From the NCBI GenBank assembly GCA_964630665.1, contig CAZVVN010000006.1, positions 1 to 64,000 of the forward strand: 64,000 bases of DNA. The letters run 5' to 3'. Below the pieces are notes generated by a model. The model saw nothing but the letters and a program-made list of their open reading frames with translations. It did no database searches and was not told where the DNA came from. Numbering within the stretch: the stretch's first letter is position 1; each line of letters begins with the position of its first letter. A program made the translations under genes and the position numbers. This document shows positions 1 to 64,000 of the stretch, piece after piece. The stretch is from an uncultured Acidiferrobacteraceae bacterium (lineage in GTDB: Bacteria > Pseudomonadota > Gammaproteobacteria > Arenicellales > UBA868).

Positions 1-796
1 CCAGGTGAGGGTCGGCTCAGTGTGATTCTCCTGGAGAAAACGTGGGTTTTGTTCCGCCAGAGGAAAGCTGACTGGTTCCGATCTCTGACGGTGCCACCAC
101 CATTTGAGCAACTCCGAACGGGACTTGTCGATGGCCGGATAGTGGTTGTTGCGAAAGGTCCCGTCTGGAAGGTGGTGCTTGGGCAACAAAGAGTGCGTGT
201 CGCTTCGCACCAATGGGGTCAGAACACCAGCAGTGCTTAAACAGGTCAACACAACGACGACCCATTGGCTAGCCGTACACCACCAAAGCCTCACGATTGA
301 TTGCAGCGGCCTGGTTGTCATCTGATCAGATTTTCGATGTGTTGCGATTGCTGTACCTCTGGGTGTTGCAGCTAGGTTTGCCTGGATCGCAGAGTGTGAC
401 CCAATGCTGTTTTCTTTGCTTTTAGCAAAAACTCATCCTGTTCTGAGAAACTGAGATCCTTTGTACTCGTCATCGTTGCTGGTTGTGATGCCCATCACAT
501 TCCCCAGCCCGTTTCCGGGCCCGAGGTGATGAGGGTCACAGATGTTCATCCCCCTGCTGTCCAAAATGGTGTCACTGGGACAGATCAGAAGATCTTTAAA
601 CACCTCGGAGCAGGAGAAGAACTGATGGAACTATTGCTCAACATCGTATTTTTTTACCGACTCTTTGAATTCATGCTGTGCACAACGATTCCGGGACACC
701 TGCGAAATCTGGCCAATCCGCCAATTTATCGCTACTTCGCCCAGATCCCATTGGGCTAGTGCCAGCGTGCCGCTTCGACAAGCGGCAACCGACCTT

Positions 797-1816
797 TTAC
801 CAACGGTACCCCAGTCGAATCTTATAGGTCTGATCCAGTTCTTCGATTCCCTCAGGGGCGCCGGAATCGAACTCAAGCTTGATCTCAGCCGCGACCTCGA
901 CTTTACGCAACAATGGTACTGAAAGACCAACCCGGGTATTGAGCACCAGATCTTCGGTCGCCTCCAGATTCCAGACACCCACCTGATTGAGGTAAAGACG
1001 GGTTTTCTTCCCCAGCATGTTGCTGGAAGCGTCGATGTTCCAGGTGCTACTGATGTATTTCTTTCCCTCTGACGCGACAATGAAATCTTCAGTGACATAA
1101 GCAAGACCCGGTTCGGTCATCAATGTGAACCGCGGCTTTCCGAACCACTGCCAACCATAATGGCCACCAACAAAGGTTCGCCGATCAAGATCGGCAAACT
1201 GATCTGATTCAAGGTACAGGGCTGCACCCCAGTACCTGGTGTCGGTCAGGAAATGGTCCGATTTCCCCATCAGGGTCCAGTTATCTGTATTCTTTTCTTT
1301 ACTGACGTTGTCCAACTCCCCCTCCCCTTTCAATATCCAGCGGGTTGATCCTTTGCGCCACTGGGTATCCAGCAGGCAGTCGAGTTCGTTCTTATCGGTA
1401 TTGCCGCTTTCAATGTCCCAGGAGAAACTGACAAATCCGGACCAATTGAACCCCTGCCCAAGCATCCAGGGCTCAGGGTTGAGGGACTTGATATCGCTGA
1501 CACTGTAGGTGGTGTGATCAACCCCCGCGGTGGTGACCACGAAGTTTCTGTGCGCTATCGAGATCGGCTGCGCCTTGAGGAGCCGGCCGTCCCGGAGCTG
1601 CAGGACAAGTGACTGACCGCTGTACAGGGACTCGATTTGATCTGCACTGATCATCAGGATGCCGGAGAACTCGGTCCTGATCTCGACCTGCCCTTTGCTC
1701 GCCCCGAGTACTGTGCCGAAGATCTGTGACCCGTCCGTCAGAAATATTCTGTCCAGGGTAGTGTCATCACCCTCGATGACAGATACCCACAACATGAAGA
1801 GCAGCCCCAGGATCAA
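797..1816 (-). CDS. Outer-membrane beta-barrel protein, DUF481/YdiY-like, with signal peptide and C-terminal aromatic residue
   Basis: 339-aa ORF with an N-terminal hydrophobic signal-like segment (MILGLLFMLWVSVIEG). It has an alternating hydrophilic/hydrophobic beta-strand pattern and ends ...YKIRLGYRW, a terminal aromatic typical of OMP barrels. The overlapping ORF at 631..1104 is in another frame and is rejected. Confidence 0.55.
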   Translation of the reverse strand: MILGLLFMLWVSVIEGDDTTLDRIFLTDGSQIFGTVLGASKGQVEIRTEFSGILMISADQIESLYSGQSLVLQLRDGRLLKAQPISIAHRNFVVTTAGVDHTTYSVSDIKSLNPEPWMLGQGFNWSGFVSFSWDIESGNTDKNELDCLLDTQWRKGSTRWILKGEGELDNVSKEKNTDNWTLMGKSDHFLTDTRYWGAALYLESDQFADLDRRTFVGGHYGWQWFGKPRFTLMTEPGLAYVTEDFIVASEGKKYISSTWNIDASSNMLGKKTRLYLNQVGVWNLEATEDLVLNTRVGLSVPLLRKVEVAAEIKLEFDSGAPEGIEELDQTYKIRLGYRW

Positions 1817-1989
1817 CCGAGATATTTTTTGTTCAGGAATAGTAGCTTGGCATCAGTTTCTCCACTCTAGATCGTCTGAAAGTCGGCTGAAGGGGTCTTC
1901 ACATGGGCCGGATTATAGGCAAAACCGTTGCCAGGCAGATCATGCACGCAGACTCAGCCAGTGAGCCTCGGGACGATTAGAATCGAAGA

Positions 1990-4900
1990 ATGTCAGCTGG
2001 CATTTTTCACCCCGCGGTCGAGCGCTGGTTCACCGATCAATTCGGTCGTCCCACCCCTGTCCAGATACAGGCCTGGCCAGCTATCCACGGCGGTGCACAT
2101 ACCCTGCTGGCCGCACCTACCGGCTCTGGCAAGACACTCGCTGCATTTCTCGCGGTGATCGACGACCTGGTCTGCGAGGGAGAGGTCTTCGGTCTGCCAG
2201 ACGAGACTCGAATCCTCTATATTTCACCGCTGAAAGCGCTGTCAAACGATATCCATCGAAACCTGGAAGCACCGCTTGCCGGGATCACCCGCGAGCTTGG
2301 CGCACTTACACCGCTGTCGATCCACTCGGCGGTCCGCACCGGGGATACGCCGAAAGCCGAGCGGGCCAAGATGCGCCGCCAGCCACCGCACATACTGGTC
2401 ACAACCCCCGAGACACTGTTCATTTTTCTCACCTCGGTGTCCGGCCGCCGTATGCTGGGATCGGTCCGCACGGTCATTGTCGATGAACTACATGCCGTGG
2501 CGGACAACAAGCGCGGTGCCCATCTGTCGCTGTCCCTTGAGCGTCTCGAGGCACTCTGCGCATCACCGCTACAGCGGATCGGTATTTCAGCCACCCAGAA
2601 ACCCATCGACAGCATGGCGGCGTTCCTGCTCGGTGACCGCGACAGTTCTGCCAACTGCAGGATCATCGACACCGGTTTTGTACGGGAGCGGGATCTGGCC
2701 ATCGAACTGCCACGCTCGCCGCTGCAACCGATCATGGCGACGGAAGTCTGGGGCGAGCTGTACGACCGCCTGGCAGACCTGGTCGCCGAACACCGCTCCA
2801 CGCTGATCTTTGTCAATACCCGTCGTATGGCCGAGCGTGTTGCCAAGCACCTTGCCGAGCGGATGGAGGACAGAGGACTCCCCGAGTCCGAAGTCACTGC
2901 CCACCACGGCAGCCTTGCCCGCGAACACCGGCTGGACGCCGAACAGCGGCTCAAGAACGGTCAGCTCAAGGCACTGGTAGCAACGGCATCATTGGAGCTC
3001 GGCATCGATATCGGTGATGTCGATCTCACCTGTCAGCTGGGCTCGCCGCGTGGAATCGCTACGTTTCTGCAGCGGGTCGGGCGTTCCGGGCACGGCGTCG
3101 ATGCCCTGCCAAAAGGCCGGCTCTTCCCGCTGTCACGAGATGAATTGATGGAGTGCACTGCGCTGCTCGATGCCGTACAGCGACAGGAACTCGACGCCAT
3201 CCAACTGGTACGGCCGGCCTGGGACGTGCTGGCCCAGCAGATCGTCGCTGAGATCTCCGCAGCTGAATGGGACACTGACGCGCTTTTCGAGATGCTCCGC
3301 CGTGCGTGGCCCTACCGTGAGATGCCCCGGCAGCGGTTTGACCAGGTCATACGGATGCTGGCAGACGGCTATACGACCCGCCGCGGCCGGCGAAGTGCCT
3401 ACCTGCATCTGGATGCCGTCAACGGCCGACTACGCGGCCGGCGGGGCGCGGGCCTGGTCGCGATGACCAACGGCGGTGCGATCCCTGACCAGTTCGACTA
3501 TGACGTCGTTCTGATGCCGGAGGACTGCCCGATCGGCACCCTCAACGAGGATTTTGCCTTCGAGAGCCTGCCGGGAGATATATTCCAGCTGGGCAACACC
3601 TCTTACCGAATCGCCCGGGTCGAGACCGGCAAAGTCTACGTCGAGGATGCCAAAGGCCAGCCGCCCAGCATTCCATTCTGGGTCGGTGAAGCGCCCGGCC
3701 GCAGCGACGAGCTTTCTTTTGCCGTCTCCCGGTTGCGAGAGCAGTTAAACCTGCACCTTGGAGTCGACAGCACCGGCATTCAAGCAGCCCGTACCTGGCT
3801 GCAGACTGAGATTGGCCTGTCGCCGCCAGCGGCTGAACAGCTTGCCGAATATGCCGGCCTGTCAAAAGCCGCCCTTGGCAACCTGCCCACCCAGTCAAAC
3901 ATCATCCTTGAGCGGTTCTTTGACGAGGTCGGCGACACCCACCTGGTCATCCATTCTCCATTCGGCTCGCGAGTGAACCGCGCCTGGGGACTTGCGATCA
4001 GAAAGAAGTTCTGCCGGAAATTCAATTTTGAACTTCAGGCAGCTGCCCTGGAGGACAGTGTCATCCTATCCCTGGGGCCCACCCACAGCTTCCCGCTGAT
4101 TGAGGTCGTAGGCTACCTGCGTCCCAAGAGTGTCAGGGACGTTCTGATCCAGGCTCTACTTGCCGCACCGATGTTTCCGATCCGCTTTCGCTGGGTTGCC
4201 ACGACCGCACTCGCTGTCAGGCGTAATCGAAACGGCAAGAAAACACCACCCCAGTTCCAGCGCAGCGATGCCGAGGATCTGCTGGCCGTGGTATTTCCCG
4301 ATCAGCTGGCCTGTGCCGAGAACATCGAGGGGAACCGCGAGATTCCGGACCACCCGCTGGTCGATCAAGTCCTCGCCGACTGCCTCCACGAAGTGATGGA
4401 TGTGGAGGGCCTTGAATCGATCATCGGCAAGCTGTGCAGCACGATATCCGGCCCGGACACCATACAGGTTACGACCTGTGAACTTGCCACTCCCTCACCC
4501 CTGGCCCAGGAGATCATCACGGCGAGGCCTTATGCTTTTTTGGACGACGCCCCGGCAGAGGAGCGTCGCACGCAGGCGATACGCAGCCGCTATCTGTTCG
4601 ACATAGAGGAAGCCGCAAAACTGGCCACCCTCGATCCCTTGGCGATCAAGACCGTGTGTAGCGAGGCGTGGCCCGATGCACGCACTGCCGATGAGCTTCA
4701 CGACGCCCTGGTTCTGGCCGGTTTCATCAGCCCCGACGAGACGGGGTCGGACCTGAGGCAATGGTCGTCGTTCTTTCTGGCACTCACAGCAGACCGGAGA
4801 GCCACCCAGCTGTCGCCCCCGGGAGGCGGGGTGCTGTGGGTCAGTGCCGAGCGGCTTGGGCAAGTGCTGCAGGTACTCGGTGATGACGTGCCAATGCAGC

Positions 4901-6447
4901 CGGAGATCGAACCGGTGCGGCTCGGTGACAATTCCAGCAGTGCCCAGACAACCACTCAAGAGGCACTGGTCGAGATCGTGCGCAGCCGGCTGGAAGCGCT
5001 GGGGCCGGTGACCGCACCAGCCCTGGCGGCACCGATGGGCCTTGCCCGTGGGGCCATCGACCAGGCGCTGCTCGCGCTGGAAACCGAGGGCTTCGCGATA
5101 CGCGGATTGTTCCGGACAGATTCGGCAGACAGTTGCGAAAAACGCTTTGGTACTCGAGAGGAATGGTGTGATCGTCGGCTGCTGGCTCGAATCGGCCGAT
5201 ACACGATCAAGACCCTTCGCAAGCAGGTTCAGCCGGTTACGGGTACAGCTTTCGTGCGTTTTCTCATTCACTGGCAAGGCCTCACAGGCGAGCGAACAGA
5301 AGGTCCCGAGGCTGTCCGCCAGGCGCTGCTGCGGCTGCAGGGCTTTGCTGCACCGGCGCTGGCCTGGGAATCGTCACTACTTCCTCACCGGGTTCCTGAC
5401 TACAACCCGGATCACCTGGATCAACTGCTACTGGCCGGGGAGTTCCTCTGGCTGCGGCCTCTGACCCCGGTTAAGAACGTCCGCCGCAACGGTCCGGTGA
5501 AAAACACGCCCATCATGTTCATCGAACGCAGTCAGATCAGTCACTGGCTGGTACGGGTCGCCCATACCGGCCTGCAGGCGGGTACGTTGTCGGGCTGGGC
5601 TTCGCTGTCTGCCCCGGCAACCCGGGTAAGGGATGCTCTGCTTTCCGGCGGCGCGTCGTTCTTCAGCGACCTCGTGGCCCGGACCGACCTGCTACGCAGC
5701 CAGGTCGAGGATGCCTTATCTGAGCTGGTGGCCTGGGGGATCGTTACCTCTGACAGTTTTTCCGGATTGCGGACCCTGACAACACCGTCGGCTAGAAGAC
5801 CAAGGTTCTCGCGGGCAGGCCGCAGGAGATCTGTCGCTATAGAAAGTAGCGGTCGCTGGTCGCTAGTTGAGCAGGTGTTGTTTCCCCGGGCCACGGAGAC
5901 AACACCGAACAACTCCAACGAGACCCGACTTTCCGATTCGGTGACAGGAATCGAACAGGCCGCGGTCGCACTGCTGGACCGTTACGGCATCGTTTTCCGC
6001 AGTCTGCTCGCCCGCGAGCACCGATCGCTACCACAGTGGCGCGAACTGGTACGCTGGTACAGGCGTATGGAAGCCCGAGGTGAGATTCGCGGCGGGCGCT
6101 TCGTCAGTGGTTTCAGTGGTGAGCAGTTCGCCTGGCCCGAAACCGTCGAACAAATCCGATACTACCGCGATTCAGCGCTCCACCCGGAACACAACAAACC
6201 GGTCATTGTGTCTGCTGCTGACCCACTCAATATTCAAGGCATCATCACGCCGGGTGAGAAAGTCCCGATGACAGAGGGCAACCGCCTGCTCTACCGGAAC
6301 GGAGTAAGTGTCGCCAATCTTATCGGTGGCCATTTTCAGTGGCTGGCGGAACCCGACGCTGGAACGGAATGGTCGGCTCGGAACCTGCTGATTCGCAATG
6401 ACCCGCAAGCAGTTCCACTGCCTGACCTGTCCTGCACTGGGTCGTGA
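1990..6447 (+). CDS. lhr: ATP-dependent helicase Lhr (large helicase-related, DEAD/DEAH superfamily 2)
   Basis: 1485 aa. The N-terminus carries the Q-motif/Walker A (PTPVQIQAWPAIHGGAHTLLAAPTGSGKTLAAF), a DEL-type motif II (VIVDELHAV) and the helicase C motifs (QRVGRSGH). The long C-terminal extension is typical of Lhr. A clean ATG at 1990 is preceded by an intergenic gap. Confidence 0.9.
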   Translation: MSAGIFHPAVERWFTDQFGRPTPVQIQAWPAIHGGAHTLLAAPTGSGKTLAAFLAVIDDLVCEGEVFGLPDETRILYISPLKALSNDIHRNLEAPLAGITRELGALTPLSIHSAVRTGDTPKAERAKMRRQPPHILVTTPETLFIFLTSVSGRRMLGSVRTVIVDELHAVADNKRGAHLSLSLERLEALCASPLQRIGISATQKPIDSMAAFLLGDRDSSANCRIIDTGFVRERDLAIELPRSPLQPIMATEVWGELYDRLADLVAEHRSTLIFVNTRRMAERVAKHLAERMEDRGLPESEVTAHHGSLAREHRLDAEQRLKNGQLKALVATASLELGIDIGDVDLTCQLGSPRGIATFLQRVGRSGHGVDALPKGRLFPLSRDELMECTALLDAVQRQELDAIQLVRPAWDVLAQQIVAEISAAEWDTDALFEMLRRAWPYREMPRQRFDQVIRMLADGYTTRRGRRSAYLHLDAVNGRLRGRRGAGLVAMTNGGAIPDQFDYDVVLMPEDCPIGTLNEDFAFESLPGDIFQLGNTSYRIARVETGKVYVEDAKGQPPSIPFWVGEAPGRSDELSFAVSRLREQLNLHLGVDSTGIQAARTWLQTEIGLSPPAAEQLAEYAGLSKAALGNLPTQSNIILERFFDEVGDTHLVIHSPFGSRVNRAWGLAIRKKFCRKFNFELQAAALEDSVILSLGPTHSFPLIEVVGYLRPKSVRDVLIQALLAAPMFPIRFRWVATTALAVRRNRNGKKTPPQFQRSDAEDLLAVVFPDQLACAENIEGNREIPDHPLVDQVLADCLHEVMDVEGLESIIGKLCSTISGPDTIQVTTCELATPSPLAQEIITARPYAFLDDAPAEERRTQAIRSRYLFDIEEAAKLATLDPLAIKTVCSEAWPDARTADELHDALVLAGFISPDETGSDLRQWSSFFLALTADRRATQLSPPGGGVLWVSAERLGQVLQVLGDDVPMQPEIEPVRLGDNSSSAQTTTQEALVEIVRSRLEALGPVTAPALAAPMGLARGAIDQALLALETEGFAIRGLFRTDSADSCEKRFGTREEWCDRRLLARIGRYTIKTLRKQVQPVTGTAFVRFLIHWQGLTGERTEGPEAVRQALLRLQGFAAPALAWESSLLPHRVPDYNPDHLDQLLLAGEFLWLRPLTPVKNVRRNGPVKNTPIMFIERSQISHWLVRVAHTGLQAGTLSGWASLSAPATRVRDALLSGGASFFSDLVARTDLLRSQVEDALSELVAWGIVTSDSFSGLRTLTTPSARRPRFSRAGRRRSVAIESSGRWSLVEQVLFPRATETTPNNSNETRLSDSVTGIEQAAVALLDRYGIVFRSLLAREHRSLPQWRELVRWYRRMEARGEIRGGRFVSGFSGEQFAWPETVEQIRYYRDSALHPEHNKPVIVSAADPLNIQGIITPGEKVPMTEGNRLLYRNGVSVANLIGGHFQWLAEPDAGTEWSARNLLIRNDPQAVPLPDLSCTGS

Positions 6448-6477
6448 TCTTAAAGCCCGGTACCAACCGAACCTCGC

Positions 6478-7071
6478 CTAGGCCCCGAACCGGTACTCTG
6501 AATCGACCTGCCAGCGACGACCATCGTGACGCAAAAGCGCCATCCCTGTCACCTGGAAACACTCAGTGAATGACTTATCGCGAACCTCGGCCCAGAGTTT
6601 CCGAAACTGGCTACGCTTGAGATCACGGAATGCCACGCTCACGTGGGGACAAAATGGCCGGTCTACCGACAGATCACAACCGATCCCGAAAGTCACCTTC
6701 AGGCGCCTGGAAAGTATCGACTGCACAGTCATCAGCTCCGGCGTCTGTACGACGTCGATATAGACCACCCGAGGGGGGAATGCGCCAAATCCGGAAAGCG
6801 TCACATCAATCGCCGGGGTTTGTCCAGCACACACGGTCAAGACCGATTTCAACACCTTGTTCTCATCATCTCCCAGCTTGAAAGGCGATTGCAGCGTGAC
6901 GTGCGGTGGTAATCGCAATGCCGCCTGGCTGTCGAAGGTGTCACGTGCCCACACCTGGTAGCGCTCGACCTGGTGCGCGGCACTCGGCGGCAGCAACAGT
7001 GCGATGAAGTAAAGATCAGCCAGCACGGAAATCAAAGCATATTTTTCATTGCTTTTGCATGTCTGGATCAA
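6478..7071 (-). CDS. 2H phosphoesterase superfamily protein (LigT/2'-5' RNA ligase-like)
   Basis: 197 aa with two H-x-T/S-x motifs (HVTLQ and HVSVAF) spaced as in LigT-like 2H enzymes. The N-terminal LYFIALLLP resembles the LFFAL start of the family. The exact start is uncertain. Confidence 0.55.
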   Translation of the reverse strand: MIQTCKSNEKYALISVLADLYFIALLLPPSAAHQVERYQVWARDTFDSQAALRLPPHVTLQSPFKLGDDENKVLKSVLTVCAGQTPAIDVTLSGFGAFPPRVVYIDVVQTPELMTVQSILSRRLKVTFGIGCDLSVDRPFCPHVSVAFRDLKRSQFRKLWAEVRDKSFTECFQVTGMALLRHDGRRWQVDSEYRFGA

Positions 7072-7096
7072 ACGGATATCTGACCATGATTTGAGC

Positions 7097-7171
7097 GTTA
7101 CCCAATCTCAAGGTAAGTACCCGGTAACATTTAGCCATAGGGTATAGGTTCGGTCTAATATTACCCGTAAC
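7097..7171. promoter_or_regulatory. Divergent promoter region (2H phosphoesterase <-> aminotransferase) with repeated TTACCCG(G)TAAC-like palindromic motifs
   Basis: Within a relatively AT-rich 200-bp intergenic region there are three sites: gTTACCCaatc (7097-7103), gTACCCGGTAAC (7117-7128) and TTACCCGTAAC (7161-7171). The latter two are near-palindromes with TTAC..GTAA half-sites. Confidence 0.25.
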
Positions 7172-7271
7172 GATCATGCCACGGGTTCGACCATTGGTAG
7201 CGGTACAGTTCAGAAACCCGTCATCTGGGCGATTCAAAGACCCACAATCACAATTTTCGAGAGACAAAAAA

Positions 7272-8186
7272 ATGACCACAGGGTTCTATCATTTCCAGGA
7301 CGATGCCCGCAATGCAGGCATCCAGATCGATATCAATGGGCAGTTGTTTCACCGTAACCAGGCTATGATCTCCGTATTTGACTCAGGCTTCGTCCTGGGC
7401 GATGGAATCTGGGAGGGACTGCGTGTCTTCAATGGACGAGTGGCCTTCTTCGATGAACACATGGACCGACTCTTTGAAGGCGCCAAGGCACTCGACTTCG
7501 AACTGGGCCTGACCCGCGCTCAACTGTCCGAACGCATCGACCGGCTACTCGCCGCAAACGGGATGCACGACGGGGTCAGTATCCGCCTGATGGTCTCCCG
7601 CGGCGTCAAGTCCACACCGAACCAGGATCCCAGAGTCACCATCGGCGGTCCCACCATCGTCATCATTGCAGAATTCAAAGAACCCGATCCGGAGATGCTT
7701 GTCCGCGGGCTTCGGATCTTCACCGTTCACGTCCGGCGGGGTCATCCCGATGTACAGGATCCGAGACTGAATACCCATTCCAAACTAAATTGCATCACCG
7801 CCTGCATCCAGGCCACCAAAGCCGGGTTCGACGAGGCATTGATGCTGGACCCGCACGGCTTCGTTGCGACCTGCAACTCGACACACTTCTTTATTGTCCG
7901 CAGTGACGAAGTCTGGACGTCGACCGGAGACTATTGCCTGACAGGGATTACCCGCGCTAATGTCATCAATTTGTGTCGCAATAACGCTATCCCGGTGTTC
8001 GAGAAGAAATTCAGTCTGAGCCAGGTCTACGGTGCACAGGAAGCCTTCGTAACCGGCACCTTCGGCGGCCTGGTACCGGTCATTGAAGTCGACGGGAGGT
8101 CGATCGGTGAACGGCGGCACGGGCCGATGGTCAAACACCTGCAGGGCCTCTACAGCGAGCTCGTCAACAAAGATACACGGGCCTGA
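7272..8186 (+). CDS. Class IV PLP-dependent aminotransferase (branched-chain amino acid / D-amino acid aminotransferase family)
   Basis: The ORF track starts at 7176, but the conserved region begins at MTTGFYHF (ATG at 7272, preceded by a purine-rich stretch). Motifs IWEGLRVFNGRVAFFDEHMDRL and EAFVTGTFGGLVPVIEVDGR are typical of the fold type IV IlvE/DAAT family. Confidence 0.8.
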   Translation: MTTGFYHFQDDARNAGIQIDINGQLFHRNQAMISVFDSGFVLGDGIWEGLRVFNGRVAFFDEHMDRLFEGAKALDFELGLTRAQLSERIDRLLAANGMHDGVSIRLMVSRGVKSTPNQDPRVTIGGPTIVIIAEFKEPDPEMLVRGLRIFTVHVRRGHPDVQDPRLNTHSKLNCITACIQATKAGFDEALMLDPHGFVATCNSTHFFIVRSDEVWTSTGDYCLTGITRANVINLCRNNAIPVFEKKFSLSQVYGAQEAFVTGTFGGLVPVIEVDGRSIGERRHGPMVKHLQGLYSELVNKDTRA

Positions 8187-8323
8187 CTGCCCGCACCGCG
8201 AGTCACCGCAGGATCAATTGCGGCCAGCGGACGAACTCGCCAGTGACCTCACAGCGTGCCGTCCTGCCAATGAAGCGAACAGCTGATCAGATTTTAGTTC
8301 CCAGTCGCCGAAGCGCTTCGGAG

Positions 8324-10216
8324 TCAGCCGATGGACTCTCCTGCTGAGCGTGTCACCCACTTCTGGAAAACCGGGGTCTTGGGCGGCTGCAGCGTGGTGT
8401 CAGCCTGGCAGCGGGCTTTGAGTTCCTCGACTGTTCCGCCGAAATCAAACAGTTCGACGCTGCCCCGCTGGGCCGCCATCTTGCGTCTCAGATCCTTTGT
8501 GGCGGATTCATCGACCAAAAGCTCACCCGTCAGGACCACACCGTATCGCCGGGCACCGTCTGTCGTTACCAGCCCTCGCTGAGTGTCGAGGGCAACCTTG
8601 GCAGGCTCCCGCTCCAGCGGGTCGCCCCAACCGCCGCCTCCCCAGGTGTTGAAGTACAGGGTATCTCCAGCTGCGACCCTGACTCTGTCGCACTTGGAGT
8701 GCATCCACTCCGTCTTGCCGTCGGACCGGACCATCAGCTTATTGCTGCGCTGACCCGGCAGTCCGCCATTGACGCCCCAGGGATGTGTCAGCCAGCGGTC
8801 ATCATGGATGGAGATCTCGCCAGGTTCAAGGAATTGATAGCCCATCGAGAGGCCGTTTCCACCGCGATGCAGGCCGGGCCCGCCGCTGTCAGCAATAGTC
8901 TCGTATTTAACGATCCGCAGCGGGAAATAGGCCTCGAGAAATTCGTTCGGTACATTAGTAAATGCCGGCCACAATGAGTGGCCATCTGGGCCGTCCCCGG
9001 CTGGCCGGCCGGGTATCCCGCCGAACCCGATCTGATAAAGCTGATACCACTCGCCGTTTTGATCATAACCCGAGTACATGAAGTGCGGGCTGTCCGAGAA
9101 ACCCGCAGCGCAGAGCGCATCTGGAGATCCCTGCCCCAGCAGACCGCTCATGATGTCAAAGATCCGTCCAAGCATATGGGTGCGTGAACTCAACGCGGCC
9201 GGGCGTATGGGCTTGAGAATCGAGCCACGCGGGATCCGCACTTCGACCAGATCATAGAAACCATCGTTGAAAAGGATCTGGGGATCAAACAGATTGATAA
9301 AGAATGCACCCAGAAACATCTTGAACATCTCTTCGTTCAACAGGAAGTTGACCGAACTGATCGACTGAGGATCGGTTCCTTCAAAATCAAAGAACACCTT
9401 TTCACCCTCGCGCCACATCGCGCAGCTGACCTTGTAAGGGCCCATGCCCATCCCGTCATCATCGATGTAATCGACAAAGTGCTGCTTCGTCTCCGGTACC
9501 ACCATATTCAGTATCGAGCTCATCGCCCGCTTGTTGCGATCCAGCATTTCGACCATGGCGGCGACGAACTCCTCGACACCAAACCGTTCGGCCATCTCCA
9601 GCACGCGCCGCTCAGCCAGTCTCAGAGCCGCGACAATGGCATTGAAATCCGAGCGGTTCCAATCCGGTAACCGGCAGTTCCGCAGGATCAACTCGAGGAT
9701 TTCCTTATTGAGCTCGCCCTTGCGGATGATCTTGACCGGCGGAACCTGAATACCTTCTTCAAATACCTGGGCAGCATCGGTCGGCAGACTCCCTGGAACC
9801 TTGCCACCGATATCCGTCATGTGACCGAACATAGCGGCCCAGGAAACCAGCCGCCCGTCGATATAGATCGGCATCATCATGAGCCAGTCATTCAAATGAC
9901 TGATCGCGCCATTGCAGGTATAGGGATCATTGGTCAGAAAAACGTCACCTTCTTCGATCGTCCCGTCGTAACCCTGCTGGAAGCCCCAGAAAAAAGAGCC
10001 GAACTGTCCGACGACCATCTTGCCTTCGTGGTTGGCAATCATCGGGAAGGCATCGTGCTGTTCGCGGATCCCGGGAGACATGGCTGTTCTGAACAGAACT
10101 GCGTCCATTTCCGTCCTGGCATTACGCAGGGCGTTCTCGATAATGTCGAGCGTGACCGGGTCGACCGTTACATCCTGGAATGGTGTGGTGTTGCTCTGAA
10201 TGACTTGTGCAGGCAT
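8324..10216 (-). CDS. hyuB: Hydantoinase B / oxoprolinase family protein (HyuB-like), cluster 1
   Basis: 630 aa. The N-terminal DPVTLDIIENALRNARTEMDAVLFRTAMSPGIREQHDAFPMI is characteristic of Hydantoinase_B, as are GGGGWGDPLEREP near the C-terminus and FDFGG at the end. It lies immediately downstream of hyuA with a 25-bp gap. Confidence 0.85.
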   Translation of the reverse strand: MPAQVIQSNTTPFQDVTVDPVTLDIIENALRNARTEMDAVLFRTAMSPGIREQHDAFPMIANHEGKMVVGQFGSFFWGFQQGYDGTIEEGDVFLTNDPYTCNGAISHLNDWLMMMPIYIDGRLVSWAAMFGHMTDIGGKVPGSLPTDAAQVFEEGIQVPPVKIIRKGELNKEILELILRNCRLPDWNRSDFNAIVAALRLAERRVLEMAERFGVEEFVAAMVEMLDRNKRAMSSILNMVVPETKQHFVDYIDDDGMGMGPYKVSCAMWREGEKVFFDFEGTDPQSISSVNFLLNEEMFKMFLGAFFINLFDPQILFNDGFYDLVEVRIPRGSILKPIRPAALSSRTHMLGRIFDIMSGLLGQGSPDALCAAGFSDSPHFMYSGYDQNGEWYQLYQIGFGGIPGRPAGDGPDGHSLWPAFTNVPNEFLEAYFPLRIVKYETIADSGGPGLHRGGNGLSMGYQFLEPGEISIHDDRWLTHPWGVNGGLPGQRSNKLMVRSDGKTEWMHSKCDRVRVAAGDTLYFNTWGGGGWGDPLEREPAKVALDTQRGLVTTDGARRYGVVLTGELLVDESATKDLRRKMAAQRGSVELFDFGGTVEELKARCQADTTLQPPKTPVFQKWVTRSAGESIG

Positions 10217-10241
10217 CGGATTGCTCTCGAGATGGTGGCCT

Positions 10242-12614
10242 TCAGGCTGGCCTGATCAGCAGATTTCCAACGGAATCCACTTCTCCAGCATGGCCGGGTA
10301 AGACCAGGGTCGTGGAGTCCATTTCGGTTACGATCGCGGGACCCGCAATCCTGTCTCCGGCCCTAAGCACGGCCCGGTCAAGAATGTCAGCGTCGTGCTC
10401 GCGACCTTCAAAGTAGATCTTGGAACGGGCATAGACCGCCCCGGAGGCATCGCCGTTTCCGCCGGCTAGCGCTTCGGCTTCTGCTGCGCTTTCCCTGCCC
10501 TGAACCAGTGCCCGAAGCGTGTAGAGTTCCCGCTCGGTCTCCAGGGCAAAAGTGAACAGTTGCTCGTGCATCGCATCAAAACGTTTCCCGAGCTCAGCAA
10601 GGCCACCGGATTCAAATTCGGCCGGCGTCATCTCGATAGTCAAACGCATACCCTGCCCGGCATAACGAAGATCGACCTGGTAGGCTGTCGACTGATCGCT
10701 TCGCGGAACGCCTTCAGCATCCAGAGTTGCGGCAGCCGAACCCGCCAGTTCAGTCAGGATTCCCAGTACCTGCGTGTCATCAGTTTCAGAGAATCGTCGG
10801 ACGAAGGTCCGAGAAGCCTCGTCGCGGACCCGGGTCGTGGCGTCACCGTAAGCGCACAACACCCCGGGTCCTGGCGGAATAATCACCGGCCAGGAATTCA
10901 TCAGACTGCCCAGGGCATTGGCATGCAGCGGGCCGGCCCCACCAAAGGCGACCAGTGCAAAATCCCTGGGATCAAAGCCCTGTTCCACTGACACCAGCCG
11001 CAGTGCGCCAAACATGTTCTCGTTGACGATGTTGACGATCCCTTCCGCTGCGTCCTGAACCGACAAACCCATGGCCTTGCCGACAGCAGCGACTGCCTGT
11101 TCCGCCTGATCGCGATCGAGCTCCATGTCGCCGCCGAGCTTGGCACTCGACGGCAGGTAGCCCAGGACCACGTTGGCATCGGTCACGGTGGGCTCGGTTC
11201 CACCCATGGCATAGGCAGCCGGCCCCGGCTCAGCACCGGCACTCTGTGGTCCGACGCGCAGGGCCCTCGTCAATTCCGGAACGTAAGCAATCGATCCTCC
11301 CCCCGCACCCACAGTCCGCACATCAATGGAAGACGAGCGCACGGTCACGTCCGCAACCCGGGTCTCGCGTCTTGTCTGAGCTACACCGTTTTGAATCAGG
11401 GCAACGTCTGTCGACGTGCCACCCATATCGAAGGTTAGAAGATCGCTGTAACCGGCCTGCCTGGCCATCCACACTGCACCCGACACGCCACCGGCCGGCC
11501 CGCTCATCAGCAGGTTGACCGGGGTTGCCTTGGCCGCCTCGGCCGACGCCAGGCCACCATCGGAACGCAGAATATGCAACTGCATCCCGCTCATTCGCCG
11601 ATTGAGCTCCGACTCAAGGTTCTCAATGTAGTTCGAGACCACCGGCCTGATGTACGAATTCACGACCGTTGTCTCGGTTCGTTCATACTCGTACATCTCC
11701 GGAACCACTTCCGATGAAATCGAGATCGGGATGCCAGGCAAAATACCCTCGGCCACCTGTCGAACCCGCTGCTCGTGTACACCGTTGGCGTAAGCGTTCA
11801 TCAGCGACACGGTCAGCGCCTCGATCCCGGCGCCGGACAACGCTTTCAGTGCCTCAGCCAGGGCATCCTCATCAAGGGGCCGGACGACCTCCCCTTTTGC
11901 GCCGATCCGCTCGTCTGCTTCAATGGTCAACTCCAGTGGCGCCAGGGGATCGCTCTTATTAAAGATCACCCAGCCACCCAGGCCACCCGGTACATAGGAC
12001 CGGGCGATCTGCAGAACCTGCTTGTAGCCTTTGGTCGTCACCAGCCCAACCCGGGCACCACTGGCTGTCAAAACGGTGTTGGTGGCCACTGTCGTGCCGT
12101 GCATGACATGACTGATATCAGCGAGAGAAACACCGGCCTGCTGACAGACCCGCTCGATGCCACTCAGTACCCCGATCGAAGAGTCTTTCGGGGTAGAGGG
12201 CACCTTGGCGGTAAAACTACGCCCGCTGGACTCCTCGATCAGCAGGATGTCGGTAAAAGTTCCACCAACATCAGCCCCCAGTCGGTAGCCGGCTTGACCG
12301 GCAACGCGCCTGGGCGCCGCAGTGGGCCCTTCCGTCGGAGCGGGTGTCGAAGCCGCCTGGGTACTGGCAGGCCTGCTTCTCGTTGCCGGCAGGTCAGGCG
12401 GTGGATCGTCTTCAGGCCTTTTCCGGGCCACCTCGGGTGAACGCTCCGCCGGTGGATCGTCAGAACGAGTCGTCCGCGGCGGGGCAGGAGGCTTGACCTG
12501 GGCAGGTTCTCCCGCCCGGGTCCGGTCACCCCGGGCCAGTGCAGCAAAGTCATCCTTTGCCTTTTTCAGTTCGGCATCGAACCAGCCCGTCGATTTACGC
12601 GAATCTTTCGTCAT
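10242..12614 (-). CDS. hyuA: Hydantoinase A / oxoprolinase family protein (HyuA-like) with a Pro/Ala-rich N-terminal extension of about 110 aa, cluster 1
   Basis: 790 aa. The core begins GADVGGTFTDILLIEE (Hydantoinase_A N-terminal signature). Before it sits a low-complexity segment (KPPAPPRTTRSDDPPAERSPEVARKRPEDDPPPDLPATRSRPASTQAASTPAPTEGPTAAP). No internal Met is available, so the extension is translated if ATG 12614 is used. Confidence 0.8.
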   Translation of the reverse strand: MTKDSRKSTGWFDAELKKAKDDFAALARGDRTRAGEPAQVKPPAPPRTTRSDDPPAERSPEVARKRPEDDPPPDLPATRSRPASTQAASTPAPTEGPTAAPRRVAGQAGYRLGADVGGTFTDILLIEESSGRSFTAKVPSTPKDSSIGVLSGIERVCQQAGVSLADISHVMHGTTVATNTVLTASGARVGLVTTKGYKQVLQIARSYVPGGLGGWVIFNKSDPLAPLELTIEADERIGAKGEVVRPLDEDALAEALKALSGAGIEALTVSLMNAYANGVHEQRVRQVAEGILPGIPISISSEVVPEMYEYERTETTVVNSYIRPVVSNYIENLESELNRRMSGMQLHILRSDGGLASAEAAKATPVNLLMSGPAGGVSGAVWMARQAGYSDLLTFDMGGTSTDVALIQNGVAQTRRETRVADVTVRSSSIDVRTVGAGGGSIAYVPELTRALRVGPQSAGAEPGPAAYAMGGTEPTVTDANVVLGYLPSSAKLGGDMELDRDQAEQAVAAVGKAMGLSVQDAAEGIVNIVNENMFGALRLVSVEQGFDPRDFALVAFGGAGPLHANALGSLMNSWPVIIPPGPGVLCAYGDATTRVRDEASRTFVRRFSETDDTQVLGILTELAGSAAATLDAEGVPRSDQSTAYQVDLRYAGQGMRLTIEMTPAEFESGGLAELGKRFDAMHEQLFTFALETERELYTLRALVQGRESAAEAEALAGGNGDASGAVYARSKIYFEGREHDADILDRAVLRAGDRIAGPAIVTEMDSTTLVLPGHAGEVDSVGNLLIRPA

Positions 12615-12674
12615 CCTTTAACGAATTTCCATCTGCTTGTTCATCATCCAATACCTAACGCAGACCGCGGCCCA

Positions 12675-13316
12675 TCAGTCCAGCGCCTGCCGCCACGCTC
12701 TGATCTGACCAATTGCCTCATCGGCATCGGTCAGATCACAATAACGGCGCTCAACATCCCGCAGGTTGTCATGGTGCGGGCCTTCATCCTGATCTCCCAC
12801 ACAGTCCTCGGGCACCAGCGTCCGGAACCCCCACTGGAAACAGTCCACGATCGACGCACGGACACAGCCCGATGTCGTGCAGCCCACCACAAAGATTGTA
12901 TCCACTGACTCCTTGTTGAAAAAGGCGGCGGCTGGTGTCTGAAAGAACATCGAGGCCCCCGATTTGCGCATCGCAACGTCGTAATCAGGGTCATAGGTCC
13001 GGGGATCAAGTTGAGTGGGCGTCTCACCTTCGATCAGATCTTCGAGCACCGCTGAGATCTTCCAGTAAGGCATATCCCGCCGGGAGTTGTAACCCGTATA
13101 ACAGGTCGCCACGGGCACACCGCAGGACCTGGCAACTTCGAGTAAGCGAGCAGTATTCTCGATCGCCCGCTGAACCAGGGGTGCACCACCTAGGGAAAAA
13201 ACGGGATCGGTAAAGCCGAGCTGGAAATCAACTACGGCGATCCCGGGCTTGCTACCAAAACCGATCGCCTCGCTGCCGTAGGAGCGTTGGCTGTAAACGT
13301 CCTGCTCGCCATTCAC
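12675..13316 (-). CDS. Isochorismatase-family cysteine hydrolase (N-carbamoylsarcosine amidase-like), cluster 1
   Basis: 213 aa. Motif VVGCTTSGCVRAS (catalytic Cys region of isochorismatase/CSHase-like hydrolases), AVVDFQLGFTDP near the N-terminus, and a DxxxxxN region. It lies directly upstream of hyuA-hyuB on the same strand. Confidence 0.75.
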   Translation of the reverse strand: MNGEQDVYSQRSYGSEAIGFGSKPGIAVVDFQLGFTDPVFSLGGAPLVQRAIENTARLLEVARSCGVPVATCYTGYNSRRDMPYWKISAVLEDLIEGETPTQLDPRTYDPDYDVAMRKSGASMFFQTPAAAFFNKESVDTIFVVGCTTSGCVRASIVDCFQWGFRTLVPEDCVGDQDEGPHHDNLRDVERRYCDLTDADEAIGQIRAWRQALD

Positions 13317-13362
13317 TGTATCGCATCCGTCAGAGTGGTCACTATTGACGGCCCATCGGCTC

Positions 13363-14313
13363 TCACTGGGCGGCCTGGTGGGCGAGTACGTCGTCGGGGA
13401 ATATCCCGGCTTTCATCAACTGACCAGGCAGGGGATCGTCAAAATGACCTTCCACCCAGTTGGCGACCTCTATCAAGCCGGAGAGATCGACACCGGTTTC
13501 ATAGTCCATATTGCGCAATACATAACAAAGGTCCTCGGTGGAAATGTTACCGGTTGCACGAGGGGCAAACGGGCAACCGCCTATGCCCCCGACCGAAGCG
13601 TCCAGGATACGCACCCCTGATTCAACCGCCGCAACGGCGTTGGCGATCCCGGTGTTGCGGGTGTTGTGGAAGTGACAGCCTATGGCGACCGAACCATCGA
13701 GAATCTCCTGAACCGCTGTCAAACGCTCGCGCACCTGGCTCGGAACGGCACAGCCGATACTATCGGCAAGCAGGATCTCGTTCACGCCCATCTGATCCAG
13801 ACGACGGGCAATGTCGACAACAGCGCCAATGCTGACTTCGCCCTCAAATGGACAGCCGAACGAAGCTGCAATCACAGCTGAGAAGACTTTACCGGACTGG
13901 TGAACTCGCTGAGCGATGGATTCCAGACCGCCAAGTGTCTCGGCAATGCTGGCGCCCTGGTTCTTCTGATTGAAGGTCTCGCTGGCCACGACCACGTAGC
14001 GCACCTCGTCGACTTGAGCATCAAGAGCTCGCTCAACACCCTTCATATTCAAAGCCAGACCTGAGAACCGGACCCCGGTCGATCGATCGACCTCACCCAT
14101 GACCAATTCCGCGTCGGCCATCTGCGGGACCCGTTTGGGGTTGACGAAACTGACCGCTTCAATCCGTCGGATACCCGTCTGCGCCAGGCGATCGATCAAC
14201 TCGACACGCTCGGCAACACTCCAGATCCGTTTTTCACTCTGCAGTCCGTCACGGGCGGCAACGTCACAGATCTCGATAGACCTGGCGCGGTCAGATGATC
14301 CCGTCATTTTCAA
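13363..14313 (-). CDS. HMG-CoA lyase-like (DRE-TIM metallolyase) protein
   Basis: 316 aa. Motifs EICDVAARDGLQ (N-terminal DRE-TIM signature) and IGCHFHNTRNTGIANAVAAVESGVRILDASVGGIGGCPFAPRATGNISTEDL (HMGL-like metal-binding region). It overlaps the upstream CoA transferase by 23 nt. Confidence 0.75.
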   Translation of the reverse strand: MKMTGSSDRARSIEICDVAARDGLQSEKRIWSVAERVELIDRLAQTGIRRIEAVSFVNPKRVPQMADAELVMGEVDRSTGVRFSGLALNMKGVERALDAQVDEVRYVVVASETFNQKNQGASIAETLGGLESIAQRVHQSGKVFSAVIAASFGCPFEGEVSIGAVVDIARRLDQMGVNEILLADSIGCAVPSQVRERLTAVQEILDGSVAIGCHFHNTRNTGIANAVAAVESGVRILDASVGGIGGCPFAPRATGNISTEDLCYVLRNMDYETGVDLSGLIEVANWVEGHFDDPLPGQLMKAGIFPDDVLAHQAAQ

Positions 14314-15523
14314 GCTCCTTCAGATCGTCCTCAGATAGACCCAGCATGCCACAGTAAACCTCCTCATTGTGGACACCCACCTCGGATGGGCCAAGCCAGG
14401 CGATCTCACTGTGGGTCTCGCTCAGTTTCGGCACAAATCCCGGCACTGCAATTTCACCGAGTTCTTTATCCTGAAACCGGCAAATCATATCCCGCGCCTG
14501 GTAGTGCGGGTCGTTGACGATATCCTCGATCGAGTAGATGGGCCCTGACACCACGCCATGTTTATCCAGTCGCTCATCCAGTTCGGCAGCGCTCAACTCC
14601 CGGGTCCAGTCTGCAATCAGGCTATCCAGTTCGTCGCCGTTCTGCCCGCGGGCCTGATGCGTACTGTAACGTGGGTCATCGGCGAGTTCCGGCTGCTCCA
14701 TAGCATCGCACAGGCGTTTGAACATCGGGTTGAGATTCGCCGCGATCACTACCCACTTGCCATCGCTGGTCGGAAAGATATTGGACGGCGAGACGTTTGC
14801 CAGGCCGGTGCCGCTCGGCTCCCTCACAAATCCCACCTTGTCATACTCTGACAGTGCACTTTCCATCATCGCGAAGCACGATTCCGTGATCGATGCATCG
14901 ATCACCTGGCCCCTGCCCTTGCCAACCGTGTCTCGCCAGTAAAGTGCCATCAGCACCCCCTGGGCGGCAAACATTCCGGCCAGTGTGTCTCCCAGCGAGA
15001 TCCCCATTCGTGGCGGGGGCTGATCCGGGAACCCATTGATGTATCGGAGACCGCCCATCGCTTCACCGACACTGGCGAACCCTGGGCGATCTGCGTAGGG
15101 GCCGGTCTGGCCATATCCAGAAACACGGGCAATGACCAGGCCGGGGTTGATCTCGTGCAGAGCACTGGGCGCGAGACCCCATTTCTCCAGAGTACCCGGC
15201 TTGAAGTTCTCAACCAGTACATCTGCTGTCTCGATCAGGCGACGGACCAGATCCTGCCCTCGAGATTCGCGGAGATTCGCCGAGACCGACTTTTTGTTGC
15301 GCGCCAGGACCGGCCACCAGAGTCCCCGATCCTTGTACCGGTGATGTCCCCAGGCCCGCATCGCGTCTCCGTTGCCCGGTGTTTCGACCTTGATCACTTC
15401 GGCCCCGAAATCCGCCATCCGCGAACCCACAAAAGGACCGGCAACCAGCTGACCCATCTCGATCACCCGCACACCGGCCAGGGGGCCTTTGAGCCGTTCA
15501 TCGGTTTTCGTGCGCTCAGGCAT
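14291..15523 (-). CDS. CoA-transferase family III (CaiB/BaiF) protein
   Basis: 410 aa. GVRVIEMGQLVAGPFVGSRMADFGAEVIKVE is the canonical CaiB/BaiF N-terminal motif. Conserved Asp-containing regions are VLVENFKPG and LGDTLAGM. Confidence 0.8.
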   Translation of the reverse strand: MPERTKTDERLKGPLAGVRVIEMGQLVAGPFVGSRMADFGAEVIKVETPGNGDAMRAWGHHRYKDRGLWWPVLARNKKSVSANLRESRGQDLVRRLIETADVLVENFKPGTLEKWGLAPSALHEINPGLVIARVSGYGQTGPYADRPGFASVGEAMGGLRYINGFPDQPPPRMGISLGDTLAGMFAAQGVLMALYWRDTVGKGRGQVIDASITESCFAMMESALSEYDKVGFVREPSGTGLANVSPSNIFPTSDGKWVVIAANLNPMFKRLCDAMEQPELADDPRYSTHQARGQNGDELDSLIADWTRELSAAELDERLDKHGVVSGPIYSIEDIVNDPHYQARDMICRFQDKELGEIAVPGFVPKLSETHSEIAWLGPSEVGVHNEEVYCGMLGLSEDDLKELENDGII

Positions 15524-15630
15524 TACGCCACCTCGTCAGACTTGATTGTCAGCCCGGATTCTATACAAGAACACGGTTCCCGATCCCTGACCCGAGTTTT
15601 CACTTCGACTCCCGCCACGACGCTTCAACG

Positions 15631-16470
15631 CTAGTGGCGGCCAAGAAACGAAAAGAGGAGTTCACAGAACTCGGCCTTCTGTGCTTTGCCAGCCACGACG
15701 TGAGCTGTATTTTTCATGGTGACCCCTTCGGCGCCGGGTATCGCCTGTTCGATCGGCAATGTAGTCCGGGGACTTGTGATCATGTCCATGGCCGCATGGA
15801 TGACGAGCGTTGGGGCACTGATCAAAGCGAGGCGATCTCTGGTGTCATGCGTAAGACAGGCATCGACCAGACGTTCGTGGGTCACATAGTTGTCTCTCAG
15901 CTCTGGCCACTCACCGCCAGGACCCAGCAAACGGTGCCGGTTCTGATTGTAGAACTCGGGAAGGAACGAACAGATGCACACAAATTCCTGAAACGTGTAA
16001 AACCCCGAGTCCTTATGGACAGTCCTGAATAAATTCAGCTGATCTCGAAGATAGTCATCGCAGAAAGCCCAGGCCCCCATATTCACCATACTACGGACGA
16101 GGTCAGGACGATTAAGAGCAATTTCCTGGGCCACACCACAGCCCATTCCAACCAGGCCGATAAGGTGGACATCACGCCAGCCCAGAGAATCGAGCAAGCC
16201 GATCAGATCATCGGCATAAAGTCTCATCGATGCCGGTCTACCCGGTTCATCGCTGGATTCGGCAATGCCCCGGTAGTCGAAGACCAGCACCTTGTAGCGG
16301 TCGGTCAGACCCCGAGCCAGGCCCCGGCCATCGCGGTGGCAGTAGGTTCCCCAGCCTCCCATGCACACGGCGGGATCTCCTTCACCGTGGATCTCGTAAT
16401 ACATCTGGTGATTGTTGATCTCGGCAAGCGGCACGGTGAAATCCCCGGGTAGTGATGAATTGCCGGCCAT
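15631..16470 (-). CDS. Alpha/beta-fold hydrolase
   Basis: The ORF track extends to 16629, but that would leave only 5 bp to the divergent amidase start. The internal ATG at 16470 (MAGNSS...MYYEIHGEGDPAV) gives a typical a/b-hydrolase N-terminus. The nucleophile-elbow-like motif is GLVGMGCG. Confidence 0.6.
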   Translation of the reverse strand: MAGNSSLPGDFTVPLAEINNHQMYYEIHGEGDPAVCMGGWGTYCHRDGRGLARGLTDRYKVLVFDYRGIAESSDEPGRPASMRLYADDLIGLLDSLGWRDVHLIGLVGMGCGVAQEIALNRPDLVRSMVNMGAWAFCDDYLRDQLNLFRTVHKDSGFYTFQEFVCICSFLPEFYNQNRHRLLGPGGEWPELRDNYVTHERLVDACLTHDTRDRLALISAPTLVIHAAMDMITSPRTTLPIEQAIPGAEGVTMKNTAHVVAGKAQKAEFCELLFSFLGRH

Positions 16471-16634
16471 TCTATACGACCCGGGAGCGGTTCCAGCAGA
16501 ACGGCCTGGTACTTTGATCTGGTAGCCCAGCGGCACTTTCCCGGCAGATACCGCGACCTCAAGCCAGCTCTCACCCAATTGTGCTATCGTGCTGCGACTC
16601 AATGTGAGCCTCTTTCCCCACTCGAACATATCCC

Positions 16635-18032
16635 GTGTCCCAACCCATCGTCTTTCAGCCCCTACATCGCCAGCTCACGACCCTTAACCGGGGCGAGTGT
16701 TCGGCCCGTGAACTGACTGCTGCCTATCTGGACCGGATTGACCGTTTTGATCCCCAGCTGAATGCCTACGTCACTGTATTCCGGGATGAGGCACTGCAAG
16801 CGGCCGAGAACGCAGACCGGCAACGTGCGGCCGGAAAACCGCTCGGCGCTCTACATGGGATACCCTTCGGACTCAAGGACATCATTGAGGTCCAAGGTCA
16901 ACCGGCCGCGTGGGGCTGTCGTGCCCTGGATGGCCGAGTGTCGCCAGTCTCGGCTACCGTGGTGGATCGCCTCACAAGCGAAGGTGCGATCATCCTGGGT
17001 AAAACCCAGTCCGTGGAATTTGCGTTGGGTGGCTGGGGCACCAACCAGCACTGCGGCACCCCGTGGAACCCGTGGGACCTTAAGACTCACCGCGTACCCG
17101 GAGGCTCGAGCAGCGGTTCTGGCGTTGCTGTTGCGGCCGGTCTCACTTCGGCCGCACTGGGCACCGACACCGGCGGCTCAGTCCGCCTGCCGTCGGCCTT
17201 CTGCGGACTGACAGGGCTGAAGCCGACCTTCGGCCGGGTGTCGAACCATGGCGTGATGCCACTCTCACACTCACTGGATACAGTCGGTCCCATGGCACGC
17301 TGTGTCCAGGATGTCGCTCTGATCTACCAGGTATTGCAGGGCCCAGATTCCAGAGATCGGACAACACTGTATCTGCCCGCGGATGAGCCAATGGCTGGAA
17401 TTCGCGATGGAATCAAGGGCATGTGCCTCGCTGCATTACCGGACGAACAAAGAAAAGAATCGACCGAGCCGGTCAACCTGGCCTATGAAAGGGCGCTGGA
17501 ATGCGCCGGAAAACTGGGCGCAGAGATCGTCATTCGGGGGCTTCCCCATTCCTTCGAGACTTACCGTAACCTCTCTTCCGTGATCGCGAGTGCGGAAGGC
17601 TATGCGCATTGTCATGAATTGATCGACCAGCAAGACCTGCCGATCGGCGATGCGACGCGTGCGCGAATGCTACCCGGAAAGACCTGCTCGGCGAAGGACT
17701 ACCTGGACGCCATGAACCAGATTGAGCGCTGGCGGACAGAATACGAAGAACACATGCGCGGGATTGATGCGCTACTGACCCCGACTGCGATGGTCCCGGC
17801 CATTCCGGTCGAGGAAGTTGACGAAAAGATACTGCCCGCCTACTACACGCGGGCAACAAACGTCCTTGGTCTGTGTGCGCTTGCTCTACCCATCGGTCAG
17901 TCAGGCGAAGGGTTGCCGGTATCGCTGTGCCTGCACGGGCACTCTTTTGCCGAAGCCACGATCCTAAGGATCGGCTCGGCACTCGAACAGGGACTGGGTG
18001 AAAACAGCCGGATCCCTGCAGGACTGGAGTAG
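16635..18032 (+). CDS. Amidase-signature (AS) family amidase
   Basis: 465 aa. [15 protein letters not shown]...GTDTGGSVRLPSAFCGLTGLKPTFGRVS is the amidase signature with the Ser-cisSer-Lys catalytic region. The N-terminal GIPFGLKD fits the family. Confidence 0.8.
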   Translation: MSQPIVFQPLHRQLTTLNRGECSARELTAAYLDRIDRFDPQLNAYVTVFRDEALQAAENADRQRAAGKPLGALHGIPFGLKDIIEVQGQPAAWGCRALDGRVSPVSATVVDRLTSEGAIILGKTQSVEFALGGWGTNQHCGTPWNPWDLKTHRVPGGSSSGSGVAVAAGLTSAALGTDTGGSVRLPSAFCGLTGLKPTFGRVSNHGVMPLSHSLDTVGPMARCVQDVALIYQVLQGPDSRDRTTLYLPADEPMAGIRDGIKGMCLAALPDEQRKESTEPVNLAYERALECAGKLGAEIVIRGLPHSFETYRNLSSVIASAEGYAHCHELIDQQDLPIGDATRARMLPGKTCSAKDYLDAMNQIERWRTEYEEHMRGIDALLTPTAMVPAIPVEEVDEKILPAYYTRATNVLGLCALALPIGQSGEGLPVSLCLHGHSFAEATILRIGSALEQGLGENSRIPAGLE

Positions 18033-18066
18033 CAGACCAACCCCTGCGCAGGAATCTGCCTGCAGA

Positions 18067-19005
18067 CTAGAGCAGCTTGAGCATAGCGTCGGCCCCACTG
18101 CTGTCGACCTGGTGACCGGCCTCGACGATAAGGTCCTTGATGACACCGTCGTTGACGATCATGGCATAGCGCCTGGAACGCAGGTTAAGACCCAGAAACC
18201 TCAAGTCTTCGACCATTCCCATTGCCCGGGTGAATTCGCCGTCTCCATCTGCAACCATACTGACCCGACCCTCGACGTTCTGGCTTCGGCCCCAGGCTTG
18301 CATGACAAAAGGATCATTGACAGCCAGACAGATGATGTCGTCGATACCCCGGTCGCGGATCTGATCGGCCTGCCGCACATAGCCCGGCAAGTGCTCTGCA
18401 GAACAGGCCGGTGTATAGGCGCCGGGTACTGCGAACAGAACTATCCTGCGCTGCGAAAAGAGCGCTTTGACGTCCACCGCCTGCGCTGTGTCACTTATAA
18501 GCTGGTAGACCTTCGCGCTCGGAACGGGATCACCGATAGCAAACCGGGCGTCAAGATAACCCAGCAGCGCTTTCATCTCATCACGCAACTGCCCTCTGGA
18601 TGACCATTTGACGAGCTGGCCAGTTGGATTTACCAGGCAAAGACCTGCAGAAACCACCGGTGGAAGACTGCGATCAAGATTCGCCGTAAACGACCCGCCA
18701 GGGTCACTGACCATGTCGAACGGCAGTTGGTACTGCTCAATAAACCTTCTGTTGGTCGCTGCATGATGGCCATTAAGACCGATTATCAGCGTGTTACGCG
18801 AAGTGAATTCCGGATAGTGATCGCGTAACCAATGCCAGTCGTCCGAGAGACCTGCTACGGGGAAATGATCGGTCCTCAGCAGCAACACATGGTGGCCGCG
18901 GTAATCGCTGAGATCCGTCAACACGCCCTGCTGGTTGGGCAACCCGCCAGTCGCTACAGGCGAGGAGCCTTGATTGGAGAACATCCCGCGGGACTCGGCT
19001 CGCAA
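18067..19005 (-). CDS. Tandem redoxin protein: degenerate N-terminal redoxin-like domain plus C-terminal Prx5-type peroxiredoxin
   Basis: The C-terminal half carries FAVPGAYTPACSAEHLPGY, the Prx5/AhpC-TSA peroxidatic Cys motif. The N-terminal half looks redoxin-like but lacks the active-site Cys (HFPVAGLSDD). Confidence 0.6.
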   Translation of the reverse strand: MRAESRGMFSNQGSSPVATGGLPNQQGVLTDLSDYRGHHVLLLRTDHFPVAGLSDDWHWLRDHYPEFTSRNTLIIGLNGHHAATNRRFIEQYQLPFDMVSDPGGSFTANLDRSLPPVVSAGLCLVNPTGQLVKWSSRGQLRDEMKALLGYLDARFAIGDPVPSAKVYQLISDTAQAVDVKALFSQRRIVLFAVPGAYTPACSAEHLPGYVRQADQIRDRGIDDIICLAVNDPFVMQAWGRSQNVEGRVSMVADGDGEFTRAMGMVEDLRFLGLNLRSRRYAMIVNDGVIKDLIVEAGHQVDSSGADAMLKLL

Positions 19006-19010
19006 CTAAA

Positions 19011-19469
19011 TCAGAGCAGTTGGACGCAACGCCTCAAGGCATCGTCTACAGCTTCTTGGTAGGCCGCTTCTTCGGTTTCCCGCTCGTTTCGGTAAACGCC
19101 AGGCACCGGGGGCTCAATCCGGGCCGACCCAAACTGCGCCTTGCGTGAATCCTGCCCGGACAACTCAAGACAGCACAGCACAACGATTTCATCTCCCTCG
19201 CGTCGACGGTCCCGGACCTGGCAGCGCCACTGGTCCGGGAAATGCCGGTCAAGCCAGGCCGACGGACCAAGACTGTCGAGATCATTCTTTTCCGGCCTGA
19301 CCTGCTGCATATCCGCAACCGGTGGTACGCCGGGCGCCGGTTGCCGGTTACGGGCAGACCCGGCGCTGCCGATACCCGATCCATCGTAGAGCGATTCCAG
19401 TTGGCGCCGATTCCCTTCGAGCAGGGTATCGAACGATTGACCGAAGCTTGGCCCGGAGTTAGAACCCAC
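19011..19469 (-). CDS. Small protein with a disordered N-terminus and a C-terminal Rad52-like minidomain, paralogous to the HyuB-fused extensions
   Basis: 152 aa. WLDRHFPDQWRCQV...EIVVLCCLELSG...EAAYQEAVDDALRRCVQLL aligns with the N-extension of HyuB (23164) and the C-extension of HyuB (34549). It sits between the isochorismatase-like and peroxiredoxin genes in a tightly spaced, co-directional string. Confidence 0.5.
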   Translation of the reverse strand: MGSNSGPSFGQSFDTLLEGNRRQLESLYDGSGIGSAGSARNRQPAPGVPPVADMQQVRPEKNDLDSLGPSAWLDRHFPDQWRCQVRDRRREGDEIVVLCCLELSGQDSRKAQFGSARIEPPVPGVYRNERETEEAAYQEAVDDALRRCVQLL

Positions 19470-19480
19470 TTGATCTTCTC

Positions 19481-20224
19481 TTAAGACCTGACAGCCGTCG
19501 GCAGCCTATCCTGCCACCACTGGCGAAAGTCATTATCCGCCACTGCCGCCAACCCACCGGCGTCGACCAGCGCTCCGAGATACTCCAATACGTCCCGCTC
19601 TGACTCGACATCACAATACTTGGCGTCCATGTCAAACAAGTTCGCCTGGTGTGGTCCATCGGCACGGTCACCGACCCCTTCACGTACGACCACAGTCTGA
19701 AAGCCATGCTGCAGAGAATCAACCGCAGAGGCCCGGACACAGCCGCTGGTCGTACAGCCTGTGATGATCACGGTGTCCACGTCGAGTCCGTGGAAGTAGA
19801 CATCCAACTCCGTGCCAAAAAAAGCGCTGGCGAATTTCTTGACAATGACCTGCTCGCCCTCAACCGGTGCGATCCGCTCGTCGATCTCCACCAGCGGCGA
19901 CCCGTTGACCAGAATCGAGAGCGAAGGTACCTTCTTGATGAACACACCAGCATCGCGAAAGTCGGGGTCATAGGCCACCGTGGTGTAAACAACCGGTAGA
20001 CGGCCCCGGCGGAACTCGGCCAGCAGGCGGGATGTGGTGTCCAGTTGCCGTGTGAAGTCCCCACCCAGCGGTGAGTCCGGGTCCGTGAAGCCATTGCTGA
20101 AATCGATGATCAGGAGCGCAGGATTTTGCCCATAGCCCGAGCGACTGGCGAGCCCCTTGGCGAGGTACGACTCGCGGGTGCTGTCCTGCCAGTCATTCAT
20201 GCTGTAAAGAGGGCTGCCTGACAA
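19481..20224 (-). CDS. Isochorismatase-family cysteine hydrolase (N-carbamoylsarcosine amidase-like), cluster 2
   Basis: 247 aa. ITGCTTSGCVRASAVD and ALLIIDFSNGFTDP are close paralog matches to the 12675..13316 product. Confidence 0.75.
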   Translation of the reverse strand: MSGSPLYSMNDWQDSTRESYLAKGLASRSGYGQNPALLIIDFSNGFTDPDSPLGGDFTRQLDTTSRLLAEFRRGRLPVVYTTVAYDPDFRDAGVFIKKVPSLSILVNGSPLVEIDERIAPVEGEQVIVKKFASAFFGTELDVYFHGLDVDTVIITGCTTSGCVRASAVDSLQHGFQTVVVREGVGDRADGPHQANLFDMDAKYCDVESERDVLEYLGALVDAGGLAAVADNDFRQWWQDRLPTAVRS

Positions 20225-20244
20225 TCAGAGAAATCCTGCACACG

Positions 20245-20811
20245 TCAACCAGGCCCGGATGATGACCTGGGCGGTGTCCAGCGATGGCGCCACCCCAGCC
20301 GGAATGACCGGACAACGCGGTGCAGCAGGTAGAAGAGCACAGCCAGCACTACCAGCACGAACACTGACAGCAACCGGCGGCCGAATGCAGCATCAATCAC
20401 AGAGCCGTCGTTCATCAGGTGTCCACTCAGCATCTCGACGGCCTGTATGGTCGCACCGGCACACAGGATGACGGCAGCTAGAACCGCGATCTGCAGCGTA
20501 TCGAAAATCAGATCCTGAGCGTTCGATTCAGTTACCCCCTGGAAAATACTTTTTCGAAATGACTGCCAGTGAGAGACGACGAAACTGATCACGGCGACCA
20601 GCGAGGCAAACCAGAACAATATGTTGGAGAAGTGAATTCTCGGGATATTGTCGATCAAGTACTGTACGAAAGGCTGGTAGAAAAGCAAGAAAATGATCAG
20701 AATCACGATCACAATCAGCCCAATCCACCGGCCTGGGCTGTGCCACCGACTGCTAGGCTCTTCCATCAGGTATAGGGGCCTCTTGCGGTGCCAGGAACGC
20801 AGAACGCTCAT
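20245..20811 (-). CDS. Small polytopic membrane protein (unknown family), paralog of 32788..33264
   Basis: 188 aa with about 4 predicted TM helices. Shared motifs with the 32788 ORF are FYQPF/FFQPF, GATIQAVE/GATLQAVQ and DAAFGRRL/DADFGRRI. Confidence 0.5.
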   Translation of the reverse strand: MSVLRSWHRKRPLYLMEEPSSRWHSPGRWIGLIVIVILIIFLLFYQPFVQYLIDNIPRIHFSNILFWFASLVAVISFVVSHWQSFRKSIFQGVTESNAQDLIFDTLQIAVLAAVILCAGATIQAVEMLSGHLMNDGSVIDAAFGRRLLSVFVLVVLAVLFYLLHRVVRSFRLGWRHRWTPPRSSSGPG

Positions 20812-21080
20812 GGCAGACCTTGAATCACGTCACGTCAGACACTAATGATAGTGCAGCCAGTGGGCAATGCCAAACTCAACTGATGCCAGAGTCTGCGCCA
20901 GCCCCGGAGATAAGACGCTTGCGGACCCGGCTGTAGAACCGTTCAGTGGCGTGTCGGGTCTTCCCGAGGGTAGTGTTCTGTTGTAGATTTGTCCGGTTTC
21001 AACACTAAACAGCGGCAGGCCATACGGACATGGACCAGCGCCGGCAATTGCTGGAATAACAAAGGAGAGATCGGACCCGC

Positions 21081-23150
21081 ATGTCTATCCGCCTCGGCAT
21101 CGACGTTGGAGGGACCTTCACAGACCTGTTGCTTTTTGACGAGGTCAACGAAGTGTTTCATCTTCACAAGACCCCGTCGACACCCGATGACCAGTCGCTG
21201 GCTATCCTGCAGGGCGTTGGCGATCTTCTCGACCAGTCCGGGGTATCTGCCGACCAGGTCCAGTCGCTCCTGCATGGTACGACAGTTGGAACCAACATCG
21301 TTCTCGAGGGGAAAGGGGCCAGAGTCGGCCTGCTGGTCACCGAAAACTTTGAGCAAGTACTGCATCTGGCCAGATCGCAGACACCCGGGCCACTGGCTGG
21401 CTGGATCACCATGCAGAAACCCGATCCCCTGGCTGATCTTGAATTCACCCGGGGAATACCCGAACGGATCAACGCCCGCGGGCAAATTATCCAGCCAATG
21501 GACGAGGCCCATGCCCGACAACTGATCGATGAGTTGGTGAACAAAGGCGCCGAATCGATCACGATTTCGCTGCTGCATGGCTACACAAACCCAACCCATG
21601 AGCGGAAACTTCGTGACATCATAGCGGTCACCTATCCTGATCTGCCCGTCTCGATATCCTCGGACATCCTCCCCGAGTTTCGCGAATACGAACGCACCCT
21701 CGTGACTGTCATGAACGCGTATATACGCCCAGACATGCGCGGATACCTGGCAGGTTTCAAGCAGAAGCTCGAAGCCCTGAATTCCACCCCCAAGCTGCAC
21801 ATTGTCCGCTCGGACAGCGGACTGATGGGTATCGAACATGCGATGGAGTCCCCGGTCTACACGCTGCTGTCAGGCCCCGCCGGCGGTGTCGGCGGGGCAG
21901 CCTACCTGTCCAGACTGACGGGACACCCGGATACGGTCGGCTTCGATATGGGCGGCACATCGACCGACATCTCCCTGATTCGAAACGGGCAGCCCACCGC
22001 ATCCCGGCAGACGTCACTCGGGAGTTACCCGATCAAGATCCCATCGGTCGAAGTCCACAGCGTAGGTGCGGGCGGTGGCTCGATTGCCCACGTCCCGATG
22101 ACCGGAGCTTTACGGGTAGGACCTGAAAGTGCCGGTGCCGTCCCGGGGCCTGCCTGCTACGGCAACGGTGGTACGGCAGCCACGGTGACCGATGCCAACG
22201 TAGTTCTCGGCCGCCTGCCGGAGTACCTGCTCGGCGGGAAAATGCCGCTCGATATCAAGGCAGCAGAAGATGCTGTCGGGGCAGTCGCACGACAACTCGA
22301 TCTGGACGTTTTCGAAGCCGCCCAGGGCATCATCGACATTGTCAATGAGAACATGTTCGGCGCCCTGCGCCTGACCACGGTTCAAAAAGGACTGGACCCG
22401 CGGAACTTCGGCTTGGTGGCGTTCGGTGGCGCTGGCCCGTTGCATGCCAATGCCCTGGCGATTCTCGGGCGGTGCTATCCCGTCATTGTGCCCCCTACGC
22501 CAGGGGTGTTGTCAGCGCTCGGTTTTCTCCAAGCCAGTGTCCGGAACGAAGCCAACCAGAGCATCATCCGGAACCTCTCCGATGTCGCCCCGGAGGAGTT
22601 GGGCAACATCGCATCCCGCCTGACTGATAACATCAGAAACTGGCTCTCTGGAGAAGGCATTGCTGTCAACGACCAGTCCTTGCAGCACGAGATCGACATG
22701 CGCTACCTCCGACAGGGCTATGAACTGTCGCTGCCATTTCAGCCAGAGAAAATCACCCAGGCAACACTGCAGGATCTGGGTGAGCGCTTCAATACCCTGC
22801 ACGAGCAACACTACGGGTTCAAGGTGAACTCGGTCGTGGAGATCGTCAACCTGCGCGTGATCGGCTTGGGTAAGGTTGCCGAGATGAATTCGCCAAAAGC
22901 ACGGCCTGGCAGTGCTGATCCAGCGGCTGCCTTGGCTGGGGAGCGACAGGTTTTCTTCGATGGCGCATCATTTGCTACAAATATCTACGAAAGAAACGGG
23001 TTGACAGCGGGTAATGAGATCACCGGCCCGGCCATCATCAGCCAGACCGATGCGACTACCATGATCCACCCGGATCACGTTGCTACAGTCGATGAGCACC
23101 TGAATATTCTTATCCAGCCCAGGATCCCGGCTACCGAGACCAGACACTAG
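21081..23150 (+). CDS. hyuA: Hydantoinase A / oxoprolinase family protein (HyuA-like), cluster 2
   Basis: 689 aa beginning MSIRLGIDVGGTFTDLLLFDE. It is preceded by a Shine-Dalgarno-like AAAGGAGAGA. Hydantoinase_A core motifs run throughout. Confidence 0.85.
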   Translation: MSIRLGIDVGGTFTDLLLFDEVNEVFHLHKTPSTPDDQSLAILQGVGDLLDQSGVSADQVQSLLHGTTVGTNIVLEGKGARVGLLVTENFEQVLHLARSQTPGPLAGWITMQKPDPLADLEFTRGIPERINARGQIIQPMDEAHARQLIDELVNKGAESITISLLHGYTNPTHERKLRDIIAVTYPDLPVSISSDILPEFREYERTLVTVMNAYIRPDMRGYLAGFKQKLEALNSTPKLHIVRSDSGLMGIEHAMESPVYTLLSGPAGGVGGAAYLSRLTGHPDTVGFDMGGTSTDISLIRNGQPTASRQTSLGSYPIKIPSVEVHSVGAGGGSIAHVPMTGALRVGPESAGAVPGPACYGNGGTAATVTDANVVLGRLPEYLLGGKMPLDIKAAEDAVGAVARQLDLDVFEAAQGIIDIVNENMFGALRLTTVQKGLDPRNFGLVAFGGAGPLHANALAILGRCYPVIVPPTPGVLSALGFLQASVRNEANQSIIRNLSDVAPEELGNIASRLTDNIRNWLSGEGIAVNDQSLQHEIDMRYLRQGYELSLPFQPEKITQATLQDLGERFNTLHEQHYGFKVNSVVEIVNLRVIGLGKVAEMNSPKARPGSADPAAALAGERQVFFDGASFATNIYERNGLTAGNEITGPAIISQTDATTMIHPDHVATVDEHLNILIQPRIPATETRH

Positions 23151-23163
23151 CGAGGAGAGATCG

Positions 23164-25479
23164 GTGAGTAGCAAATCAGCATCACTGGAAGAACTGGTCA
23201 GGGCCAACAAGGCGCAGTTCGACCGGATCTTTTCGACACAGATGGGAACGCCGGATGCACAACCGGGTGACACTGCCGAACCGTCTGAAACCCCGGCTTC
23301 AGTGGCAGAAGACGGTCAGGCTCCCCTGGACAGCAGTATCAGAAAGGTCCTGACCGAACGTTACGGCGACGGCTGGTCGCAGGAGATTGTCGAGCACAGT
23401 ATCGACGGTGACGAGGTCCGGGTCGTGTGCAGACTCGAAGCCGATGGATTGGCCAGTACGCAGCATGGCAACGCCAGGAACAGCGGCAACGTCGGGATCG
23501 CTCTGCAGCGTGCCAGCGACAATGCTCTGGCCCGCTGTTACCGTGAACTGGACCCAGACGGCACCCGAGCAACTGACTCATTTAAGGCGCCTGCGGCTTC
23601 AACATCTTCCCTGCCCCAGGATCTCCTGCCTACCGCTGCTGTCCGTTTAGCGGCCAGCCAGCGACAACGACCGGGGCAGCAGATCGATACAGTCACCCTG
23701 GATCTGATCGAAAACGCTCTCAGGAACGCGCGCCATGAAATGGACGCGGTACTGTTCCGCTCTGCCATGTCCCCAGTCATACGCGAACAGCACGACGAAT
23801 TCCCGATGATCACCGATCGACGGGGGCGAATGATTGTCGGTCAGTTCGGTTCCTACGTCGCCCAGATGCTCCGTGAGAAGAAGTTCGACCTCTCACCGGG
23901 AGACGTGATTCTTCAAAGTGATCCCTACCAGTGCGGCGGTGCGATCAGTCACATCAACGACTGGCTGGTCCTCGTTCCGGTGTTCCACCAGGAGGCTCTG
24001 GTCGGCTTCAGTTCCATGTTCGGACACATGATGGATGTTGGCGGACCAGTCGCCGGCAGTATGCCTACTGGCGCAACCACAATCTATGGGGAAGGCATCC
24101 GAATCCCGCCCATCAAGATCTTTGAGAAAGGCAAAGTCAACCAGGCAGCGCTGGATCTGATCCTCAACAATACCCGAACACCTCAGATGAACTACAGCGA
24201 CCTGATGGCAATCATCGCTGGAAGCCGTGCAGGTGAGAAACGGGTGGTGGAAATCTGTGACCGGTTTGGGCGAGAGACTTATTTTCAGGCCTGCGAGGCC
24301 CTCCTTGACCGTACCCAACAGGCCATGAAACGACTGATCGTCCAAAACCTGCCCACGGAACCCCAGTCATTCGAAGATTATGTCGACGATGACGGCTGTG
24401 GCAACGGCCCGTTCAAAATGAAACTCACACTCTGGCGGGAGGGTGAGCACGCTTTCTTCGACTGGACCGGTACCTCTGACCAGGCACCCGGCCCCATCAA
24501 CTTCTACCTGCACGAAGGTATGTTCAAGATGTTTATCGGGGTCTACATGATCATGGTCTTCGACCCACAGATCCTCTTCAATGACGGGTTCTATGATCTG
24601 GTCCATGTCACCATGCCCACAGGATCCGTACTGCAGCCCGAGTTTCCTGCAGCACTGGGCTGCAGGACCCACGCCCTGGCACGCCAATTCGATGTCCTGG
24701 GCGGTGCACTGAGTCACAAAGCCCCTGAGCTGGCCACTGCAGCGGGCTACGGCTCCAGCCCGCATTTTCTCTACTCTGGCATTGACCGGCAGGGTACCCC
24801 GTTTCAGTTGATGGAGATCCTGTATGGCGGTATTCCCGGCAGACCTGTTGGCGACGGCCTGGATGGGCATTCGTGGTGGCCGCTTTTTGAAAACATTCCG
24901 ACCGAATACCTTGAGATTTATTTCCCTCTGGTGGTCGAAAGCTACGCCAGCATCCGCGACTCCGGCGGCGCTGGCCAGCACCGCGGGGGCAACGGTGTCG
25001 AAAAGATCTACCACATTCTGGAGCCTGGGGAGATCTCGATCCATGACGACCGGCACCAAAGCCAGCCCTGGGGTATTCTCGGAGGCAAACCCGGTGCCTG
25101 TTCAGAGAAATGGATCATCCAGAAAGAGGCAGGGCGTAAAGCACTGTCCTCAAAAGTCGACAATGTGCAGGTCTATCCTGGTGATAGAATCATTTTCAGG
25201 ACCGCCGGCGCCGGCGGCTGGGGTGACCCCCTGGAACGGGAGGTGGGCGCAGTCAGGAACGACGTCGCGCGCAATCTGGTCGGTGTCGATACCGCGCGAC
25301 AGGCGTACGGTGTCATCATCAACGAAAACACCCTCGAGGCTGATGTCAGGCAGACCGAGGAGTTGAGGCAGAGAATGAGGAACAACCGATCCCCGCTGGC
25401 TGTCTTTGACTTTGGCAGCAGGATTGTCGGGGTTTCCCACAGGAATGGGGTCGAATCTGGTGAGCAGGCCCCGGTTTGA
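23164..25479 (+). CDS. hyuB: Hydantoinase B family protein (HyuB-like) with a roughly 170-aa N-terminal extension containing a Rad52-like minidomain, cluster 2
   Basis: 771 aa. The Hydantoinase_B core starts near residue 175 (TLDLIENALRNARHEMDAVLFRSAMSPVIREQHDEFPMI). The N-extension contains LTERYGDGWSQEIVEHSIDGDEVRVVCRLEADGL...ALQRASDNALARCYREL. It follows hyuA after a 13-bp gap. Confidence 0.85.
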   Translation: MSSKSASLEELVRANKAQFDRIFSTQMGTPDAQPGDTAEPSETPASVAEDGQAPLDSSIRKVLTERYGDGWSQEIVEHSIDGDEVRVVCRLEADGLASTQHGNARNSGNVGIALQRASDNALARCYRELDPDGTRATDSFKAPAASTSSLPQDLLPTAAVRLAASQRQRPGQQIDTVTLDLIENALRNARHEMDAVLFRSAMSPVIREQHDEFPMITDRRGRMIVGQFGSYVAQMLREKKFDLSPGDVILQSDPYQCGGAISHINDWLVLVPVFHQEALVGFSSMFGHMMDVGGPVAGSMPTGATTIYGEGIRIPPIKIFEKGKVNQAALDLILNNTRTPQMNYSDLMAIIAGSRAGEKRVVEICDRFGRETYFQACEALLDRTQQAMKRLIVQNLPTEPQSFEDYVDDDGCGNGPFKMKLTLWREGEHAFFDWTGTSDQAPGPINFYLHEGMFKMFIGVYMIMVFDPQILFNDGFYDLVHVTMPTGSVLQPEFPAALGCRTHALARQFDVLGGALSHKAPELATAAGYGSSPHFLYSGIDRQGTPFQLMEILYGGIPGRPVGDGLDGHSWWPLFENIPTEYLEIYFPLVVESYASIRDSGGAGQHRGGNGVEKIYHILEPGEISIHDDRHQSQPWGILGGKPGACSEKWIIQKEAGRKALSSKVDNVQVYPGDRIIFRTAGAGGWGDPLEREVGAVRNDVARNLVGVDTARQAYGVIINENTLEADVRQTEELRQRMRNNRSPLAVFDFGSRIVGVSHRNGVESGEQAPV

Positions 25480-25509
25480 ATCTAGGAGTCGAATCCATAA
25501 ACACTGGCT

Positions 25510-28095
25510 TTGAGAACGGGGATTTCACCCATGTCAATTGAAACGTTGATCACACTGGTGATCCTGGCCGTCATTGCGGTCGCGATCTTCTACATCATCT
25601 CTGTCTGGGTCTACAAAAGGGCCCCGGCCAACATGGGTTTTATACGGACGGGGTTCGGCGGAACCAAGGTCTGCCTGGGCCAGGGGGCGATGGTGCTGCC
25701 GGTCTTCCATGAAGTCAGCTGGGTATCACTGGAGACCATAAAGCTGATTGTCAGCCGCTCCCGTGACCAGGCGATACTGACCTCAGACAAGATCCGTGTC
25801 GACGTGGTAGCCGAACTCTACACCCATGTCGGACACACGGAAGAGGACTTATTGACCGCCAGCCGTAGCCTCGGAGAGAAGACCTTCGACGCCGACAACG
25901 TCCGGAACCTTCTGGAGGCAAAGATCATCAGCGCCTTGCGCAGCTATGCAGCGACCAAGACACTGAACGAGTTGCACGAAAACCGAGACACCTTCGCAAA
26001 AGACATCAAGAGCCAGGTCCGCGACAGTTTCCAGGCCAATGGCCTGAACCTCGAAGAGGTCACCATCGTGACAATGGAGCAAACCGGCAAGGAGTATTTC
26101 AAGACCGATAACGTGTTCGATGCCGAAGGGCTCAAGATCATCACGGCGATCACCTCCAAGGCCAAACGCGAAGTTCACGACACCGAGAAGAAAGCCAGTG
26201 TCGCTATTCGTCAGAAAGAACTCGATACCCAACTCGAGCTGCTCGAGATCGAACGCCAGGAGGCCTTTGCCAAGGCCAATCAGGATAAAGCAGTGTCCAA
26301 TGAGCAGGCCCTGCGGGTTGGTGAAAAACAGCGTTACGTCCTTGAGCAGAAAATGGCGGTCGAACAGAAAGAAATCGAGAACGAACAGACGCTGGAGCAA
26401 CTTCGGACCGACCGGGATGTCGCGATCATCGAAGAGGCTCGTAAGCGTGAAATCGCCGAGATTGAGAAAACCCGGATCACCGAACAACAAAGGCGGGACC
26501 GGGAGATCCATCTAATCTCCAAGGCCAAGGAGGAGGAACTCGCCAATATCCAGCGGAACCTGGATCTGGAAAAAGCCGAGAAGGATCGGCAAATCGAACT
26601 TCACGTAAAATCAAAAGAAGAACAACTCGCCCAGATCCAGCGTGAACAGGCACTGGAGATTGCAGAGAAGGACAAGCAAATCCAGTCCATCGCAAACGAC
26701 CGGCAACGTCAGGAGGCTGAAATTCTCCGACAGACTGCGATCACGACCAGCGAGGAACAGGCCCGTGAAGAAAGGGTCAAGGCCAGTGAAATTGCCGAAG
26801 TCGCGATTCAACAGCAGAAACTTGCGAGCCGTCTGTCCCTGCTGGATGTGGACAAGAATGACGCTTTTGCAACAGCGACCCAGGAAAAAGAAATTGCCGA
26901 AGAGCAGGCTAGGATCCTGACCCAGAAGCAGTTGTTTTTGCTCGAGCAGAAGTGGCAGGTGGAGCAGGAAGAAATCCACAAGGAACTCTCTGTCGAACAG
27001 GCGCAGATAGACAAGGAAGCACAGGTCCTGCTGGAATCACAGAAAAAAGAAACGGCCGAAGTGCAACGCTCACTGGCCCGACAATCCGAGGAACGCAATC
27101 GGGAAATCGCCCTGGCGGCCAAGGAAATGGAGCTCGAGCAGGCCGAGGCGCGTCGCCTTGAGGCCACCGCGGCCCGGCAGAAAGCCGAGCACGAGGCCGA
27201 ATCGGTGCGGCACGTCGCGGATGCTGAGCGGCAACGTATCATTGACCTGATAGAGGCAGAGAACAGCGCCGAGACCCGGCGGGTGGAGGAAGAAAACAAG
27301 GCGCAGATCTCTAGAATGCATATGCTCGCCCAGGCCGAAGCCCGCAAAGAATCAGCACAGCGTGAGGCGGATGCCACCCTGACGAGAGCCAGGGCCTCCA
27401 GTGAGGCGCAGCAAATCAATGCGCTCGGTATTGAAAAAGAAGCTGCCGCCAAAGGCCGCGCCGAGATGGAGATCGAGCAACTGCGGGTTGACAACACCCA
27501 GCGCATGCTCGAGGCGGAGGCCAGTGGTATCGAGGCCAAAGCCGACGCGCTCAAGAAGTACAACCTGGCGGCGACTTTCCTGGAGCTTTCCAAGCTGCAT
27601 ATCGAGGCCGAACGTGATGTGCGCAGCGATCAGGCCAAAGCCATGGGCAATGCCCTGCAGGGTGCCCAGATCCGCATGTACGGCGGCAGCGACGATGGGA
27701 CCATAGACAACATTCGGAGCCTGTTTACCTCGGGCTTCGGCGTCGGTGAGGCCCTAGAAGGTCTTGCCCAGTCGATGCCGGAGGGCCTGCGGCAACGCTT
27801 TGCAGAAAACGGTATCCGTGGCCTGTTCGGTGCCCCCGGAGGTGCCGGGCGCTTCCAGCACGCGGTGACCGAAATTGGAGAGCTTCTGACGCAGACTTTG
27901 AAAACAAAGAAAAGCCGGGAAGAAACAGATTTCAGGGACGCCATGCTGCAGCTCGAAGAGGCCGCGGGATCGGATAAGTCCAAGTTAGAAGCAGTTTCGC
28001 TGCTGACTGATTTCAACCAGGCCGGGGTGTTCGATGAAGTGTCGTTCGAGACCGTCTGGAGCCTATTGCTGGCAACCTCGAAAAGCGTCAACTAA
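25510..28095 (+). CDS. Flotillin / SPFH (band 7) family protein with N-terminal TM helix and a very long coiled-coil region (861 aa)
   Basis: It has an N-terminal hydrophobic helix (IETLITLVILAVIAVAIFYII). The SPFH domain follows (GFIRTGFGGTKV...IVTMEQTGKEYF). About 450 aa of heptad-like E/K/Q/R/A-rich repeats come next, then a flotillin-like C-terminus. The gene sits 30 bp after hyuB. Confidence 0.8.
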   Translation: MRTGISPMSIETLITLVILAVIAVAIFYIISVWVYKRAPANMGFIRTGFGGTKVCLGQGAMVLPVFHEVSWVSLETIKLIVSRSRDQAILTSDKIRVDVVAELYTHVGHTEEDLLTASRSLGEKTFDADNVRNLLEAKIISALRSYAATKTLNELHENRDTFAKDIKSQVRDSFQANGLNLEEVTIVTMEQTGKEYFKTDNVFDAEGLKIITAITSKAKREVHDTEKKASVAIRQKELDTQLELLEIERQEAFAKANQDKAVSNEQALRVGEKQRYVLEQKMAVEQKEIENEQTLEQLRTDRDVAIIEEARKREIAEIEKTRITEQQRRDREIHLISKAKEEELANIQRNLDLEKAEKDRQIELHVKSKEEQLAQIQREQALEIAEKDKQIQSIANDRQRQEAEILRQTAITTSEEQAREERVKASEIAEVAIQQQKLASRLSLLDVDKNDAFATATQEKEIAEEQARILTQKQLFLLEQKWQVEQEEIHKELSVEQAQIDKEAQVLLESQKKETAEVQRSLARQSEERNREIALAAKEMELEQAEARRLEATAARQKAEHEAESVRHVADAERQRIIDLIEAENSAETRRVEEENKAQISRMHMLAQAEARKESAQREADATLTRARASSEAQQINALGIEKEAAAKGRAEMEIEQLRVDNTQRMLEAEASGIEAKADALKKYNLAATFLELSKLHIEAERDVRSDQAKAMGNALQGAQIRMYGGSDDGTIDNIRSLFTSGFGVGEALEGLAQSMPEGLRQRFAENGIRGLFGAPGGAGRFQHAVTEIGELLTQTLKTKKSREETDFRDAMLQLEEAAGSDKSKLEAVSLLTDFNQAGVFDEVSFETVWSLLLATSKSVN

Positions 28096-28119
28096 CCAGC
28101 CAGAAGCGATTTCGCCGTC

Positions 28120-29202
28120 ATGCCAGAGTACGACGTCGTTCTGAGCGACGTCTGCAAGACCTTCTCCGGTGATACCCGGGCCGTGATCGATTTCAATGCC
28201 AAGATCGAACATGGTGCATTCGTCGCGATGCTCGGGCCAAGCGGTTGCGGCAAAACCACGACGCTTCGCATGATCGGAGGGCTCGAGGAAGTCACATCGG
28301 GAAAGATTTACCTGTCCGGCACCGATGTGACCGACCTGCCGCCCTCGGAGCGTGACACCTCGATGATGTTTCAAAGCTTTGCCCTGTTCCCGCACCGTAC
28401 GGTACTGCAAAACGTCGAGTTTTCGTTGAAGATGCGGGGCGTGTCACCCGAAGTCCGCCTGCGCCAGACCTGGGAAATGCTGGAACTGATCGGGCTCAGT
28501 GAACTGGCCCAACGCTATCCCAGGGATCTCAGTGGCGGCCAGCAGCAGCGTGTGGCCCTCGGCAGGGCCTTGATCAGTCATCCCACCGTTCTACTCCTCG
28601 ATGAACCACTCGGCTCTCTGGATTACAGCCTGCGTCAGGCGATGATGGTTGAATTGAAGAAAATTCAGCGGGAACTGGGCATCACCTTCATCATGGTGAC
28701 GCATTCCCAGCAGGAAGCGTTGTCCATGGCTGATCAGGTCATTGTGATGAGTGACGCCGTCATTCAGCAGATCGGCACCTCCCGGGAAATCTACGAGGCG
28801 CCCAAGACCCGGTTTGTTGCTGAGTTCATCGGCACCAATAACCTGTTTTCCGGTGTGGTCCGCTCCCAAAGTGGTTCCATCGTGATCCTTGAGCAGAATG
28901 ATCAACTCTTTTACGTTACAGCCGATGACTCAGCAGACAGCATACCGATTGGTGCCGAAGCCTATCTGTCGGTCCGAGCAGACAAGATGCATACTGGCCA
29001 CCAGAATGAGATGGCGAATCACGTAACCGGCAATTACCTGGCCACCGAATACCTGGGGTCACTTGAGACTGATGTCTTTGAGATCGCACCCAACCACTTC
29101 ATCCATGTGGAACAACATCGTGATTCAATACAGCGCGATTACCAGGTCGGTGAGCCGGTCGAGATCAGCTGGCCAACAAACGCCGGGGTACTGCTCCAAT
29201 AA
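28120..29202 (+). CDS. ABC transporter ATP-binding protein, PotA/FbpC-like with C-terminal TOBE-like regulatory domain
   Basis: Walker A GPSGCGKTT, signature LSGGQQQRVALGRAL, Walker B LLLDEPLGSLD and H-loop VTHSQ. The C-terminal 120 aa are typical of PotA-type importers. Confidence 0.85.
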   Translation: MPEYDVVLSDVCKTFSGDTRAVIDFNAKIEHGAFVAMLGPSGCGKTTTLRMIGGLEEVTSGKIYLSGTDVTDLPPSERDTSMMFQSFALFPHRTVLQNVEFSLKMRGVSPEVRLRQTWEMLELIGLSELAQRYPRDLSGGQQQRVALGRALISHPTVLLLDEPLGSLDYSLRQAMMVELKKIQRELGITFIMVTHSQQEALSMADQVIVMSDAVIQQIGTSREIYEAPKTRFVAEFIGTNNLFSGVVRSQSGSIVILEQNDQLFYVTADDSADSIPIGAEAYLSVRADKMHTGHQNEMANHVTGNYLATEYLGSLETDVFEIAPNHFIHVEQHRDSIQRDYQVGEPVEISWPTNAGVLLQ

Positions 29203-29228
29203 CACGTCCCAGCCCAGTCAGGGCCACG

Positions 29229-29272
29229 GAAAACAGCGACTGCGGTGCTGCGTTAACCGCCTGCCAGTCGCT
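29229..29272 (-). terminator. Candidate intrinsic terminator between the convergent PotA-like and PotC-like genes
   Basis: An 8-bp inverted repeat AGCGACTG/CAGTCGCT (29235-29242 / 29265-29272) encloses an inner 5-bp stem GCGGT/ACCGC. On the minus strand the structure is followed by TTTTCC. It overlaps the potC-like stop. Confidence 0.35.
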
Positions 29273-30098
29273 AGTGCGTCCTGCGATACAGCAGGCTGTA
29301 GACCACCAGAAAAAGACCAATCATCACCAGTGAAAACAGTGTCGACGCCGTACCAAGTGCGAACAGTGTCGGTCGAATCCGCTGAGTCATCGATGCATTG
29401 ATATCCAGGGGCAGTGTGTTGAACTCTCCGGCCAGCAGGGTTGTGCGGGCAAATTCATCATAAGACAGCGTGAAGCCGAACAATCCGGCGGCAACGATTC
29501 CGGGCAGGATCAGAGGGAAAGTAACCTCCTTGAACACCGTCCACTCGTCAGCACCCATGTCTCGGGCTGCCTCCTCCAAGCTGGTGTCGAAACGATTGAA
29601 GACCGCCATCATGACCAGGAAACCGAACGGCAGAGTCCAGACCACATGGACGCCAAGGCCCGAAGACCACCATGCTGCTGGAATACCGATCTGCCTCATA
29701 AGAGTCGCCAGTCCCAAACTCAGCAGAATGCCTGGCACCATCAGGCCAGCCATGACCGTATAGAACAGCAGATTAGAACCTACAAATCGTTTCCGGAATG
29801 CCATTGCCAACATGGTTGAGAAAAGCGCCGTGATCACCATCACGATCAAAGCCAGGATCAAAGAGCGCAACAGTGCCCCCTGCATATCACCTACGGTCGA
29901 AGGCTCAACAAGTTTCTGCCACCAGTAAAAACTCGTACCACGCATCGGAAAACTGGTACCGCCACGGCGTCCCTGGAACGACAGAATAAACATAGCGATC
30001 ATCGGGCCGTAAATAAAAACCAGAAACAAACCGTAGTAGCTGCTGAACAACGTGGTGATCCATGCCCGTTTTTTTCTTTGCCTGGTCCAGCGCGCCAT
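29271..30098 (-). CDS. ABC transporter permease, PotC-like
   Basis: 275 aa, 6 TM, with the EAA loop motif EEAARDMGADEWTVFKEVTFPL. Confidence 0.8.
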   Translation of the reverse strand: MARWTRQRKKRAWITTLFSSYYGLFLVFIYGPMIAMFILSFQGRRGGTSFPMRGTSFYWWQKLVEPSTVGDMQGALLRSLILALIVMVITALFSTMLAMAFRKRFVGSNLLFYTVMAGLMVPGILLSLGLATLMRQIGIPAAWWSSGLGVHVVWTLPFGFLVMMAVFNRFDTSLEEAARDMGADEWTVFKEVTFPLILPGIVAAGLFGFTLSYDEFARTTLLAGEFNTLPLDINASMTQRIRPTLFALGTASTLFSLVMIGLFLVVYSLLYRRTH

Positions 30099-30100
30099 GG

Positions 30101-31090
30101 TTACAACTCCTTTCGGATGTTCACCAGGCGCAAGATAATCACCACGCCGATCATCATTGCCAGCATCAGCATGATTGCGTTGACAGCAGCGAACGGATAG
30201 TTTGCGATCGCGTAATAATTCAGAATGACAGTACCGACTGTACTGGCTTTGCCCCCGTAGACGACCACGGCCGTTGCAAATTCACCCATCAGCATGACGA
30301 ATATGAAGATCATGCCAATGGCCACCCCGGGCAGCGACAAAGGCAGGATGATCTCGCGAAAAATCTGGAATGCCGTGGCACCCATATCCCGGGCAGCTTC
30401 CAGAATATCGTTGTCGATCTTGGCCAGTGAGAAGAAGATCGGGCCCACACACAGGACCACATAGAGCTGCGCCAGCGCAGTGGTATAGCCAAATTCTGAG
30501 TAAAGCAGGAACCGGGCCGGTTTATCGATAATACCCAGTGATAGCAACAATGAATTGAGCAGTCCCCGCCGGCCGAGCATGGGCAGCCAGGCCACGGCCC
30601 GGATCAGGTAGCTGGTCCAGAACGGCACCATGCAAACCAGGAATAACGCCATCTGCCACTTGAAGCTGCTGACCCGCATGGCCAGAAAATAGGCGATCGG
30701 GTAACCGAGCAGGAGGCACAAGACCATCACTTCAAGGGTGTAGGCAAAAGTGCTGCCGAGAGTCCTGAGAAACACGCTGAGTCTCAGAAAATTCCTGTGG
30801 TCGGGGTCAAAAAATCCTTCCGCCAGAAAATACTCAGCGTAGTTACCGAAGTTAAGATCGGGCTCCAATCCATGACCTGTAGAAGTCCACAGGCTGAACA
30901 CAACAATACTGACCAGCGGAATCACCAGAAAGACAAGCAGCCAGACCGCACTGGGGGCGATCAGCCAGCCAACCGGGAACCCACCTTCTCGATGGCGGCG
31001 CTTCACACTGGCTTCGACCCCAGGGCGCTCGGGCGCCACAGGCTGGTCTCCGACCAGGCCCGGATGACTCGATGGCGTCAACGACTCCAT
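30101..31090 (-). CDS. ABC transporter permease, PotB-like
   Basis: 329 aa, multi-TM, with the EAA motif LEAARDMGATAFQIFREIILPL. It sits 3 bp upstream of the PotC-like gene. Confidence 0.8.
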   Translation of the reverse strand: MESLTPSSHPGLVGDQPVAPERPGVEASVKRRHREGGFPVGWLIAPSAVWLLVFLVIPLVSIVVFSLWTSTGHGLEPDLNFGNYAEYFLAEGFFDPDHRNFLRLSVFLRTLGSTFAYTLEVMVLCLLLGYPIAYFLAMRVSSFKWQMALFLVCMVPFWTSYLIRAVAWLPMLGRRGLLNSLLLSLGIIDKPARFLLYSEFGYTTALAQLYVVLCVGPIFFSLAKIDNDILEAARDMGATAFQIFREIILPLSLPGVAIGMIFIFVMLMGEFATAVVVYGGKASTVGTVILNYYAIANYPFAAVNAIMLMLAMMIGVVIILRLVNIRKEL

Positions 31091-31306
31091 GATTGTCCTC
31101 GAGAGCGGTTTACAGCACGGCAGCCGGGCCTGTGCCGCAGGCCGGCAAAGAAAAGCGGCGCCTCTACAGCCGATACCAACCAGGCTGAAAGAGTCGCCGC
31201 TTGCTCATTCTCCCGAGCGCAGGTGTCACCCGGGCATCCACACCCAGCCAGGCTATCCCTGGCCGGTCCCGGTTCAAGCCCACCCATGCCGCGGGCAGAC
31301 CTCTGA

Positions 31307-32596
31307 TCAGGCCGTCAGGAACTCGGTCCAGCGCTTGACCAGGTAGTCGTTCTCTTTCATCAGCGAGTTCCACACACCGATATTAGAGAAACGATCCCAG
31401 TACGACCCACCATCCCGGACCTCACCTTTAGGTACCAGCGGATTACCGAACGGGTCCATCAGTTCCTTGGCCGCAGGCTTGCCCAGGTACCAGTAGTCCC
31501 ACTCTTCCGGCTCAAGATGCTTCTTGACGTTCTCGGTCTGGGACATGTAGTACCCCTGTCGGGCCACAAACGCGCCACCCCAACCGCTCAACCACCAGTT
31601 GATATACTCGTAGGCCTGATCGAGTTTCTTACCGGACACCTTGTTCGAAATCGACAGTCCACCGTGCCAGCCACGATAACCTTCTTTGAGGTCAGCATAG
31701 ATACACGGCACACCTTCCGACCTGATTGCAGTCACTGCAGGCGACCACATGCTCTCGACCGCGACTTCACCTGAGACCATGAGGTTGACGGACTGACCGA
31801 ATGTCTCCCAGAACGCGCGGAAATGACCTTCCTGCTTTTTCTCGATCAGGAAGTCGATCAAAACATCGATTTCCTCACGAGTCATATCCCCCTTGTCCTT
31901 GAAATCGATCAGCCCAATAGCCTCTGCTGCCATGGCCGCGTCCATAACACCGATCTGCGGCACGTTCAAAAGTGCAGTTCTGCCCCGGTACTTCTCATCA
32001 AACAGCTCACCCCAACTCTCCAGCTTGCCACCGGTCTCTTCCGGGTTGTATCCCAGCGTGTCAGCGTTGTGCCAAGTCGGTACGGCTGAGACCCAGCGTG
32101 TCGGGCCATCCACCAGATCACCGCTTTCGTTCAGCCACAACTTCCGGAAAGGTGCGTCGCCGTCACCTTCCTTGGAGTCAGGTGTGAGCTTGCCTTTCTT
32201 GCTCAGGTCAGAGATAGAGTCCCACTCCTTGACCCGAGTAGTGTCTGTCGGGTGCCAGACTTTGGCTGGAATGAAGACGTCAAAGTCGTTGTAGTACCCT
32301 TCGGCGATGTCGTACTGGTCATTCTGGTTGAGCATCTTGCCGAACATGGCGCCATAACCCAGTGCCTGACCACGGATCTCGAATCCCAGGTCCTTAGAGG
32401 CCTGAGCCTGGATCTCGTTGATGATACTGACACCCAGACCAATGGTGCGCAGCGGTTCATTTCCCGTCGAGATGTAAGGGAAACTGGCGGCCACCGTGCC
32501 GGCCGCAACAGCTTTTGCCGTGGTTCCCATGAACTCACGGCGGGTAACATCAGTGCGCCCTTTGGCGGCGCTCCGTTTCTTCGTGGTGTCTGTCAT
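31307..32596 (-). CDS. ABC transporter periplasmic substrate-binding protein (solute-binding family 1, PotD/PotF-like) with Tat signal
   Basis: 429 aa. The N-terminal RREFMGTTAKAVAAGTVAASF is a twin-arginine signal. AAGGAGG lies 11 nt upstream of the ATG. Confidence 0.8.
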   Translation of the reverse strand: MTDTTKKRSAAKGRTDVTRREFMGTTAKAVAAGTVAASFPYISTGNEPLRTIGLGVSIINEIQAQASKDLGFEIRGQALGYGAMFGKMLNQNDQYDIAEGYYNDFDVFIPAKVWHPTDTTRVKEWDSISDLSKKGKLTPDSKEGDGDAPFRKLWLNESGDLVDGPTRWVSAVPTWHNADTLGYNPEETGGKLESWGELFDEKYRGRTALLNVPQIGVMDAAMAAEAIGLIDFKDKGDMTREEIDVLIDFLIEKKQEGHFRAFWETFGQSVNLMVSGEVAVESMWSPAVTAIRSEGVPCIYADLKEGYRGWHGGLSISNKVSGKKLDQAYEYINWWLSGWGGAFVARQGYYMSQTENVKKHLEPEEWDYWYLGKPAAKELMDPFGNPLVPKGEVRDGGSYWDRFSNIGVWNSLMKENDYLVKRWTEFLTA

Positions 32597-32613
32597 TTTT
32601 CAGTGTCCTCCTT

Positions 32614-32653
32614 GGTTTACTAAGTTGAACGAGTGTTTACTAAGTTGAACGAG
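32614..32653. repeat. Perfect tandem direct repeat (2 x about 20 bp, unit GTTTACTAAGTTGAACGAG) immediately upstream of the RBS of the substrate-binding protein gene
   Basis: Read directly: ttggtttactaagttgaacgag-tgtttactaagttgaacgag. The 19-nt core is identical in both copies. It is AT-rich relative to the surroundings and sits 1 nt before the AAGGAGG RBS (minus-strand orientation). Confidence 0.8.
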
Positions 32654-32787
32654 CTCCTGGTCATCCACGATACCAAATATCTTCAACGGGACAAATACCT
32701 CCTTGACACCTGTGCAGTCAGGCCAGCAGTGAAAAATTTCCACATTTTCGATTCAGGCTCCAGGTGTTACCTTTCAAGAATCAAGAC

Positions 32788-33264
32788 TTATGCCCTGACC
32801 GGTCGAATCAGCTTCAGCAGCCAGAAAATAACACAGAATATACCCGTGATGATCACCAGGGCGATCGTCGCTGCAATACGCCTGCCGAAATCCGCGTCAA
32901 ACCCATGGCCGCTCTGCAACAGATAAGTACAGACGTTCTGGACCGCCTGCAGGGTCGCACCACCGCTCAACAGAATCGCCGTGAAAGTCGATCCTCTCAA
33001 AGAGGTCAGAACCATCGATTCGATGCTGCGCTGCTGGACGATATGTACCTTATAGGCGTGCCAGTGAAATGTGCAGAATCCGATGATGCCGATTATCAGA
33101 GCAGCCCAGAAAATCGCATTGCTGTAGGTCACCCCATTGAGGACCAGAGTAAAGAGGTCCTCAAATGGCTGGAAGAAATAAAGGAACACCAGGACGAGAA
33201 TGAGCAGGAGAAATCCTACCAGCGTCCAGAACCACTGCCATCCTGTCATATTCACTGCACCCAA
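32788..33264 (-). CDS. Small polytopic membrane protein (unknown family), paralog of 20245..20811
   Basis: 158 aa with about 4 TM helices. It shares motifs with the 20245 ORF (see that entry). It is last in the string isochorismatase-hyuA-hyuB-membrane-membrane. Confidence 0.5.
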   Translation of the reverse strand: MGAVNMTGWQWFWTLVGFLLLILVLVFLYFFQPFEDLFTLVLNGVTYSNAIFWAALIIGIIGFCTFHWHAYKVHIVQQRSIESMVLTSLRGSTFTAILLSGGATLQAVQNVCTYLLQSGHGFDADFGRRIAATIALVIITGIFCVIFWLLKLIRPVRA

Positions 33265-33432
33265 AAATCTGTGGCCAATCGGAAATCCTATCCCGATCGT
33301 GCCTTACTAAACGCTAGTTATTACCCAGGGTAAGTGCGCTCGAGCCCATGTAATCTGAACCAAATCGTGCTCGAATTCAAGCAAACACCGCCCGGCGGGC
33401 TGTCAGACCCATGCCCACTCCAGCAAGTGCCC

Positions 33433-34476
33433 TCAAGGAATAGCCCTCAACAGCAACACAGCAAAAAGAATGACAAAAATACTGTCCCGTGCCGGTCCAC
33501 CACCGTGACGATCAGTACCCCGGGTCGCGATCAGTGCAATGATCTCGATAATCAGGAATATCAGCGCAAGTACGGCGAACGGCCATACGCTGGACCACCA
33601 GGACACGTCCTCCGATACTTCCAGTCCACGGTGCATCCGCCAAATTTGAAGCAACAACGGGATGATCGTGAAGTAACCATAGGCCACCAGGAACCGGTAG
33701 CGGGTCACCTTTCGATCGAGTAGCCAGAAGGTAAAAAAGAACAAGACAAGATTGAGTAAATCCCAAAACAGAACGTTGTAGTTTTCATTGCCGCCGTGTC
33801 TGACCAGGTTTAGGAACCCCAGAAACAGCAGAAAGGTCGCCGCATCGCAGAACACCCACTCCCTGAATGGTTCTCCTTTACCCTTGATCGACCAAGAGCG
33901 TGTCGCTTTGTCGAACAGCAGTACCAGCGACACTCCGAGAACTGCGGGATAAAGCAGGTAGACCACAAGCCGGTACTGATCGACCTTGTCGACAAAGGTC
34001 CAGTTCAACACCAGAAACGCGAGAACAAGTGCCGCCAGGCCCAGAAGCCGGGTTCCGCCCGGTGTCTGCGATAGTTCCGGATCGGTCGTATCCGCTACCG
34101 CGCCGGCGTCACGGGTTGTGGATCGCCCTCGGACGATCATGCCGACCAGGAAAGCAATCAGTGCGACCGTGCCGATGACCAGCATCGCAACCAGAAATAC
34201 CAGGGAACGTGTATCTCCCCGCCAGGAATCGCCACCCTCCATTCCACCGGGATAGAGGAAGACAATAATCACAATCACTGCAACGACGACCGCTACCAGG
34301 GCGAGAACTGCCAGCAGATATTCGAACCACCGGGCCCCGGCACGGGCAGATCCTGGAGCGGTAGCCCGCGCACCGCTTGCGACCCGCCGTACGACCAGGT
34401 GGACACAGAACGCAACAAGCGCTGCAGCCGCGATCGCGGCCATGACCAGGATAAATATCAGGGATTGTGTTTCCAA
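33433..34476 (-). CDS. Polytopic integral membrane protein (about 9-10 TM, unknown family)
   Basis: 347 aa, highly hydrophobic with regularly spaced TM-length segments. It sits directly downstream of hyuB (cluster 3) on the same strand with a 72-bp gap. Confidence 0.5.
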   Translation of the reverse strand: METQSLIFILVMAAIAAAALVAFCVHLVVRRVASGARATAPGSARAGARWFEYLLAVLALVAVVVAVIVIIVFLYPGGMEGGDSWRGDTRSLVFLVAMLVIGTVALIAFLVGMIVRGRSTTRDAGAVADTTDPELSQTPGGTRLLGLAALVLAFLVLNWTFVDKVDQYRLVVYLLYPAVLGVSLVLLFDKATRSWSIKGKGEPFREWVFCDAATFLLFLGFLNLVRHGGNENYNVLFWDLLNLVLFFFTFWLLDRKVTRYRFLVAYGYFTIIPLLLQIWRMHRGLEVSEDVSWWSSVWPFAVLALIFLIIEIIALIATRGTDRHGGGPARDSIFVILFAVLLLRAIP

Positions 34477-34548
34477 ACGTTTGCCTCCGACTCAGGAACT
34501 CAAGATTTCACGACAGGCAGGTAGTCTGAAACCCTTCGATCCCCGCAG

Positions 34549-36711
34549 TCAGTTATCTCGCAGAACTTTCTGCGCACATTTGAACAGGCTCTGGTCGGCG
34601 GCAGCCTGAAGGCGTGCGCCGATCGATGATGCGCTGGGGTTCTCATCGGTACCGGTTTCGCTGGCATAGGTGCCGTTGGCCCGCAACTCACCACGCACTT
34701 CGGCAAAACCTCGGCGAGAGGAGTAATAAACGACGTCAAAACTCCAGGCCTCACCAAACGCCTCGCGCAGGGATTCGATCGTTGAATCACGGCTCTGGCT
34801 TACACCAGAAACCGCTGTTTCAACGGCGGTCGACCTTCGGCCGGGTGCAGTCCGCTGGGCTGTTTCAGAGGTCGCAAGCCGTGATTCTCTGAGCGCAACC
34901 TCTTCGGGGCTGCGATCCCGGCTTTCACTCAGGGTCCCAGCCGGCTGACTGCGCATCTGGGCGCGGAGCGATTCGGTGGCAGTGTCATTGACCCTTTCTG
35001 CAGCCAGATCAACAACCACACCATAGGCCGCCTTAGCGTGTTCCACCGTACAGAAATCGTCCAGTACATCTTCTAGAACCTGCGACGCTGGACGTTCCAG
35101 TGGGTCGCCGTATCCGCCGCCACACGGTGCGTAGAACGCGTGAACCTCACCGGCTTTGATCTTCAGGCCGGAGAACTTGGCCGGCATCTGTTGAATGTCA
35201 TCCGGATCATCGACGTTGTAGATCTCGACCTTGCCGGTTGTTCCCGGCCAACCGCCGAATATGCCCCAAGGCACGTCATGGTGCCGTTCGTTTTCGTGGG
35301 TGATGAAACCGTCGGTGAGCACGCGCTGGGACTTGACCACACCGATACCACCGCGAAAGCGCCCGGCTCCGGGCAGCACATCGTCGCGAAGCTCATAACG
35401 GTCACAGATCATCGGCAAGTGCATCGCGAGGTCTTCCAGCGGATTGTTACGCGTATTGGCCATCAGGTTATCTATGCTGTCCGGGCCATCGGAGAGCGGC
35501 CGACCTCCATAGGCGCCCTCGTTGACTTCCAGAAAGACCCAGTAATCACCCGATGGCCTGACTCCCGAATAAGAGACAAAAGACAGCGACGCGGAACTGC
35601 CAGCGATGATCTGATCGGGTAGAACCGGCGCCAGAGCCTTATAAATGAGGTCGATCACCCGGTTGACCTGGGTAAACCTTGCTTCTGCGGCAGCAGGAAA
35701 CTCAGGGTTGTAGATCGAACCTTTGGGCGCGATCACCTTGATCGGTCGGAACGAACCTTCGTTGGACGGCACCTGGATCTCCGAGGTTTCGGCATCCAGC
35801 AGCAAAGAGCGGATCGCGCAGAAACATGCGACTTTAGTCGAACCTTCAAATGGCACGTTAAATCCGGTCTCGACCTGGTCTGATGAACCGGTCAGGTCGA
35901 TCTCAATCGAATCGCCTTGAACCCGCACGCAGACCTTGATGGGCAAGCGTACGTCGCGGTTTTTGCCGTCATCATCCAGATAACCTTCCGCACGGTATTC
36001 ACCATCCGGAATCTTGTCGATCTTCTGCCTCAGTATCCGCTCGGTGTAGTCCATCAGCTGGCCGGTGGCTGCCAGGATCGTGTCCTTCCCATAACGCTCC
36101 ATGAGTTCGACAAAGCGCCGCACACCCAGCTTGGCAGAGGCGATCTGAGCCTCTATATCACTTTGCAACTGTTTGGCAGCGCGGCTGTTTCGTCCCAGAA
36201 ACTCCCACAGGGCGTCATTGCGGACACCCCTTTCATAGAGCTTGGTACCGGCAAACAGCATGCCCTCGGCATAGACATCCGGTATATCGATGATCAACCC
36301 CGGGGTGGCCGCTCCGATATCTAGATGATGCGCGGTGTTAGCTGCAAAACCGACCAGCTGGTCCTGATAAAAACAGGGAATCACAATGGCAAGGTCAGGC
36401 GAGTGACTGGCTCCGAAGTAGGGGTGGTTGTGAAGCACCACGTCGCCCTCGTTCCAGACACCACCTTGCAGTGACTCCTGGATGCCGTACAGGTAACCAG
36501 GCAGAGAACCAATGTGCAACGGTGTCGACTCCGATTCACACAAAGTGTTGAAATCAGTATCAAACAGGCCGGCACCGAGATCCTGCGATTCGCGAATGAT
36601 CGACGAGAAGGACATCCGGTAAAGGATATGGCCCATCTCCTCGGCGATGGTATCCAGCGCGCCGCTGATGACCTGTAAAGTGATCGGATCTAGTTCGTCA
36701 GCTGCCATCAC
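34549..36711 (-). CDS. hyuB: Hydantoinase B family protein (HyuB-like) with a roughly 130-aa C-terminal extension containing a Rad52-like minidomain, cluster 3
   Basis: 720 aa. The Hydantoinase_B core is marked by DPITLQVISGALDTIAEEMGHILYRMSFSSIIRESQDLGAGLF... and GGGYGDPLERP. The C-terminal tail contains LREAFGEAWSFDVVYYSSRRGFAEVRGELRANG...LQAAADQSLFKCAQKVL. Confidence 0.85.
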   Translation of the reverse strand: MMAADELDPITLQVISGALDTIAEEMGHILYRMSFSSIIRESQDLGAGLFDTDFNTLCESESTPLHIGSLPGYLYGIQESLQGGVWNEGDVVLHNHPYFGASHSPDLAIVIPCFYQDQLVGFAANTAHHLDIGAATPGLIIDIPDVYAEGMLFAGTKLYERGVRNDALWEFLGRNSRAAKQLQSDIEAQIASAKLGVRRFVELMERYGKDTILAATGQLMDYTERILRQKIDKIPDGEYRAEGYLDDDGKNRDVRLPIKVCVRVQGDSIEIDLTGSSDQVETGFNVPFEGSTKVACFCAIRSLLLDAETSEIQVPSNEGSFRPIKVIAPKGSIYNPEFPAAAEARFTQVNRVIDLIYKALAPVLPDQIIAGSSASLSFVSYSGVRPSGDYWVFLEVNEGAYGGRPLSDGPDSIDNLMANTRNNPLEDLAMHLPMICDRYELRDDVLPGAGRFRGGIGVVKSQRVLTDGFITHENERHHDVPWGIFGGWPGTTGKVEIYNVDDPDDIQQMPAKFSGLKIKAGEVHAFYAPCGGGYGDPLERPASQVLEDVLDDFCTVEHAKAAYGVVVDLAAERVNDTATESLRAQMRSQPAGTLSESRDRSPEEVALRESRLATSETAQRTAPGRRSTAVETAVSGVSQSRDSTIESLREAFGEAWSFDVVYYSSRRGFAEVRGELRANGTYASETGTDENPSASSIGARLQAAADQSLFKCAQKVLRDN

Positions 36712-36732
36712 TTATATGCCCATGACGGGTAT

Positions 36733-38808
36733 TTAGTTGCTGCGCTCAATCGTCAGATTGCCGAACACACCGGTATGCGCTACGTAACCGGGCGGGATCA
36801 GTATGGTGGAGTTATGCTGTATGACGATCGACGGACCGGTGAGGATATGGCCCGCCCGCAATCGGCCCCGATCATATCGAGGCGTCTGTACGGCCCGTCC
36901 GTCGTCAAAAACCGTTTCGCGATGATAGAGAAGCGCTTCCTCCACCGTGCTGCCACCGGCCTCTTCCAGACTCGAAACCTTCAAAGGCGTCACCCGCTCC
37001 ATACCAATTACCCGAATGGTGATCAACTCCACCTCCCCGTCCTCGAACGCATAGCCATAGTCCAGACGGTGCTGCGCGTGAAAACCGGCGACGATGTTCG
37101 GCACGTTGTCCTGGGTCACTTCACCTTCGGGTATGTCCGCTCTCAACTCAAAGCCCTGCCCGTGATACCGGCACTCGGCAATGCGCTGAAACTGCTGACG
37201 GGCGGCCGGAACACCGTCGTTCTCAAGGTCTTTCCGGCACTCGGCTACCAGATCGCTGACCAGGGTGTTCATTCTCTCTATCGTGTCGGCGGAAACCTCC
37301 GACAGTGAACTGATCAGGGAACGTGCATGCTCGTACTGCATGTCGGTCTGCAGCAGGCCCATCGCGGCCGTGATCCCCGGAGCCACAGGGACGATGACGT
37401 TCTTTGCCGACACCGCCTCGGCCAAGGCAACGCCGTGCAGAGGCCCGGCTCCGCCGAACGGCATCAGGGAGAATTCCCGTGGATCGACACCGCGGGCCAC
37501 CGAGTTCGAACGGATCGCCAGAGCCATGTTCGAGTTGATTACCTTGATAACCCCGAGGGCCGCATCAGTCACAGAGACCCCGAGCGGCCGGGCAATTTTG
37601 TTCTCAACTGCGCGCCTGGCAAGTTCCTCATCAAGAAGAAGGTCACCGCCCAGCATCTTGTCTGCATCCAGACGGCCAAGAACCACTTGGGCATCGGTTA
37701 CCGTCGGTTCCTCGCCGCCAAGCCCGTAACAGGCGGGGCCCGGGTCAGCCCCTGCCGAACGGGGTCCGACATGGAAACCACCGGCAGAATCGACATAAGC
37801 AATCGAGCCACCGCCGGCACCGATGGTTACCAGATCGATCATCGGGACCAGTATCGGGTGACCGCTGATGTAGGAATCCCGGGCATTCATGATCTTTATC
37901 TGGCCGCCGGGTATGGTACTGATATCTGCAGAAGTTCCACCAATGTCGACAGTGATCATGTTCTCACTGCCGGACCAGAGCCCTTCTGACTTTCCGCCGA
38001 TCACACCCCCGGCGGGCCCGGACATCAGCATGTTGACCGCTCGACGTGAACTCGCCTCGATGGTTGAAATACTGCCGTTCGACTGCATGACCCGAAGATT
38101 CGCCCTGAAACCTTCACTGCTCAGTTTTCCCTGCAGGTTGCTCAGGTAGAAGGAGGTGCTTGGACCGACAAATGCGTTCATTGCGGCAGTCGAAAAACGC
38201 TCGTATTCACGCAGCACGTTGGCGACATCGGAGGATGTACAGACAAACACGCCTGGCATCTCCTGTTCGACGATCGCCCGGGCCTGGCGTTCGTGGCTGT
38301 CGTTGAGAAAGGAAAAAAGAAACCCGATGACGACAGACTGTATCCCCCGTTTCTTGAACAACGCCACCGCTTCAAGCACTTCGTTTTCATTCAGCGGGGT
38401 CTCGACTTCTCCGGTGGGTGGCATGATCCTTTCTGTCACCGGGATCCGATTGCGCCGCTTGACCAGTGCCCGGCTCTGCCAGGGTACGTCGAAATGCAGG
38501 GAGAAATTATGTGGCCGCTTGTGCCGCCCGATATGAAGAATGTCCCGGAAATTCCGGGTCGTGATCATCCCGACCTCGGCTCCGTTATGCTCGAGCGTGA
38601 TGTTCGTCGCGACCGTTGTGCCATGGACAATCAACTCGATCTCGTCAGGCTTGACCTGGGCCTGCTCACACAACTCGGAAAGCCCCTTGAGAACACCTTC
38701 AGACTGATCCTGCGGGGTGCTCGCGACCTTGTGAAAGTAGACCCCGTGGTCGGCTTCGAGCACCAGATCGGTGTTCGTACCTCCGACATCAACGCCTACT
38801 CTAGCCAT
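36733..38808 (-). CDS. hyuA: Hydantoinase A / oxoprolinase family protein (HyuA-like), cluster 3
   Basis: 691 aa beginning MARVGVDVGGTNTDLVLEAD. Hydantoinase_A core motifs run throughout. It sits 21 bp upstream of hyuB. Confidence 0.85.
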   Translation of the reverse strand: MARVGVDVGGTNTDLVLEADHGVYFHKVASTPQDQSEGVLKGLSELCEQAQVKPDEIELIVHGTTVATNITLEHNGAEVGMITTRNFRDILHIGRHKRPHNFSLHFDVPWQSRALVKRRNRIPVTERIMPPTGEVETPLNENEVLEAVALFKKRGIQSVVIGFLFSFLNDSHERQARAIVEQEMPGVFVCTSSDVANVLREYERFSTAAMNAFVGPSTSFYLSNLQGKLSSEGFRANLRVMQSNGSISTIEASSRRAVNMLMSGPAGGVIGGKSEGLWSGSENMITVDIGGTSADISTIPGGQIKIMNARDSYISGHPILVPMIDLVTIGAGGGSIAYVDSAGGFHVGPRSAGADPGPACYGLGGEEPTVTDAQVVLGRLDADKMLGGDLLLDEELARRAVENKIARPLGVSVTDAALGVIKVINSNMALAIRSNSVARGVDPREFSLMPFGGAGPLHGVALAEAVSAKNVIVPVAPGITAAMGLLQTDMQYEHARSLISSLSEVSADTIERMNTLVSDLVAECRKDLENDGVPAARQQFQRIAECRYHGQGFELRADIPEGEVTQDNVPNIVAGFHAQHRLDYGYAFEDGEVELITIRVIGMERVTPLKVSSLEEAGGSTVEEALLYHRETVFDDGRAVQTPRYDRGRLRAGHILTGPSIVIQHNSTILIPPGYVAHTGVFGNLTIERSN

Positions 38809-38869
38809 GATCGCGGTCCATTGGCCGGTCGCATCTGACGTTCAGTTTCCCCGATCTCATGGTCTGGTG

Positions 38870-39565
38870 TCATGCGACCTCATGTTGCGAGCCCGATTCG
38901 ACCGTGGCAAGGTAGTCCAGCACCCGGCTCAGTGGCTCGACATCGCCGAACTTGGCGTCTATATCGAACAGATTCCATTCAGTCACTGCCGGTACGCGGT
39001 CTCCTACGGCCTCTCGGACCACGATCGGCCGAAACCCCTCGGCAATCGCGTCTTCTGTGGTGTGTCTCACACAACCGGCCATCGTGACGCCGGTAATGAT
39101 TACTGTATCCACGTCCTGTGCCCGCAGGAAACCTGCCAGATAGGTTCCGTGAAATCCACTGGCACGTTTCTTCTCTATCACCATCTCGTTGTCGAGCGGC
39201 GCAATTCGGTCATCGATAGCACAAGTTTCACTGCCGGCCTGCAGTAACTCCGCCGGAATCTTCTTGTGCCACAGACCCATGTCCGTGGGATCGCCTTGGG
39301 TGACATTGTAGGCGGTGGTCGTGAACACGATCGGAATACCAGCGGCGCGGGACGCTTTGAGCAAAGCCTGGGTAGAAGGGATGATGACATCCATGTTGTC
39401 GCAGAAAAAGACATTGCCGGGGCGGGTCCAGGCATTGGCAAGGTCGATATTCAAAAGTGCCGGACGCTTGCCGAATCCGATCCGCCGCTGGAATCCCCGC
39501 TCCTTGTACAGCGCCGAATCAATGGCGAAGATCTTGTCTAATGCATCCTGAATCTCGTCTGACAT
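38870..39565 (-). CDS. Isochorismatase-family cysteine hydrolase, closest in motif content to N-carbamoylsarcosine amidase (CSHase), cluster 3
   Basis: 231 aa. Motifs are ERGFQRRIGFGKRPALLNIDLANAWTRPG, IDDRIAPLDNEMVIEKKRASGF and ITGVTMAGCVRHTTEDAIAEGFRPIVVRE. They match my recollection of the Arthrobacter CSHase family, including the GCVRH catalytic-Cys context. This is unverified. Confidence 0.75.
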   Translation of the reverse strand: MSDEIQDALDKIFAIDSALYKERGFQRRIGFGKRPALLNIDLANAWTRPGNVFFCDNMDVIIPSTQALLKASRAAGIPIVFTTTAYNVTQGDPTDMGLWHKKIPAELLQAGSETCAIDDRIAPLDNEMVIEKKRASGFHGTYLAGFLRAQDVDTVIITGVTMAGCVRHTTEDAIAEGFRPIVVREAVGDRVPAVTEWNLFDIDAKFGDVEPLSRVLDYLATVESGSQHEVA

Positions 39566-39783
39566 TTGCTCAATTTCCTGAAACGCCGGTCACCATAACA
39601 GGCGTTCACTCCTGTTGATCGGAATCGTCATCCACAAAGCCAACGCTGTACACCGGCAGTCTGGACAGTGTCCAGATCAGTATACATCACCCCATCCGGC
39701 GTCGGCCGGGTAGCAGGGCTGCGGATCACGTCTTCTACCCCTTTGCAACAATCGCGCACGGCGATATTCAACCGACCTTGGAT

Positions 39784-40764
39784 TTAGCCGTTGATCTGGC
39801 TTAACTTAGGCAGAACCTCCTGTGCAAATCGCTCCATGTGATCGAGGCGCTCCTCGTAAGGACCGACCAGGTCGAGAATAATATAGCGAACGCCGGCATC
39901 ATAGAACGCCCGCAGATTCTCGGCAATCTGCTCGGCAGTGCCCAATGCGCAGTAGCGCTCGGCGGCCCGCCGGAAGTCCATGTTGTAGCGCACGCTCAGG
40001 CTGTGGCTTGCAACATCCAGAGCCGTTTCGTAATCCGTGTCGAGGCGGGTGTAAAGCAAGTGTGCTGTAGCAAAGTACGGGCTGGTACGGCCCTCCTTCC
40101 GGTAGGCGGCTCCTATCGTGTCCAGAGCAGCACGGTACATGGGCGGCGTGACCACGTAGCTCATCCAGCCGTCGGCCATCTGACCCGCGCGGCGCAATGC
40201 CGCGTCAGACCGCCCACCCAGCCAGATCGGCGGACCGCCTGCCTGGCAAGGTGCTGGTTCCATGAGAATATCCTGGAAACTGAAATGCTGGCCCGAATGA
40301 CTGACCCGCTGTCCGCTCCACAATTTTCGGATGACCTCGATGGATTCGCTCAGCCGGCTGCCGCGTTCATCACGGGGCGTCCCGGCGACATTGAAATCGC
40401 TGTCGAACTCTCCTCCCACACCCATGCCAAAAATCAGCCGCCCGTCGGACAACAGATCGAGGGTCGCGATCTGTTTTGCGGTCGGGCCAGGATGGCGCAG
40501 TGGCTGCAGGAACACCGCCGTGCCGATCTTCAGCCGGGTACTGAAGACAGCGGCCTGAGCCAGCTGAACGACTGGATCGAGTATCGGAATTGCAAATGCC
40601 AGGTGGTCACCCACCCAGATGGAATCGAAGCCCAGCTGCTCAACCCGCTCCACTACGTCACGCCCGTCCTGCTGGTTCGGTACCCAGGGTGTGTCAACGG
40701 GCTCGGTCCGTCTGTAGATGGTTTGAATTCCGAACGTCAGACCTTCGGCGAGTGGCAGCGTCAT
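39784..40764 (-). CDS. LLM-class flavin-dependent oxidoreductase (luciferase-like monooxygenase family)
   Basis: 326 aa. GFDSIWVGDHL, the GRLIFGMGVGG region and a C-terminal AGVRYIIL TIM-barrel signature are typical of the F420/FMN-dependent LLM family. Confidence 0.75.
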   Translation of the reverse strand: MTLPLAEGLTFGIQTIYRRTEPVDTPWVPNQQDGRDVVERVEQLGFDSIWVGDHLAFAIPILDPVVQLAQAAVFSTRLKIGTAVFLQPLRHPGPTAKQIATLDLLSDGRLIFGMGVGGEFDSDFNVAGTPRDERGSRLSESIEVIRKLWSGQRVSHSGQHFSFQDILMEPAPCQAGGPPIWLGGRSDAALRRAGQMADGWMSYVVTPPMYRAALDTIGAAYRKEGRTSPYFATAHLLYTRLDTDYETALDVASHSLSVRYNMDFRRAAERYCALGTAEQIAENLRAFYDAGVRYIILDLVGPYEERLDHMERFAQEVLPKLSQING

Positions 40765-40852
40765 ACCAGATCATCCCGAGTATGTGATACCAGGTGTATC
40801 TTAACAAAACACCCGTCATTACCTGGAGTGGCATTCACTATTCAGGAAGCAA

Positions 40853-42166
40853 TTGTTCAATCTCCTTACTGCTCCTCTGGCCTGCCTAGGCTCGGTGGAT
40901 AGCTTGACACCGCAGCAGCTGCCCTGCGAGGCTTGCGCTGCACCCATGAACGCCTACGATGACATGACAGCGCGACAACTGCATCTGGAAGACCCCCGTC
41001 AGGCGATGGTCAAGGGACCGGAGATCCGTATCAGCGGGCAGCCAGAAGGTCTCCTCGCTGGCCGGCGCTTCGTGGTCAAGGACCTTTTCGATGTCGCCGG
41101 TATCCCTACAGCTGCGGGCAGCCCCGACTGGAACCGGGGACAACCGAACCCTGGCCGTCACGCGGCAGCAGTTGAGACGCTTCTCGACGCCGGCGCACAG
41201 CTGATCGGCAAAACTATCACCGACGAGATCTCTCTGGGGATCCTTGGAGAGAACGTCTTTGACGGTACGCCGCAGAACCCGGCTTGTCCGGGCCGGGTGC
41301 CTGGTGGCTCATCGGCCGGCTCCGCTGCTGCAGTGGCGGGGAATTATTGTGACTTTGCCCTTGGAAGCGACACCGGCGGCTCGGTGCGCGTACCTGCGAG
41401 CTTCTGCGGCATATACGGAATGCGGCCGACCCACGGGCGAGTGGCCGTCGACGGCATGCTGCCCCAAGCACCCTCCTCCGATACGGTCGGCTGGTTCGCC
41501 AGAGAAGCCCGCGTCCTGAGCGAGGTCGGCAGGGTATTGCTGAATGAAAACATTCCGGACAGTCCACCGAGCACGCTGCTCATCGCGCGCGATGCGTTCT
41601 CTTTTGCCGATCAGTCCGCCCAGATCGACCTGCAACCTTTACTCGATCGGCTCAGCTCGTTGTTCGACGATGTCAATGAGGTCAACATGGCGGTCGAAGG
41701 CCTGGTATGCTGGTCCAGGGCACAACGCACGATCCAGCCGGTAGAAGGCTGGCAGAGCTTTGCAGGCTGGATCGATACGCATAACCCCCGCCTGTCGTAC
41801 ACGGTCGCCCGAAACCTCTTTCTCGCCTCGCAGACATCACAGGACGATCTGAGCTGGGCGAGGCTGATCCGCAGGCAAGCCAAAGCAAGGATGAAAACTC
41901 TTCTCCAACCGGGAACCATACTGTGCCTGCCAACTACACCGTTCTGTGCACCGCCGACCGGGCTGCCGGTGCAGCAGACCGATGAACTGCGGATGCGGAT
42001 CTCGGTGCTCTGCTGTCACGGCGGCCTGACCGGTGTTCCCCAGGTCTCCATTCCAGGGACCACAACAGGCCCAGACCAGGCCCCCGTTGGCCTGTCAGTC
42101 GTTGCCGGTCACAATCGGGATACCGAACTGCTTGCTGTTGCGGCGGCACTGGAGGCCACCTCATGA
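40853..42166 (+). CDS. Amidase-signature family amidase (AtzE/HpxW-like context)
   Basis: Amidase signature GGSSAGSAAAVAGNYCDFALGSDTGGSVRVPASFCGIYGMRPTHGRV. Its stop overlaps the start of the downstream NTF2-like gene (ATGA). The exact start is uncertain: the N-terminal helical region is short. Confidence 0.75.
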   Translation: MFNLLTAPLACLGSVDSLTPQQLPCEACAAPMNAYDDMTARQLHLEDPRQAMVKGPEIRISGQPEGLLAGRRFVVKDLFDVAGIPTAAGSPDWNRGQPNPGRHAAAVETLLDAGAQLIGKTITDEISLGILGENVFDGTPQNPACPGRVPGGSSAGSAAAVAGNYCDFALGSDTGGSVRVPASFCGIYGMRPTHGRVAVDGMLPQAPSSDTVGWFAREARVLSEVGRVLLNENIPDSPPSTLLIARDAFSFADQSAQIDLQPLLDRLSSLFDDVNEVNMAVEGLVCWSRAQRTIQPVEGWQSFAGWIDTHNPRLSYTVARNLFLASQTSQDDLSWARLIRRQAKARMKTLLQPGTILCLPTTPFCAPPTGLPVQQTDELRMRISVLCCHGGLTGVPQVSIPGTTTGPDQAPVGLSVVAGHNRDTELLAVAAALEATS

Positions 42167-42570
42167 CCGAATCACCGGAAATCAATCGAAGGGACGTGGT
42201 GGAAGAGATCCGCGAATTGTTCGAACGCTATGAGTCTGCTCTGATCAGCAAAGATGTCGAAGTCCTGGATAGCTCGTTCTGGGACAGTCCACACACGATC
42301 CGCTACGCCATGCATGAGAACGGTTATGGATTCGACGAGATCCACCAACACCGCGTGTCGCGGAAGAAAGGACCGGGGATCAAGGAACGAAGACGACGCC
42401 TCGAGATCCTGACGTTGGGTGATTCGTTGGCGACCGTCAACCTCGAGTTTCAGGTCAGAGGATCCGAGGACATCGGTCGTCAGAGCCAGACCTGGGTCCG
42501 GTTTCCCGAACTTGGTTGGAAAGTGGTGTCGGCCCACGTCTCAATCATGGATCAAGAACCGCGCTGGTGA
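42163..42570 (+). CDS. NTF2-like/SnoaL-like small protein, possibly AtzH/HpxZ-like (DUF3225-type)
   Basis: 135 aa. It ends ...QTWVRFPELGWKVVSAHVSIMD, reminiscent of DUF3225/AtzH-like proteins that follow AS-amidases in ureide catabolic operons. It is translationally coupled to the amidase. Confidence 0.5.
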   Translation: MTESPEINRRDVVEEIRELFERYESALISKDVEVLDSSFWDSPHTIRYAMHENGYGFDEIHQHRVSRKKGPGIKERRRRLEILTLGDSLATVNLEFQVRGSEDIGRQSQTWVRFPELGWKVVSAHVSIMDQEPRW

Positions 42571-42619
42571 GCCGGCTGCTTGCTAGGCCCGACTACAGAC
42601 GAACCCAGGAACTCTCCGT

Positions 42620-43324
42620 ATGAAAGACCATGACTTGACTTGGAAAGCAGCGGCCAGCGTGTCCGCCGCCATTACCACACGACACTCGATCCGCCGCTTC
42701 TTATCTACTCCTGTCAGCCGTACCCAGGTGGAACAGATCCTGGCGCTCGCCTGCCGCTCCCCCAGTGGCACCAACATGCAGCCCTGGCACGTTTGGGTAC
42801 TCGCCGGCGAGCGAAAACGTGCCCTGTCGTCGGCACTGAGCGTCGCCCACGACCAGGACCCTTCTACCTGGCAACCGGAGCACCGCTACTACCCGAAGGA
42901 ATTCAAGGAACCTTATCGGTCCCGCAGAAGAAAGGTCGGCTGGGATCTCTACGGCCTGCTCAAGATTGAACGCGGAGAGAAAGACAAAATGCACCGCCAG
43001 CACGGGCGAAATTTCCTTTTCTTTGATGCTCCTGTGGGACTGATCTTCGCCATCGATCGGGACCTGGAAATCGGCAGCTGGCTGGACTACGGCATGTTTA
43101 TTCAGAACGTGATGCTGGCAGCGCGAGAGATCGGGCTTCACACCTGCCCGCAGGTCGCTTTTACTGGTCATCACAAGGTCATCCGTGAGCATCTGGATAT
43201 TCCGGAGACCCAGGTGCTGGTGTGCGGTATGTCGCTCGGCTATGCTGACCCGGACGCGATCGAGAACAGTCTGATCACGGAACGCGAGCCAGTTGACAAC
43301 TTCGCCCGGTTTCTCGATCTTTAG
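42620..43324 (+). CDS. Nitroreductase family protein
   Basis: 234 aa. TRHSIRRFLSTPVSRTQVEQILALACRSPSGTNMQPWHVWV is a typical nitroreductase N-terminal FMN-binding motif. Confidence 0.75.
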   Translation: MKDHDLTWKAAASVSAAITTRHSIRRFLSTPVSRTQVEQILALACRSPSGTNMQPWHVWVLAGERKRALSSALSVAHDQDPSTWQPEHRYYPKEFKEPYRSRRRKVGWDLYGLLKIERGEKDKMHRQHGRNFLFFDAPVGLIFAIDRDLEIGSWLDYGMFIQNVMLAAREIGLHTCPQVAFTGHHKVIREHLDIPETQVLVCGMSLGYADPDAIENSLITEREPVDNFARFLDL

Positions 43325-43354
43325 CCCCATGAACGCGAAAAACAGGACACAGCG

Positions 43355-43645
43355 ATGACCCAGGCAAGACCCCGCGCAACACCCACGGTCCAAATCGAAA
43401 ACGACTGGATGATCGTAACGGAGTGGCGCTTTCCGCCCCACGGTGAGACCGGCTGGCACGTCCATCAGTACGATTACGTGGTGGTCCCGCTGGTCACCGG
43501 GCAGTTACTGCTGGAGACGCCTGACGGCGAAGGGACCGCCGAACTCGTTACCGGGCAATCCTATACCCGAAATGCCGGCATCGAACACAACGTGATCAAC
43601 AACAACGACTACGAATTTGTCTTCATCGAGGTCGAGCGTAAATAG
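43355..43645 (+). CDS. Cupin domain protein
   Basis: 96 aa. GETGWHVHQYDYVVVPLVTGQLLLETPDGE is the two-His cupin motif 1, and GQSYTRNAGIEHNVIN is motif 2. Confidence 0.6.
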   Translation: MTQARPRATPTVQIENDWMIVTEWRFPPHGETGWHVHQYDYVVVPLVTGQLLLETPDGEGTAELVTGQSYTRNAGIEHNVINNNDYEFVFIEVERK

Positions 43646-43685
43646 CCTGACTCACGGCCTTACCAACCTTTCGAGATTGAGCGCA

Positions 43686-44333
43686 ATGAAACCTGATCCG
43701 AACAGTGTACACACCAAATTCAGTACTCTTCGTGACATGATGGGCGACCCATCGGAACTGGCTGTTCGCAAGAGCATCACCAGACTCGACAAACACTGCC
43801 GCGAATTCATCCGTCGTTCACCGTTCGTGTGTATCGGCACCTCCAACGGCAAGGGCAAAGCCGACGTCAGTCCCAAGGGTGACCCACCCGGATTTGTTCA
43901 GGTACTGGACGATCAAACGCTGTTCATACCGGACCGACCTGGTAACAACCGGCTCGATTCGATGTCCAACCTGGTCATGAACCCCGCCATTGCATTGTTG
44001 TTTCTGATTCCGGGATTCAATGAAACCCTGCGGGTCAACGGTCAGGCCGTGATCGTTCAAGACGATACCCTTAACCAACAATCGTCGATCAACGGCAGAA
44101 CACCAAAAGTCGGTATCCAGGTGTCGGTAGAGACTGCTTTCCTGCATTGCGCAAAAGCGTTCAAACGCTCGAAGCTGTGGGAACCGGAAAGCCGGCAGAA
44201 CCGAAAGGAAATGCCCTCGCTTGGACAGATCATCATCGAACAGGCGACACCTGCAGGACAAAGCGTCGAACAGGACGAAGTGGTGCGCGCCGAACTGGCC
44301 ATAGAGAAAAGCAGCAGGACACGCCTTTACTAG
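43686..44333 (+). CDS. Pyridoxamine 5'-phosphate oxidase-like FMN-binding protein (MSMEG_1061-type)
   Basis: The ORF track starts at 43617 and overlaps the cupin gene. The ATG at 43686 (MKPDPNS) removes that overlap. ADVSPKGDPPGFVQVLDDQTLFIPDRPGNNRLDSMSNLVMNP fits the PPOX-like split-barrel family. Confidence 0.6.
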   Translation: MKPDPNSVHTKFSTLRDMMGDPSELAVRKSITRLDKHCREFIRRSPFVCIGTSNGKGKADVSPKGDPPGFVQVLDDQTLFIPDRPGNNRLDSMSNLVMNPAIALLFLIPGFNETLRVNGQAVIVQDDTLNQQSSINGRTPKVGIQVSVETAFLHCAKAFKRSKLWEPESRQNRKEMPSLGQIIIEQATPAGQSVEQDEVVRAELAIEKSSRTRLY

Positions 44334-44364
44334 CAGCAGGGCGAACCGACTGCCAGCACGCCAC

Positions 44365-44811
44365 TCAGGTCATTTCTTCCAGTGACCTGATGCTGTTGGT
44401 CAGTCTGGCCGGAAAATCACTTTTTTTCTGGCTCTTATAGTCGAATCCGACAATCTCCGACCTGCCGTGGGCGGCGACCTTCTGGTGATTGATACTGAAG
44501 ACGACATGCTGCATCACGAAGTAATCTGACCCCAAGTCTATTACTTTACCCCCGACCAGAATTCGGTCAGGAGCCGTCAGGGGCAAGCGGAAATTACATT
44601 CTACAGATTTGAGTATGCCACTCCTGCCCGAGGTCTCCCCTGACTCACGAAGCTGGATCTGGTCGAAGTATGCAAACCGGGAAGTCTCCATCCAGCGGAT
44701 GTATGCGGTGTTGTTGACATGCCGCATGGAATCCATTTCACCCCAGACGACAGGGAGTTCGATGACAACCGGAAAAGCGTCGTAGACCGCTTGATCAGAG
44801 TACAGTTTCAT
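44365..44811 (-). CDS. Acyl-CoA thioesterase, hotdog fold (YbgC/4HBT-like)
   Basis: 148 aa. VIELPVVWGEMDSMRHVNNTAYIRWMETSRFAYF is a typical 4HBT/YbgC N-terminal motif with the catalytic Asp. Confidence 0.65.
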   Translation of the reverse strand: MKLYSDQAVYDAFPVVIELPVVWGEMDSMRHVNNTAYIRWMETSRFAYFDQIQLRESGETSGRSGILKSVECNFRLPLTAPDRILVGGKVIDLGSDYFVMQHVVFSINHQKVAAHGRSEIVGFDYKSQKKSDFPARLTNSIRSLEEMT

Positions 44812-44814
44812 GGA

Positions 44815-45774
44815 TTATTGGCAGATCCGGCAGAGTAGTTCGACGTTCCGCAGGCCTTCTTCGCCGGAGACTTCAGGATCGCGACCTTCCCGAATCGAGG
44901 TAACGAAGTCGGCAATCTCGCCGGCATAAGGATTCACCTCGGTAAATCCGATCTCTCCTTCGTGGGTGTCGATGCGCCCGCCACCCCCGCGACCGAGTGT
45001 CTGGTCACAGTAAGCGTATCCCTTGCTGCCACAGATCTCTCCCCGGTTCGGCGCTGCGAAAAGCGCTGATGAGACAAACTGCGCGACAGCTCCGGACTCG
45101 AACTGCAAACCGACCGCTGCCGACTCGTCGTGCTGGCTGCCCAGTATGTTTCGCGTGATGGTACTGGTGACTTCAACCACTTCGCCACAACCAGGGGTCA
45201 GCATCCAGCGAAGCCAGTCGAGGCTGTGGGTTCCGACACCGGCAAGACTCCACCAACGTCCGACCTCATCGTGAGCCCGCCAGTTGCCGAAATCCGGCGC
45301 CTGGAAGGTCCACTGAGCCCGTGCATAGCGAATCTCTCCGAAGTCCCCCCGGTGAACCCGTTCGGCCAGCGCCCGGTGCCCCTGGTGCCAACGCATGTGG
45401 TAAGCCACGCCGAGGCGCACATCGGCACTTCGACAAGCTGCGACTATCGCCTCGGCATCCGCAACCGTGGTCGCCATGGGTTTCTCGACCAGCACGTGCT
45501 TCCCTGCGGCAGCAGCTGCGATGGCCTGTTCGGCGTGGAGCTTGTCCGGTGTTGCGATCACCACCGCATCAAGATCAGGGTCGGCCAGGAAGGCCCTCAG
45601 ATCATCGAACCCAGGCATTGGCGCCTGGGCGCTGTTCTGCCGGGCAAACTCAGTGGCCCGGTTTTTCTCTCGACTCAGGACACTCCAGAGCACCGCGTCT
45701 TCAACTTCGGCAATCGCGGGCGTCAACGCATCACGACTGATGTTTCCGGTACCGATCATTCCCAGACGAAGCAT
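44815..45774 (-). CDS. Gfo/Idh/MocA family oxidoreductase
   Basis: Rossmann motif LRLGMIGTGNISRD. The ATG at 45774 is preceded by AGGGGGAAAAGG, whereas the ORF-track start at 45822 has no RBS. The EKP motif is VLVEKPMATT. Confidence 0.8.
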   Translation of the reverse strand: MLRLGMIGTGNISRDALTPAIAEVEDAVLWSVLSREKNRATEFARQNSAQAPMPGFDDLRAFLADPDLDAVVIATPDKLHAEQAIAAAAAGKHVLVEKPMATTVADAEAIVAACRSADVRLGVAYHMRWHQGHRALAERVHRGDFGEIRYARAQWTFQAPDFGNWRAHDEVGRWWSLAGVGTHSLDWLRWMLTPGCGEVVEVTSTITRNILGSQHDESAAVGLQFESGAVAQFVSSALFAAPNRGEICGSKGYAYCDQTLGRGGGGRIDTHEGEIGFTEVNPYAGEIADFVTSIREGRDPEVSGEEGLRNVELLCRICQ

Positions 45775-45927
45775 GCCTTTTCCCCCTGACCAAAAGCACG
45801 ATTCTACAATTCGCAATCTCATTTACAATACAAATTCGTATCGCCCGGAAAAGCGAAGCCGCTGGCCCATACACCGCCGGTCGAACATCGGGAACCGGAC
45901 TCAGCTGTCTACAGCCCCAGTGAATAC

Positions 45928-46395
45928 ATGCAAGGCCTGATCCTGCTCGTCTCAGTTACCCTGCTTTATGCGGGTTACAACCTGTTCGTCAAGGTGTCGA
46001 GTGGACATGTTGCAGAGAAGGTCACCAGTACCGTGCTCGCGACCATCTGCCTGCAGTTCACCGCCCTGCTGGTCTCGACCCTGTTCGCGATCTACCTGCT
46101 CAGAAAGGGTGGGCAGGTCCTGGCACTCGGCCCGCCCGCCTATGGCTGGGCTGCGGCAGCAGGCCTTTGTATCGGCGCAGCCGAGATCGGGTATTTCTAC
46201 CTGTTTGGCAATTTCAGTGCAGGAAAGTCGATCCCTGCAAGCATCGTGATTCCAACAGTCGTCTGCGGCACGGTCATTGTGGCACTGCTGGCGTCACGAT
46301 TTCTGTTCAATGAGGCCCTATCCATCGTTCAGATCGGCGGCGTCGTGATCACCATCACGGGCATCGTCATGATCTACGCGGGCAGAACCGCCTGA
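45928..46395 (+). CDS. Small EamA-like/DMT-superfamily membrane protein
   Basis: 155 aa with about 4-5 TM segments, an N-terminal LFVKVSS... and a C-terminal GIVMIY, as in single-domain EamA/DUF6 proteins. Confidence 0.45.
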   Translation: MQGLILLVSVTLLYAGYNLFVKVSSGHVAEKVTSTVLATICLQFTALLVSTLFAIYLLRKGGQVLALGPPAYGWAAAAGLCIGAAEIGYFYLFGNFSAGKSIPASIVIPTVVCGTVIVALLASRFLFNEALSIVQIGGVVITITGIVMIYAGRTA

Positions 46396-46502
46396 CGCTG
46401 GGAAAATTCCCGCAGCGACAAAGGTCCGTTGACTCTACGACAAACCGGACACCGGCTGTCACCACAGAAGATCGCTGTAAAGCCTGGCTTTGTTGCCCGC
46501 CG

Positions 46503-46906
46503 CTAGTCCGGCCCATCGACGGTATGTGTTTTGAAGTCCGCCGGCGCAACGATTTCCAGAACCTCGAAGTCTTCTGACATCTCGATCTCCCGGTGTTTAA
46601 TCATCGGGATCTGGTTGATGCAGTCACCTTTGCGGATCGTTCTCACGCCCTGGCCCTCCCATTCAAAAGTCGCCCAGCCGTTCAGGACAAAGGTCATCTG
46701 GAAGGTACAGTCATGCACGTGCCACTGCTGGACACTGTCCTTTTGCTGCTTGCCGTTGTTTCGGATGACCTGTGCCACATAGTCCCCTTTGGTGCCGCCG
46801 TCTATTCCAAGGTAACGGTAGGATAGAATCTTCCGCAGCCCTTCTTCCCACACCGCGTCCTTGGCTTCGCTGTGCACGTATGTCCAACCTTCTTTTTTGC
46901 CCATGA
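46503..46906 (-). CDS. Cupin domain protein
   Basis: The ATG at 46906 (MGKKEGW) has AAGGAG 6 nt upstream. The ORF-track start at 46979 lacks an RBS. HVHDCTFQMTFVLNGWATFEWEGQG and DFEVLEIVAP are cupin motifs. Confidence 0.55.
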
Positions 46907-47037
46907 CTGCTCCTTGACTGGTAAGTTGGCGATAGAAGATTGTACCGCGCGCCAGATACACCGGGAAAGAATGTGTCACTCGACCCCGCCTTTGTTACCA
47001 TAGGCCGCTACTCAGCCTGACCAGGAGAAACAAAACA

Positions 47038-47307
47038 ATGACCGTTACCGTTATTATTTCTGTGGAGGTGAGCGATTTCGACGAGTGGAAAACCATGTTC
47101 AACGAAATCGAGAAGCAGCGTGTTGCGGCAGGTATCCATGCTAAGCCTTACCGGAAACCCGGCGACCCGAATGCGGCCTATGTCATTGGCAGCGCGCCTT
47201 CCAAAGAAGCCTTCACAGCATTTATCACTTCCCCGGAACGGATGAAGATTCAGAACAGCGGCATTATCACATCTCAACCGACAATCACATTTCTGGAAGA
47301 CGGCTAA
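47038..47307 (+). CDS. Hypothetical small protein (89 aa)
   Basis: A good RBS (AGGAGAAACAAAACAATG) sits upstream. No recognisable family from sequence alone. Possibly ferredoxin-like fold. Confidence 0.35.
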   Translation: MTVTVIISVEVSDFDEWKTMFNEIEKQRVAAGIHAKPYRKPGDPNAAYVIGSAPSKEAFTAFITSPERMKIQNSGIITSQPTITFLEDG

Positions 47308-47590
47308 CTCAAGACTACATTCATATCTCTTAGAACGGGATTAGTATTCGTTTCAGTGCCGCACTCGCAGAAGTAGAGTTTGCTGGGATCGGATGAACAC
47401 AATGGACCTTGCAAATCACTTTTCAATAAGGATCAATCTACCTTATCTCTTTCAAGAAGATCTCCGCTGATCCTATGTAATAATGCTGTATCGTTCTCCA
47501 TGGCTCACGGGTTATTCGACCGTATCGACATAGGCAAAGCTCTTGAATTCACCGTCGACTGCGCTACCATTGCTGCAGAGACAATACGTT

Positions 47591-48370
47591 ATGAAACTTG
47601 ACAAGGACCAGCTGGAACAATTTCACACAGAAGGTTTTCTGTTCCTGCCCGAATGCTTCTCTATGGCCGAATCAAACGCTCTGCTGGACGAGGCACACAA
47701 AGTCTATCAACTGGACCGACCCGAGGTCGTGCAAGAAGCCAGTGGCGTGGCGCGAACGGCGTTTGCAGCCCACACCTACAACGACGCTTTTGGCAGGCTC
47801 GGTGCCCACCCTCGTTTAATTGAACCGGTAGTCCAAATTCTGGGTGAAGAGGTCTACATGCACCAGTACAAGGTCAATGCCAAAGCCGCCTTTGACGGAG
47901 AAGTCTGGCAGTGGCACCAGGACTTCGGCACCTGGCACAGAGACGACGAAATGCCGGAACCGCGGGCCATGAACATCGCGGTTTACCTCGACGATGTGAC
48001 GGCCGCCAATGGGCCACTGCTGTTCATTCCCGGCAGCCATATGGACGGGACCCTGCCCGCAGGACACGACATCGAGACGACGTCCTACCCGCTGTGGACC
48101 CTGGACCGGGCCACAGTCACTCGACTGGCAACCGCAGGTGGAATCGAAGCGCCGGTCGGCAAAGCGGGTTCAGTTGTGCTGTTTCACGGCAACCTGGTCC
48201 ACGCAAGCCCACCCAACATCAGCCCCTTTGGACGCACGATCGTCTACCTCAGCCTTTGTGCCATTTCCAACCACATCCGGCGCTACAAGCGACCCGAATA
48301 CATCGCCCACCGCGATTTCAGGCCAATCACGCCACTGGCCGATGACTGCCTGTCCGAACTGGCTGCCTGA
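47591..48370 (+). CDS. PhyH-family Fe(II)/2-oxoglutarate dioxygenase, ectoine hydroxylase (EctD)-like with diverged signature
   Basis: EEVYMHQYKVNAKAAFDGEVWQWHQDFGTWHRDDEMPEPRAMNIAVYLDDVTAANGPLLFIPGSH parallels the EctD signature region (F-x-W-H-S-D-F-E-T-W-H-x-E-D-G-M-P ... PGSH) but has several substitutions. The His-x-Asp...His triad context is present. The ORF-track TTG start at 47543 is rejected in favour of the ATG at 47591. Confidence 0.7.
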   Translation: MKLDKDQLEQFHTEGFLFLPECFSMAESNALLDEAHKVYQLDRPEVVQEASGVARTAFAAHTYNDAFGRLGAHPRLIEPVVQILGEEVYMHQYKVNAKAAFDGEVWQWHQDFGTWHRDDEMPEPRAMNIAVYLDDVTAANGPLLFIPGSHMDGTLPAGHDIETTSYPLWTLDRATVTRLATAGGIEAPVGKAGSVVLFHGNLVHASPPNISPFGRTIVYLSLCAISNHIRRYKRPEYIAHRDFRPITPLADDCLSELAA

Positions 48371-48471
48371 ACCGCCTCATGTGAAGCGACTTTAATGTGA
48401 CATGGAGACGCCCTTACACTGGGCTGACCCGCTAATGCCACCTCCTTGGTCAACGGCAGTTTACCTGCAGT

Positions 48472-49659
48472 TCAGGTCAGCTTCTCCAGGAAGAAAGTGG
48501 TCATGGCACCTTTGTTCTTGAGGTCGGTCCAACCTCGCTCGACAACCTCCGCGGACCGATCCAGAAACGCCCGACTTGCCTCGGAGATGTGCACCTTGCC
48601 AGCCTCGCCGCTCGCTTCCATACGAGCCGCAATATTGACCGCATCGCCCCACACATCGAAAGTCCCACCGGAATAGCCCGCGATCACCGGCCCGGTGTGT
48701 ATCCCAACCCGAATCGGCCATTCCGGCTTGCCCAGTGTCCTGTGCTGTATATTGCTTCCTTCAACGAACTGCACCAGATCAAGCGCCGCCGCGCATGTAT
48801 CTCGAATGTGTGTCGGGCGCCCTTCCGGTACCCCGCCGACACACATGTAGGCATCACCGATGGTTTTCACCTTCTTGAGACGGTGTTTTGCCGTGATCTG
48901 ATCAAAACCCTTAAAGAAAGTATTCAAGGTGTCGAGTAATTCACCGGGCTGGATCTGTTCGACCAGACGAGTGAAGCCGACAAAATCAGTAAACATGATA
49001 CTTGCCGAGGAGAAGTACTCCCCTTTGGCATCAGTGCCAGTATCAGCCTCTGAGTCGTTCTCACCGGCAACGCGTCGTGCAGTCCCATCGCCTTGCTCGA
49101 GCAGGGTGACCACCTGGTCCGATAATAGTCTCAATCCTTCCTTCTGGCCGTGAACCAGCTTCGCAGGCTCGAAGTCGACCACACACAACGTACCTAGCGC
49201 GTACCCCCGACTGCTGACCAGAGGGGTCCCGGCATAGAATCGGATTCCCGAAGCAGATGGCATGTTCTGAAAATTCCGGGTGCGCTCGTCCTCGTCGATA
49301 TCCTCAATGATCAACTGTTCCCCTGGAGTGGCAAGCACATACTGGCAGATGCTGGTATCCCGCGGTGTCTGTTTCAAGCGCTCTTTGGTCTCGACATCAA
49401 TCCCGCTGCTCAACTTGCAGAACTGGCTGTCATTACTCAAGATATTGATGACGCTGACTGGGCACTCGGTGAGGTAACTGGCGATCTGAGTCACGTTGTT
49501 GAAACGTCGATCGCTTTCGAAATCCTTTTCCACAAGACCTAGTCGTTTGAGCTCGTCAAGCCGTTGTTCTTCATCTGGCGGGTTCGATACCGGGACGATC
49601 CCGGCTTCCAGGCCCTGCGCCTTGGCTTGTTCAAATATCTCCTGCTTGACGGCATCCAT
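48472..49659 (-). CDS. GAF domain-containing class III adenylate/guanylate cyclase
   Basis: 395 aa. The N-terminal GAF-like region is EQRLDELKRLGLVE...GTLCVVDFEP. The C-terminal cyclase homology domain motifs are FTDFVGFT, KTIGDAYMCVGG, VGIHTGPVIAG and VWGDAVNIAARMEASG. Confidence 0.75.
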   Translation of the reverse strand: MDAVKQEIFEQAKAQGLEAGIVPVSNPPDEEQRLDELKRLGLVEKDFESDRRFNNVTQIASYLTECPVSVINILSNDSQFCKLSSGIDVETKERLKQTPRDTSICQYVLATPGEQLIIEDIDEDERTRNFQNMPSASGIRFYAGTPLVSSRGYALGTLCVVDFEPAKLVHGQKEGLRLLSDQVVTLLEQGDGTARRVAGENDSEADTGTDAKGEYFSSASIMFTDFVGFTRLVEQIQPGELLDTLNTFFKGFDQITAKHRLKKVKTIGDAYMCVGGVPEGRPTHIRDTCAAALDLVQFVEGSNIQHRTLGKPEWPIRVGIHTGPVIAGYSGGTFDVWGDAVNIAARMEASGEAGKVHISEASRAFLDRSAEVVERGWTDLKNKGAMTTFFLEKLT

Positions 49660-49819
49660 GGATAAGCTTCTGATTTTTAACGATTGTTCAGTCCGGGCGC
49701 GGGGCGCTGACGTCAGATCGACACCTGATTCCTACTGAATAGAATACTATACTGGACTATTATGACCCTAGCTATGACGGGTGGAGATACTCAGGCCCGT
49801 CAGTACGAGGTCTCTTTTC

Positions 49820-51052
49820 ATGAGCCAGAATCTGACAACCAACGGCGATCGCTTTCTCGCTGATCTCGACGCTCTGCGGGAATTCGGCAAACAAGGCAGC
49901 GGAGTGGTCCGGCCCGCGTTCTCACCTCCTGATATCGATTCGCGGCGTTGGCTTACCGGCAAATTTGAAGCCTGTGGGTTGAGGCCCCGGTGGGACCCAG
50001 CGGCCAACCTGTTCGGAATGCCCCCGCAGTCCGGCAAACCGATCCTGATCGGATCACACTCCGACACCCAGCCCGAGGGCGGCTGGCTCGATGGCGCTTA
50101 TGGGGTCATTCTAGCCCTCGAAGTGGCGCGAACTTGTCAGGAAGCCGGTGGACCACCGGTCGCCGTGGTCTCATTTCAGGATGAAGAAAGTGCCTTCATG
50201 CCCATGACTGGCAGCTGCTTCTTCAGTGGTAACTTGTCCCGCGACACACTGTATGACCTGAGCAACGCTGCCGGACAACGTTACGGTGACCTCGCCAGTG
50301 CTCTGCCGGAACTCGAGCAACCTGAGTCACTGGATCCCGGCTTGTTCAGTGCTTTCCTGGAAGCCCACATCGAACAGGGCCCGGTTCTGGACCAGGCGGG
50401 TGAGATCATCGGGGTGGTTGAGACCATTGTCGGCAGTCGCCAGTTTGAAGTCACGATCACAGGCCAGCAGAACCACGCTGGGACGACGCCAATGGCCCTG
50501 CGACAGGACGCAGTCACTGGCTTTGCCGCTTTCATAACCAAGCTGGAAGAACGGTTCACAGAAATTGCAACACCACGTTCGGTCTGGACCATCGGCCGGG
50601 TGGACGTACGCCCCAATGCGCCTTCCATCGTTCCGGGAGCGCTGAACTGCTCCGTGCAGATGCGCGACGGCTCCCTCTCGCAACTGGATGCCATGTGCGA
50701 GATAACTCAGAAGGTGGCCGCCCAGACAGCAGCAGAAAGAAACCTCAACATTTCGCTGTTAGAGACAAAAGCTGTCGACCCGGTTGACATGGATGACCAG
50801 ATCATCGAGGCCTTCTGTGATGCTGCCGGATCAAATGCACCTGGTGCCTGGCGGCTTATGCCCTCCGGTGCGCTGCACGACGCCATGAACCTTGCGCCGC
50901 GAATCCCGACAGGGATGATGTTCGTGCCTTCGATCGGTGGCGTCAGCCACGCCTTCGAAGAGGACACCGAAAGAGAACACCTGGTTGCCGGTGTTCAGGT
51001 CATGGCCGATGCGGTCACCCGGCTCGCGGATCAACTGGGCGATAGCGGCTAG
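49820..51052 (+). CDS. M20-family Zn amidohydrolase: N-carbamoyl-L-amino-acid hydrolase / allantoate amidohydrolase type
   Basis: ATG at 49820 with GAGG upstream. The family traits read off the translation are [19 protein letters not shown] (the His/Asp metal-binding region of AmaB/AllC-like enzymes) and the insertion domain around NHAGTTPM. Its stop CTAG is shared with the convergent acyl-CoA synthetase stop. Confidence 0.75.
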
Positions 51053-52743
51053 GCTGTACTCGTCTCTTCCAGGTCGAGTTCTGAGACCATCTTCTCGCGC
51101 ATGAGAAACTTCTGCGGCTTACCCGTCACCGTCATTGGAAATTCCGTAACCGTGCGGACATATCGGGGAACCTTGAAATGCGCGATCTGGCCTTCGCAGT
51201 GGGTACGGACATCTTCGAGCGACACCTGCGCGCCCTGAGCTGGAACAATCCAGGCACAGATCTCTTCACCGTATTTCTCATCCGGAATTCCAAAAACCTG
51301 AACGTCCTGGATTCCGGGATGACCGAGTAGAAACTCCTCGATTTCGCGGGGGTAGACGTTCTCCCCACCGCGGATCAACATGTCTTTGACCCGCCCGACG
51401 ATGTTGCAGTAGCCCTCCGAATCAATCGTCGCGAGATCACCAGTGTGCATCCAACCATCACTGTCGATGGATTTAGCGGTTTGTTCCGGGTCCTCCCAAT
51501 ATTCCCGCATGACCAGATAACCACGGGTATGAAGTTCCCCTTGTTGCCCGGATGCCACGGTCTCACCCGATTCATTCACCACCTTGGCTTCGACATGCGG
51601 GTGAATCCGTCCAACCGTTGAGACGCGCCGCTCGATAGGATCGTCGACGGCACTCTGGAAAGATACCGGACTGGTCTCGGTCATGCCGTAAGCGATGGTC
51701 ATTTCCTCCAGGTGCATCTCGGAAACCACCCGCTTCATCAGTTCGATCGGACAGGGTGCGCCAGCCATAATACCGGTACGAAGAGTGCGCAGGTCGAACT
51801 GGCTGAAATCGGGCAAATTGACCATCGCACTGAACATTGTGGGAACACCATGCACGCCGGTACAACGTTCCTGACTCAGGGTCTGAAGCGTCTGCAAAGC
51901 ATCAAACCCCTCTCCGGGAAACACCATGGTACTTCCAGCTGTCACACAGGCGAGGTTACCCAGCACCATGCCGAAGCAGTGATAAAGTGGCACCGGTATG
52001 CACAATCGATCCTGGTGAGTCAGCCGCATGCAGTCTGCGACGAACCTGGCATTGTTGACGATATTCCGGTGGGTCAGTGTGGCGGCCTTGGGCGAACCGG
52101 TCGTACCGGAGGTGAACTGCAGGTTGATCGCGTCATCCGGAACCAGCGTAGCACCGATCGCATCCAGCCGCGCACGCTGTCCGGGCCCGCCTCGTGTCAT
52201 CACGTCACTGAAGCAGAGCATGCCCGCTACTGGAGCATCACCGACCTGGATCACGCTCTTCAGCGACGGAAGATTCTTGGATTCCAGCTGACCGGGCTGA
52301 CAGCGGCCAAGTTCCGGCGCAATATCCTGCAGCATTTCCAGGTACTGACTGGTCTTGAAGGAAACAGCGCTGATCAGCGCCTTGACGCCGGCCTTGGCCA
52401 GTGCGTATTGCAGCTCTGCCCGCCGATAGGCCGGGTTGATGTTGACCAGTATGGTGCCAATCCGCGCAGTGGCAAACTGGGCAAGGACCCACTCTGGCCG
52501 ATTGGGGGCCCAGATACCAACCCTGTCTCCTTTGTAGACACCTATAGCCAGCAGGCCAGCAGCAAGCTCATCGACCTTTTTCGAGAGCTGATCCCAAGTC
52601 CAGCGCTCTCCGGATTCGGAGAAAACACAGGCGTCACGGCTACCGTGTTGAGCCACGGTCCGGGCAAGAAAATCCGGGATCGTCACGGCCTCCAGTGTGG
52701 GCGTCTCCGGACCCTTGACATGCGAGTGGACTAAGCCTGCCAT
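51049..52743 (-). CDS. AMP-forming acyl-CoA synthetase / fatty-acid-CoA ligase
   Basis: The ATG at 52743 (MAGLVHS) avoids overlap with the upstream gene. The AMP-binding motif is region [12 protein letters not shown]. Other motifs are YGMTETSPV and the GWMHTGDLA...[20 protein letters not shown]-terminal domain. Confidence 0.8.
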
Positions 52744-52810
52744 CAGAGGTTCTCTGCTAGACATGAATCTGGTCGGACACATCCGGGACAACTCTGAGTC
52801 GGACGCGTTG

Positions 52811-55153
52811 TCACATCTGCCTCCAGTCACCCAGCTGCTCAAACGCATGAGCGGCCTGGTAGATAGTGGACTCACCGTAATGCCGGCTGATCAACATCAT
52901 CCCGACCGGCAACCCCTCTCCCATGCCACACGGAACAGACATGGCCGGATGGCCAGTGACGTCGAACGGGCTGGTATTTGCAAGCATCTCGAAAGCTCTC
53001 TGGCAGTACAGCGCCAGGGGGGCATCGGGCGGCGGCAGGGGGGTGGCCTTCATCGGCAACGTTGGCATCATCAGTAGGTCGCACTGCTCCAGTGTCGCAT
53101 TGTAGGTCTCTTTCAGTTTACGACCTAGGTTCTGGGCCTTAGCATAGAAATGCCCGCGGTAATGCCGGAGGAAATACTCTCCGAGAAACATGCTGACCTT
53201 GAGGGTATCGGACAACTCGTCGGCCCGATTAAGCCAGTTTGAATGATGATCGAGCAGACTGGTCGTATAGAGGCCCTTCCAGCCGGTGCCGAAACCGTTG
53301 CCCTTCATCATCTGGTTGGTCAGGCCTTCGAGCGCGATAGGTGTCCAGATGGCGGCGCCTTCATTATGCATCGGGATGGAGATGTCCTGGACATCAGCAC
53401 CGAGTTCACGCAGCCGGTCCGCGGCCGATCGCACTTTCGCGTCTACATCCGTCTCAGACTCGGGCCGACCAAAGCCTTCCTGTACCACCCCGATCTTCAG
53501 CCCCCGCACACCGCGACCAAGCGCCGAGGTGTAATGATCGACTCTGGGCGCATATTGTCTCGGGTCCAATCCATCTTCACCTGCGATCACTTCCAAGAGC
53601 AGCGCATTATCGGCAACGTTCTGTGTCATAGGACCAGTGTGATCGATCGTGGTCTCGATCGGCATCACACCCGTGTAGGGAACCAGCCCATGCGTCGGCT
53701 TCAAGCCGTAGCAACCGCAGTACGACGCGGGCATGCGGATTGACCCGCCCTGATCCCCTCCCATGGCCATGTCGACCTGCCCAGAAGCAACCAGGGCACC
53801 CGAGCCCGAGGACGAGCCCCCGGCTGAATACCCCATCCTGTGCGGATTGTGGCAGGGACCGGTCGCATTCGTGTGGCTACCACCTGAGAGACAGAAGTAC
53901 TCGCAGTGGGCTTTACCGACAATCGTACCACCGGCGTCGAGAATTCGTGTTACTACGGTCGCGTCCACATCCGGAATGTAGCCCTCCAGCGTAGACGCAC
54001 CATTCATCATGGGCACACCGGCCAGACTGATGTTGTCTTTAAGCGCCACTGTTTTTCCGGCAAGGGGTCCGCGTGGTGCACCTTTGACCTCACACTTGAC
54101 GTACCACGCATTGAGGGGGTTTTCTTCCGCGGAAGGCCGGTATCCCGGTGTTCTGGGATAATCCACCGTAGGCAGGTAATCGGGCATCCCATCGATCAGG
54201 TCATAGACCTTAATCGTGTCCTCCATGACCTCCAGGAACTCTGCTATCCGTTCGTCCGACAAGTGCATCCCCAGATCCAGGGTAATTTCCTTGAGTTGTT
54301 CGTGGGTCGGTCTCTTGACAGTCATATAGTCAAACCTCTTGTGGCTGGCCAACGCAGTCGCTATGGGCTGGCCTGCAGTTGCTGTGGTTTCGTTCTTAGG
54401 TATCAGTTCAGTTACGTGCTTGGGCATTGCATTGCTGGACCCAAAACCGACAAACTCCTCAATCAGTGAAGAATCCGTTGTATGCCCGTCACCTATTTCA
54501 CCGGTGATATCGCCTTTCTGCAACAGCAGGACCCGGTCCGACAGCGCCGTGATGAACTCAAGATTCTGTTCAACGAGCACGATACTCAATCCGTGCTCGG
54601 TATTCAGGCGTTTAAGCAGGTCAATAATACCCTCGACAATGGACGGTTGAATCCCTTCTGTCGGCTCATCCAAGAGTACCAGGTCCGGCTTGCTGATTAG
54701 GCAGCGAGCGATCGCCAGTATCTGCTGTTCCCCGCCGCTTAGGGCAGCCCCCGACCGATCGAGCAACGGTTGAAGCTGAGGGAAAGTCTGCACGATGGCT
54801 TCAATGGCCTCATGCTCTTCCTCACCATGCTCCACGACTCCCATCCTTAGGTTATCGTAGACCGAGAGCTGGGGAAAGATGCCTCTCCCCTGGGGCACAT
54901 ACCCCAACCCCAGGCGGGAGCGCTCATAAGCCGGCTCATCGGAAATATCCATTCCGTCGAATTCGATTCGACCCGAGGTCGCCGGCACGATCCCCATTAG
55001 CGTCTTCAGCAGAGTAGTCTTACCCATACCATTGTGCCCCAGCACACCGACGATCTGACCTTCAGCCACAGACAGATCTATGCCGTGAAGTATTGGCACT
55101 CGCCCATAACCCGCGTGCAGGTCCCGAACATTCAGCATCGGCGAGTCACTCAT
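52811..55153 (-). CDS. Fusion protein: N-terminal LivF-type ABC ATPase (about 237 aa) fused in-frame to a C-terminal amidase-signature enzyme (about 540 aa)
   Basis: A single uninterrupted 780-aa ORF. The N-terminus carries Walker [13 protein letters not shown], signature [15 protein letters not shown] and Walker [14 protein letters not shown] (LivF/UrtE-like). From about residue 239 it carries the amidase signature [47 protein letters not shown]. There is no stop codon between the two domains. Confidence 0.75.
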
Positions 55154-55881
55154 GCACTTTTCCGCTGGCCAAGGTAGACCTCCCGGACGCGCTCGTCCGA
55201 CGACACCTCGTCCATAGCACCTTCAGTCAGGATTCGGCCCTGGTGAAACACCGTGACCTTGCGCGCAATCATGCGGATGAACTGCATGTCGTGCTCGACA
55301 ACAATCATCGTTGCACTTCGATTTATTTCCTGGATGATTTCTGCAGTCCGAACAACCTCATCCTGAGTCATTCCAGCGGTCGGTTCATCGAGTATCACCA
55401 ACCAGGGTTCGCCCGCCAGCACCATTCCCAGTTCCACCAGTTGCCGCTGCCCGTGAGCGAGTGATCCCAGCTGAATTTTCCGTACCTTCCCCAGTTCCAG
55501 TCGGTCGATAACTTCCGTCGTGATCACCCGTGCCCGCTTGACACTGGCGGACTGGCTGGCCGAGAGCCAGATGTTCTCTTCGACATCCAGACCGTCGAAT
55601 ACATTCGGCACCTGGGTCTTGATCCCGACCCCCATTCTCGCAACCTGGTGGGATTCGCTGCCGGTGACATTGAAATCTCGTATCACAACATCACCGGCCG
55701 TCGGGCGCAACTGGGCGGTCAGGCATTTGAAAAAAGTGCTCTTGCCGGCGCCGTTGGGCCCAATTAGACAACGTAACTCATTCTCTCTCAGGGAAAAATC
55801 GACCCGATCAACAGCCACGACACCGCCGAAATGCATCGACAGCCCTCGGGTTTCGAGCACCACGTTACTCCTCAAGGCCAC
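55150..55881 (-). CDS. ABC transporter ATP-binding protein, LivG/UrtD-like
   Basis: Walker [13 protein letters not shown], signature [15 protein letters not shown] and Walker [12 protein letters not shown]. Its stop overlaps the fusion gene's start (ATGA). Confidence 0.85.
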
Positions 55882-56926
55882 CCTCCTTTACCCTTGTTCG
55901 ACCGCGTCGCCTAAATTTGCGGGCTGAGCGCGCCGTCATCCGTCGTGATCGTCTTCTGTCCCACATCTGCACCACCGACGGCACGATCCCCCTGGGCACC
56001 ACCAGGACAAAAATGATCAGAACCAACCCAAGGAACAAGTTGATGTTCACGACAGACTGCTGGCCAAGGAATGATGTCAGGTAAAACAAGACCAGGGCCC
56101 CGAAAATCGGCCCGATCAATGTGCCGCGACCGCCGATGATCACCCAGATAATCGCAAGTGCCGCGTTGTAGAGGTTGAATACATCCGGGGTAATTCGTCC
56201 AATCGAGTTGGCGAACATTATTCCCCCGAGGCCGGCGATGGCACCACCGACAGTGAACATGCAAAGTTTGTACAGGCGAACGTCATAGCCCAGTAGTTCT
56301 GTGCGCACTTCATTTTCCCGGATCGACACCGACACCCGCCCGAAATGCGATTTCGTCAGCCATACGCAGAGAAAATACGATCCCAGAAGGGCCACCATTG
56401 CGACATAGAACACCTGTTCTGGGAACAGGAACTGGTTGGCGTCCCAGGGAATGTTAATCGGCGGCACATTGATTCCGTTGAATCCTCCCAGCTTGGCAAT
56501 ACCAATCTTGTATTCGGGACCTGATGTCCGACGAATCACGCTGTACAGAATGAGTGTCAAGGTCAGGGTGATCACGGCCAAGTAAACATCGCTCAGGCGG
56601 CCGTAGAACATGAAATAGCCCAGGATCGCCGCCACGGCCGCCGCCACCAGAATTGCAATAAGTATTGCGCCGCTGCTGCCGCCGAAATTCAGTGCTGCAA
56701 TCGCGTAGGCATAACCACCAATCCCAAAAAACGCCGTCTGGCCAAAACACAGAATGCCGCCGTAACCCCAGATCAAGCCCAGGCTCAAGGCAAGTATTGC
56801 CAGGCTGACCGCGGTGGTCAGGCTGATCACCGCAAAGAGATCGAGGCTCTGGGGCGCAGCGAACAACACGACCAAGCCGACGATCCCAATCGACACGAGA
56901 GCGTTGGTCTCTCTGGTTCGTTTCAC
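55865..56926 (-). CDS. ABC transporter permease, LivM/UrtC-like
   Basis: 353 aa, multi-TM, branched-chain-amino-acid-type permease architecture. It overlaps the neighbouring genes by a few nt. Confidence 0.8.
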   Translation of the reverse strand: MKRTRETNALVSIGIVGLVVLFAAPQSLDLFAVISLTTAVSLAILALSLGLIWGYGGILCFGQTAFFGIGGYAYAIAALNFGGSSGAILIAILVAAAVAAILGYFMFYGRLSDVYLAVITLTLTLILYSVIRRTSGPEYKIGIAKLGGFNGINVPPINIPWDANQFLFPEQVFYVAMVALLGSYFLCVWLTKSHFGRVSVSIRENEVRTELLGYDVRLYKLCMFTVGGAIAGLGGIMFANSIGRITPDVFNLYNAALAIIWVIIGGRGTLIGPIFGALVLFYLTSFLGQQSVVNINLFLGLVLIIFVLVVPRGIVPSVVQMWDRRRSRRMTARSARKFRRRGRTRVKEGGLEE

Positions 56927-57792
56927 AGGCTTCGCTTAAAGAAACGACCAGTGATGCCCTGTGGCATCAAACGCAGCAAGACGATGGCCAACAGGAGCAG
57001 TGCCACCTCACCCATGGTCGGGCCAATCACGAAGCTGACGATACCGTTGATACCCCCCAGTAGGATAGATGCCGAGGCTGTTCCGGCAAGAATTGCAGTG
57101 CCACCGGAGATAACGGTGATGAAGGCCTTACCGATGTAGATCGCTCCGATGGTTGGCAGAATACCAGTGATTGGTGCCAGCAGGCCTCCAGCGAGGCCTG
57201 ATAGGGCAGCACCGATCCCGAAGGTTGTCGAGTACACGCGCTGGGTGCTGACTCCCAGCGCTGCAGCCATGTCTGCAGCCTGCATGGTGCCGCGGGCCAC
57301 CAGGCCCAGCTTGGTGTAGCGCAGCAGAAAGTACAGCAGGACGACCAGGAGAATCGCCACCAGGATGAGAAACAACTCATACCCACTCGAGCTGAATTCC
57401 CCGATGGTAATCGGACCGAACGGTGGCGCAATTGTTGTGGCCGTTTGCGCTCCAAAGATTGTCGTGATCAAGCCGATAAAGAACAAGCTCAACCCCCAGG
57501 TGGCCAGCAGGGTATCGACCATCCGGCCGTACAGAAAACGGATCAGAACCCACTCAACAATCAGTCCAATGATCCCGACGATCAGCGGCGCCAGGATGAA
57601 CATCGCAATCCAAATATTGACGCCACCGTTGGTGGCCACAATGACCGTGTACCCGCCCAGCATTAGGAACTCCCCATGGGCAAGGTTGATCACCCGCATC
57701 ATCCCGAAAATAACCGCCAACCCGATGCTGATCAGCACCAGGTTGGCGATGCCGTAGACGATTTGAAGCGCCAGAGCGGCTACAAGATCCAC
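56923..57792 (-). CDS. ABC transporter permease, LivH/UrtB-like
   Basis: 289 aa, multi-TM. The conserved N-terminal INLAHGEFLMLGGY is typical of LivH-type permeases. Confidence 0.8.
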   Translation of the reverse strand: MDLVAALALQIVYGIANLVLISIGLAVIFGMMRVINLAHGEFLMLGGYTVIVATNGGVNIWIAMFILAPLIVGIIGLIVEWVLIRFLYGRMVDTLLATWGLSLFFIGLITTIFGAQTATTIAPPFGPITIGEFSSSGYELFLILVAILLVVLLYFLLRYTKLGLVARGTMQAADMAAALGVSTQRVYSTTFGIGAALSGLAGGLLAPITGILPTIGAIYIGKAFITVISGGTAILAGTASASILLGGINGIVSFVIGPTMGEVALLLLAIVLLRLMPQGITGRFFKRSL

Positions 57793-57829
57793 TGTTGGCT
57801 TCCCGGCTGATGTCGAGACGCTGTCCGAA

Positions 57830-59083
57830 CTAGTCGATGCCTGCTGCCTTCAAACCGTTTTCAAAGTAGAAGGTCGACTGGTTCGGCGTGCTGATCAGAT
57901 CACAAACCAGCTGAGTGTCGGTCGGCTGCTGCTGTTCGTAGGTCTGGATAATGTTGAACTTCTGGTTCTGCAGCTCCGCGAGATACACGTTCTGAACCGC
58001 ATGATGCGTCTGCGGGTCGATCGAGATGTTGCCACTCGGGCCGGCAAAACTCGTCGGGGCATCCAGCGCTTCGATCACCTTCATCCGCTCGGCGGTGCCA
58101 GCAGCTTTGACGGCCTCGGCCCACAGATAGATTCCTTCGTACTGCCGGGCGGCCAGTTCGTTTAGGTACGGCGCGTCGGCGCCAAATCGGGCCTTAAACC
58201 GTTCCACGAACGCCTTGTTGTCGGCCGACTGGATCTCCTCGAAGTAACTGTACGCGACGATCATGCCGTCACCTTCCTCGGCAGAAATCATCAGATGCTC
58301 ATTGCCCACACCAAAAGTGGTGGAAGCAATGGGAACACTCTTGCTCATGCCGGCGGCAGCATACTGCCGGTAAAACGAGACGTGCGCGCCGCCGACCAGA
58401 GCGGACATCACCATGTCCGGTTTTGCCGCCTGGATCTTCTTGATGGTCGGCCCGAAGTTGGTGACATCGAGGGGGAAGAACTCTGTCTCCACTGGATCGC
58501 CGCCATTGTCACGAACATACTTCTGTACCCAATCCGCTGTGATGTGGCCATAGTTGTAGTCGGCCGCAATGATGTAGACCTTCTTGCCCCACTTGTTCAT
58601 GGTGTACGGCACCAGTTTTTCGACGGTCTGGCCCGGGGTCGAACCTGTACAGTAGTTGTTGGTGTCACAGACACCGCCTTCGTATAGCGTGTTGTAGAAA
58701 TAGAGAGTCTGGTAGCGGCTCAGTAACGGCCTGATCGATTCTCTTGAAGCCGATGTGATACCTGCCTGGACCACGTCCACACGATCGCTGGTCGCTGCCT
58801 TGGTCGCGTACTGCGTGTAAAACTGGATGGTCGACTGAGGATCGTAGACCGTAAGATCTACCTGCTTGCCGAGCAGGCCGCCCGCTGCGTTGATTTCCTC
58901 TACTGCCAGGTGACTCGCATCCACCATCGGCCGGCCATAGATATCAAGCCCACCGGTCTGGTCCAGTATCACTGCCATCTTCAGTTCGTCGGCAGCTTGG
59001 GCGCGGCCAATAAAAGCCGGTGCAGCGACAGCCGCGGCGGCAGCCGACGTACTTTTGAGAAAGTTTCTGCGATTGATTGACAT
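57830..59083 (-). CDS. Periplasmic substrate-binding protein of a Liv/Urt/Fmd-type ABC importer (type I PBP) with Tat signal
   Basis: 417 aa. The N-terminal RRNFLKSTSAAAAAVAAPAFIGRAQA is a Tat signal. The body resembles the UrtA/FmdD/AmiC-like amide/urea-binding family. AAAGGAGAAATAG lies upstream of the ATG. Confidence 0.8.
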   Translation of the reverse strand: MSINRRNFLKSTSAAAAAVAAPAFIGRAQAADELKMAVILDQTGGLDIYGRPMVDASHLAVEEINAAGGLLGKQVDLTVYDPQSTIQFYTQYATKAATSDRVDVVQAGITSASRESIRPLLSRYQTLYFYNTLYEGGVCDTNNYCTGSTPGQTVEKLVPYTMNKWGKKVYIIAADYNYGHITADWVQKYVRDNGGDPVETEFFPLDVTNFGPTIKKIQAAKPDMVMSALVGGAHVSFYRQYAAAGMSKSVPIASTTFGVGNEHLMISAEEGDGMIVAYSYFEEIQSADNKAFVERFKARFGADAPYLNELAARQYEGIYLWAEAVKAAGTAERMKVIEALDAPTSFAGPSGNISIDPQTHHAVQNVYLAELQNQKFNIIQTYEQQQPTDTQLVCDLISTPNQSTFYFENGLKAAGID

Positions 59084-59103
59084 TCTATTTCTCCTTTTGG
59101 TCT

Positions 59104-59134
59104 AGAAAATTATGTCGGATCGGCCAACCGACCC
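59104..59134 (-). terminator. Candidate weak intrinsic terminator between the flotillin gene and the Liv/Urt-like operon
   Basis: Minus-strand hairpin GGTCGGTTGGCCGATCCGAC (stem TCGG/CCGA extended with one mismatch) followed by ATAATTTTCT. It lies 45 nt downstream of the flotillin stop and upstream of the SBP RBS. Confidence 0.3.
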
Positions 59135-59178
59135 TTGTTTGCCTTCTACTAATCACTCCATCCGGCGTAACGCCCGAA

Positions 59179-60789
59179 TTACTCCTCGCTGGGTTCCCCA
59201 GAAGCCTGATCATCCGATGATTCAGACACCTGATCAGAAATACCTTTGATGCCATCACCTATGTTGACTCCAATTTCCTCACCCAGTTTTTTCACGGCAG
59301 GCAGCTGCAGTGCCATCGACAGAACACCGTCGACGACCTGATTCACCACTGCCTTGTCGGCACTACTGTCCTGCCCTCCTCCACCACCTGAGTTGCCAAA
59401 CCCGGTGACATGATTGATCCGTATGCTGTCGATTTTCTCTGCCGGTTTCACCATGCTGTCGACCACGTCCGGCAGAATCTCCAGCTTGCGCATATGCAGC
59501 TTCATCTCGATCAGATCATCACTTTGACTGTTTTCGGAAGCGATCAGCGCAGCTTCTCCTTCTGCTCGGGCCAGCAGTTCCGAACGCTGAGCATCAGCCC
59601 GGGTCTTTGTGGCTTCCGCCTCTGCTTTTGCCATCGCCATGAGGGTTCCGGTCTCACTGCCAACACGCGTTTCATCGACTTCGGCCTGCTCGCGAGCCCG
59701 GATCATCGCCAACGCTCGCTCGCGCTCGGCAGCGGCTACCTCGCGGGTCGTCTCAAGATCTTCTTTTGCCTTGATCTCTTCGGAACGGGCCTGCTCGACA
59801 GCAACTTGGGCTCTGGCGACTTCCGCTTCCTGCGCGGCAATCACGATGTCCCGTTCCAAGCGGCGCAGTTCAGAGGACTGGGTCGCCTCGAGCTCGGCCT
59901 TACGGACTTCCCGCCCGGTCTGTATTTCCTTGGCCTTGACCTCCTTGTCTTTTTCGATTCGGGCGAATTCACGCCGTTGCTCGGATTCGGACTGTTCCTC
60001 GGCAATCGCAGCATCGCTCGCAGTGCGCTCACGCTCGATGTTCAACTGCTGCCGAATCTGCGCTTCTTCCTCCTCCTGATCAATATTCAAACGCTTCTTG
60101 GTCGCGTCTAGCTTGCTCATCCGAACTGCTACATCCGCATCGGCCTCGATCACGGCGCGTTCTTTCTTGCTGTTTGCAACGATTTCCGCCAGGCGCCGCA
60201 GGCCGATTGCATTGAATGCGTTGTTTTCGTCAAGTGTGTGGAAAGGCGCCTGGTCCAGTCGGGTCAGCGAAACCGATTCCAGTAACAGACCGTTCTGTAA
60301 AAGATTGGGTTTGAGGATCTCTGTGATCTGTCCGACATACCTGCCCCGCTCGTTCTGCAGTTCATCCATCGTATAGTTAGCGGCCACGGATAGAATCGCA
60401 TCGACCAGTTTGCCTTCAAGGGTCTCGGCAAGGTCTTCCGAACGAAAGGTCTTCCCGGCCAAGGCCTGAGCTGCGGTCGCGACACCCGAATCGCTGGGGT
60501 CCACCCGAACGTAGAACTCGACCGTGGCATCGACTCGCAAACGGTCTACAGTGATCACAGATTTCTCAGCGTTGCGAACGACCTCGAGCCGGGTCGTTTT
60601 CATGTTGACTTCCGATACACGGTGAAGGAACGGAAGCGCCAGAAACCCCCCGTCCGTTATGATTTTCTGACCCCCCAGACCGGTTCGGATCAGCGCAATT
60701 TCGCGAGATGCTTTCCGGTAGAAGCGGTTCAGCAGAATGATGATCACCACAAGGGCAACAATCAGTACGATCAACCAGACCCAGTACAT
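59179..60789 (-). CDS. Flotillin / SPFH (band 7) family protein (YqiK/FloT-like), 536 aa
   Basis: N-terminal TM (YWVWLIVLIVALVVIIILL), then the SPFH domain (IALIRTGLGGQKIITDGG...). An E/A/R-rich coiled coil follows, then a Gly-rich acidic C-terminus. It is a paralog of 25510..28095. Confidence 0.8.
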   Translation of the reverse strand: MYWVWLIVLIVALVVIIILLNRFYRKASREIALIRTGLGGQKIITDGGFLALPFLHRVSEVNMKTTRLEVVRNAEKSVITVDRLRVDATVEFYVRVDPSDSGVATAAQALAGKTFRSEDLAETLEGKLVDAILSVAANYTMDELQNERGRYVGQITEILKPNLLQNGLLLESVSLTRLDQAPFHTLDENNAFNAIGLRRLAEIVANSKKERAVIEADADVAVRMSKLDATKKRLNIDQEEEEAQIRQQLNIERERTASDAAIAEEQSESEQRREFARIEKDKEVKAKEIQTGREVRKAELEATQSSELRRLERDIVIAAQEAEVARAQVAVEQARSEEIKAKEDLETTREVAAAERERALAMIRAREQAEVDETRVGSETGTLMAMAKAEAEATKTRADAQRSELLARAEGEAALIASENSQSDDLIEMKLHMRKLEILPDVVDSMVKPAEKIDSIRINHVTGFGNSGGGGGQDSSADKAVVNQVVDGVLSMALQLPAVKKLGEEIGVNIGDGIKGISDQVSESSDDQASGEPSEE

Positions 60790-61146
60790 AAGCCGTTGGC
60801 CTCCTCGTTTTTATCATCGACCGGGCGCCGTGGCTTCTCCGGCCGATAGTCATCCTATGCCGTTCAGATCAGCTGGCGGCACCTTTTGGTGGAATCTCGC
60901 ACAGTAGATGAGGTGAAGCCTGTAAGTCAATATATTTCTGGGTAACAATTACGAATGACATCTGAACTCAACAAGCCCGCGTCGCCCAGGGATAGTCTTA
61001 ATCTAGTGCAACAATCCGAGGTATCGTCAGCTCGCTCAAAGCGTCCGAGCGCCGTAGCCCGATCTCGGCGGAAGACAAGAATCAGCTACCCCACGACACA
61101 CCATCCCTGATACGCTACCGGCGGTTTCACAATCGCAGGCAAGAAC

Positions 61147-62079
61147 ATGAGCTTGGCAGTTGACGATCTTCTTCAGAGCAATCATCCAGTCTTTTTGGAC
61201 GGGGGTATCGGTACCGAATTGCAACGCCTGGGCGCACCGATGGACCACGAAGCGTGGTGCGCTGTTGCACTGGAGACCCATCCTGACCTGGTCCGACAGG
61301 TTCACCGCTCCTATATCGAGTCCGGTGCCGACATCATTACGGTCAACACCTACGCGACAACCCGCCAGGCGCTCAAGAGTGCTGGCATGGAAGAACAGTT
61401 TACCCGCTGGAACATCCGCGCAGTTCAGATTGCCAGGGAGACGCTGGAGGAATCGGCGCCTGAACGAGATATCCTGATTGCCGGGTCGGTTTCGACCTTT
61501 GGAAATTTCAACCGGTTCAGCGACGCTGAGCTGGAACCCTATTTCCATGAGCAGGCCGAGATCCTAGTTGAGAACGGCGTCGATCTAGTCATCCTCGAGA
61601 CGCTTTCATCCCGGGTGTCAACGATTGTCACCGCCCTGAATGCGCTGGCTGATTTCGACCTGCCCGTGTGGGTCGCTATCAGCGGCGTTCAGGACCGAAA
61701 CTCAGGTGCACTTTATTTGGGCGTAGAAGAAAGCCCTGCCCATAGCGATTCGGTCACTACCCACGAGCCCTTCGCCGATGCGATCCAGAAGATCATGGTC
61801 GAAGGCGGCTCGGCACTGCTGCTCATGCACTCCCCCGTTAATGTCTGCAGGCCTGGCCTTGAAGTGATGAGCGAGAATTATTCGGGGGTTCTGGGTGCTT
61901 ACCCCAATGCCGGCTACTGGCAACGTCCCGACTGGGCCTTTGTCGACCAGATCACTCCCGATGACTACCTTAAAGCCGCCGGGGACTGGATCGACGCCGG
62001 CGCGAAAATCGTCGGCGGCTGCTGCGGCATCGGCCCGGCGCACATCAGCGCGCTTTCGGCCGAGCTCCGCGGCAGATAG
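61147..62079 (+). CDS. Homocysteine S-methyltransferase family protein (MmuM/BHMT-like Hcy-binding domain)
   Basis: 310 aa. N-terminal FLDGGIGTELQR, then IITVNTYATT and the C-terminal Zn-binding IVGGCCGIGPAHI motif. Confidence 0.8.
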   Translation: MSLAVDDLLQSNHPVFLDGGIGTELQRLGAPMDHEAWCAVALETHPDLVRQVHRSYIESGADIITVNTYATTRQALKSAGMEEQFTRWNIRAVQIARETLEESAPERDILIAGSVSTFGNFNRFSDAELEPYFHEQAEILVENGVDLVILETLSSRVSTIVTALNALADFDLPVWVAISGVQDRNSGALYLGVEESPAHSDSVTTHEPFADAIQKIMVEGGSALLLMHSPVNVCRPGLEVMSENYSGVLGAYPNAGYWQRPDWAFVDQITPDDYLKAAGDWIDAGAKIVGGCCGIGPAHISALSAELRGR

Positions 62080-62101
62080 TCGCCCAGTTCTCTCCTGCCG
62101 G

Positions 62102-62815
62102 CTAGATTTTCTTTTTCCTCACCACCCGCTTGAGCGGCGTCAGGTTGATCTCGTCAAAAACGGTCCCCGTACGGACATTCAGCGCAACGGACACGGCTTC
62201 GGCCACGTCTTCCGGCTCAATGACATTGGCAGGATCCGGGCCGGGCTCGAAGTCAAGCTGATCAAAAAACCGAGTTTGAACCATGCCGGGATTGACGATG
62301 GTGATTCTCACACCCGCGGCTGCACACTCTTCCCGGAGCGACTGGGCCAGCCCTCGTAAAGCAAACTTGGTTGCAGAGTAGACGGCACCGTATCGCCCTC
62401 CGGACAGGGCCGCCTCCGATCCCATCAGCACGATGTCGCCACCGCCATTGCGTTTTATCAGGGGCAGAAACGCTCGTACCACACAGACCTGGCTAGTGAA
62501 GTTGAGGTCGATGAGCGATCTGATGTCTGCGTAGGACATCTGCTCCAGGGAACCAAACCATCCGCTGCCCGCACAGCAGATCACAGCGCTGATCTGGGGA
62601 TGGCTGCGGGCCAGTGCGGTCAACCGATCGGGAAGTCGCTCAAGGTCTGCAAGGTCTATCGAAACCGGTTCGAAGCACGTGTCGGCGGTTGAGATTCCTC
62701 TGAGATCCCGGGCGACGCCGATCACACGCTCACCGTCTGCAAGAAGGCGCGTGCTGATGGCATGGCCGATACCGGCACTGGCTCCGGTCACGAGCAGCGT
62801 GCGGGGTTCAGTCAT
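62102..62815 (-). CDS. SDR-family short-chain dehydrogenase/reductase
   Basis: Rossmann motif LLVTGASAGIGHAI, and the catalytic region YSATKFALRGLAQSL (YxxxK). The start at ATG 62815 minimises overlap with the upstream gene. Confidence 0.8.
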   Translation of the reverse strand: MTEPRTLLVTGASAGIGHAISTRLLADGERVIGVARDLRGISTADTCFEPVSIDLADLERLPDRLTALARSHPQISAVICCAGSGWFGSLEQMSYADIRSLIDLNFTSQVCVVRAFLPLIKRNGGGDIVLMGSEAALSGGRYGAVYSATKFALRGLAQSLREECAAAGVRITIVNPGMVQTRFFDQLDFEPGPDPANVIEPEDVAEAVSVALNVRTGTVFDEINLTPLKRVVRKKKI

Positions 62816-63872
62816 CACCAGGTGCCGGACAGGGCGAGACGTCTCTATCACTACGATTTCCCGTTACGTTGGGCCGGGATTCCGGTGAACAGGAAAACAA
62901 CTTGCTCGGCGGCAGATAGCGGGACAGTTCGTTGGCACAGAACTCGATCATCTCGTATTCACGCGATTCGGCATAGGAAATCATTGTACCGCGGTCAGAA
63001 AATGGGCTGGCGAACAGTGGTTCCTCCGGGTAAAGACGGGCAACGTTGCGAAAGAATGTCTTCGGCATACGGAACGGACCAAGCGTTACCGAGTGGATGC
63101 TTTGTACGGAAAGGCTGCTGAACACCTCTGTAAAGAGCGCCCGATAACGCGCCTGATAAGTGGACTCAAACAGGATCGGATCGAAACGCAACCCGACCTG
63201 CCAGCCGCGCCTTGCCAATTTGGCCATCGCGTCGAGGCGTTTACTCACGGGGGGAGCCTTGTGTTCCAGCGCCGCCGCGGTATCAGTCGGGGTGAGGCTG
63301 AAAGCGACCACCACATTTTGCCGGGGTTCTGCCACTAGCAGCGGCCGGACCTGGGTGCTCTTGGTCCGTAACTCGATGTGGGCCCGTGGGTGACTGTTCA
63401 GCCAGACCAGCAACTCGCTCACAAACCCCGTAACCGGTTCCAACGCCAGGCTATCACAGTCATAGCCTGAGAAAAACCAGACGTCCTCGCCCGGATGCGC
63501 CTCGAGTTTGTCGGCCATACCGGTAAAGAACCGCTCGTAGTTCACAAAGACGACGTAGTGGGCGGAACGGTACATCCCCTGCAGGAAACAGTAGCGACAG
63601 TCGTAGATACAGTTCATCATGTGGGAGAAGTAGTAATTGTGTGCTCCGCCGATGCCGTAACCCGGGGGAGTCAACAACATTGTTTCACCAAATTTTTCTG
63701 CCAATATCAGGGACGGGCGAGATTTCTGCAGCCGGAAGTTCTGCGCTTTGGGATTGAAGACCTCGCCGTAGCGCTCGCAAATCACCTGGGTGACGTCTGG
63801 AAAGTGCGCCAAGATTCTTTGCGCACGCGCATCGTCCTCGAGCGCCTGTTCAACGTAGATCGTATTGATCAT
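62808..63872 (-). CDS. Spore photoproduct lyase-family radical SAM protein (SplB-like DNA photoproduct lyase)
   Basis: 354 aa. The radical SAM Cx3Cx2C motif is CIYDCRYCFLQ. The N-terminal MINTIYVEQALED... and overall length fit the SPL/DNA-repair-photolyase-like family. Confidence 0.65.
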   Translation of the reverse strand: MINTIYVEQALEDDARAQRILAHFPDVTQVICERYGEVFNPKAQNFRLQKSRPSLILAEKFGETMLLTPPGYGIGGAHNYYFSHMMNCIYDCRYCFLQGMYRSAHYVVFVNYERFFTGMADKLEAHPGEDVWFFSGYDCDSLALEPVTGFVSELLVWLNSHPRAHIELRTKSTQVRPLLVAEPRQNVVVAFSLTPTDTAAALEHKAPPVSKRLDAMAKLARRGWQVGLRFDPILFESTYQARYRALFTEVFSSLSVQSIHSVTLGPFRMPKTFFRNVARLYPEEPLFASPFSDRGTMISYAESREYEMIEFCANELSRYLPPSKLFSCSPESRPNVTGNRSDRDVSPCPAPGDD

Positions 63873-64000
63873 GGGTTCTGCACAGCAGGTTCATCCAGCA
63901 GGGTGCCGTCTTGGTCCTGCAGAAAATGTATCGGCTGTTGCTCCAGATGCCATTCCAGGTGTTGCAAGACATCCACTGAACCTCGGCATTTTGTGAGCCC

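Follow-up and report, generated by a model that had tools for sequence, protein, structure and literature searches.

Results

Gene organization of the locus

The window, by which we mean the whole 64-kb stretch of DNA analyzed here, contains an SPFH-family gene embedded in the order hyuA-hyuB-SPFH-ABC ATPase (potA), with a divergent membrane-protein gene on one side and a convergent set of permease and solute-binding protein genes on the other (Table 1). The PotA-like ATPase gene is the only ATPase gene that adjoins this convergent set, and the permease/SBP synteny is kept in L001, L003, L006, L009, L010, and L012. Homologs of orf187 were detected only in SPFH-positive loci. None of HyuA, HyuB, the solute-binding protein, the permeases, or the isochorismatase-like proteins reached an NCBIfam equivalog cutoff. 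The isochorismatase-family amidohydrolase is probably a downstream pathway enzyme, and an N-methylhydantoin/creatinine-type pathway is one conceivable role for the locus.

Table 1. Features of the locus, with residues numbered in the encoded proteins
Feature	Position	Strand	Basis
Isochorismatase-family amidohydrolase, weakly BiuH-like	19481..20224	-	Pfam, NCBIfam
orf187, predicted 4-TM membrane protein, no family match	20245..20811	-	Divergently transcribed
HyuA, Hydantoinase_A family	21081..23150	+	Nearest NCBIfam model caprolactamase alpha, well under cutoff
HyuB, Hydantoinase_B core (residues 175-689) with 174-aa N-terminal extension	23164..25479	+	Pfam, NCBIfam, cross-locus comparison
HyuB peptide S-L-E-E-L-V-R-A-N-K-A-Q-F-D-R-I-F (residues 7-23), candidate docking/targeting peptide	23182..23232	+	Locus comparison
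Giant flotillin-type SPFH protein, 854 aa, CDS with stop	25531..28095	+	ORF list, N-terminal conservation, Pfam Band_7, fold match 9bq2
N-terminal TM helix (residues 3-27)	25537..25611	+	AF2 helix and sequence
SPFH/Band_7 domain (residues 28-184)	25612..26082	+	PF01145 at 61 bits, pLDDT 85-93, Foldseek
Helical module 1 (residues ~222-415)	26194..26775	+	Self-alignment
Three tandem 29-residue repeats in module 1 (residues 319-405)	26485..26745	+	Lag-29 autocorrelation, repeats in register
Helical module 2 (residues ~422-607), one 29-residue repeat (517-545)	26794..27351	+	Tandem duplicate of module 1
Diverged flotillin-like C-terminal "Flot" region (residues 643-720), ends ...IRMYGG	27457..27690	+	Sub-threshold Pfam Flot
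Gly-rich linker (712-769) and small helical tail domain (~770-854, pLDDT 73-93)	27664..28092	+	AF2 models
PotA-like ABC ATPase (ABC_tran and TOBE_2)	28120..29202	+	Pfam, NCBIfam
PotC-like permease	29271..30098	-	Pfam; convergent with operon
PotB-like permease	30101..31090	-	Pfam; convergent with operon
SBP_bac_8 solute-binding protein	31307..32596	-	Pfam; convergent with operon

Across MAGs of Gamma- and Alphaproteobacteria and metagenomes, 42 SPFH-positive loci keep this order, with SPFH identities down to ~48-55%, and wherever a locus extends far enough downstream, the SPFH gene is followed by an ABC ATPase gene. A sequence-only reading of this region had proposed that the SPFH gene is coupled to hyuAB and to a following PotA-like ATPase, and the comparison across loci bears this out. 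Between the SPFH gene and potA the median gap is 23 nt, with 26 of 32 loci at 42 nt or less; between hyuB and the SPFH gene the median is 82 nt, and no promoter-like or terminator-like site was found in either gap.

The open reading frame at 25510..28095, present in the ORF list, would encode 861 aa if counted from a TTG at 25510, the length first assigned to it. Because conservation among homologs begins at the ATG at 25531 (MSIETL...), with none upstream of it, the gene probably starts there and its product is probably 854 rather than 861 aa long. The spacing reported earlier changes in part: the ATPase gene begins 24 nt past the SPFH stop, as stated, whereas the 30 nt from the hyuB stop at 25479 holds only for the TTG and becomes 51 nt to the ATG.

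A flotillin-type SPFH protein with a diverged C-terminus

Pfam Band_7/SPFH (PF01145) matches residues 37-181 at 61 bits (cutoff 23.6), and a Foldseek search with the AF2 model returns flotillin-1/2 (9bq2 and 9l3g, E ~1e-10) as top matches, followed by stomatin, prohibitin, HflK/C, erlin, and MVP, with probability 1.00 for all, flotillin included. Alignment to YqiK-type flotillins with hhalign gives a probability of 100% (E=2e-80) over residues 3-334 and 478-581, and BLASTP finds 31% identity to the protein P0261 across ~630 residues; a PDB sequence search with the full protein gave no match. Judged by these alignments and by the modeled fold, the protein is an SPFH protein of the flotillin type, probably a p-flotillin (SPFH2), in agreement with the first identification. 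It is not a FloT ortholog, since it scores 35 bits against the 700-bit cutoff of the NCBIfam FloT equivalog (NF058507). The residues K29/R30 lie right after the N-terminal TM helix, from which, by the positive-inside rule, we infer an N-out/C-in topology with the body of the protein in the cytoplasm.

The C-terminus departs from the flotillin pattern. Pfam Flot (PF15975) has no match at E≤0.01 on the full-length protein; on the isolated region 610-730 it matches residues 643-720 at 18.8 bits (cutoff 27, E=0.0018). This stretch is common to the SPFH protein and to a 647-aa outgroup protein, P0138, with the IRMYGG motif conserved, and it weakly suggests the flotillin C-terminal region that had been assigned to the protein. 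The tail that follows (~770-854) matches no full-length outgroup representative and is confined to the hyuAB-linked clade. It is modeled as a helical bundle, for which a PDB fold search returned no match with E<1. At relaxed thresholds, Pfam returned nothing credible for this tail, for the HyuB extension, or for orf187 and orf346.

A duplicated helical region

Between the SPFH domain and the tail, AF2 predicts a near-unbroken helix over residues 195-711 (~515 residues). This covers and exceeds the interval, nt 26200-27600 (residues ~223-690), that had been described as a coiled coil, and the helical part of that description stands. Periodicity analysis gave no 3.5-residue heptad signal (z about -0.2), and the strongest period, 3.65 residues, is not significant after correction for the periods tested (family-wise p=0.18), leaving a canonical heptad coiled coil unsupported. 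Confidence in the model is low here (mean pLDDT 69, pTM 0.33) and hinges are possible at ~340-360, 540-570, and 636-670, so that a single continuous wall helix cannot be taken as established.

The region is internally repetitive, as had been noticed. Residues ~222-415 align to ~422-607 with a Smith-Waterman score of 270, against 96±10 in shuffles (z=17), and autocorrelation peaks lie at lags of 200 (z 7.2), 29 (z 6-8), and 11 aa (z 4.2). Residues ~335-477 lack a counterpart in shorter flotillins, and the alignment gap to P0138 and to YqiK-type proteins (hhalign and BLASTP) falls on the duplication. On the strength of these alignments, we trace the extra length to two sources: a helical module of ~190 aa that was duplicated in tandem long ago, and a 29-residue repeat of variable copy number. 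Relatives span 804-965 aa, and several of their lengths differ by multiples of 29. The protein is thus, as claimed, much longer than FloT and YqiK through an expanded, repetitive helical region. The length had also been called unusual, and in that respect it has precedent: in 2009, Hinderhofer et al. reported giant members of SPFH2, 800-1000 aa long, in which the coiled coils are expanded (PMC2636767), so giant size alone is not new. By length, the protein and its relatives can be likened to the "giant SPFH2b" class defined in that work, and their expansion lies in the helical region.

No NfeD partner gene in the window

In the near outgroup of the SPFH clade, all three flotillins that we looked up have a YqiJ/NfeD-like gene directly upstream. 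The 64-kb window holds no NfeD/YqiJ-like homolog; the best tblastn hit (E=0.012) is spurious. Nor does the gene order shared by the 42 loci include such a gene. To judge from these neighborhoods, the SPFH gene appears to have exchanged its NfeD partner gene for a fixed place between the HyuAB and importer ATPase genes.

A HyuB peptide that accompanies the SPFH gene

The 174-aa extension of HyuB consists of a conserved peptide, a disordered linker, and a small alpha/beta minidomain. Across SPFH-linked HyuBs the peptide has the consensus SL[DE][DE]L..ANK..FD.[IL]F, spans ~17-20 aa, and precedes the disordered linker. The window contains a single copy, and 37 loci have one copy each, in every case at the N-terminus of HyuB. 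Among SPFH-linked HyuBs whose N-terminus is complete, 22 of 22 have the peptide, as against none of 45 unlinked HyuBs, which have no N-terminal extension whatever (Fisher p ~4e-15, a value uncorrected for phylogeny and inflated by shared ancestry). In L005, L009, L010, and L096 the HyuB cores are only ~45% identical to that of the window, yet the peptide and the SPFH gene are both present, whereas HyuB cores that are 63-65% identical and have no SPFH gene also lack the peptide. The peptide thus follows SPFH linkage rather than core phylogeny, and the divergent-core loci are the one source of partly independent support for this co-occurrence. Its amphipathicity is modest (muH 0.48, in the top ~6% of shuffles). 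A 46-aa profile retrieved 28 short proteins, with 96 candidates scored, and found no other family with the peptide; the single one that we looked up, P0286, turned out to be the N-terminal piece of a HyuB split by a frameshift, in an operon of the same layout.

The sequence-only reading had placed the link to the SPFH protein in the HyuB minidomain, which it took for a putative ring-forming tag. We reject this candidate, as the minidomain also sits at the C-terminal end of HyuB2, a protein without an SPFH partner, and L008, L013, and L014 have SPFH-linked HyuBs that lack it. The occurrence of the peptide only with the SPFH gene suggests instead a dedicated scaffold-client pair. Because the association of the SPFH gene with orf187 and with the ABC ATPase is equally strict, the partner of the peptide could also be either of these, or the membrane.

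Discussion

The conserved gene order and the co-occurrence of peptide and SPFH gene raise the question of what such a flotillin does beside a HyuAB enzyme. We favor a reading, to which we give about an even chance, in which a giant p-flotillin scaffold docks HyuAB through the HyuB N-terminal peptide beside a PotABC-like importer. From its N-terminus onward, the scaffold would comprise a membrane anchor, an SPFH domain in the cytoplasm, a non-heptad wall helix of ~450-515 residues, enlarged by the duplication of the ~190-aa module and by variable 29-residue repeats, and the clade-specific helical tail; by analogy with flotillin, HflK/C, and stomatin cages, it would oligomerize to form a tall basket or cage that stands on the inner membrane and faces the cytoplasm. 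The clade would have departed from the NfeD(YqiJ/YuaF)-flotillin operon, the canonical arrangement, and settled as a fixed component in a catabolic and uptake module. In this module, orf187 on the opposite strand is followed by hyuA-hyuB-SPFH-ABC ATPase, and the genes for the permeases and the solute-binding protein run convergently toward these. Carried on its long disordered linker, the HyuB peptide may tether HyuAB, a putative ATP-dependent ring-opening amidohydrolase, to the surface or the interior of the flotillin assembly, with the clade-specific C-terminal tail as the most plausible site. HyuAB would then sit beside the PotABC-like importer, whose ATPase is predicted to be co-expressed with it, and an imported cyclic amide, perhaps of the lactam or hydantoin type, could be channeled to the enzyme and hydrolyzed at its point of entry. 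A membrane-scaffolded catabolic assembly had been hinted at before our analysis; the idea is strengthened here, and it is still one that we infer from sequence.

Comparison with known SPFH proteins lends this reading some precedent. Like the p-flotillins (SPFH2: B. subtilis FloT/YuaG, E. coli YqiK), the protein combines an N-terminal anchor with an SPFH domain and a long helical region rich in charged residues; unlike them, it lies in a window without an adjacent NfeD/YuaF/YqiJ gene, sits in hyuA-hyuB-SPFH-ABC ATPase, and bears an extra clade-specific C-terminal helical domain with a sub-threshold Pfam Flot score. Its best structural match is eukaryotic flotillin-1/2, whose wall helix in the cage (9bq2) is also non-heptad and charge-rich, forming a right-handed barrel held by charge clusters (PMC11260169). 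The flotillin CC1 helix measures 189 aa and is the longest in a survey spanning 44-189 aa (PMC11260169), whereas the helical region described here runs to ~450-515 aa and includes a duplicated module. Anchoring also differs, by a true TM helix here as opposed to the hairpin/acylation of eukaryotic flotillin. Among the fold matches are HflK/C-FtsH (7wi3/9cz2), QmcA-YbbJ (8z5g), stomatin-AQP1 (9zd2), and the MVP-PARP4 vault (9bw6), assemblies in which SPFH-fold cages enclose or dock partners that are encoded nearby or recruited via dedicated domains. In the present locus, by contrast, the client would be a soluble metabolic enzyme (HyuAB), an ABC importer, or both, and docking would be through a short N-terminal peptide. 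The cargo-targeting peptides of encapsulins and bacterial microcompartments (BMC) have the same layout, namely, a short, conserved, helix-prone terminal peptide, a poorly conserved disordered linker, and a presence that depends on the scaffold. The likeness is a functional analogy to a candidate binding, as the scaffold here is SPFH, not an HK97-fold or BMC shell, and there is one cargo family.

Instead of holding the enzyme, the flotillin might act mainly on the PotABC-like importer, by stabilizing, clustering, or gating it in the way that stomatin-type SPFH proteins act on channels and transporters, with HyuAB merely co-regulated and the peptide binding the ATPase, orf187, or the membrane. 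The tiny gap between the SPFH and ATPase genes, a pairing that is universal where downstream sequence exists, and the separation of the ATPase gene from its permeases all speak for such a role, as do solved complexes of SPFH proteins with membrane-protein clients, such as stomatin-aquaporin-1 and HflK/C-FtsH. Moreover, locus L007 keeps the SPFH and ATPase genes in the absence of hyuAB, so the transporter link may be the more fundamental one. We nevertheless consider this explanation rather unlikely, as it leaves unexplained why the HyuB peptide and linker are present exactly with the SPFH gene, even on a divergent core. The importer and enzyme-docking models are compatible with one another, and one scaffold could hold both a transporter and an enzyme.

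It is less probable still that this is an ordinary general-purpose flotillin, a microdomain or stress scaffold that entered the operon by chance, with a peptide intrinsic to the enzyme and serving HyuA/HyuB assembly or regulation. SPFH genes do occur in many unrelated contexts, their deletion in bacteria often has no phenotype (PMC13086221), and giant SPFH2 proteins were already known. Chance placement fits poorly, however, with a gene order kept across Alpha- and Gammaproteobacteria at such SPFH divergence, with the absence of the NfeD partner that the near outgroup retains, and with the joint appearance of the clade-specific tail and the HyuB peptide; and an enzyme-intrinsic need for the peptide is hard to square with close HyuB relatives that work with no extension at all. 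Finally, the chance that the helical region is an artefact of assembly or annotation (collapsed or expanded repeats, or two fused genes), the case that the sequence-only reading had allowed could undo it, is negligible despite the internally repetitive protein and the frameshifts that do occur in long-read assemblies of related loci, because TRF finds no tandem repeats in the DNA, direct repeats within the gene are at most 26 nt and diverged, the reading frame is unbroken and conserved from end to end among homologs, and exactly 854 aa recur on >100 independent contigs or assemblies at 77-100% identity.

Returning to the docking of HyuAB on a flotillin scaffold, a bolder form of it holds that an extra-tall, membrane-attached SPFH cage is a dedicated metabolic compartment or metabolon, with HyuAB recruited by its peptide, the ABC importer beneath, and the number of 29-residue repeats tuning the height. 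We offer this tentatively and think it doubtful. If it were true, the assembly would be a bacterial membrane-bound counterpart of cargo-loaded vaults and encapsulins, and would be the first case of a bacterial flotillin for which an enzyme client and a docking code are defined. If docking itself holds, SPFH cages would be programmable to recruit soluble metabolic enzymes via a short peptide, which would be useful for engineering. The specific clients of bacterial flotillins are poorly defined, and this locus supplies a concrete pair that is defined by sequence and can be put to the test: on one side, flotillins whose tail is unique to their clade; on the other, a HyuB with a peptide seen only alongside the SPFH gene, beside a dedicated importer ATPase.

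The genetic context appears to be new. A literature search found no paper combining SPFH proteins with hydantoinase, nor one with an SPFH scaffold and a peptide-docked soluble enzyme client; the relevant paper on flotillin and oxoprolinase that it did find concerns rhodopsin-linked flotillins. In flotillin-associated rhodopsin clusters, a marine bacterial flotillin gene is fixed beside, and co-transcribed with, a rhodopsin gene (PMC10308929), which resembles the present locus in tying a marine flotillin gene to one specific partner gene. The clusters differ in that the partner is a membrane protein and the flotillin belongs to another clade and other taxa, and the accessible text reports no giant helical expansion (PMC10308929). 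The hosts of the hyuAB-linked module are abundant uncultured marine Gammaproteobacteria and related Alphaproteobacteria, and the module may therefore bear on the turnover of cyclic amide nitrogen in the ocean. Wall-helix length has been proposed to set the size of SPFH cages (PMC11260169), and the natural series of lengths among the relatives, from 804 to 965 aa in 29-residue steps, would offer a way to test that proposal.

Results

The reading frame at 25510–28095 (+), which the sequence-only reading had translated from a TTG codon into 861 residues, is present in the ORF list of the window, but the listed start is almost certainly the wrong one: across 13 species-level loci, SPFH conservation starts at the Met codon of 25531 (MSIETLITL...) and the in-frame residues 5′ to it are unrelated, and close database homologs are in every case exactly 854 aa long. 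From this start, the gene lies 51 nt from the hyuB stop (25479), not the 30 bp once proposed, and by the ORF coordinates the PotA-like ATPase gene does follow 24 nt past the SPFH stop, as claimed. Neither of the short gaps on its two sides contains a promoter-like or terminator-like match, which is weak evidence. Pfam detects Band_7/SPFH at residues 37–181 (61 bits against a 23.6-bit cutoff), and AlphaFold2 modeling from a 36-sequence alignment predicts the architecture listed in the table.

Features of the hyuAB–SPFH region and segments of the SPFH protein
Feature	Position	Strand	Remarks
Isochorismatase-like gene		−	Upstream flank of hyuA
orf187	20245–20811	−	Upstream flank of hyuA; predicted 4-TM, basic C-terminal tail, no family match
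hyuA		+	
hyuB		+	Follows hyuA
Minidomain, HyuB1	residues ~55–130, within 23164–23685		
SPFH gene	25531–28095	+	Follows hyuB
TM helix	residues 3–27		AlphaFold2 model
SPFH domain	residues 28–184		AlphaFold2 model, pLDDT 85–93
Near-continuous helix	residues 195–711		AlphaFold2 model; low-confidence breaks near 340–360, 540–570, 636–670
Gly-rich linker			AlphaFold2 model; between long helix and C-terminal helical domain
Small helical domain	residues ~770–850		AlphaFold2 model, confident
PotA-like ATPase gene		+	Follows SPFH gene
PotC-like permease gene		−	Beyond PotA-like ATPase
PotB-like permease gene		−	Beyond PotA-like ATPase
SBP gene		−	Beyond PotA-like ATPase
orf346	33433–34476	−	Multi-TM, no Pfam match
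hyuB2	34549–36711	−	
Minidomain, HyuB2 C-terminus	~34549–34800	−	
hyuA2	36733–38808	−	
Isochorismatase-like gene, second cluster	38870–39565	−	

The modeled helix indicates that the ~450 aa (nt 26200–27600) assigned to a coiled coil were if anything an underestimate, but heptads are lacking. Because heptad periodicity is absent (z ~ −0.2 at period 3.5) and the top hydrophobic period, 3.65, is non-significant (p = 0.18 over all periods), the region should be read, on sequence grounds, as a long charged helix. The flotillin wall helix likewise has no heptads, and clusters of charged residues stabilize the right-handed barrel that it forms (PMC11260169). The repetitive character attributed to this region was borne out: residues ~222–415 align with ~422–607 (Smith–Waterman score 270 versus 96 ± 10 for shuffled sequences, z = 17), an ancient tandem duplication, and the autocorrelation has maxima at 200 aa (z 7.2), 29 aa (z 6–8), and 11 aa (z 4.2). 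The 29-residue repeat occurs three times within 319–405 and once at 517–545, and alignment shows that whole 29-residue units have been gained or lost between relatives. The 31 complete relatives are 804, 814, 851–854, 909, 920, 936–938, and 965 aa long, and several of the length differences are divisible by 29 (851 to 909 to 938; 936 to 965); one more ORF, of 606 aa in a locus with a frameshift (L046), is probably truncated. Collapse or expansion of repeats during assembly is excluded because TRF finds no tandem DNA repeats in the SPFH gene, its direct repeats are diverged and at most 26 nt long, and the 854-aa length recurs in more than 100 independent assemblies at 77–100% identity. In 26001–28000 alone, AT skew reaches +0.34 and GC skew turns positive, a footprint of the codons (GAA/AAA/CAG/GAG) of the Glu/Lys/Gln/Arg/Ala-rich helix; this composition accounts for the skew, which we rejected as a replication or mobile-element signal.

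The nearest solved structures are flotillin-1 and flotillin-2 (9bq2, 9l3g), followed by stomatin, prohibitin, HflK/C, erlin, QmcA, and major vault protein. When 1.8 billion representatives were searched exhaustively with HMMER, only a small set of proteins reached at least 50% identity, the full-length ones being 804 and 938 aa. The next tier, at 30–38% identity and mostly 530–745 aa, includes YqiK-type flotillins in which Pfam detects a Flot domain, as well as SPFH proteins of ~620–700 aa without Flot. Profile-profile alignment to YqiK-type proteins (probability 100%, E = 2e-80) leaves residues ~335–477 unaligned and BLASTP against a 647-aa outgroup flotillin (P0138) skips ~325–470; the extra length therefore corresponds to the duplicated module. 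The Flot-like C-terminal region is a weak Pfam match (18.8 bits against a 27-bit cutoff), and the NCBIfam FloT equivalog model is far below cutoff (35 versus 700 bits). The last ~85 residues, a helical domain, have no counterpart in ~130 outgroup representatives and no fold match in the PDB. Giant size is not new, because Hinderhofer et al. (2009) already reported "giant SPFH2 proteins" of about 800–1000 aa with a strongly expanded coiled-coil region (PMC2636767); giant p-flotillins as a protein class and the cage principle are both known.

The gene order of the window recurs in 15 GTDB species representatives, a Rhodospirillaceae-type contig, 26 further metagenome loci, and locus L102, and it is kept at SPFH identities down to ~48–55%, with both Gamma- and Alphaproteobacteria named in the records. 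Among 42 SPFH-positive loci surveyed, the median gap is 23 nt from SPFH to ATPase (≤42 nt in 26 of 32) and 82 nt from hyuB to SPFH. The canonical operon in the literature pairs NfeD with flotillin, and a YqiJ/NfeD-like gene lies directly upstream in all three inspected outgroup flotillin contigs, the three being mutually homologous and hyuAB being absent beside the flotillins; no such gene occurs within the 64-kb window, and the giant SPFH clade has therefore left the canonical NfeD–flotillin operon.

In the high-GC complete chromosomes L007 (7100–13260), L008, L013, and L014, an insertion of 430–1360 nt separates the SPFH gene from the ATPase; the L007 insert is a UDG-family ORF, and no hyuA was detected adjoining hyuB in L008. 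Two ~2-kb contigs, from an Acidimicrobiales MAG (L011) and a Vicinamibacteraceae MAG (L015), carry an 82–85%-identical proteobacterial SPFH–potA pair, whose presence in Actinobacteriota and Acidobacteriota MAGs most probably reflects misbinning, not horizontal transfer. A 298-aa ORF that overlaps hyuA on the opposite strand (20943–21839, −) is probably not a gene, because its apparent conservation elsewhere stems from the antisense frame of hyuA.

The window HyuB (771 aa) has a 174-residue N-terminal extension ahead of its Hydantoinase_B core. Locus comparison divides this extension into a conserved peptide of ~17–20 aa ([ST]-[LF]-[DEN]-x-L-[LVF]-x-x-N-[KRQ]-x-x-F-[DE]-x-[ILV]-F), a linker rich in Pro, Ala, and Gly whose sequence is not conserved, and a small alpha/beta minidomain. 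The peptide follows the SPFH gene; the minidomain does not. The minidomain (…W-S-x-E-I-V-E-H…V-R-V-V-C-R-L…G-I-A-L-Q-R-A-x-D-x-A-L…; no Pfam match) can sit at the N- or the C-terminal end in HyuB paralogs. It is missing from the HyuB of the SPFH-bearing loci L008, L013, and L014 and is present, with a linker, in the ~180-aa C-terminal extension of the paralog HyuB2, whose cluster (33433–39565, −) has no SPFH gene, which contradicts the earlier suggestion that it links HyuB to the SPFH protein. Because of this second cluster, the one ABC importer of the window has a HyuAB system on each side.

In a scan of 80 metagenomic HyuB loci (core identities 45–81%), 22 SPFH-linked HyuBs had a complete N-terminus. 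Of these, 20 matched the peptide motif directly, and the other two also carry it, one in another frame through a frameshift (L046) and one under a stricter pattern (L043); it was found in 0 of 45 HyuBs whose gene has no SPFH gene downstream (Fisher p ~ 4e-15, shared phylogeny ignored). Eight unlinked HyuBs inspected one by one begin right before the core, with no extension. Six-frame translation of ~1 Mb gave a single copy of the motif in each of 37 loci, in every case at the N-terminus of HyuB, and no further copy. Nor is the association simply inherited with the enzyme core. The loci L005, L009, L010, and L096 encode HyuA and HyuB cores (hyuA/hyuB at about 3500–7900) 41–45% identical to those of the window, and all have the peptide, the ATPase (~75% identical), and the SPFH gene (77–84%), along with permeases of 88–93% identity; HyuBs with 63–65% core identity are without peptide, SPFH gene, and ATPase. 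This suggests that in the former loci the enzyme core was swapped for a paralog and the N-terminal peptide kept. A further semi-conserved element (…G-L-[LV]-G-x-S-H-R-P-P-T-x-[AE]-D-L…), absent from the window's HyuB, lies ~25–35 residues past the peptide in the linkers of a subset of SPFH-linked HyuBs (L006, L012, L022, L023, L026, L027, and L032–L036).

Discussion

The data show what the protein is and how it is built, that its operon is conserved and NfeD has been lost, that its tail is confined to this clade, and that a HyuB peptide co-occurs with its gene. Beyond this, we give an even chance to the proposal that the giant flotillin, HyuAB, and the importer form, as a whole, one functional and physical module. 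In this model, which builds on the known structures of SPFH cages and on the proposal that cage size depends on how long the wall helix is (PMC11260169), the SPFH protein would assemble on the inner membrane into a tall basket that faces the cytoplasm. HyuAB would be tethered to this basket through its N-terminal peptide and long linker. The PotABC-like importer, with its ATPase encoded alongside, would be organized in the same membrane patch, and uptake would thereby be coupled to ATP-dependent ring opening of a cyclic amide. The main rival, that the flotillin works chiefly for the transporter and that the peptide has a different binding partner among the co-occurring proteins, strikes us as rather unlikely; the very tight SPFH–ATPase spacing favors it, as does L007, the exceptional locus that keeps SPFH and ATPase with no hyuAB upstream, but it is compatible with a HyuAB-tethering module. 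That the protein is a generic flotillin whose place in the operon is incidental is less probable still, as neither the conserved synteny nor the pairing of clade-specific features fits this view well.

The literature searched contains no report of the fixed hyuAB/ABC-ATPase context without NfeD, of the clade-specific SPFH tail, or of a HyuB peptide that tracks SPFH. Read as a tethered module, the locus provides a concrete, testable client–scaffold hypothesis for bacterial flotillins, with putative peptide–scaffold binding as its key step. The membrane protein encoded by orf187 could be a further component of the module or the actual partner of the peptide; its homologs (57–96% identity) were detected in SPFH-positive loci only, always divergent from hyuA. 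We also observed a HyuB-type peptide (…SFDDLLKANKQQFD…) joined to a C-terminal fragment of a FAD-linked oxidase (PF02913) in P0313, a 75-aa protein on a very short contig (552 nt); the contig may be a chimera, or the fusion may hint at another type of cargo.

Follow-up and report, generated by a model that had tools for sequence, protein, structure and literature searches.

The C-terminal tail of HyuB3, a hydantoinase B/oxoprolinase-family beta subunit encoded by an uncultured Acidiferrobacteraceae bacterium, carries a small domain which, judged from its profile matches, is a reduced form of Rad52, a protein of DNA repair. We identified this mini-Rad52 domain as a free protein and as fusions to either end of HyuB paralogues within the window (the whole 64,000-nucleotide stretch of contig CAZVVN010000006.1 that was analysed), and propose, as its likeliest role, that it tethers these enzymes to one another. 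Its relatives form a large unnamed branch of the Rad52 superfamily that retains the sheet motif only, has lost the DNA-binding residues and resides in metabolic operons, with members free or fused at either end of hydantoinase/oxoprolinase-class enzymes. The features discussed are collected in Table 1.

Table 1 Features of the HyuAB region bearing on the mini-Rad52 domain
Feature	Coordinates	Strand	Remarks
Stand-alone mini-Rad52 protein	19011..19469	(-)	152 aa
Stand-alone protein, domain	19014..19289	(-)	residues 61-152
Stand-alone protein, disordered stretch			residues 33-56
Stand-alone protein, N-helix	19386..19442	(-)	residues 10-28
Isochorismatase-family hydrolase	19481..20224	(-)	directly upstream of the stand-alone gene
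sTM2, small membrane protein	20245..20811	(-)	divergent from HyuA2
HyuA2	21081..23150		upstream of HyuB2
HyuB2	23164..25479	(+)	771 aa; 173-aa N-extension
N-terminal helix motif SLEELVRANKAQFDRIF of HyuB2	23182..23238	(+)	conserved; common to the stand-alone protein (alignment)
Mini-Rad52 domain within the HyuB2 N-extension	23326..23559	(+)	residues about 55-132; BLASTP E 1e-8 to the C-tail; HMM match
Flotillin-like SPFH protein, long	25510..28095	(+)	861 aa; directly downstream of HyuB2; Band_7 E 2e-16
sTM3, small membrane protein	32788..33264	(-)	paralogue of sTM2, BLASTP E 3e-22
TM347, unnamed multi-pass membrane protein	33433..34476	(-)	directly downstream of HyuB3
HyuB3, hydantoinase B/oxoprolinase-family beta subunit	34549..36711	(-)	720 aa; PF02538; carries the C-terminal domain
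C-terminal mini-Rad52 domain of HyuB3	34552..34809	(-)	residues 635-720
Low-complexity linker, catalytic body to domain	34810..34947	(-)	residues about 589-634, ~45 aa
HyuA3, partner alpha subunit	36733..38808	(-)	NCBIfam caprolactamase CapA-like E 4e-173, under cut-off
Paralogue of the isochorismatase-family hydrolase	38870..39565

A folded domain at the C-terminus of HyuB3

AF2 modelling of HyuB3 places a folded domain of ~85 residues at the end of the protein (residues 635-720 of 720) with an alpha-beta-beta-beta-alpha order comprising a helix (635-652), three strands (656-666, 669-678 and 681-689) and a second helix (697-719). Modelled alone the domain reached a pLDDT of 88 and, as it also exists as a free protein, the model supports a real, independently folding domain, in agreement with the initial annotation, which had described it as autonomous and not as a catalytic insertion. 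Similarity between HyuB3 and its paralogue HyuB2 stops at about residue 588, giving a tail of ~132 aa where roughly 130 had been noted from the sequence, and the peptide quoted from it is present. The interval first assigned to the module, 34552-34790, captured the folded domain (residues 642-720) and left out the first half of the first helix, which belongs to the AF2 domain.

The linker joining the domain to the catalytic body has a median length of 44 aa across HyuB orthologues (up to 97), is rich in Ala (17 %), Pro (15 %) and Ser (11 %), and has no conserved columns in the alignment of HyuB3 orthologues. The body itself belongs to Pfam PF02538 (Hydantoinase_B), matched over residues 8-537 with an E-value of 1.1e-152. 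Its closest NCBIfam model is that of caprolactamase CapB, far under whose cut-off it scores, and HyuB3 falls under the equivalog cut-offs of both caprolactamase and acetophenone carboxylase. Among the matches listed, 119/120 HyuB3 orthologues carry the tail, the exception being a truncated fragment of 555 aa. A 96-aa ORF overlapping the tail in another frame (34500..34790) was treated as spurious.

Three copies of the module

Screening the six-frame translation with an HMM of the three copies identified exactly three instances of the domain in the window, the next best match having an E-value of 0.69. The C-tail of HyuB3 and the N-extension of HyuB2 share 30 % identity over 79 aa (BLASTP E 1e-8), and the N-extension in turn matches the stand-alone protein (E 2e-7). 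Direct comparison of the C-tail with the stand-alone protein gave an E-value of 0.002 only, and we regard these two as homologous because both match the N-extension of HyuB2. The proposal that a single module recurs in the HyuB3 tail, the N-extension at 23164 and the protein at 19011 was thus upheld, by BLASTP similarity well above chance and by the three HMM matches. Nor is the shared pattern mere composition, since invariant positions remain when homologues are added: G653, W656, F658, V672, G698 and C712 in 22 aligned HyuB orthologues, and W81, A136, A140, A144 and C148 in 31 stand-alone proteins with 27-46 % identity. As initially annotated, the module occupies opposite termini of paralogous enzymes, lying at the N- or C-terminus of HyuB behind variable Ala/Pro/Ser-rich linkers.

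The N-terminal helix motif is common to HyuB2 and the stand-alone protein, so that the HyuB2 N-extension, also present in the orthologue at locus L001, corresponds to a whole stand-alone protein fused to HyuB. The order of isochorismatase gene then stand-alone gene is conserved across related loci. A candidate third type of fusion, isochorismatase with the domain (P0348), was set aside as probably due to a frameshift or an error in gene calling, the two genes being adjacent and the junction Arg-rich and out-of-frame-like.

Relationship to Rad52

The L-x-E-x-[FY]-G-x-x-W-S motif of the domain matches LNEAFGxxWSFE, by which Rad52-like proteins of bacteria are recognised, and therefore points both to an ancestry and to a concrete mechanistic lead, namely self-association into rings or filaments. 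Searching a family profile against 1.84 billion representative proteins returned 512 matches (representative clusters at 50 % identity), which include full-length Rad52-like proteins as well as hairpin-less minidomain forms. We scanned ten matches with lengths of ~210-290 aa (E 1e-10 to 3e-8), each of which proved to be PF04098 (Rad52_Rad22) above the gathering score. Alignment by hhalign of 51 stand-alone proteins with 27 Rad52-like matches, 10 of them confirmed as PF04098 and the others chosen by motif, gave a probability of 99.6 % and an E-value of 2.9e-24, and an N-fused HyuB homologue (P0282) reached 19.5 bits with the PF04098 model, whose cut-off is 20.3. The three window copies had no match in Pfam (even at E ≤ 10), NCBIfam or PHROGs, profile searches of PDB sequences using two alignments of the family, one of them that of the diverse stand-alone proteins, gave chance-level matches only, and hhalign found no significant match between the family and human RAD52 taken as a single sequence (probability 0.24), although it aligned FG..W at RAD52 residues 74-89. 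As the window copies match no Pfam family and sequence similarity does not reach eukaryotic RAD52, the link runs via bacterial intermediates, and what the profile comparisons show is superfamily-level homology to PF04098 and not membership by the curated cut-off.

The domain has the 'beta-sheet motif' of the Rad52/Rad22 SSAP superfamily, a curved sheet of three beta-strands with a long alpha-helix running across it, and has probably arisen, by reduction to this motif, from a Rad52/Rad22-type single-strand-annealing protein of bacteria or phages. With bacterial and phage Rad52-like SSAPs (PF04098, Sak-type) it shares the helix, the three-stranded sheet and the crossing helix together with the signature LNEAFGxxWSFE ... 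V.VLG.L ... QFG ... AA.DAL.KC, including a conserved Cys, although the hairpin (R.G..G..L.YVEG), the GxGLxLY motif and the C-terminal tail of those proteins are missing, and whereas they sit in phage or recombination modules mini-Rad52 is found in metabolic operons fused to enzymes. Identity to the N-terminal domain of human and yeast RAD52 and to yeast Mgm101 (PDB 5jrb, 8tkq, 8g3g, 9yi6) is 9-19 % with no direct sequence match, and mini-Rad52 retains only about half of the RAD52 N-terminal domain. The dsRBD/ribosomal uS5 N-domain fold scored under RAD52 in both models; dsRBD membership was rejected since, despite the alpha-beta-beta-beta-alpha fold, mini-Rad52 has neither dsRBD sequence motifs nor a Pfam match, and its strands and C-terminal helix are longer and Rad52-like.

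An alpha-beta-beta-beta-alpha fold that arose convergently without Rad52 ancestry is contradicted by the profiles tying the domain to PF04098 (E 1e-10, hhalign 99.6 %). Both this and an encapsulin-type cargo-loading tag are largely refuted and we consider them very remote. The analogy with encapsulin cargo, drawn in the initial annotation, has in its favour the terminal position on paralogous enzymes, but did not survive the finding that the module is a folded domain of ~85 aa, where such a tag would be a short peptide, nor does the window contain any gene for an encapsulin or a microcompartment shell.

Loss of the annealing apparatus

Members of the Rad52 superfamily have been viewed as DNA annealases defined by a sheet motif and a hairpin motif, both of them essential for annealing, with the curvature of rings and filaments set by the outside of the sheet (PMC11783212). 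No copy of mini-Rad52, whether stand-alone, N-fused or C-fused, has the beta-hairpin region (RAD52 R55, Y65). The G159 motif or GxGLxLY segment, before whose position the stand-alone protein ends, is missing too. Residues K144, D149 and K152 (RAD52 numbering), invariant in 27/27 bacterial Rad52-like proteins, are variable in the mini-Rad52 copies. The fold-core residues L75, F79, W84, G125, A146, L151 and C154 (RAD52 numbering) are kept, and the R153-equivalent position is partly kept, a basic residue being often retained. Given the loss of the hairpin, of GxGLxLY and of the basic and aromatic residues that bind ssDNA, the domain most likely no longer anneals DNA. Comparison of net charge and pI did not discriminate, bacterial Rad52-like cores being acidic too.

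We consider it improbable that the domain still binds ssDNA or RNA in a Rad52- or dsRBD-like manner, coupling the enzymes to a target, for example operon mRNA for autoregulation. Such binding would accord with the superfamily ancestry, with the basic residue at the R153-equivalent and with the precedent of RDM1, where a small RAD52-like motif is kept as a module of a multidomain, nucleic-acid-binding protein with a role distinct from RAD52 (PMC11783212). However the domain lacks the annealing-essential hairpin, at the positions equivalent to R55, Y65, K144 and K152 the residue has been lost or varies, no dsRBD motif or Pfam match is found, and the surrounding genes, in alpha- and gammaproteobacteria alike, have purely metabolic and membrane-related roles. 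RDM1 is moreover eukaryotic, RRM-fused and still nucleic-acid-binding, whereas the partners of mini-Rad52 are ATP-dependent hydantoinase-type enzymes.

Distribution and gene neighbourhood

Loci were searched with the HyuB3-orthologue alignment and the best 80 of 309 species genomes with HyuB3 relatives were examined. The domain was present in 60 of these best 80 loci, and in 30 of the 80 three copies lay beside two HyuA/HyuB pairs. The 20 tail-less orthologues, equally similar in their catalytic body (73-77 % identity), were accompanied by no extra copies of the domain and by none of the unnamed membrane proteins, which occurred in 46/60 loci with the domain as against 0/20 without it (raw counts, kinship ignored). 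TM347, which has no match in Pfam or NCBIfam, accompanies C-fused HyuB in related loci, and no tail-less orthologue has it as a neighbour; its origin as a duplicated sTM was ruled out (E 0.12 to 4). A flotillin-like gene directly follows N-fused HyuB at every such locus examined (L001-L004, L006, L087 and L088). The co-variation of the membrane proteins and the constant position of the flotillin-like gene fit the initial suggestion of flotillin and membrane proteins as partners.

The distribution bears on whether the domain might be an intramolecular accessory that does not connect complexes but packs back onto the HyuA/HyuB heterotetramer to which it belongs, acting as a lid, as a stabiliser or in regulation, in the manner of the small additional subunits of acetone and acetophenone carboxylases. 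The stand-alone gene lies directly upstream of HyuA3 in many loci, as such a role might lead one to expect, but a fixed docking site on the catalytic body is hard to reconcile with a linker that is long, variable and non-conserved and with attachment at either terminus, and tail-less orthologues of equal catalytic similarity occur in isolates, leaving this explanation quite improbable.

Proposed role of the domain

Our best reading, to which we give about an even chance, is that of a Rad52-derived self- or hetero-association module that tethers HyuA/HyuB enzymes and probably does so at the membrane. The domain has retained the portion of the fold through which subunits of Rad52-type proteins pack together as rings or filaments. 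The three paralogous modules (free, N-fused and C-fused), encoded in one conserved cluster in many genomes and with the fused copies hanging on flexible linkers, would associate homo- or hetero-oligomerically and so tether two ATP-dependent HyuA/HyuB enzymes (lactamase or carboxylase-type) and the free subunit into a higher-order assembly, probably adjoining the co-inherited sTM2, sTM3, TM347 and flotillin-like protein. We infer both the self-association, extrapolated from the Rad52 superfamily, and the membrane proximity; as the ring-closing segments of Rad52 (hairpin and C-terminal cap) are missing, the domain may instead be monomeric.

Several observations count against tethering: detectable membrane proteins are absent from 14/49 full-flank loci with the domain, some loci such as L088 have one fused copy with no second within 10 kb, and there is the basic residue at the R153-equivalent.

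Alternatively each copy could act as a one-to-one docking adaptor, binding its own membrane partner (sTM2, sTM3, TM347 or the flotillin-like protein) and not other copies, so that each HyuAB enzyme would be anchored separately at the membrane beside the ABC transporter. Domain copies and unnamed membrane proteins are equal in number in the window, with three of each, membrane genes of its own adjoin each fused HyuB, and both the confinement of membrane proteins to loci with the domain and the constant flotillin-like gene after N-fused HyuB would be expected. We nevertheless think it unlikely, since the 14 loci without detectable membrane proteins keep C-fused HyuB together with the stand-alone protein and the conserved free soluble copy beside a fused one is left unexplained.

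Returning to an association module, a more specific and tentative version is that a Rad52-fold ring or filament was exapted as a scaffold, mixed rings of free, N-fused and C-fused subunits gathering the two HyuA/HyuB enzymes into a metabolon that is associated with the membrane and docks on the flotillin-like and novel membrane proteins beside an ABC importer. Mixed rings of this kind would constitute the first non-nucleic-acid function in the Rad52 superfamily and a new route for recruiting enzymes to bacterial flotillin platforms. More generally, should the module self-associate, it would offer an instance, open to testing, in which an oligomerisation fold from DNA repair has been put to new use in scaffolding enzymes. 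Among the small accessory proteins whose genes accompany those of HyuA/HyuB-type enzymes are acetophenone carboxylase epsilon and acetone carboxylase gamma, from systems forming large hetero-oligomers (PMC5214803). No sequence or fold relation of these small subunits to mini-Rad52 was found. Neither is known to be Rad52-like. Literature searches combining Rad52 with hydantoinase, oxoprolinase, caprolactamase or acetone carboxylase, or flotillin with hydantoinase, found no relevant paper.

A self-associating domain would also help to show what is done, in proteobacteria of sea and soil, by the HyuAB paralogue clusters, which are widespread and uncharacterised, by the flotillin-like proteins that accompany them and by three unnamed families of membrane proteins. 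Proteins carrying it are now annotated as 'hypothetical' or 'N-methylhydantoinase B', with the extra domain not mentioned.

The minidomain is an autonomous domain present in three copies

The C-terminal tail of HyuB3, the 720-aa HyuB carrying the minidomain at its C-terminus, is an autonomous, conserved domain. Residues 8-537 of HyuB3 match Pfam Hydantoinase_B (E 1e-152) and alignment with its paralogue HyuB2, which carries an N-terminal extension, ends at about residue 588, leaving a tail of ~132 residues that contains the peptide quoted in the initial annotation. BLASTP aligned the tail to the HyuB2 N-extension (E 1e-8, 30% identity over 79 residues) and the N-extension to a stand-alone 152-aa ORF (E 2e-7); the direct match between tail and stand-alone protein was weak (E 0.002), so that the three copies are joined transitively. 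An HMM built from the three copies and run against all six frames of the window found exactly those three, the next match having an E of 0.69. The pairwise matches and this result together indicate that the likeness is real and not compositional, upholding the earlier proposal of a minidomain common to all three proteins.

With a profile built from all three copies, 115 proteins were recovered; they are nearly all stand-alone, ~148 aa long and from marine metagenomes. Exhaustive profile searching across 1.84 billion representative proteins yielded 512 clusters at E<=1e-3. Among 31 stand-alone proteins with 27-46% identity to the window copy, W81, A136, A140, A144 and C148 are invariant and F13, D14, L17, L27, L73, V97, G114, A116 and L145 nearly so; the tails of 22 HyuB3 orthologues share invariant G653, W656, F658, V672, G698 and C712. 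Invariant positions thus persist as homologs are added, and the purely compositional similarity that would have undone the initial annotation was not found. Its view of the tail as an autonomous domain is likewise supported: the domain also occurs free and is confidently modelled by AlphaFold2 (mean pLDDT 88 for the tail). Among the 120 HyuB3 relatives that matched best, 119 carry it at the C-terminus, and the one without it is a 555-aa fragment. The Ala/Pro/Ser-rich linker preceding the domain (median 44 residues, maximum 97) contains no conserved columns in the 22 orthologues. An intramolecular accessory or regulatory role, in a domain found at either terminus, appears improbable.

The stand-alone proteins and the HyuB2 N-extension share a second conserved element, an amphipathic N-terminal helix (sFDxxLxxNRxxLdxLY) not present in the C-fused form, and the N-extension therefore corresponds to a whole stand-alone protein fused to HyuB. 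This helix may be a separate docking peptide. An apparent isochorismatase-minidomain fusion in a 347-aa metagenomic protein (P0348) was considered as a third partner and rejected: two neighbouring genes have probably been merged by a frameshift or a gene-calling error, given that the junction is Arg-rich and looks out of frame.

The minidomain is a reduced Rad52 fold

The minidomain descends from the Rad52 superfamily and has lost the DNA-binding apparatus. In the AlphaFold2 models of both the stand-alone protein (pLDDT 84-90 over the domain) and the HyuB3 tail (pTM 0.77), a helix is followed by three long antiparallel strands and then by a long C-terminal helix, and eight RAD52 chains occupied the top Foldseek ranks. 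The last helix of the family carries an invariant Cys. A group of ~200-290-aa proteins was present among the 512 clusters; ten of them were scanned, and each exceeded the gathering score of Rad52_Rad22 (PF04098), with E 4e-9 to 7e-17. Using hhalign, 51 stand-alone proteins aligned to 27 Rad52-like proteins over 86 columns (probability 99.6%, E 2.9e-24), both inputs being drawn from family-profile matches and 10 of the 27 being independently confirmed by PF04098 with the others picked by motif. An N-fused HyuB homologue scored 19.5 bits against PF04098 (cut-off 20.3), and the L-x-E-x-[FY]-G-x-x-W-S motif of the initial annotation proved to be the bacterial Rad52-like signature LNEAFGxxWSFE. Pfam, NCBIfam and PHROG models did not match the window copies, and sequence searching with the family profile did not by itself recover eukaryotic RAD52; the kinship is therefore drawn through bacterial intermediates and structure. 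A convergent dsRBD-like fold or an encapsulin-type tag is highly improbable, the latter, to which the initial annotation had likened the module, being further weakened since no encapsulin or shell gene was found in the window.

We aligned human RAD52, using a sequence that matches PDB entry 1h2i exactly, to 27 bacterial Rad52-like proteins and 51 stand-alone, 25 C-fused and 7 N-fused copies. Every group retains the fold-core positions L75, F79, W84, G125, A146 and L151 of RAD52, together with the Cys found in the bacterial proteins at 154. The N-terminal hairpin region containing R55 (an R in 23 of the 27 bacterial Rad52-like proteins) and Y65 (a Y in 25 of them) is deleted from the minidomain; K144, D149 and K152, present in all 27, are variable; and the G159 GxGLxLY segment is missing, the stand-alone protein stopping just short of its position. 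A structural survey of 10,280 SSAPs describes the superfamily as a beta-sheet motif plus a beta-hairpin motif, both essential for annealing, with the outside of the sheet setting ring and filament curvature (PMC11783212). With the hairpin gone, the minidomain is the sheet motif alone, and retained nucleic-acid binding is improbable. The nearest precedent is eukaryotic RDM1, which has only a small RAD52 motif beside an RRM (PMC11783212).

Two HyuAB pairs and membrane proteins accompany the minidomain

Between 18 and 40 kb, the stand-alone gene lies on one strand of the window between the genes for a double peroxiredoxin and an isochorismatase-family hydrolase, with that for the small membrane protein sTM2 beyond the hydrolase; the other strand encodes HyuA2, HyuB2, the flotillin-like protein (861 aa) and an ABC ATPase. 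Next come genes for two ABC permeases and a binding protein, followed by sTM3, TM347 (347 aa) and HyuB3, and then by HyuA3, another isochorismatase and a luciferase-like oxygenase. sTM2 is a paralogue of sTM3 (E 3e-22) and no relationship of TM347 to either was found; all three lack a named family in Pfam or NCBIfam. The HyuAB enzymes are nearest to caprolactamase subunits, yet fall far below equivalog cut-offs. The peroxiredoxin gene also follows the stand-alone gene in marine gammaproteobacterial contigs.

Features of the window
Feature	Coordinates	Strand	Remarks
Tandem double peroxiredoxin (Redoxin/AhpC-TSA x2)	18067..19005	-	directly downstream of stand-alone mini-Rad52 gene
Stand-alone protein	19011..19469	-	152 aa
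Conserved N-terminal helix	19386..19442	-	stand-alone protein; F13, D14, L17, L27 nearly invariant
sTM2, membrane protein	20245..20811	-	no Pfam/NCBIfam family
HyuB2	23164..25479	+	N-fused
Conserved N-terminal helix	23182..23238	+	HyuB2 N-extension; shared with stand-alone protein
Flotillin-like SPFH protein	25510..28095	+	long form, directly 3' of N-fused HyuB2
sTM3, membrane protein	32788..33264	-	no Pfam/NCBIfam family
TM347, membrane protein	33433..34476	-	no Pfam/NCBIfam family
HyuB3	34549..36711	-	C-fused
Third HyuB/HyuA pair	8324..10216 and 10242..12614	-	630 and 790 aa; without minidomain
ABC ATPase (22-165) + full amidase domain (356-764)	52811..55153	-	780-aa ORF
Canonical flotillin, Band_7 + Flot domains	59179..60789	-	536 aa; second flotillin in window

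The minidomain belongs to a conserved system that has several copies of it together with two HyuAB pairs and membrane proteins. The cluster-2 arrangement is kept in Acidiferrobacteraceae-type contigs, whose stand-alone protein has only ~45% identity. In one distant metagenomic contig (stand-alone protein 28% identical) both clusters are contiguous: one strand carries flotillin, N-fused HyuB and HyuA, and the other an sTM, then isochorismatase, stand-alone protein, HyuA, C-fused HyuB, TM347-like protein and sTM. A one-genome-per-species scan found 309 genomes with HyuB3 relatives, and HMM analysis of the best 80 loci placed the minidomain in 60 and three copies in 30; every three-copy alphaproteobacterial MAG locus whose gene map was inspected had the contiguous two-cluster order. 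In every lineage examined, N-fused HyuB is directly followed by an unusually long flotillin-like SPFH protein (854-945 aa; L001, L006, L087 and L088 beyond the window) and an ABC ATPase. Among these, two N-fused HyuB from different 50%-identity clusters directly precede a long Band_7 gene and ABC ATPase and have a small membrane gene upstream.

sTM or TM347 accompanied 46 of the 60 minidomain-bearing loci, leaving 14 without detectable membrane proteins. The other 20 of the best 80 encode tail-less orthologues stopping at ~590-600 residues (stop codon checked in L086) and have neither membrane proteins (0/20) nor minidomain copies, although the catalytic body is equally similar to that of tail-bearing proteins (73-77% identity). 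This co-occurrence gave a Fisher p of 5.5e-6 over 61 full-flank loci, which are not phylogenetically independent. A role of the minidomain as a one-to-one membrane-docking adaptor is rather unlikely. Tail-less sources include Oceanicola granulosus HTCC2516, Marinibaculum, Sedimentitalea, Pelagibius, Kiloniellaceae and similar organisms; the tail-bearing genomes found were all MAGs, and cultured relatives were without the tail. At the protein level the window is 98% identical to a contig (PBDS01000026.1) of the marine MAG 'Proteobacteria bacterium SP340', and a 100% match (P0116) lies on a 77-kb contig.

Possible role of the minidomain

The reading we favour, with about even confidence, is that self- or hetero-association of minidomains would hold both enzymes and the free subunit together in a single assembly that probably lies close to the membrane partners. 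This is suggested by the retained part of the fold, which packs subunits in Rad52-type rings and filaments, by the flexible linkers of fused copies, by occurrence at either terminus or free, and by co-inheritance of the paralogous copies. In the full-text literature we found no paper linking Rad52 with hydantoinase, oxoprolinase, caprolactamase or acetone carboxylase, or flotillin with hydantoinase; the SSAP survey does not mention enzyme fusions (PMC11783212), and source annotations name the minidomain proteins 'hypothetical' or 'N-methylhydantoinase B'. What is new here is a Rad52-derived domain family that lacks the hairpin and occurs in a metabolic and membrane setting not concerned with DNA.

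Other features of the window

The canonical flotillin brings the number of SPFH scaffolds in the organism to at least two. The third HyuB/HyuA pair neighbours isochorismatase, HMGL-like, CoA-transferase, hydrolase and amidase genes, an arrangement kept in four related loci (L001-L004). The ABC-ATPase/amidase ORF lies within a branched-chain-type ABC transporter operon and is either an odd fusion or a read-through.

Follow-up and report, generated by a model that had tools for sequence, protein, structure and literature searches.

An in-frame fusion of a LivF/UrtE-type ABC transporter ATPase with an amidase, found in a 64,000-nucleotide stretch of DNA (the window) from an uncultured Acidiferrobacteraceae bacterium, is a genuine design that is conserved across many Proteobacteria. 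The reading that we favour, and that we hold to be probable, is of a selectively maintained fusion of once adjacent genes, which provides an importer with a tethered amidase that would trap the imported carboxamide. Our literature search found no paper describing either the fusion or the gene cassette in which it resides.

Architecture and reality of the fused gene

The open reading frame is exactly what the first-pass annotation had claimed, namely a LivF/UrtE-type ATPase of a 780-residue polypeptide running in frame into an amidase, and Pfam and NCBIfam agree on this assignment (ABC_tran, PF00005, at residues 22-165, 9.6e-34; Amidase, PF01425, at 356-764, 4.7e-94; a UrtE-like region at 7-233). 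A conserved EEFxGFG motif marks the end of the nucleotide-binding domain (NBD) at residue 238, in agreement with the boundary initially placed at about residue 237. The Walker A motif (G39-T46, G39-x4-GKT46), the Q-loop (Q88), the signature (LSGGEQQ, 138-144) and the Walker B motif (LLDEP, 160-164, with D162-E163) are all invariant in 24 homologues, and a partner ATPase, permeases and a binding protein are encoded alongside, as befits a LivF/UrtE-type (HAAT) NBD. The motif set listed at first pass therefore holds for Walker A, signature and Walker B but not for the H-loop histidine, since the switch residue is Gln196 (VEQN), likewise invariant in the 24 homologues; glutamine is presumably the usual residue at this position in subunits of the LivF/UrtE type.

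The second half is a complete amidase-signature (AS) enzyme, again as proposed earlier. Its GGSSSGSG signature (445-452) and the Lys-cisSer-Ser triad K372, S447 and S471 are invariant in the 24 homologues and assign it to the AS family; in the alignment to PDB 3A1K these three residues correspond to K96, S171 and S195 of RhAmidase. The PRK07235 amidase model (NF005565) scores 820.8 bits (cutoff 545) on residues 277-779, aligning from position 1 to position 505 of its 506, and this full-length match, N-terminal domain included, places the enzyme in the PRK07235/RhAmidase subfamily. Both halves of the fusion thus carry intact catalytic motifs. RhAmidase of Rhodococcus sp. N-771 (PDB 3A1K/3A1I) is the closest solved amidase (9-498 to 9-500, 2e-141) and resembles the fusion in its subfamily-specific N-terminal helical domain and identical triad; it is, however, free and soluble, whereas the N-terminus of the amidase described here is tethered to an ABC ATPase. 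RhAmidase has been described as a homodimer with a subfamily-unique N-terminal alpha-helical domain and a Lys96/Ser171/Ser195 triad (PMC11732141).

Table 1. Features of the fused gene and of its cassette in the window
Feature	Position	Strand	Details
ATPase~amidase fusion ORF	52811..55153	minus	780 aa, ATG start
Fusion residues 1-238, UrtE/LivF-type nucleotide-binding domain	54440..55153	minus	Pfam, NCBIfam, invariant motifs, PDB 1JI0 4.9e-50
Fusion residues 239-276, 38-aa low-complexity linker	54326..54439	minus	Hypervariable, Ala/Pro/Ser/Thr-rich
Fusion residues 277-780 and stop, complete RhAmidase/PRK07235-type amidase-signature enzyme	52811..54325	minus	NCBIfam, PDB 3A1K
AAGAGG Shine-Dalgarno-like motif	54335..54340	minus	9 nt upstream of the Met277 codon
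Flotillin-like membrane scaffold gene	59179..60789	minus	536 aa, N-terminal TM anchor; Pfam Flot 6.9e-35, Band_7 8.6e-14; first cassette gene
Tat-exported substrate-binding protein, UrtA/AmiC fold family	57830..59083	minus	Peripla_BP_5 1.1e-80, Peripla_BP_6, TAT_signal
UrtB/LivH-like permease	56923..57792	minus	BPD_transp_2 5.6e-29
UrtC/LivM-like permease	55865..56926	minus	BPD_transp_2 2.1e-35
UrtD/LivG-like ATPase, unfused partner NBD	55150..55881	minus	ABC_tran 1.3e-26, BCA_ABC_TP_C; true start may be TTG 55875
Acyl-CoA synthetase (AMP-binding), last cassette gene	51049..52782	minus	AMP-binding 2.6e-93

There is next to no chance that the fusion is an assembly or sequencing artefact, in which an indel near position 54,440 would mask a stop codon or a frameshift between what are really two genes. 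Such an error would fit with the fact that more distant relatives carry both domains as two separate genes. However, the top 120 database matches are all two-domain proteins of 772-869 aa (66-98% identity); the contigs that encode them are independent and in several cases of Mb scale, and these best 120 clusters stem from independent samples and assemblers. Complete genomes of isolates carry the fusion as well, where it is found on fully sequenced plasmids of Sulfitobacter and Pseudosulfitobacter in culture; carriers include Sulfitobacter sp. THAF37 (pTHAF37_e, WP_152467583.1) and S. alexandrii. The linkers of the homologues differ greatly in length and sequence and yet all of them are in frame, and at the junction stops crowd both remaining frames, leaving open that of the fusion alone. 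A search for the same architecture elsewhere, as suggested at first pass, has thus returned at least 120 independent fused clusters in addition to isolate genomes, and this recurrence shows that the fusion is not an indel artefact. Nor are the orthologues universally encoded by two genes, the outcome that had been named as speaking against a fusion: members of the nearest clade are fused without exception, and split genes occur only in relatives further removed.

Origin of the linker and of its internal methionine codon

These more distant relatives keep the urtE-like and amidase genes separate but adjacent and in the same order (Tistrella mobilis pTM2, TMO_RS22805-22780, and loci of Rhizobium rhizogenes, Roseicella frigidaeris and Pseudomonas morbosilactucae are examples). 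The split operons share with the fused one the Tat-exported substrate-binding protein (SBP), two permeases, two ATPases, the gene order and an orthologous PRK07235-type amidase (54-70% identity), and often have the same pair of MarR and AmiC-like genes upstream; they differ in that UrtE and the amidase are separate, the latter with its own ribosome-binding site, and in lacking a flotillin gene and a close acyl-CoA synthetase gene after the amidase. In the split loci the UrtE gene ends 2-10 codons past the EFVG motif and is followed by a spacer of 13-116 nt with a Shine-Dalgarno (SD) site and then by the amidase ATG, the N-terminus of the amidase reading M[TS][VI]x[RK]PT. From this layout it follows that an intergenic spacer gave rise to the linker and that Met277 is the old start codon, so that the origin of the fusion from adjacent genes is clear.

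The fused sequences form one clade both in the amidase tree (149 of 200 bootstraps) and in the NBD tree (78 of 200), and they collapse into a single cluster at 50% identity, which together indicate a single origin; with bootstrap support that is moderate rather than strong, the fusion probably arose once. The clade spans Alpha- and Gammaproteobacteria, and no reversion to the split state was found among its 31 sampled members. Five long non-ABC "amidase" representatives (P0122, P0125, P0141, P0227 and P0267) were considered as independent fusions and rejected, their N-termini being unrelated (OB-fold, HsdM, Myb).

Across the 24 homologues the linker varies from 30 to 127 aa, is unalignable and rich in Ala, Pro and Ser, and is never interrupted; its column identity is 0.40, as compared with 0.80 for the NBD and 0.86 for the amidase. 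The 633 linker codons of 12 loci contain no in-frame stop, with 9 and 8 stops in the other two frames, and by this measure the linker is kept open by selection. The linker is also the stretch of lowest pLDDT in an AlphaFold2 model built on the 24-sequence alignment, which is weak evidence given that the model has a mean pLDDT of 56.6 with most of the amidase half below 50, and is too poor for docking or for linker geometry.

It is conceivable, though we regard it as unlikely, that the two halves work separately, either because internal initiation at Met277 or because cleavage of the linker frees most of the amidase, the covalent link then being a near-neutral by-product of stop codon loss. Met277 is kept in at least 90% of the fused sequences, and an SD-like motif comparable to the AAGAGG of the window lies 6-13 nt upstream in six of the nine fused loci with DNA; on account of these two features translation may also begin internally at Met277 and yield free amidase, and AAGAGG would be either a relic or a still-used internal ribosome-binding site. 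The SD motif may likewise be the reason why "ER" codons are conserved in a linker that otherwise is not, and RhAmidase is a working soluble homodimer. Against separate function, however, Lys replaces Met277 in two sequences and four fused loci have no SD-like motif at all (L006, L009 and L012, and also L084). Moreover, the 633 fast-diverging linker codons have stayed open although the other frames would lead one to expect about 8-9 stops, and the fused state has persisted throughout the alpha- and gammaproteobacterial clade without reversion in any of its sampled members.

The conserved cassette and its probable substrate

The operon of SBP, two permeases, LivG/UrtD-like ATPase and fusion is present as first described (Pfam, NCBIfam), but the fusion is not its last gene, since an acyl-CoA synthetase gene follows it in a conserved unit that has a flotillin gene at its front. 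The resulting seven-gene cassette of the fused clade (flotillin-SBP-permease-permease-ABC-ABC~amidase-acyl-CoA synthetase) is strictly conserved, whereas its flanks differ. Flotillin is encoded directly upstream of the SBP, in the same orientation, wherever the flank of a fused locus is long enough (L001, L003-L006, L009, L081-L083 and L084), and beside none of the split loci. The acyl-CoA synthetase gene lies immediately downstream of the fusion in L001-L006, L009, L081-L083 and L084, and the split loci have no close homologue of it directly behind the amidase, the sole match there being an acyl-CoA synthetase-like protein of 30% identity in L010. The order of the transporter genes is conserved in all related loci. 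As to the ATGA-type overlaps said to join the genes, only UrtD and the fusion meet in a true ATGA; UrtB and UrtC overlap by GTGA, UrtC and UrtD by about 11-17 nt, and SBP and UrtB are 37 nt apart. A promoter and terminator scan gave fewer promoter-like sites than shuffled controls, none of them intergenic.

The Tat signal ascribed to the SBP is borne out by the Pfam TAT_signal model (27.9 bits, cutoff 22.7) and by an RR motif that is kept in 20 of 20 related loci; the nearest structure of this protein is 8TG1 (6e-53), followed by urea-binding proteins (1e-40 to 5e-45) and AmiC (6e-25). The acyl-CoA synthetase scores above the PRK12583 cutoff (849.6 versus 832 bits), and its nearest structure, 8WEU, is matched only in part (3e-76), there being no close characterised structure from which a substrate could be read; its start is uncertain (ATG at 52782, 52764 or 52743), the longest open reading frame reaching 52875. 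An adenylate cyclase encoded near the cassette both in the window and in L083 was set aside as coincidental, the two sequences being unrelated and without recurrence elsewhere. A hydrolase gene of the M20 carbamoylase family also lies nearby in the window; no relative but the closest has kept it, and it is situated outside the cassette.

In its five-component architecture and gene order the transporter matches the urea transporter UrtABCDE (HAAT, TC 3.A.1.4), from which it differs in the 540-aa C-terminal enzyme extension of UrtE, in the linked acyl-CoA synthetase and in the absence of urease from the cassette. When the Urt equivalogs (NCBIfam TIGR03407-03411 and archaeal-type models) were tested, they were the best NCBIfam matches for all five transporter proteins, each below its equivalog cutoff: 238.5 versus 492.75 bits for UrtA (archaeal-type urea SBP model, 365.1 versus 494.8), 203-241 for the UrtB models, all below cutoff (203.5 versus 250.3), 182.7 versus 296.2 for UrtC, 252.3 versus 304.1 for UrtD and 265.4 versus 285.8 for UrtE on the fusion. 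A urea-like substrate is thus possible from the transporter scores.

The amidase points elsewhere. Allophanate hydrolase models score 148-155 bits on it against cutoffs of 487-511, AtzE-family models about 193 against 426-461, and the biuret hydrolase 6C62 matches its core only (residues 356-564, 3e-44, as compared with 2e-141 for RhAmidase). Considering its RhAmidase/PRK07235 type, a subfamily of carboxamide hydrolases for aliphatic or aromatic monocarboxamides, together with these far lower scores, we suggest that a small carboxamide is a more likely substrate than a ureide, which would narrow the "small amide or ureide" of the first-pass annotation to its first member. That the system instead imports urea, biuret, allophanate or a ureido acid, with the amidase acting as a ureide hydrolase, appears quite improbable. 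The lead of the urea-transporter models, the urea-binding proteins among the nearest solved SBP structures and the M20 gene nearby would all agree with it, but besides the failure of every Urt model to reach its cutoff and the poor fit of the ureide hydrolase models, a downstream acyl-CoA synthetase would be pointless if urea or a ureide were hydrolysed, the M20 gene does not belong to the cassette, and no urease gene occurs in the cassette at any of the loci compared.

A MarR regulator and a signal-less protein of the AmiC/UrtA fold are encoded upstream in many relatives, namely in fused loci (L005, L006, L009, L082 and L084), split loci (L007, L015, L016 and L085) and amidase-first loci (L014 and L023); in Tistrella, a second such pair adjoins the nitrile hydratase genes nthBA. 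AmiC-like NhhC and MarR-like NhhD are regulators of the nitrile hydratase cluster of Rhodococcus rhodochrous J1, and RhAmidase itself is encoded in a nitrile hydratase cluster and is not known to be linked to a transporter. By gene neighbourhood, the family as a whole is linked to putatively amide-responsive regulation of the MarR and AmiC-like type. The window locus is without this link: neither the window nor its nearest relatives (L001, L003, L004, L081 and L083) carry the pair, and the window has yielded no adjacent regulator that would hint at an inducer and no nitrile hydratase gene.

An Urt-like importer linked to a short-chain amide hydrolase is known from FmdDEF and from the amiE-fmdA-urtABCDE operon of P. 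veronii (PMC13209695). These operons share with the fusion the association of importer and amide hydrolase, with amides as nitrogen and carbon sources; their amidases, however, are separate proteins, FmdA being an acetamidase/formamidase and AmiE a member of the nitrilase superfamily, whereas that of the fusion belongs to the AS family and is covalently joined.

Proposed coupling of uptake to hydrolysis

The model that we favour would unfold as follows. In an ancestor, probably within Alphaproteobacteria, the urtE-like gene of an Urt/Fmd-like HAAT importer would have lost its stop codon, such that translation read through a short spacer into a downstream gene of the RhAmidase type. The spacer would then have turned into a flexible, fast-evolving linker of 30-127 aa, and the importer would have gained one catalytically competent amidase on its cytoplasmic face. 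A small, membrane-permeant carboxamide would be caught by the Tat-exported SBP and pumped in by the UrtBCDE-like core, whereupon the tethered amidase would split it into ammonium and a carboxylate. Hydrolysis at the point of entry would block back-diffusion (metabolic trapping), and the tether would ensure both a 1:1 stoichiometry and a high local enzyme concentration, uptake and hydrolysis thus being coupled in one polypeptide. The neighbouring acyl-CoA synthetase would activate the released acid, and a role in ordering these complexes within the membrane may fall to flotillin, which is inherited along with them; there is precedent for flotillin-dependent function of an ABC importer (PMC10147376).

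Where an importer NBD is extended at its C-terminus, the added part usually serves regulation, and MalK, MetN, ModC and OpuAA carry small, non-catalytic ligand-binding modules at this position. It could therefore be argued that the amidase domain, which is likewise C-terminal to the NBD, is less the principal catabolic enzyme than a regulatory or sensor module that gates transport by trans-inhibition, in response to the level of substrate or product in the cytoplasm, as in MalK or MetN. We consider this very unlikely, because neither the catalytic triad nor the AS signature varies, conservation is higher in the amidase than in the other half, the ancestral form was a free-standing enzyme gene, and an acyl-CoA synthetase encoded downstream implies a metabolic flux by way of the product. 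Furthermore, what the fusion has in common with those proteins is the presence of an extra C-terminal domain; here this domain is an entire enzyme of 504 aa held by a disordered tether, and its long and variable linker sets it apart from compact regulatory domains, which dimerise below the NBDs.

A further consideration concerns geometry: RhAmidase is homodimeric, whereas each UrtD/UrtE transporter would bear a single amidase. Since enzymes of the RhAmidase type are obligate homodimers, the long, flexible linkers could let the amidases of two neighbouring importers dimerise, cross-linking the transporters into pairs or arrays that flotillin would scaffold into a "transport metabolon" with vectorial flow at the membrane from amide to acid to acyl-CoA, the last step being that of the acyl-CoA synthetase. 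We put this forward as an outside chance; if true, flotillin would corral arrays of importers, and an ABC importer would here serve as the basis for a kind of group translocation.

Taken together, the fusion that we prefer to see as a trapping importer is of interest in several respects. ABC importers rarely have a catabolic enzyme covalently joined to their motor subunit, and the conserved synteny of the cassette ties a bacterial flotillin to a specific transporter. Public records label the fused proteins, those of cultured Sulfitobacter isolates included, only as "amidase", which hides a transporter subunit and leaves the importer seemingly without its second ATPase. Metabolic trapping by immediate hydrolysis offers a testable explanation of how small and uncharged nitrogen compounds to which membranes are permeable may be accumulated, and the fused form occurs in culturable and genetically tractable strains of the Roseobacter group (Sulfitobacter). 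Because related bacteria hold the same system in fused and unfused form, they provide a natural experiment on the coupling of transport to metabolism.

The ATPase~amidase open reading frame

The 780-aa open reading frame reported by the first-pass annotation is present. Pfam places ABC_tran at residues 22-165 and Amidase at residues 356-764; the NCBIfam models give finer boundaries, UrtE covering residues 7-233 and the amidase model PRK07235 covering residues 277-779 (model positions 1-505 of 506; 820.8 bits against a cutoff of 545), and from these spans we conclude that a complete amidase, beginning with its own first residue, is joined to a complete ATPase. The junction, at about 54,325-54,454, is open in the fusion frame only, with stops throughout the other two frames. 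The ATPase motifs assigned earlier hold for Walker A, the signature and Walker B, but the residue taken as the H-loop is Gln196 (VEQN) and not His; Gln at the switch position is usual in LivF/UrtE-type subunits. Across 24 aligned fusions the two halves are both highly conserved (column identities averaging 0.80 in the ATPase and 0.86 in the amidase), and there is no variation in Walker A, the Q-loop, LSGGEQQ, Walker B with the catalytic Glu, the GGSSSGSG signature or K372/S447/S471. Alignment to the Rhodococcus sp. N-771 amidase (RhAmidase, 3A1K; E 2e-141, residues 9-498 aligned to 9-500) equates the latter three residues with its K96/S171/S195 triad. An AF2 model of the fusion was of too low quality for use.

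The fusion is real. Both a hidden stop between the domains and universal splitting of the orthologues, the two weak points that had been foreseen, can be rejected because the fusion recurs in independent contigs and in complete isolate sequences. Every one of the 120 best matches among 5.8 billion proteins has both PF00005 and PF01425 (772-869 aa, 66-98% identity); these matches come from many independent contigs, several of them 1-8 Mb, and tblastn against annotated plasmids finds the same uninterrupted frame in complete sequences from cultured strains, namely Sulfitobacter sp. THAF37, S. alexandrii and Pseudosulfitobacter pseudonitzschiae. An assembly artefact was thus rejected as an explanation. 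RefSeq/PGAP labels such 780-870 aa proteins just "amidase" (e.g. NZ_CP045377.1 38920-41301, WP_152467583.1), so that in annotation their importers seem to be without a second ATPase subunit, which amounts to a systematic annotation gap.

Origin and spread of the fusion

Between the motifs EEFxGFG and YMTVxRPT, the 24 fusions hold an unalignable segment of 30-127 aa (median 50) that is rich in Ala (22%), Pro (17%) and Ser (12%) and has a column identity of 0.40. At 12 more distant loci from a scan of species-representative genomes (Rhizobium rhizogenes, Roseicella, Pseudomonas morbosilactucae and several alphaproteobacterial MAGs among the carriers), genes for a UrtE-like protein and an amidase are adjacent and in the same order, yet separate: the UrtE stop codon lies 2-10 codons past EFVG and is followed by a 13-116 nt spacer with a Shine-Dalgarno site and then by the amidase start, ATG-M[TS][VI]x[RK]PT. 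On this layout, the linker is a former intergenic spacer that is now translated, and Met277 is the ancestral initiator. The 38-aa linker in the window corresponds to 114 nt, inside the ancestral spacer range.

In 12 fused loci with DNA, the linker frame has no in-frame stop in 633 codons while the other two frames of the same DNA hold 9 and 8, which argues for selection acting on covalent continuity and not on linker sequence. An open linker also speaks against a reading in which the ATPase and the amidase would act as separate products, by way of a retained Shine-Dalgarno site and Met277; a Shine-Dalgarno-like motif does occur in six of nine fused loci and Met277 is at least 90% conserved, but Met-to-Lys variants exist and four fused loci have no such site.

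A neighbour-joining tree of 45 amidase domains gathers all 31 fused sequences in one clade, with the split and "amidase-first" forms basal to it; 149 of 200 bootstrap replicates recover the fused/non-fused bipartition. A tree of the ATPase half reproduces this clade and its internal groups, with bootstrap support that is weak (78/200), in keeping with the 235 residues available. The fusion appears to have arisen once and then to have been maintained. Among 1.84 billion 50%-identity representatives, an exhaustive HMMER search returned a single representative with both domains at full length (P0121, 818 aa) and fragments of it, nearly all other strong matches being stand-alone amidases of about 500 aa; the few longer amidase representatives were rejected as other transporter fusions, having unrelated N-termini. 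Many Alphaproteobacteria belong to the fused clade together with Acidiferrobacteraceae-like Gammaproteobacteria, to which the window is closest (88% identity and extended synteny with the MAG locus L001). Given this span, and the fact that the Sulfitobacter copy is plasmid-borne, the cassette has probably moved horizontally.

A seven-gene cassette and its surroundings

The operon 5' of the fusion is as first annotated: a Tat-signal substrate-binding protein (SBP), two BPD_transp_2 permeases and a LivG/UrtD-like ATPase. The ATGA-type overlaps said to join the genes are found at UrtD/fusion only, UrtB/UrtC overlapping by GTGA, UrtC/UrtD by 11-17 nt, and SBP and UrtB lying 37 nt apart. Nor does the conserved unit end with the fusion: it consists of seven co-directional genes, namely those for flotillin, Tat-SBP, two permeases, ATPase, ATPase~amidase and, last, a PRK12583-family acyl-CoA synthetase (AMP-binding). 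Wherever the flanks of a fused locus reach far enough, the full set is there; the genes outside it vary. Beside the split loci we found no flotillin gene, and directly 3' of their amidases no close homologue of the window synthetase, the sole match being ACS-like (30% identity, locus L010). Fusion, flotillin and synthetase thus arose or were assembled together.

Features of the window and coordinates of the regulator pair in two relatives
Feature	Position	Strand	Remarks
ATPase~amidase fusion	52811-55153	-	780 aa
Acyl-CoA synthetase	51049-52875	-	849.6 bits against the PRK12583 cutoff of 832; directly 3' of fusion, kept in all fused loci
SBP	57830-59083	-	Tat signal
Flotillin-family gene	59179-60789	-	Flot + Band_7, N-terminal TM anchor; 95 nt upstream of SBP, same strand
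PhyH-family dioxygenase	47543-48370	+	near M20 gene
Class III adenylate/guanylate cyclase	48472-49659	-	Guanylate_cyc at 216-392; N-terminal half uncharacterised
M20 hydantoinase/carbamoylase-family hydrolase	49781-51052	+	convergent with synthetase
Homocysteine S-methyltransferase	61147-62079	+	upstream of flotillin gene; syntenic with L001
SDR	62102-62851	-	upstream of flotillin gene; syntenic with L001
Spore-photoproduct-lyase-like radical SAM protein (SPL/DUF1848)	62808-63872	-	upstream of flotillin gene
MarR + UrtA/AmiC-fold pair, L084 (fused locus)	1674-3314		
MarR + UrtA/AmiC-fold pairs, L085 (Tistrella mobilis)	2158-3834 and 14734-18398		

In all fused loci the flotillin gene occupies this same place upstream of the SBP gene; synteny rarely links a bacterial flotillin to a single, particular transporter as it does here. 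Among L001-L020 and L081-L085, all 20 related loci that were checked, fused and split, retain the twin-arginine signal on the SBP, which suggests that the SBP of this family is exported in a folded state. The synthetase start is ambiguous: its longest frame reaches 65 nt into the fusion gene, and a start at ATG 52782, 52764 or 52743 is more plausible. No close characterised structure was found for it. A terminator scan picked out a 17-bp imperfect hairpin followed by a T-rich tract (57713-57750, minus strand) inside the coding sequence of the UrtB-like permease, not far from the 5' end of that sequence, probably a coding coincidence and, less probably, an internal attenuator; a promoter scan was uninformative.

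Just upstream, a divergent MarR regulator and a signal-less UrtA/AmiC-fold protein are found in many relatives, whichever of the three architectures they have (L005, L006, L007, L009, L014, L015, L016, L023, L082, L084, L085); the window and the relatives nearest to it lack this pair. In T. mobilis a second such pair adjoins the nitrile hydratase genes nthBA; in Rhodococcus, nitrile hydratase/amidase clusters that amides induce are under the control of MarR-like and AmiC-like regulators. Outside the conserved cassette, the M20 and PhyH genes are syntenic only with L001 (76-82% identity). The cyclase has no homology, at tblastn E 1e-10, to the cyclase genes 3' of the cassette at locus L083, and the presence of cyclases near both is probably coincidence.

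Substrate and proposed role

The transporter is Urt-like, yet all its subunits score under the NCBIfam urea-transporter equivalog cutoffs, and the structural neighbours of the SBP are, in order, the unannotated 8TG1, urea-binding proteins and the acetamide sensor AmiC. By its sequence the amidase clearly belongs to the RhAmidase/PRK07235 subfamily; it scores far under the cutoffs for allophanate hydrolase and for the AtzE family, and its match to the biuret hydrolase structure 6C62 is confined to the core. A carboxylic acid must be the product for the downstream synthetase to make sense. From these lines we consider it more probable than not that a small carboxamide is what the cassette imports; the amidase tethered to the importer would hydrolyse it at the cytoplasmic face, the resulting acid then being handed to the acyl-CoA synthetase. 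Urea or a ureide as the substrate would sit poorly with the family scores and with the synthetase. Against a regulatory and not catalytic amidase domain speak the invariant triad, the enzyme ancestry of this half and, again, the synthetase.

Tethering the amidase to the importer could have several benefits. It would trap metabolically an uncharged, membrane-permeant solute, it would fix a 1:1 stoichiometry, and it would give a high local enzyme concentration. RhAmidase is a homodimer (PMC11732141), whereas the fusion system would hold one amidase per transporter; we speculate that amidases dimerise across two transporters, possibly organised by flotillin. ABC importer function dependent on flotillin has precedent (PMC10147376).

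Genetic linkage between Urt/Fmd-type importers and amide hydrolases is already known (e.g. PMC13209695), as is the RhAmidase enzyme. A full-text literature search, with most subscription journals outside its coverage so that absence is not proof, found no paper on the ATPase~amidase fusion; the covalent fusion and the flotillin/synthetase cassette appear to be undescribed. We argue that the system is a naturally occurring and genetically tractable test case, both for the coupling of a transporter to an enzyme and for a role of flotillin, in bacteria, that is specific to a transporter.
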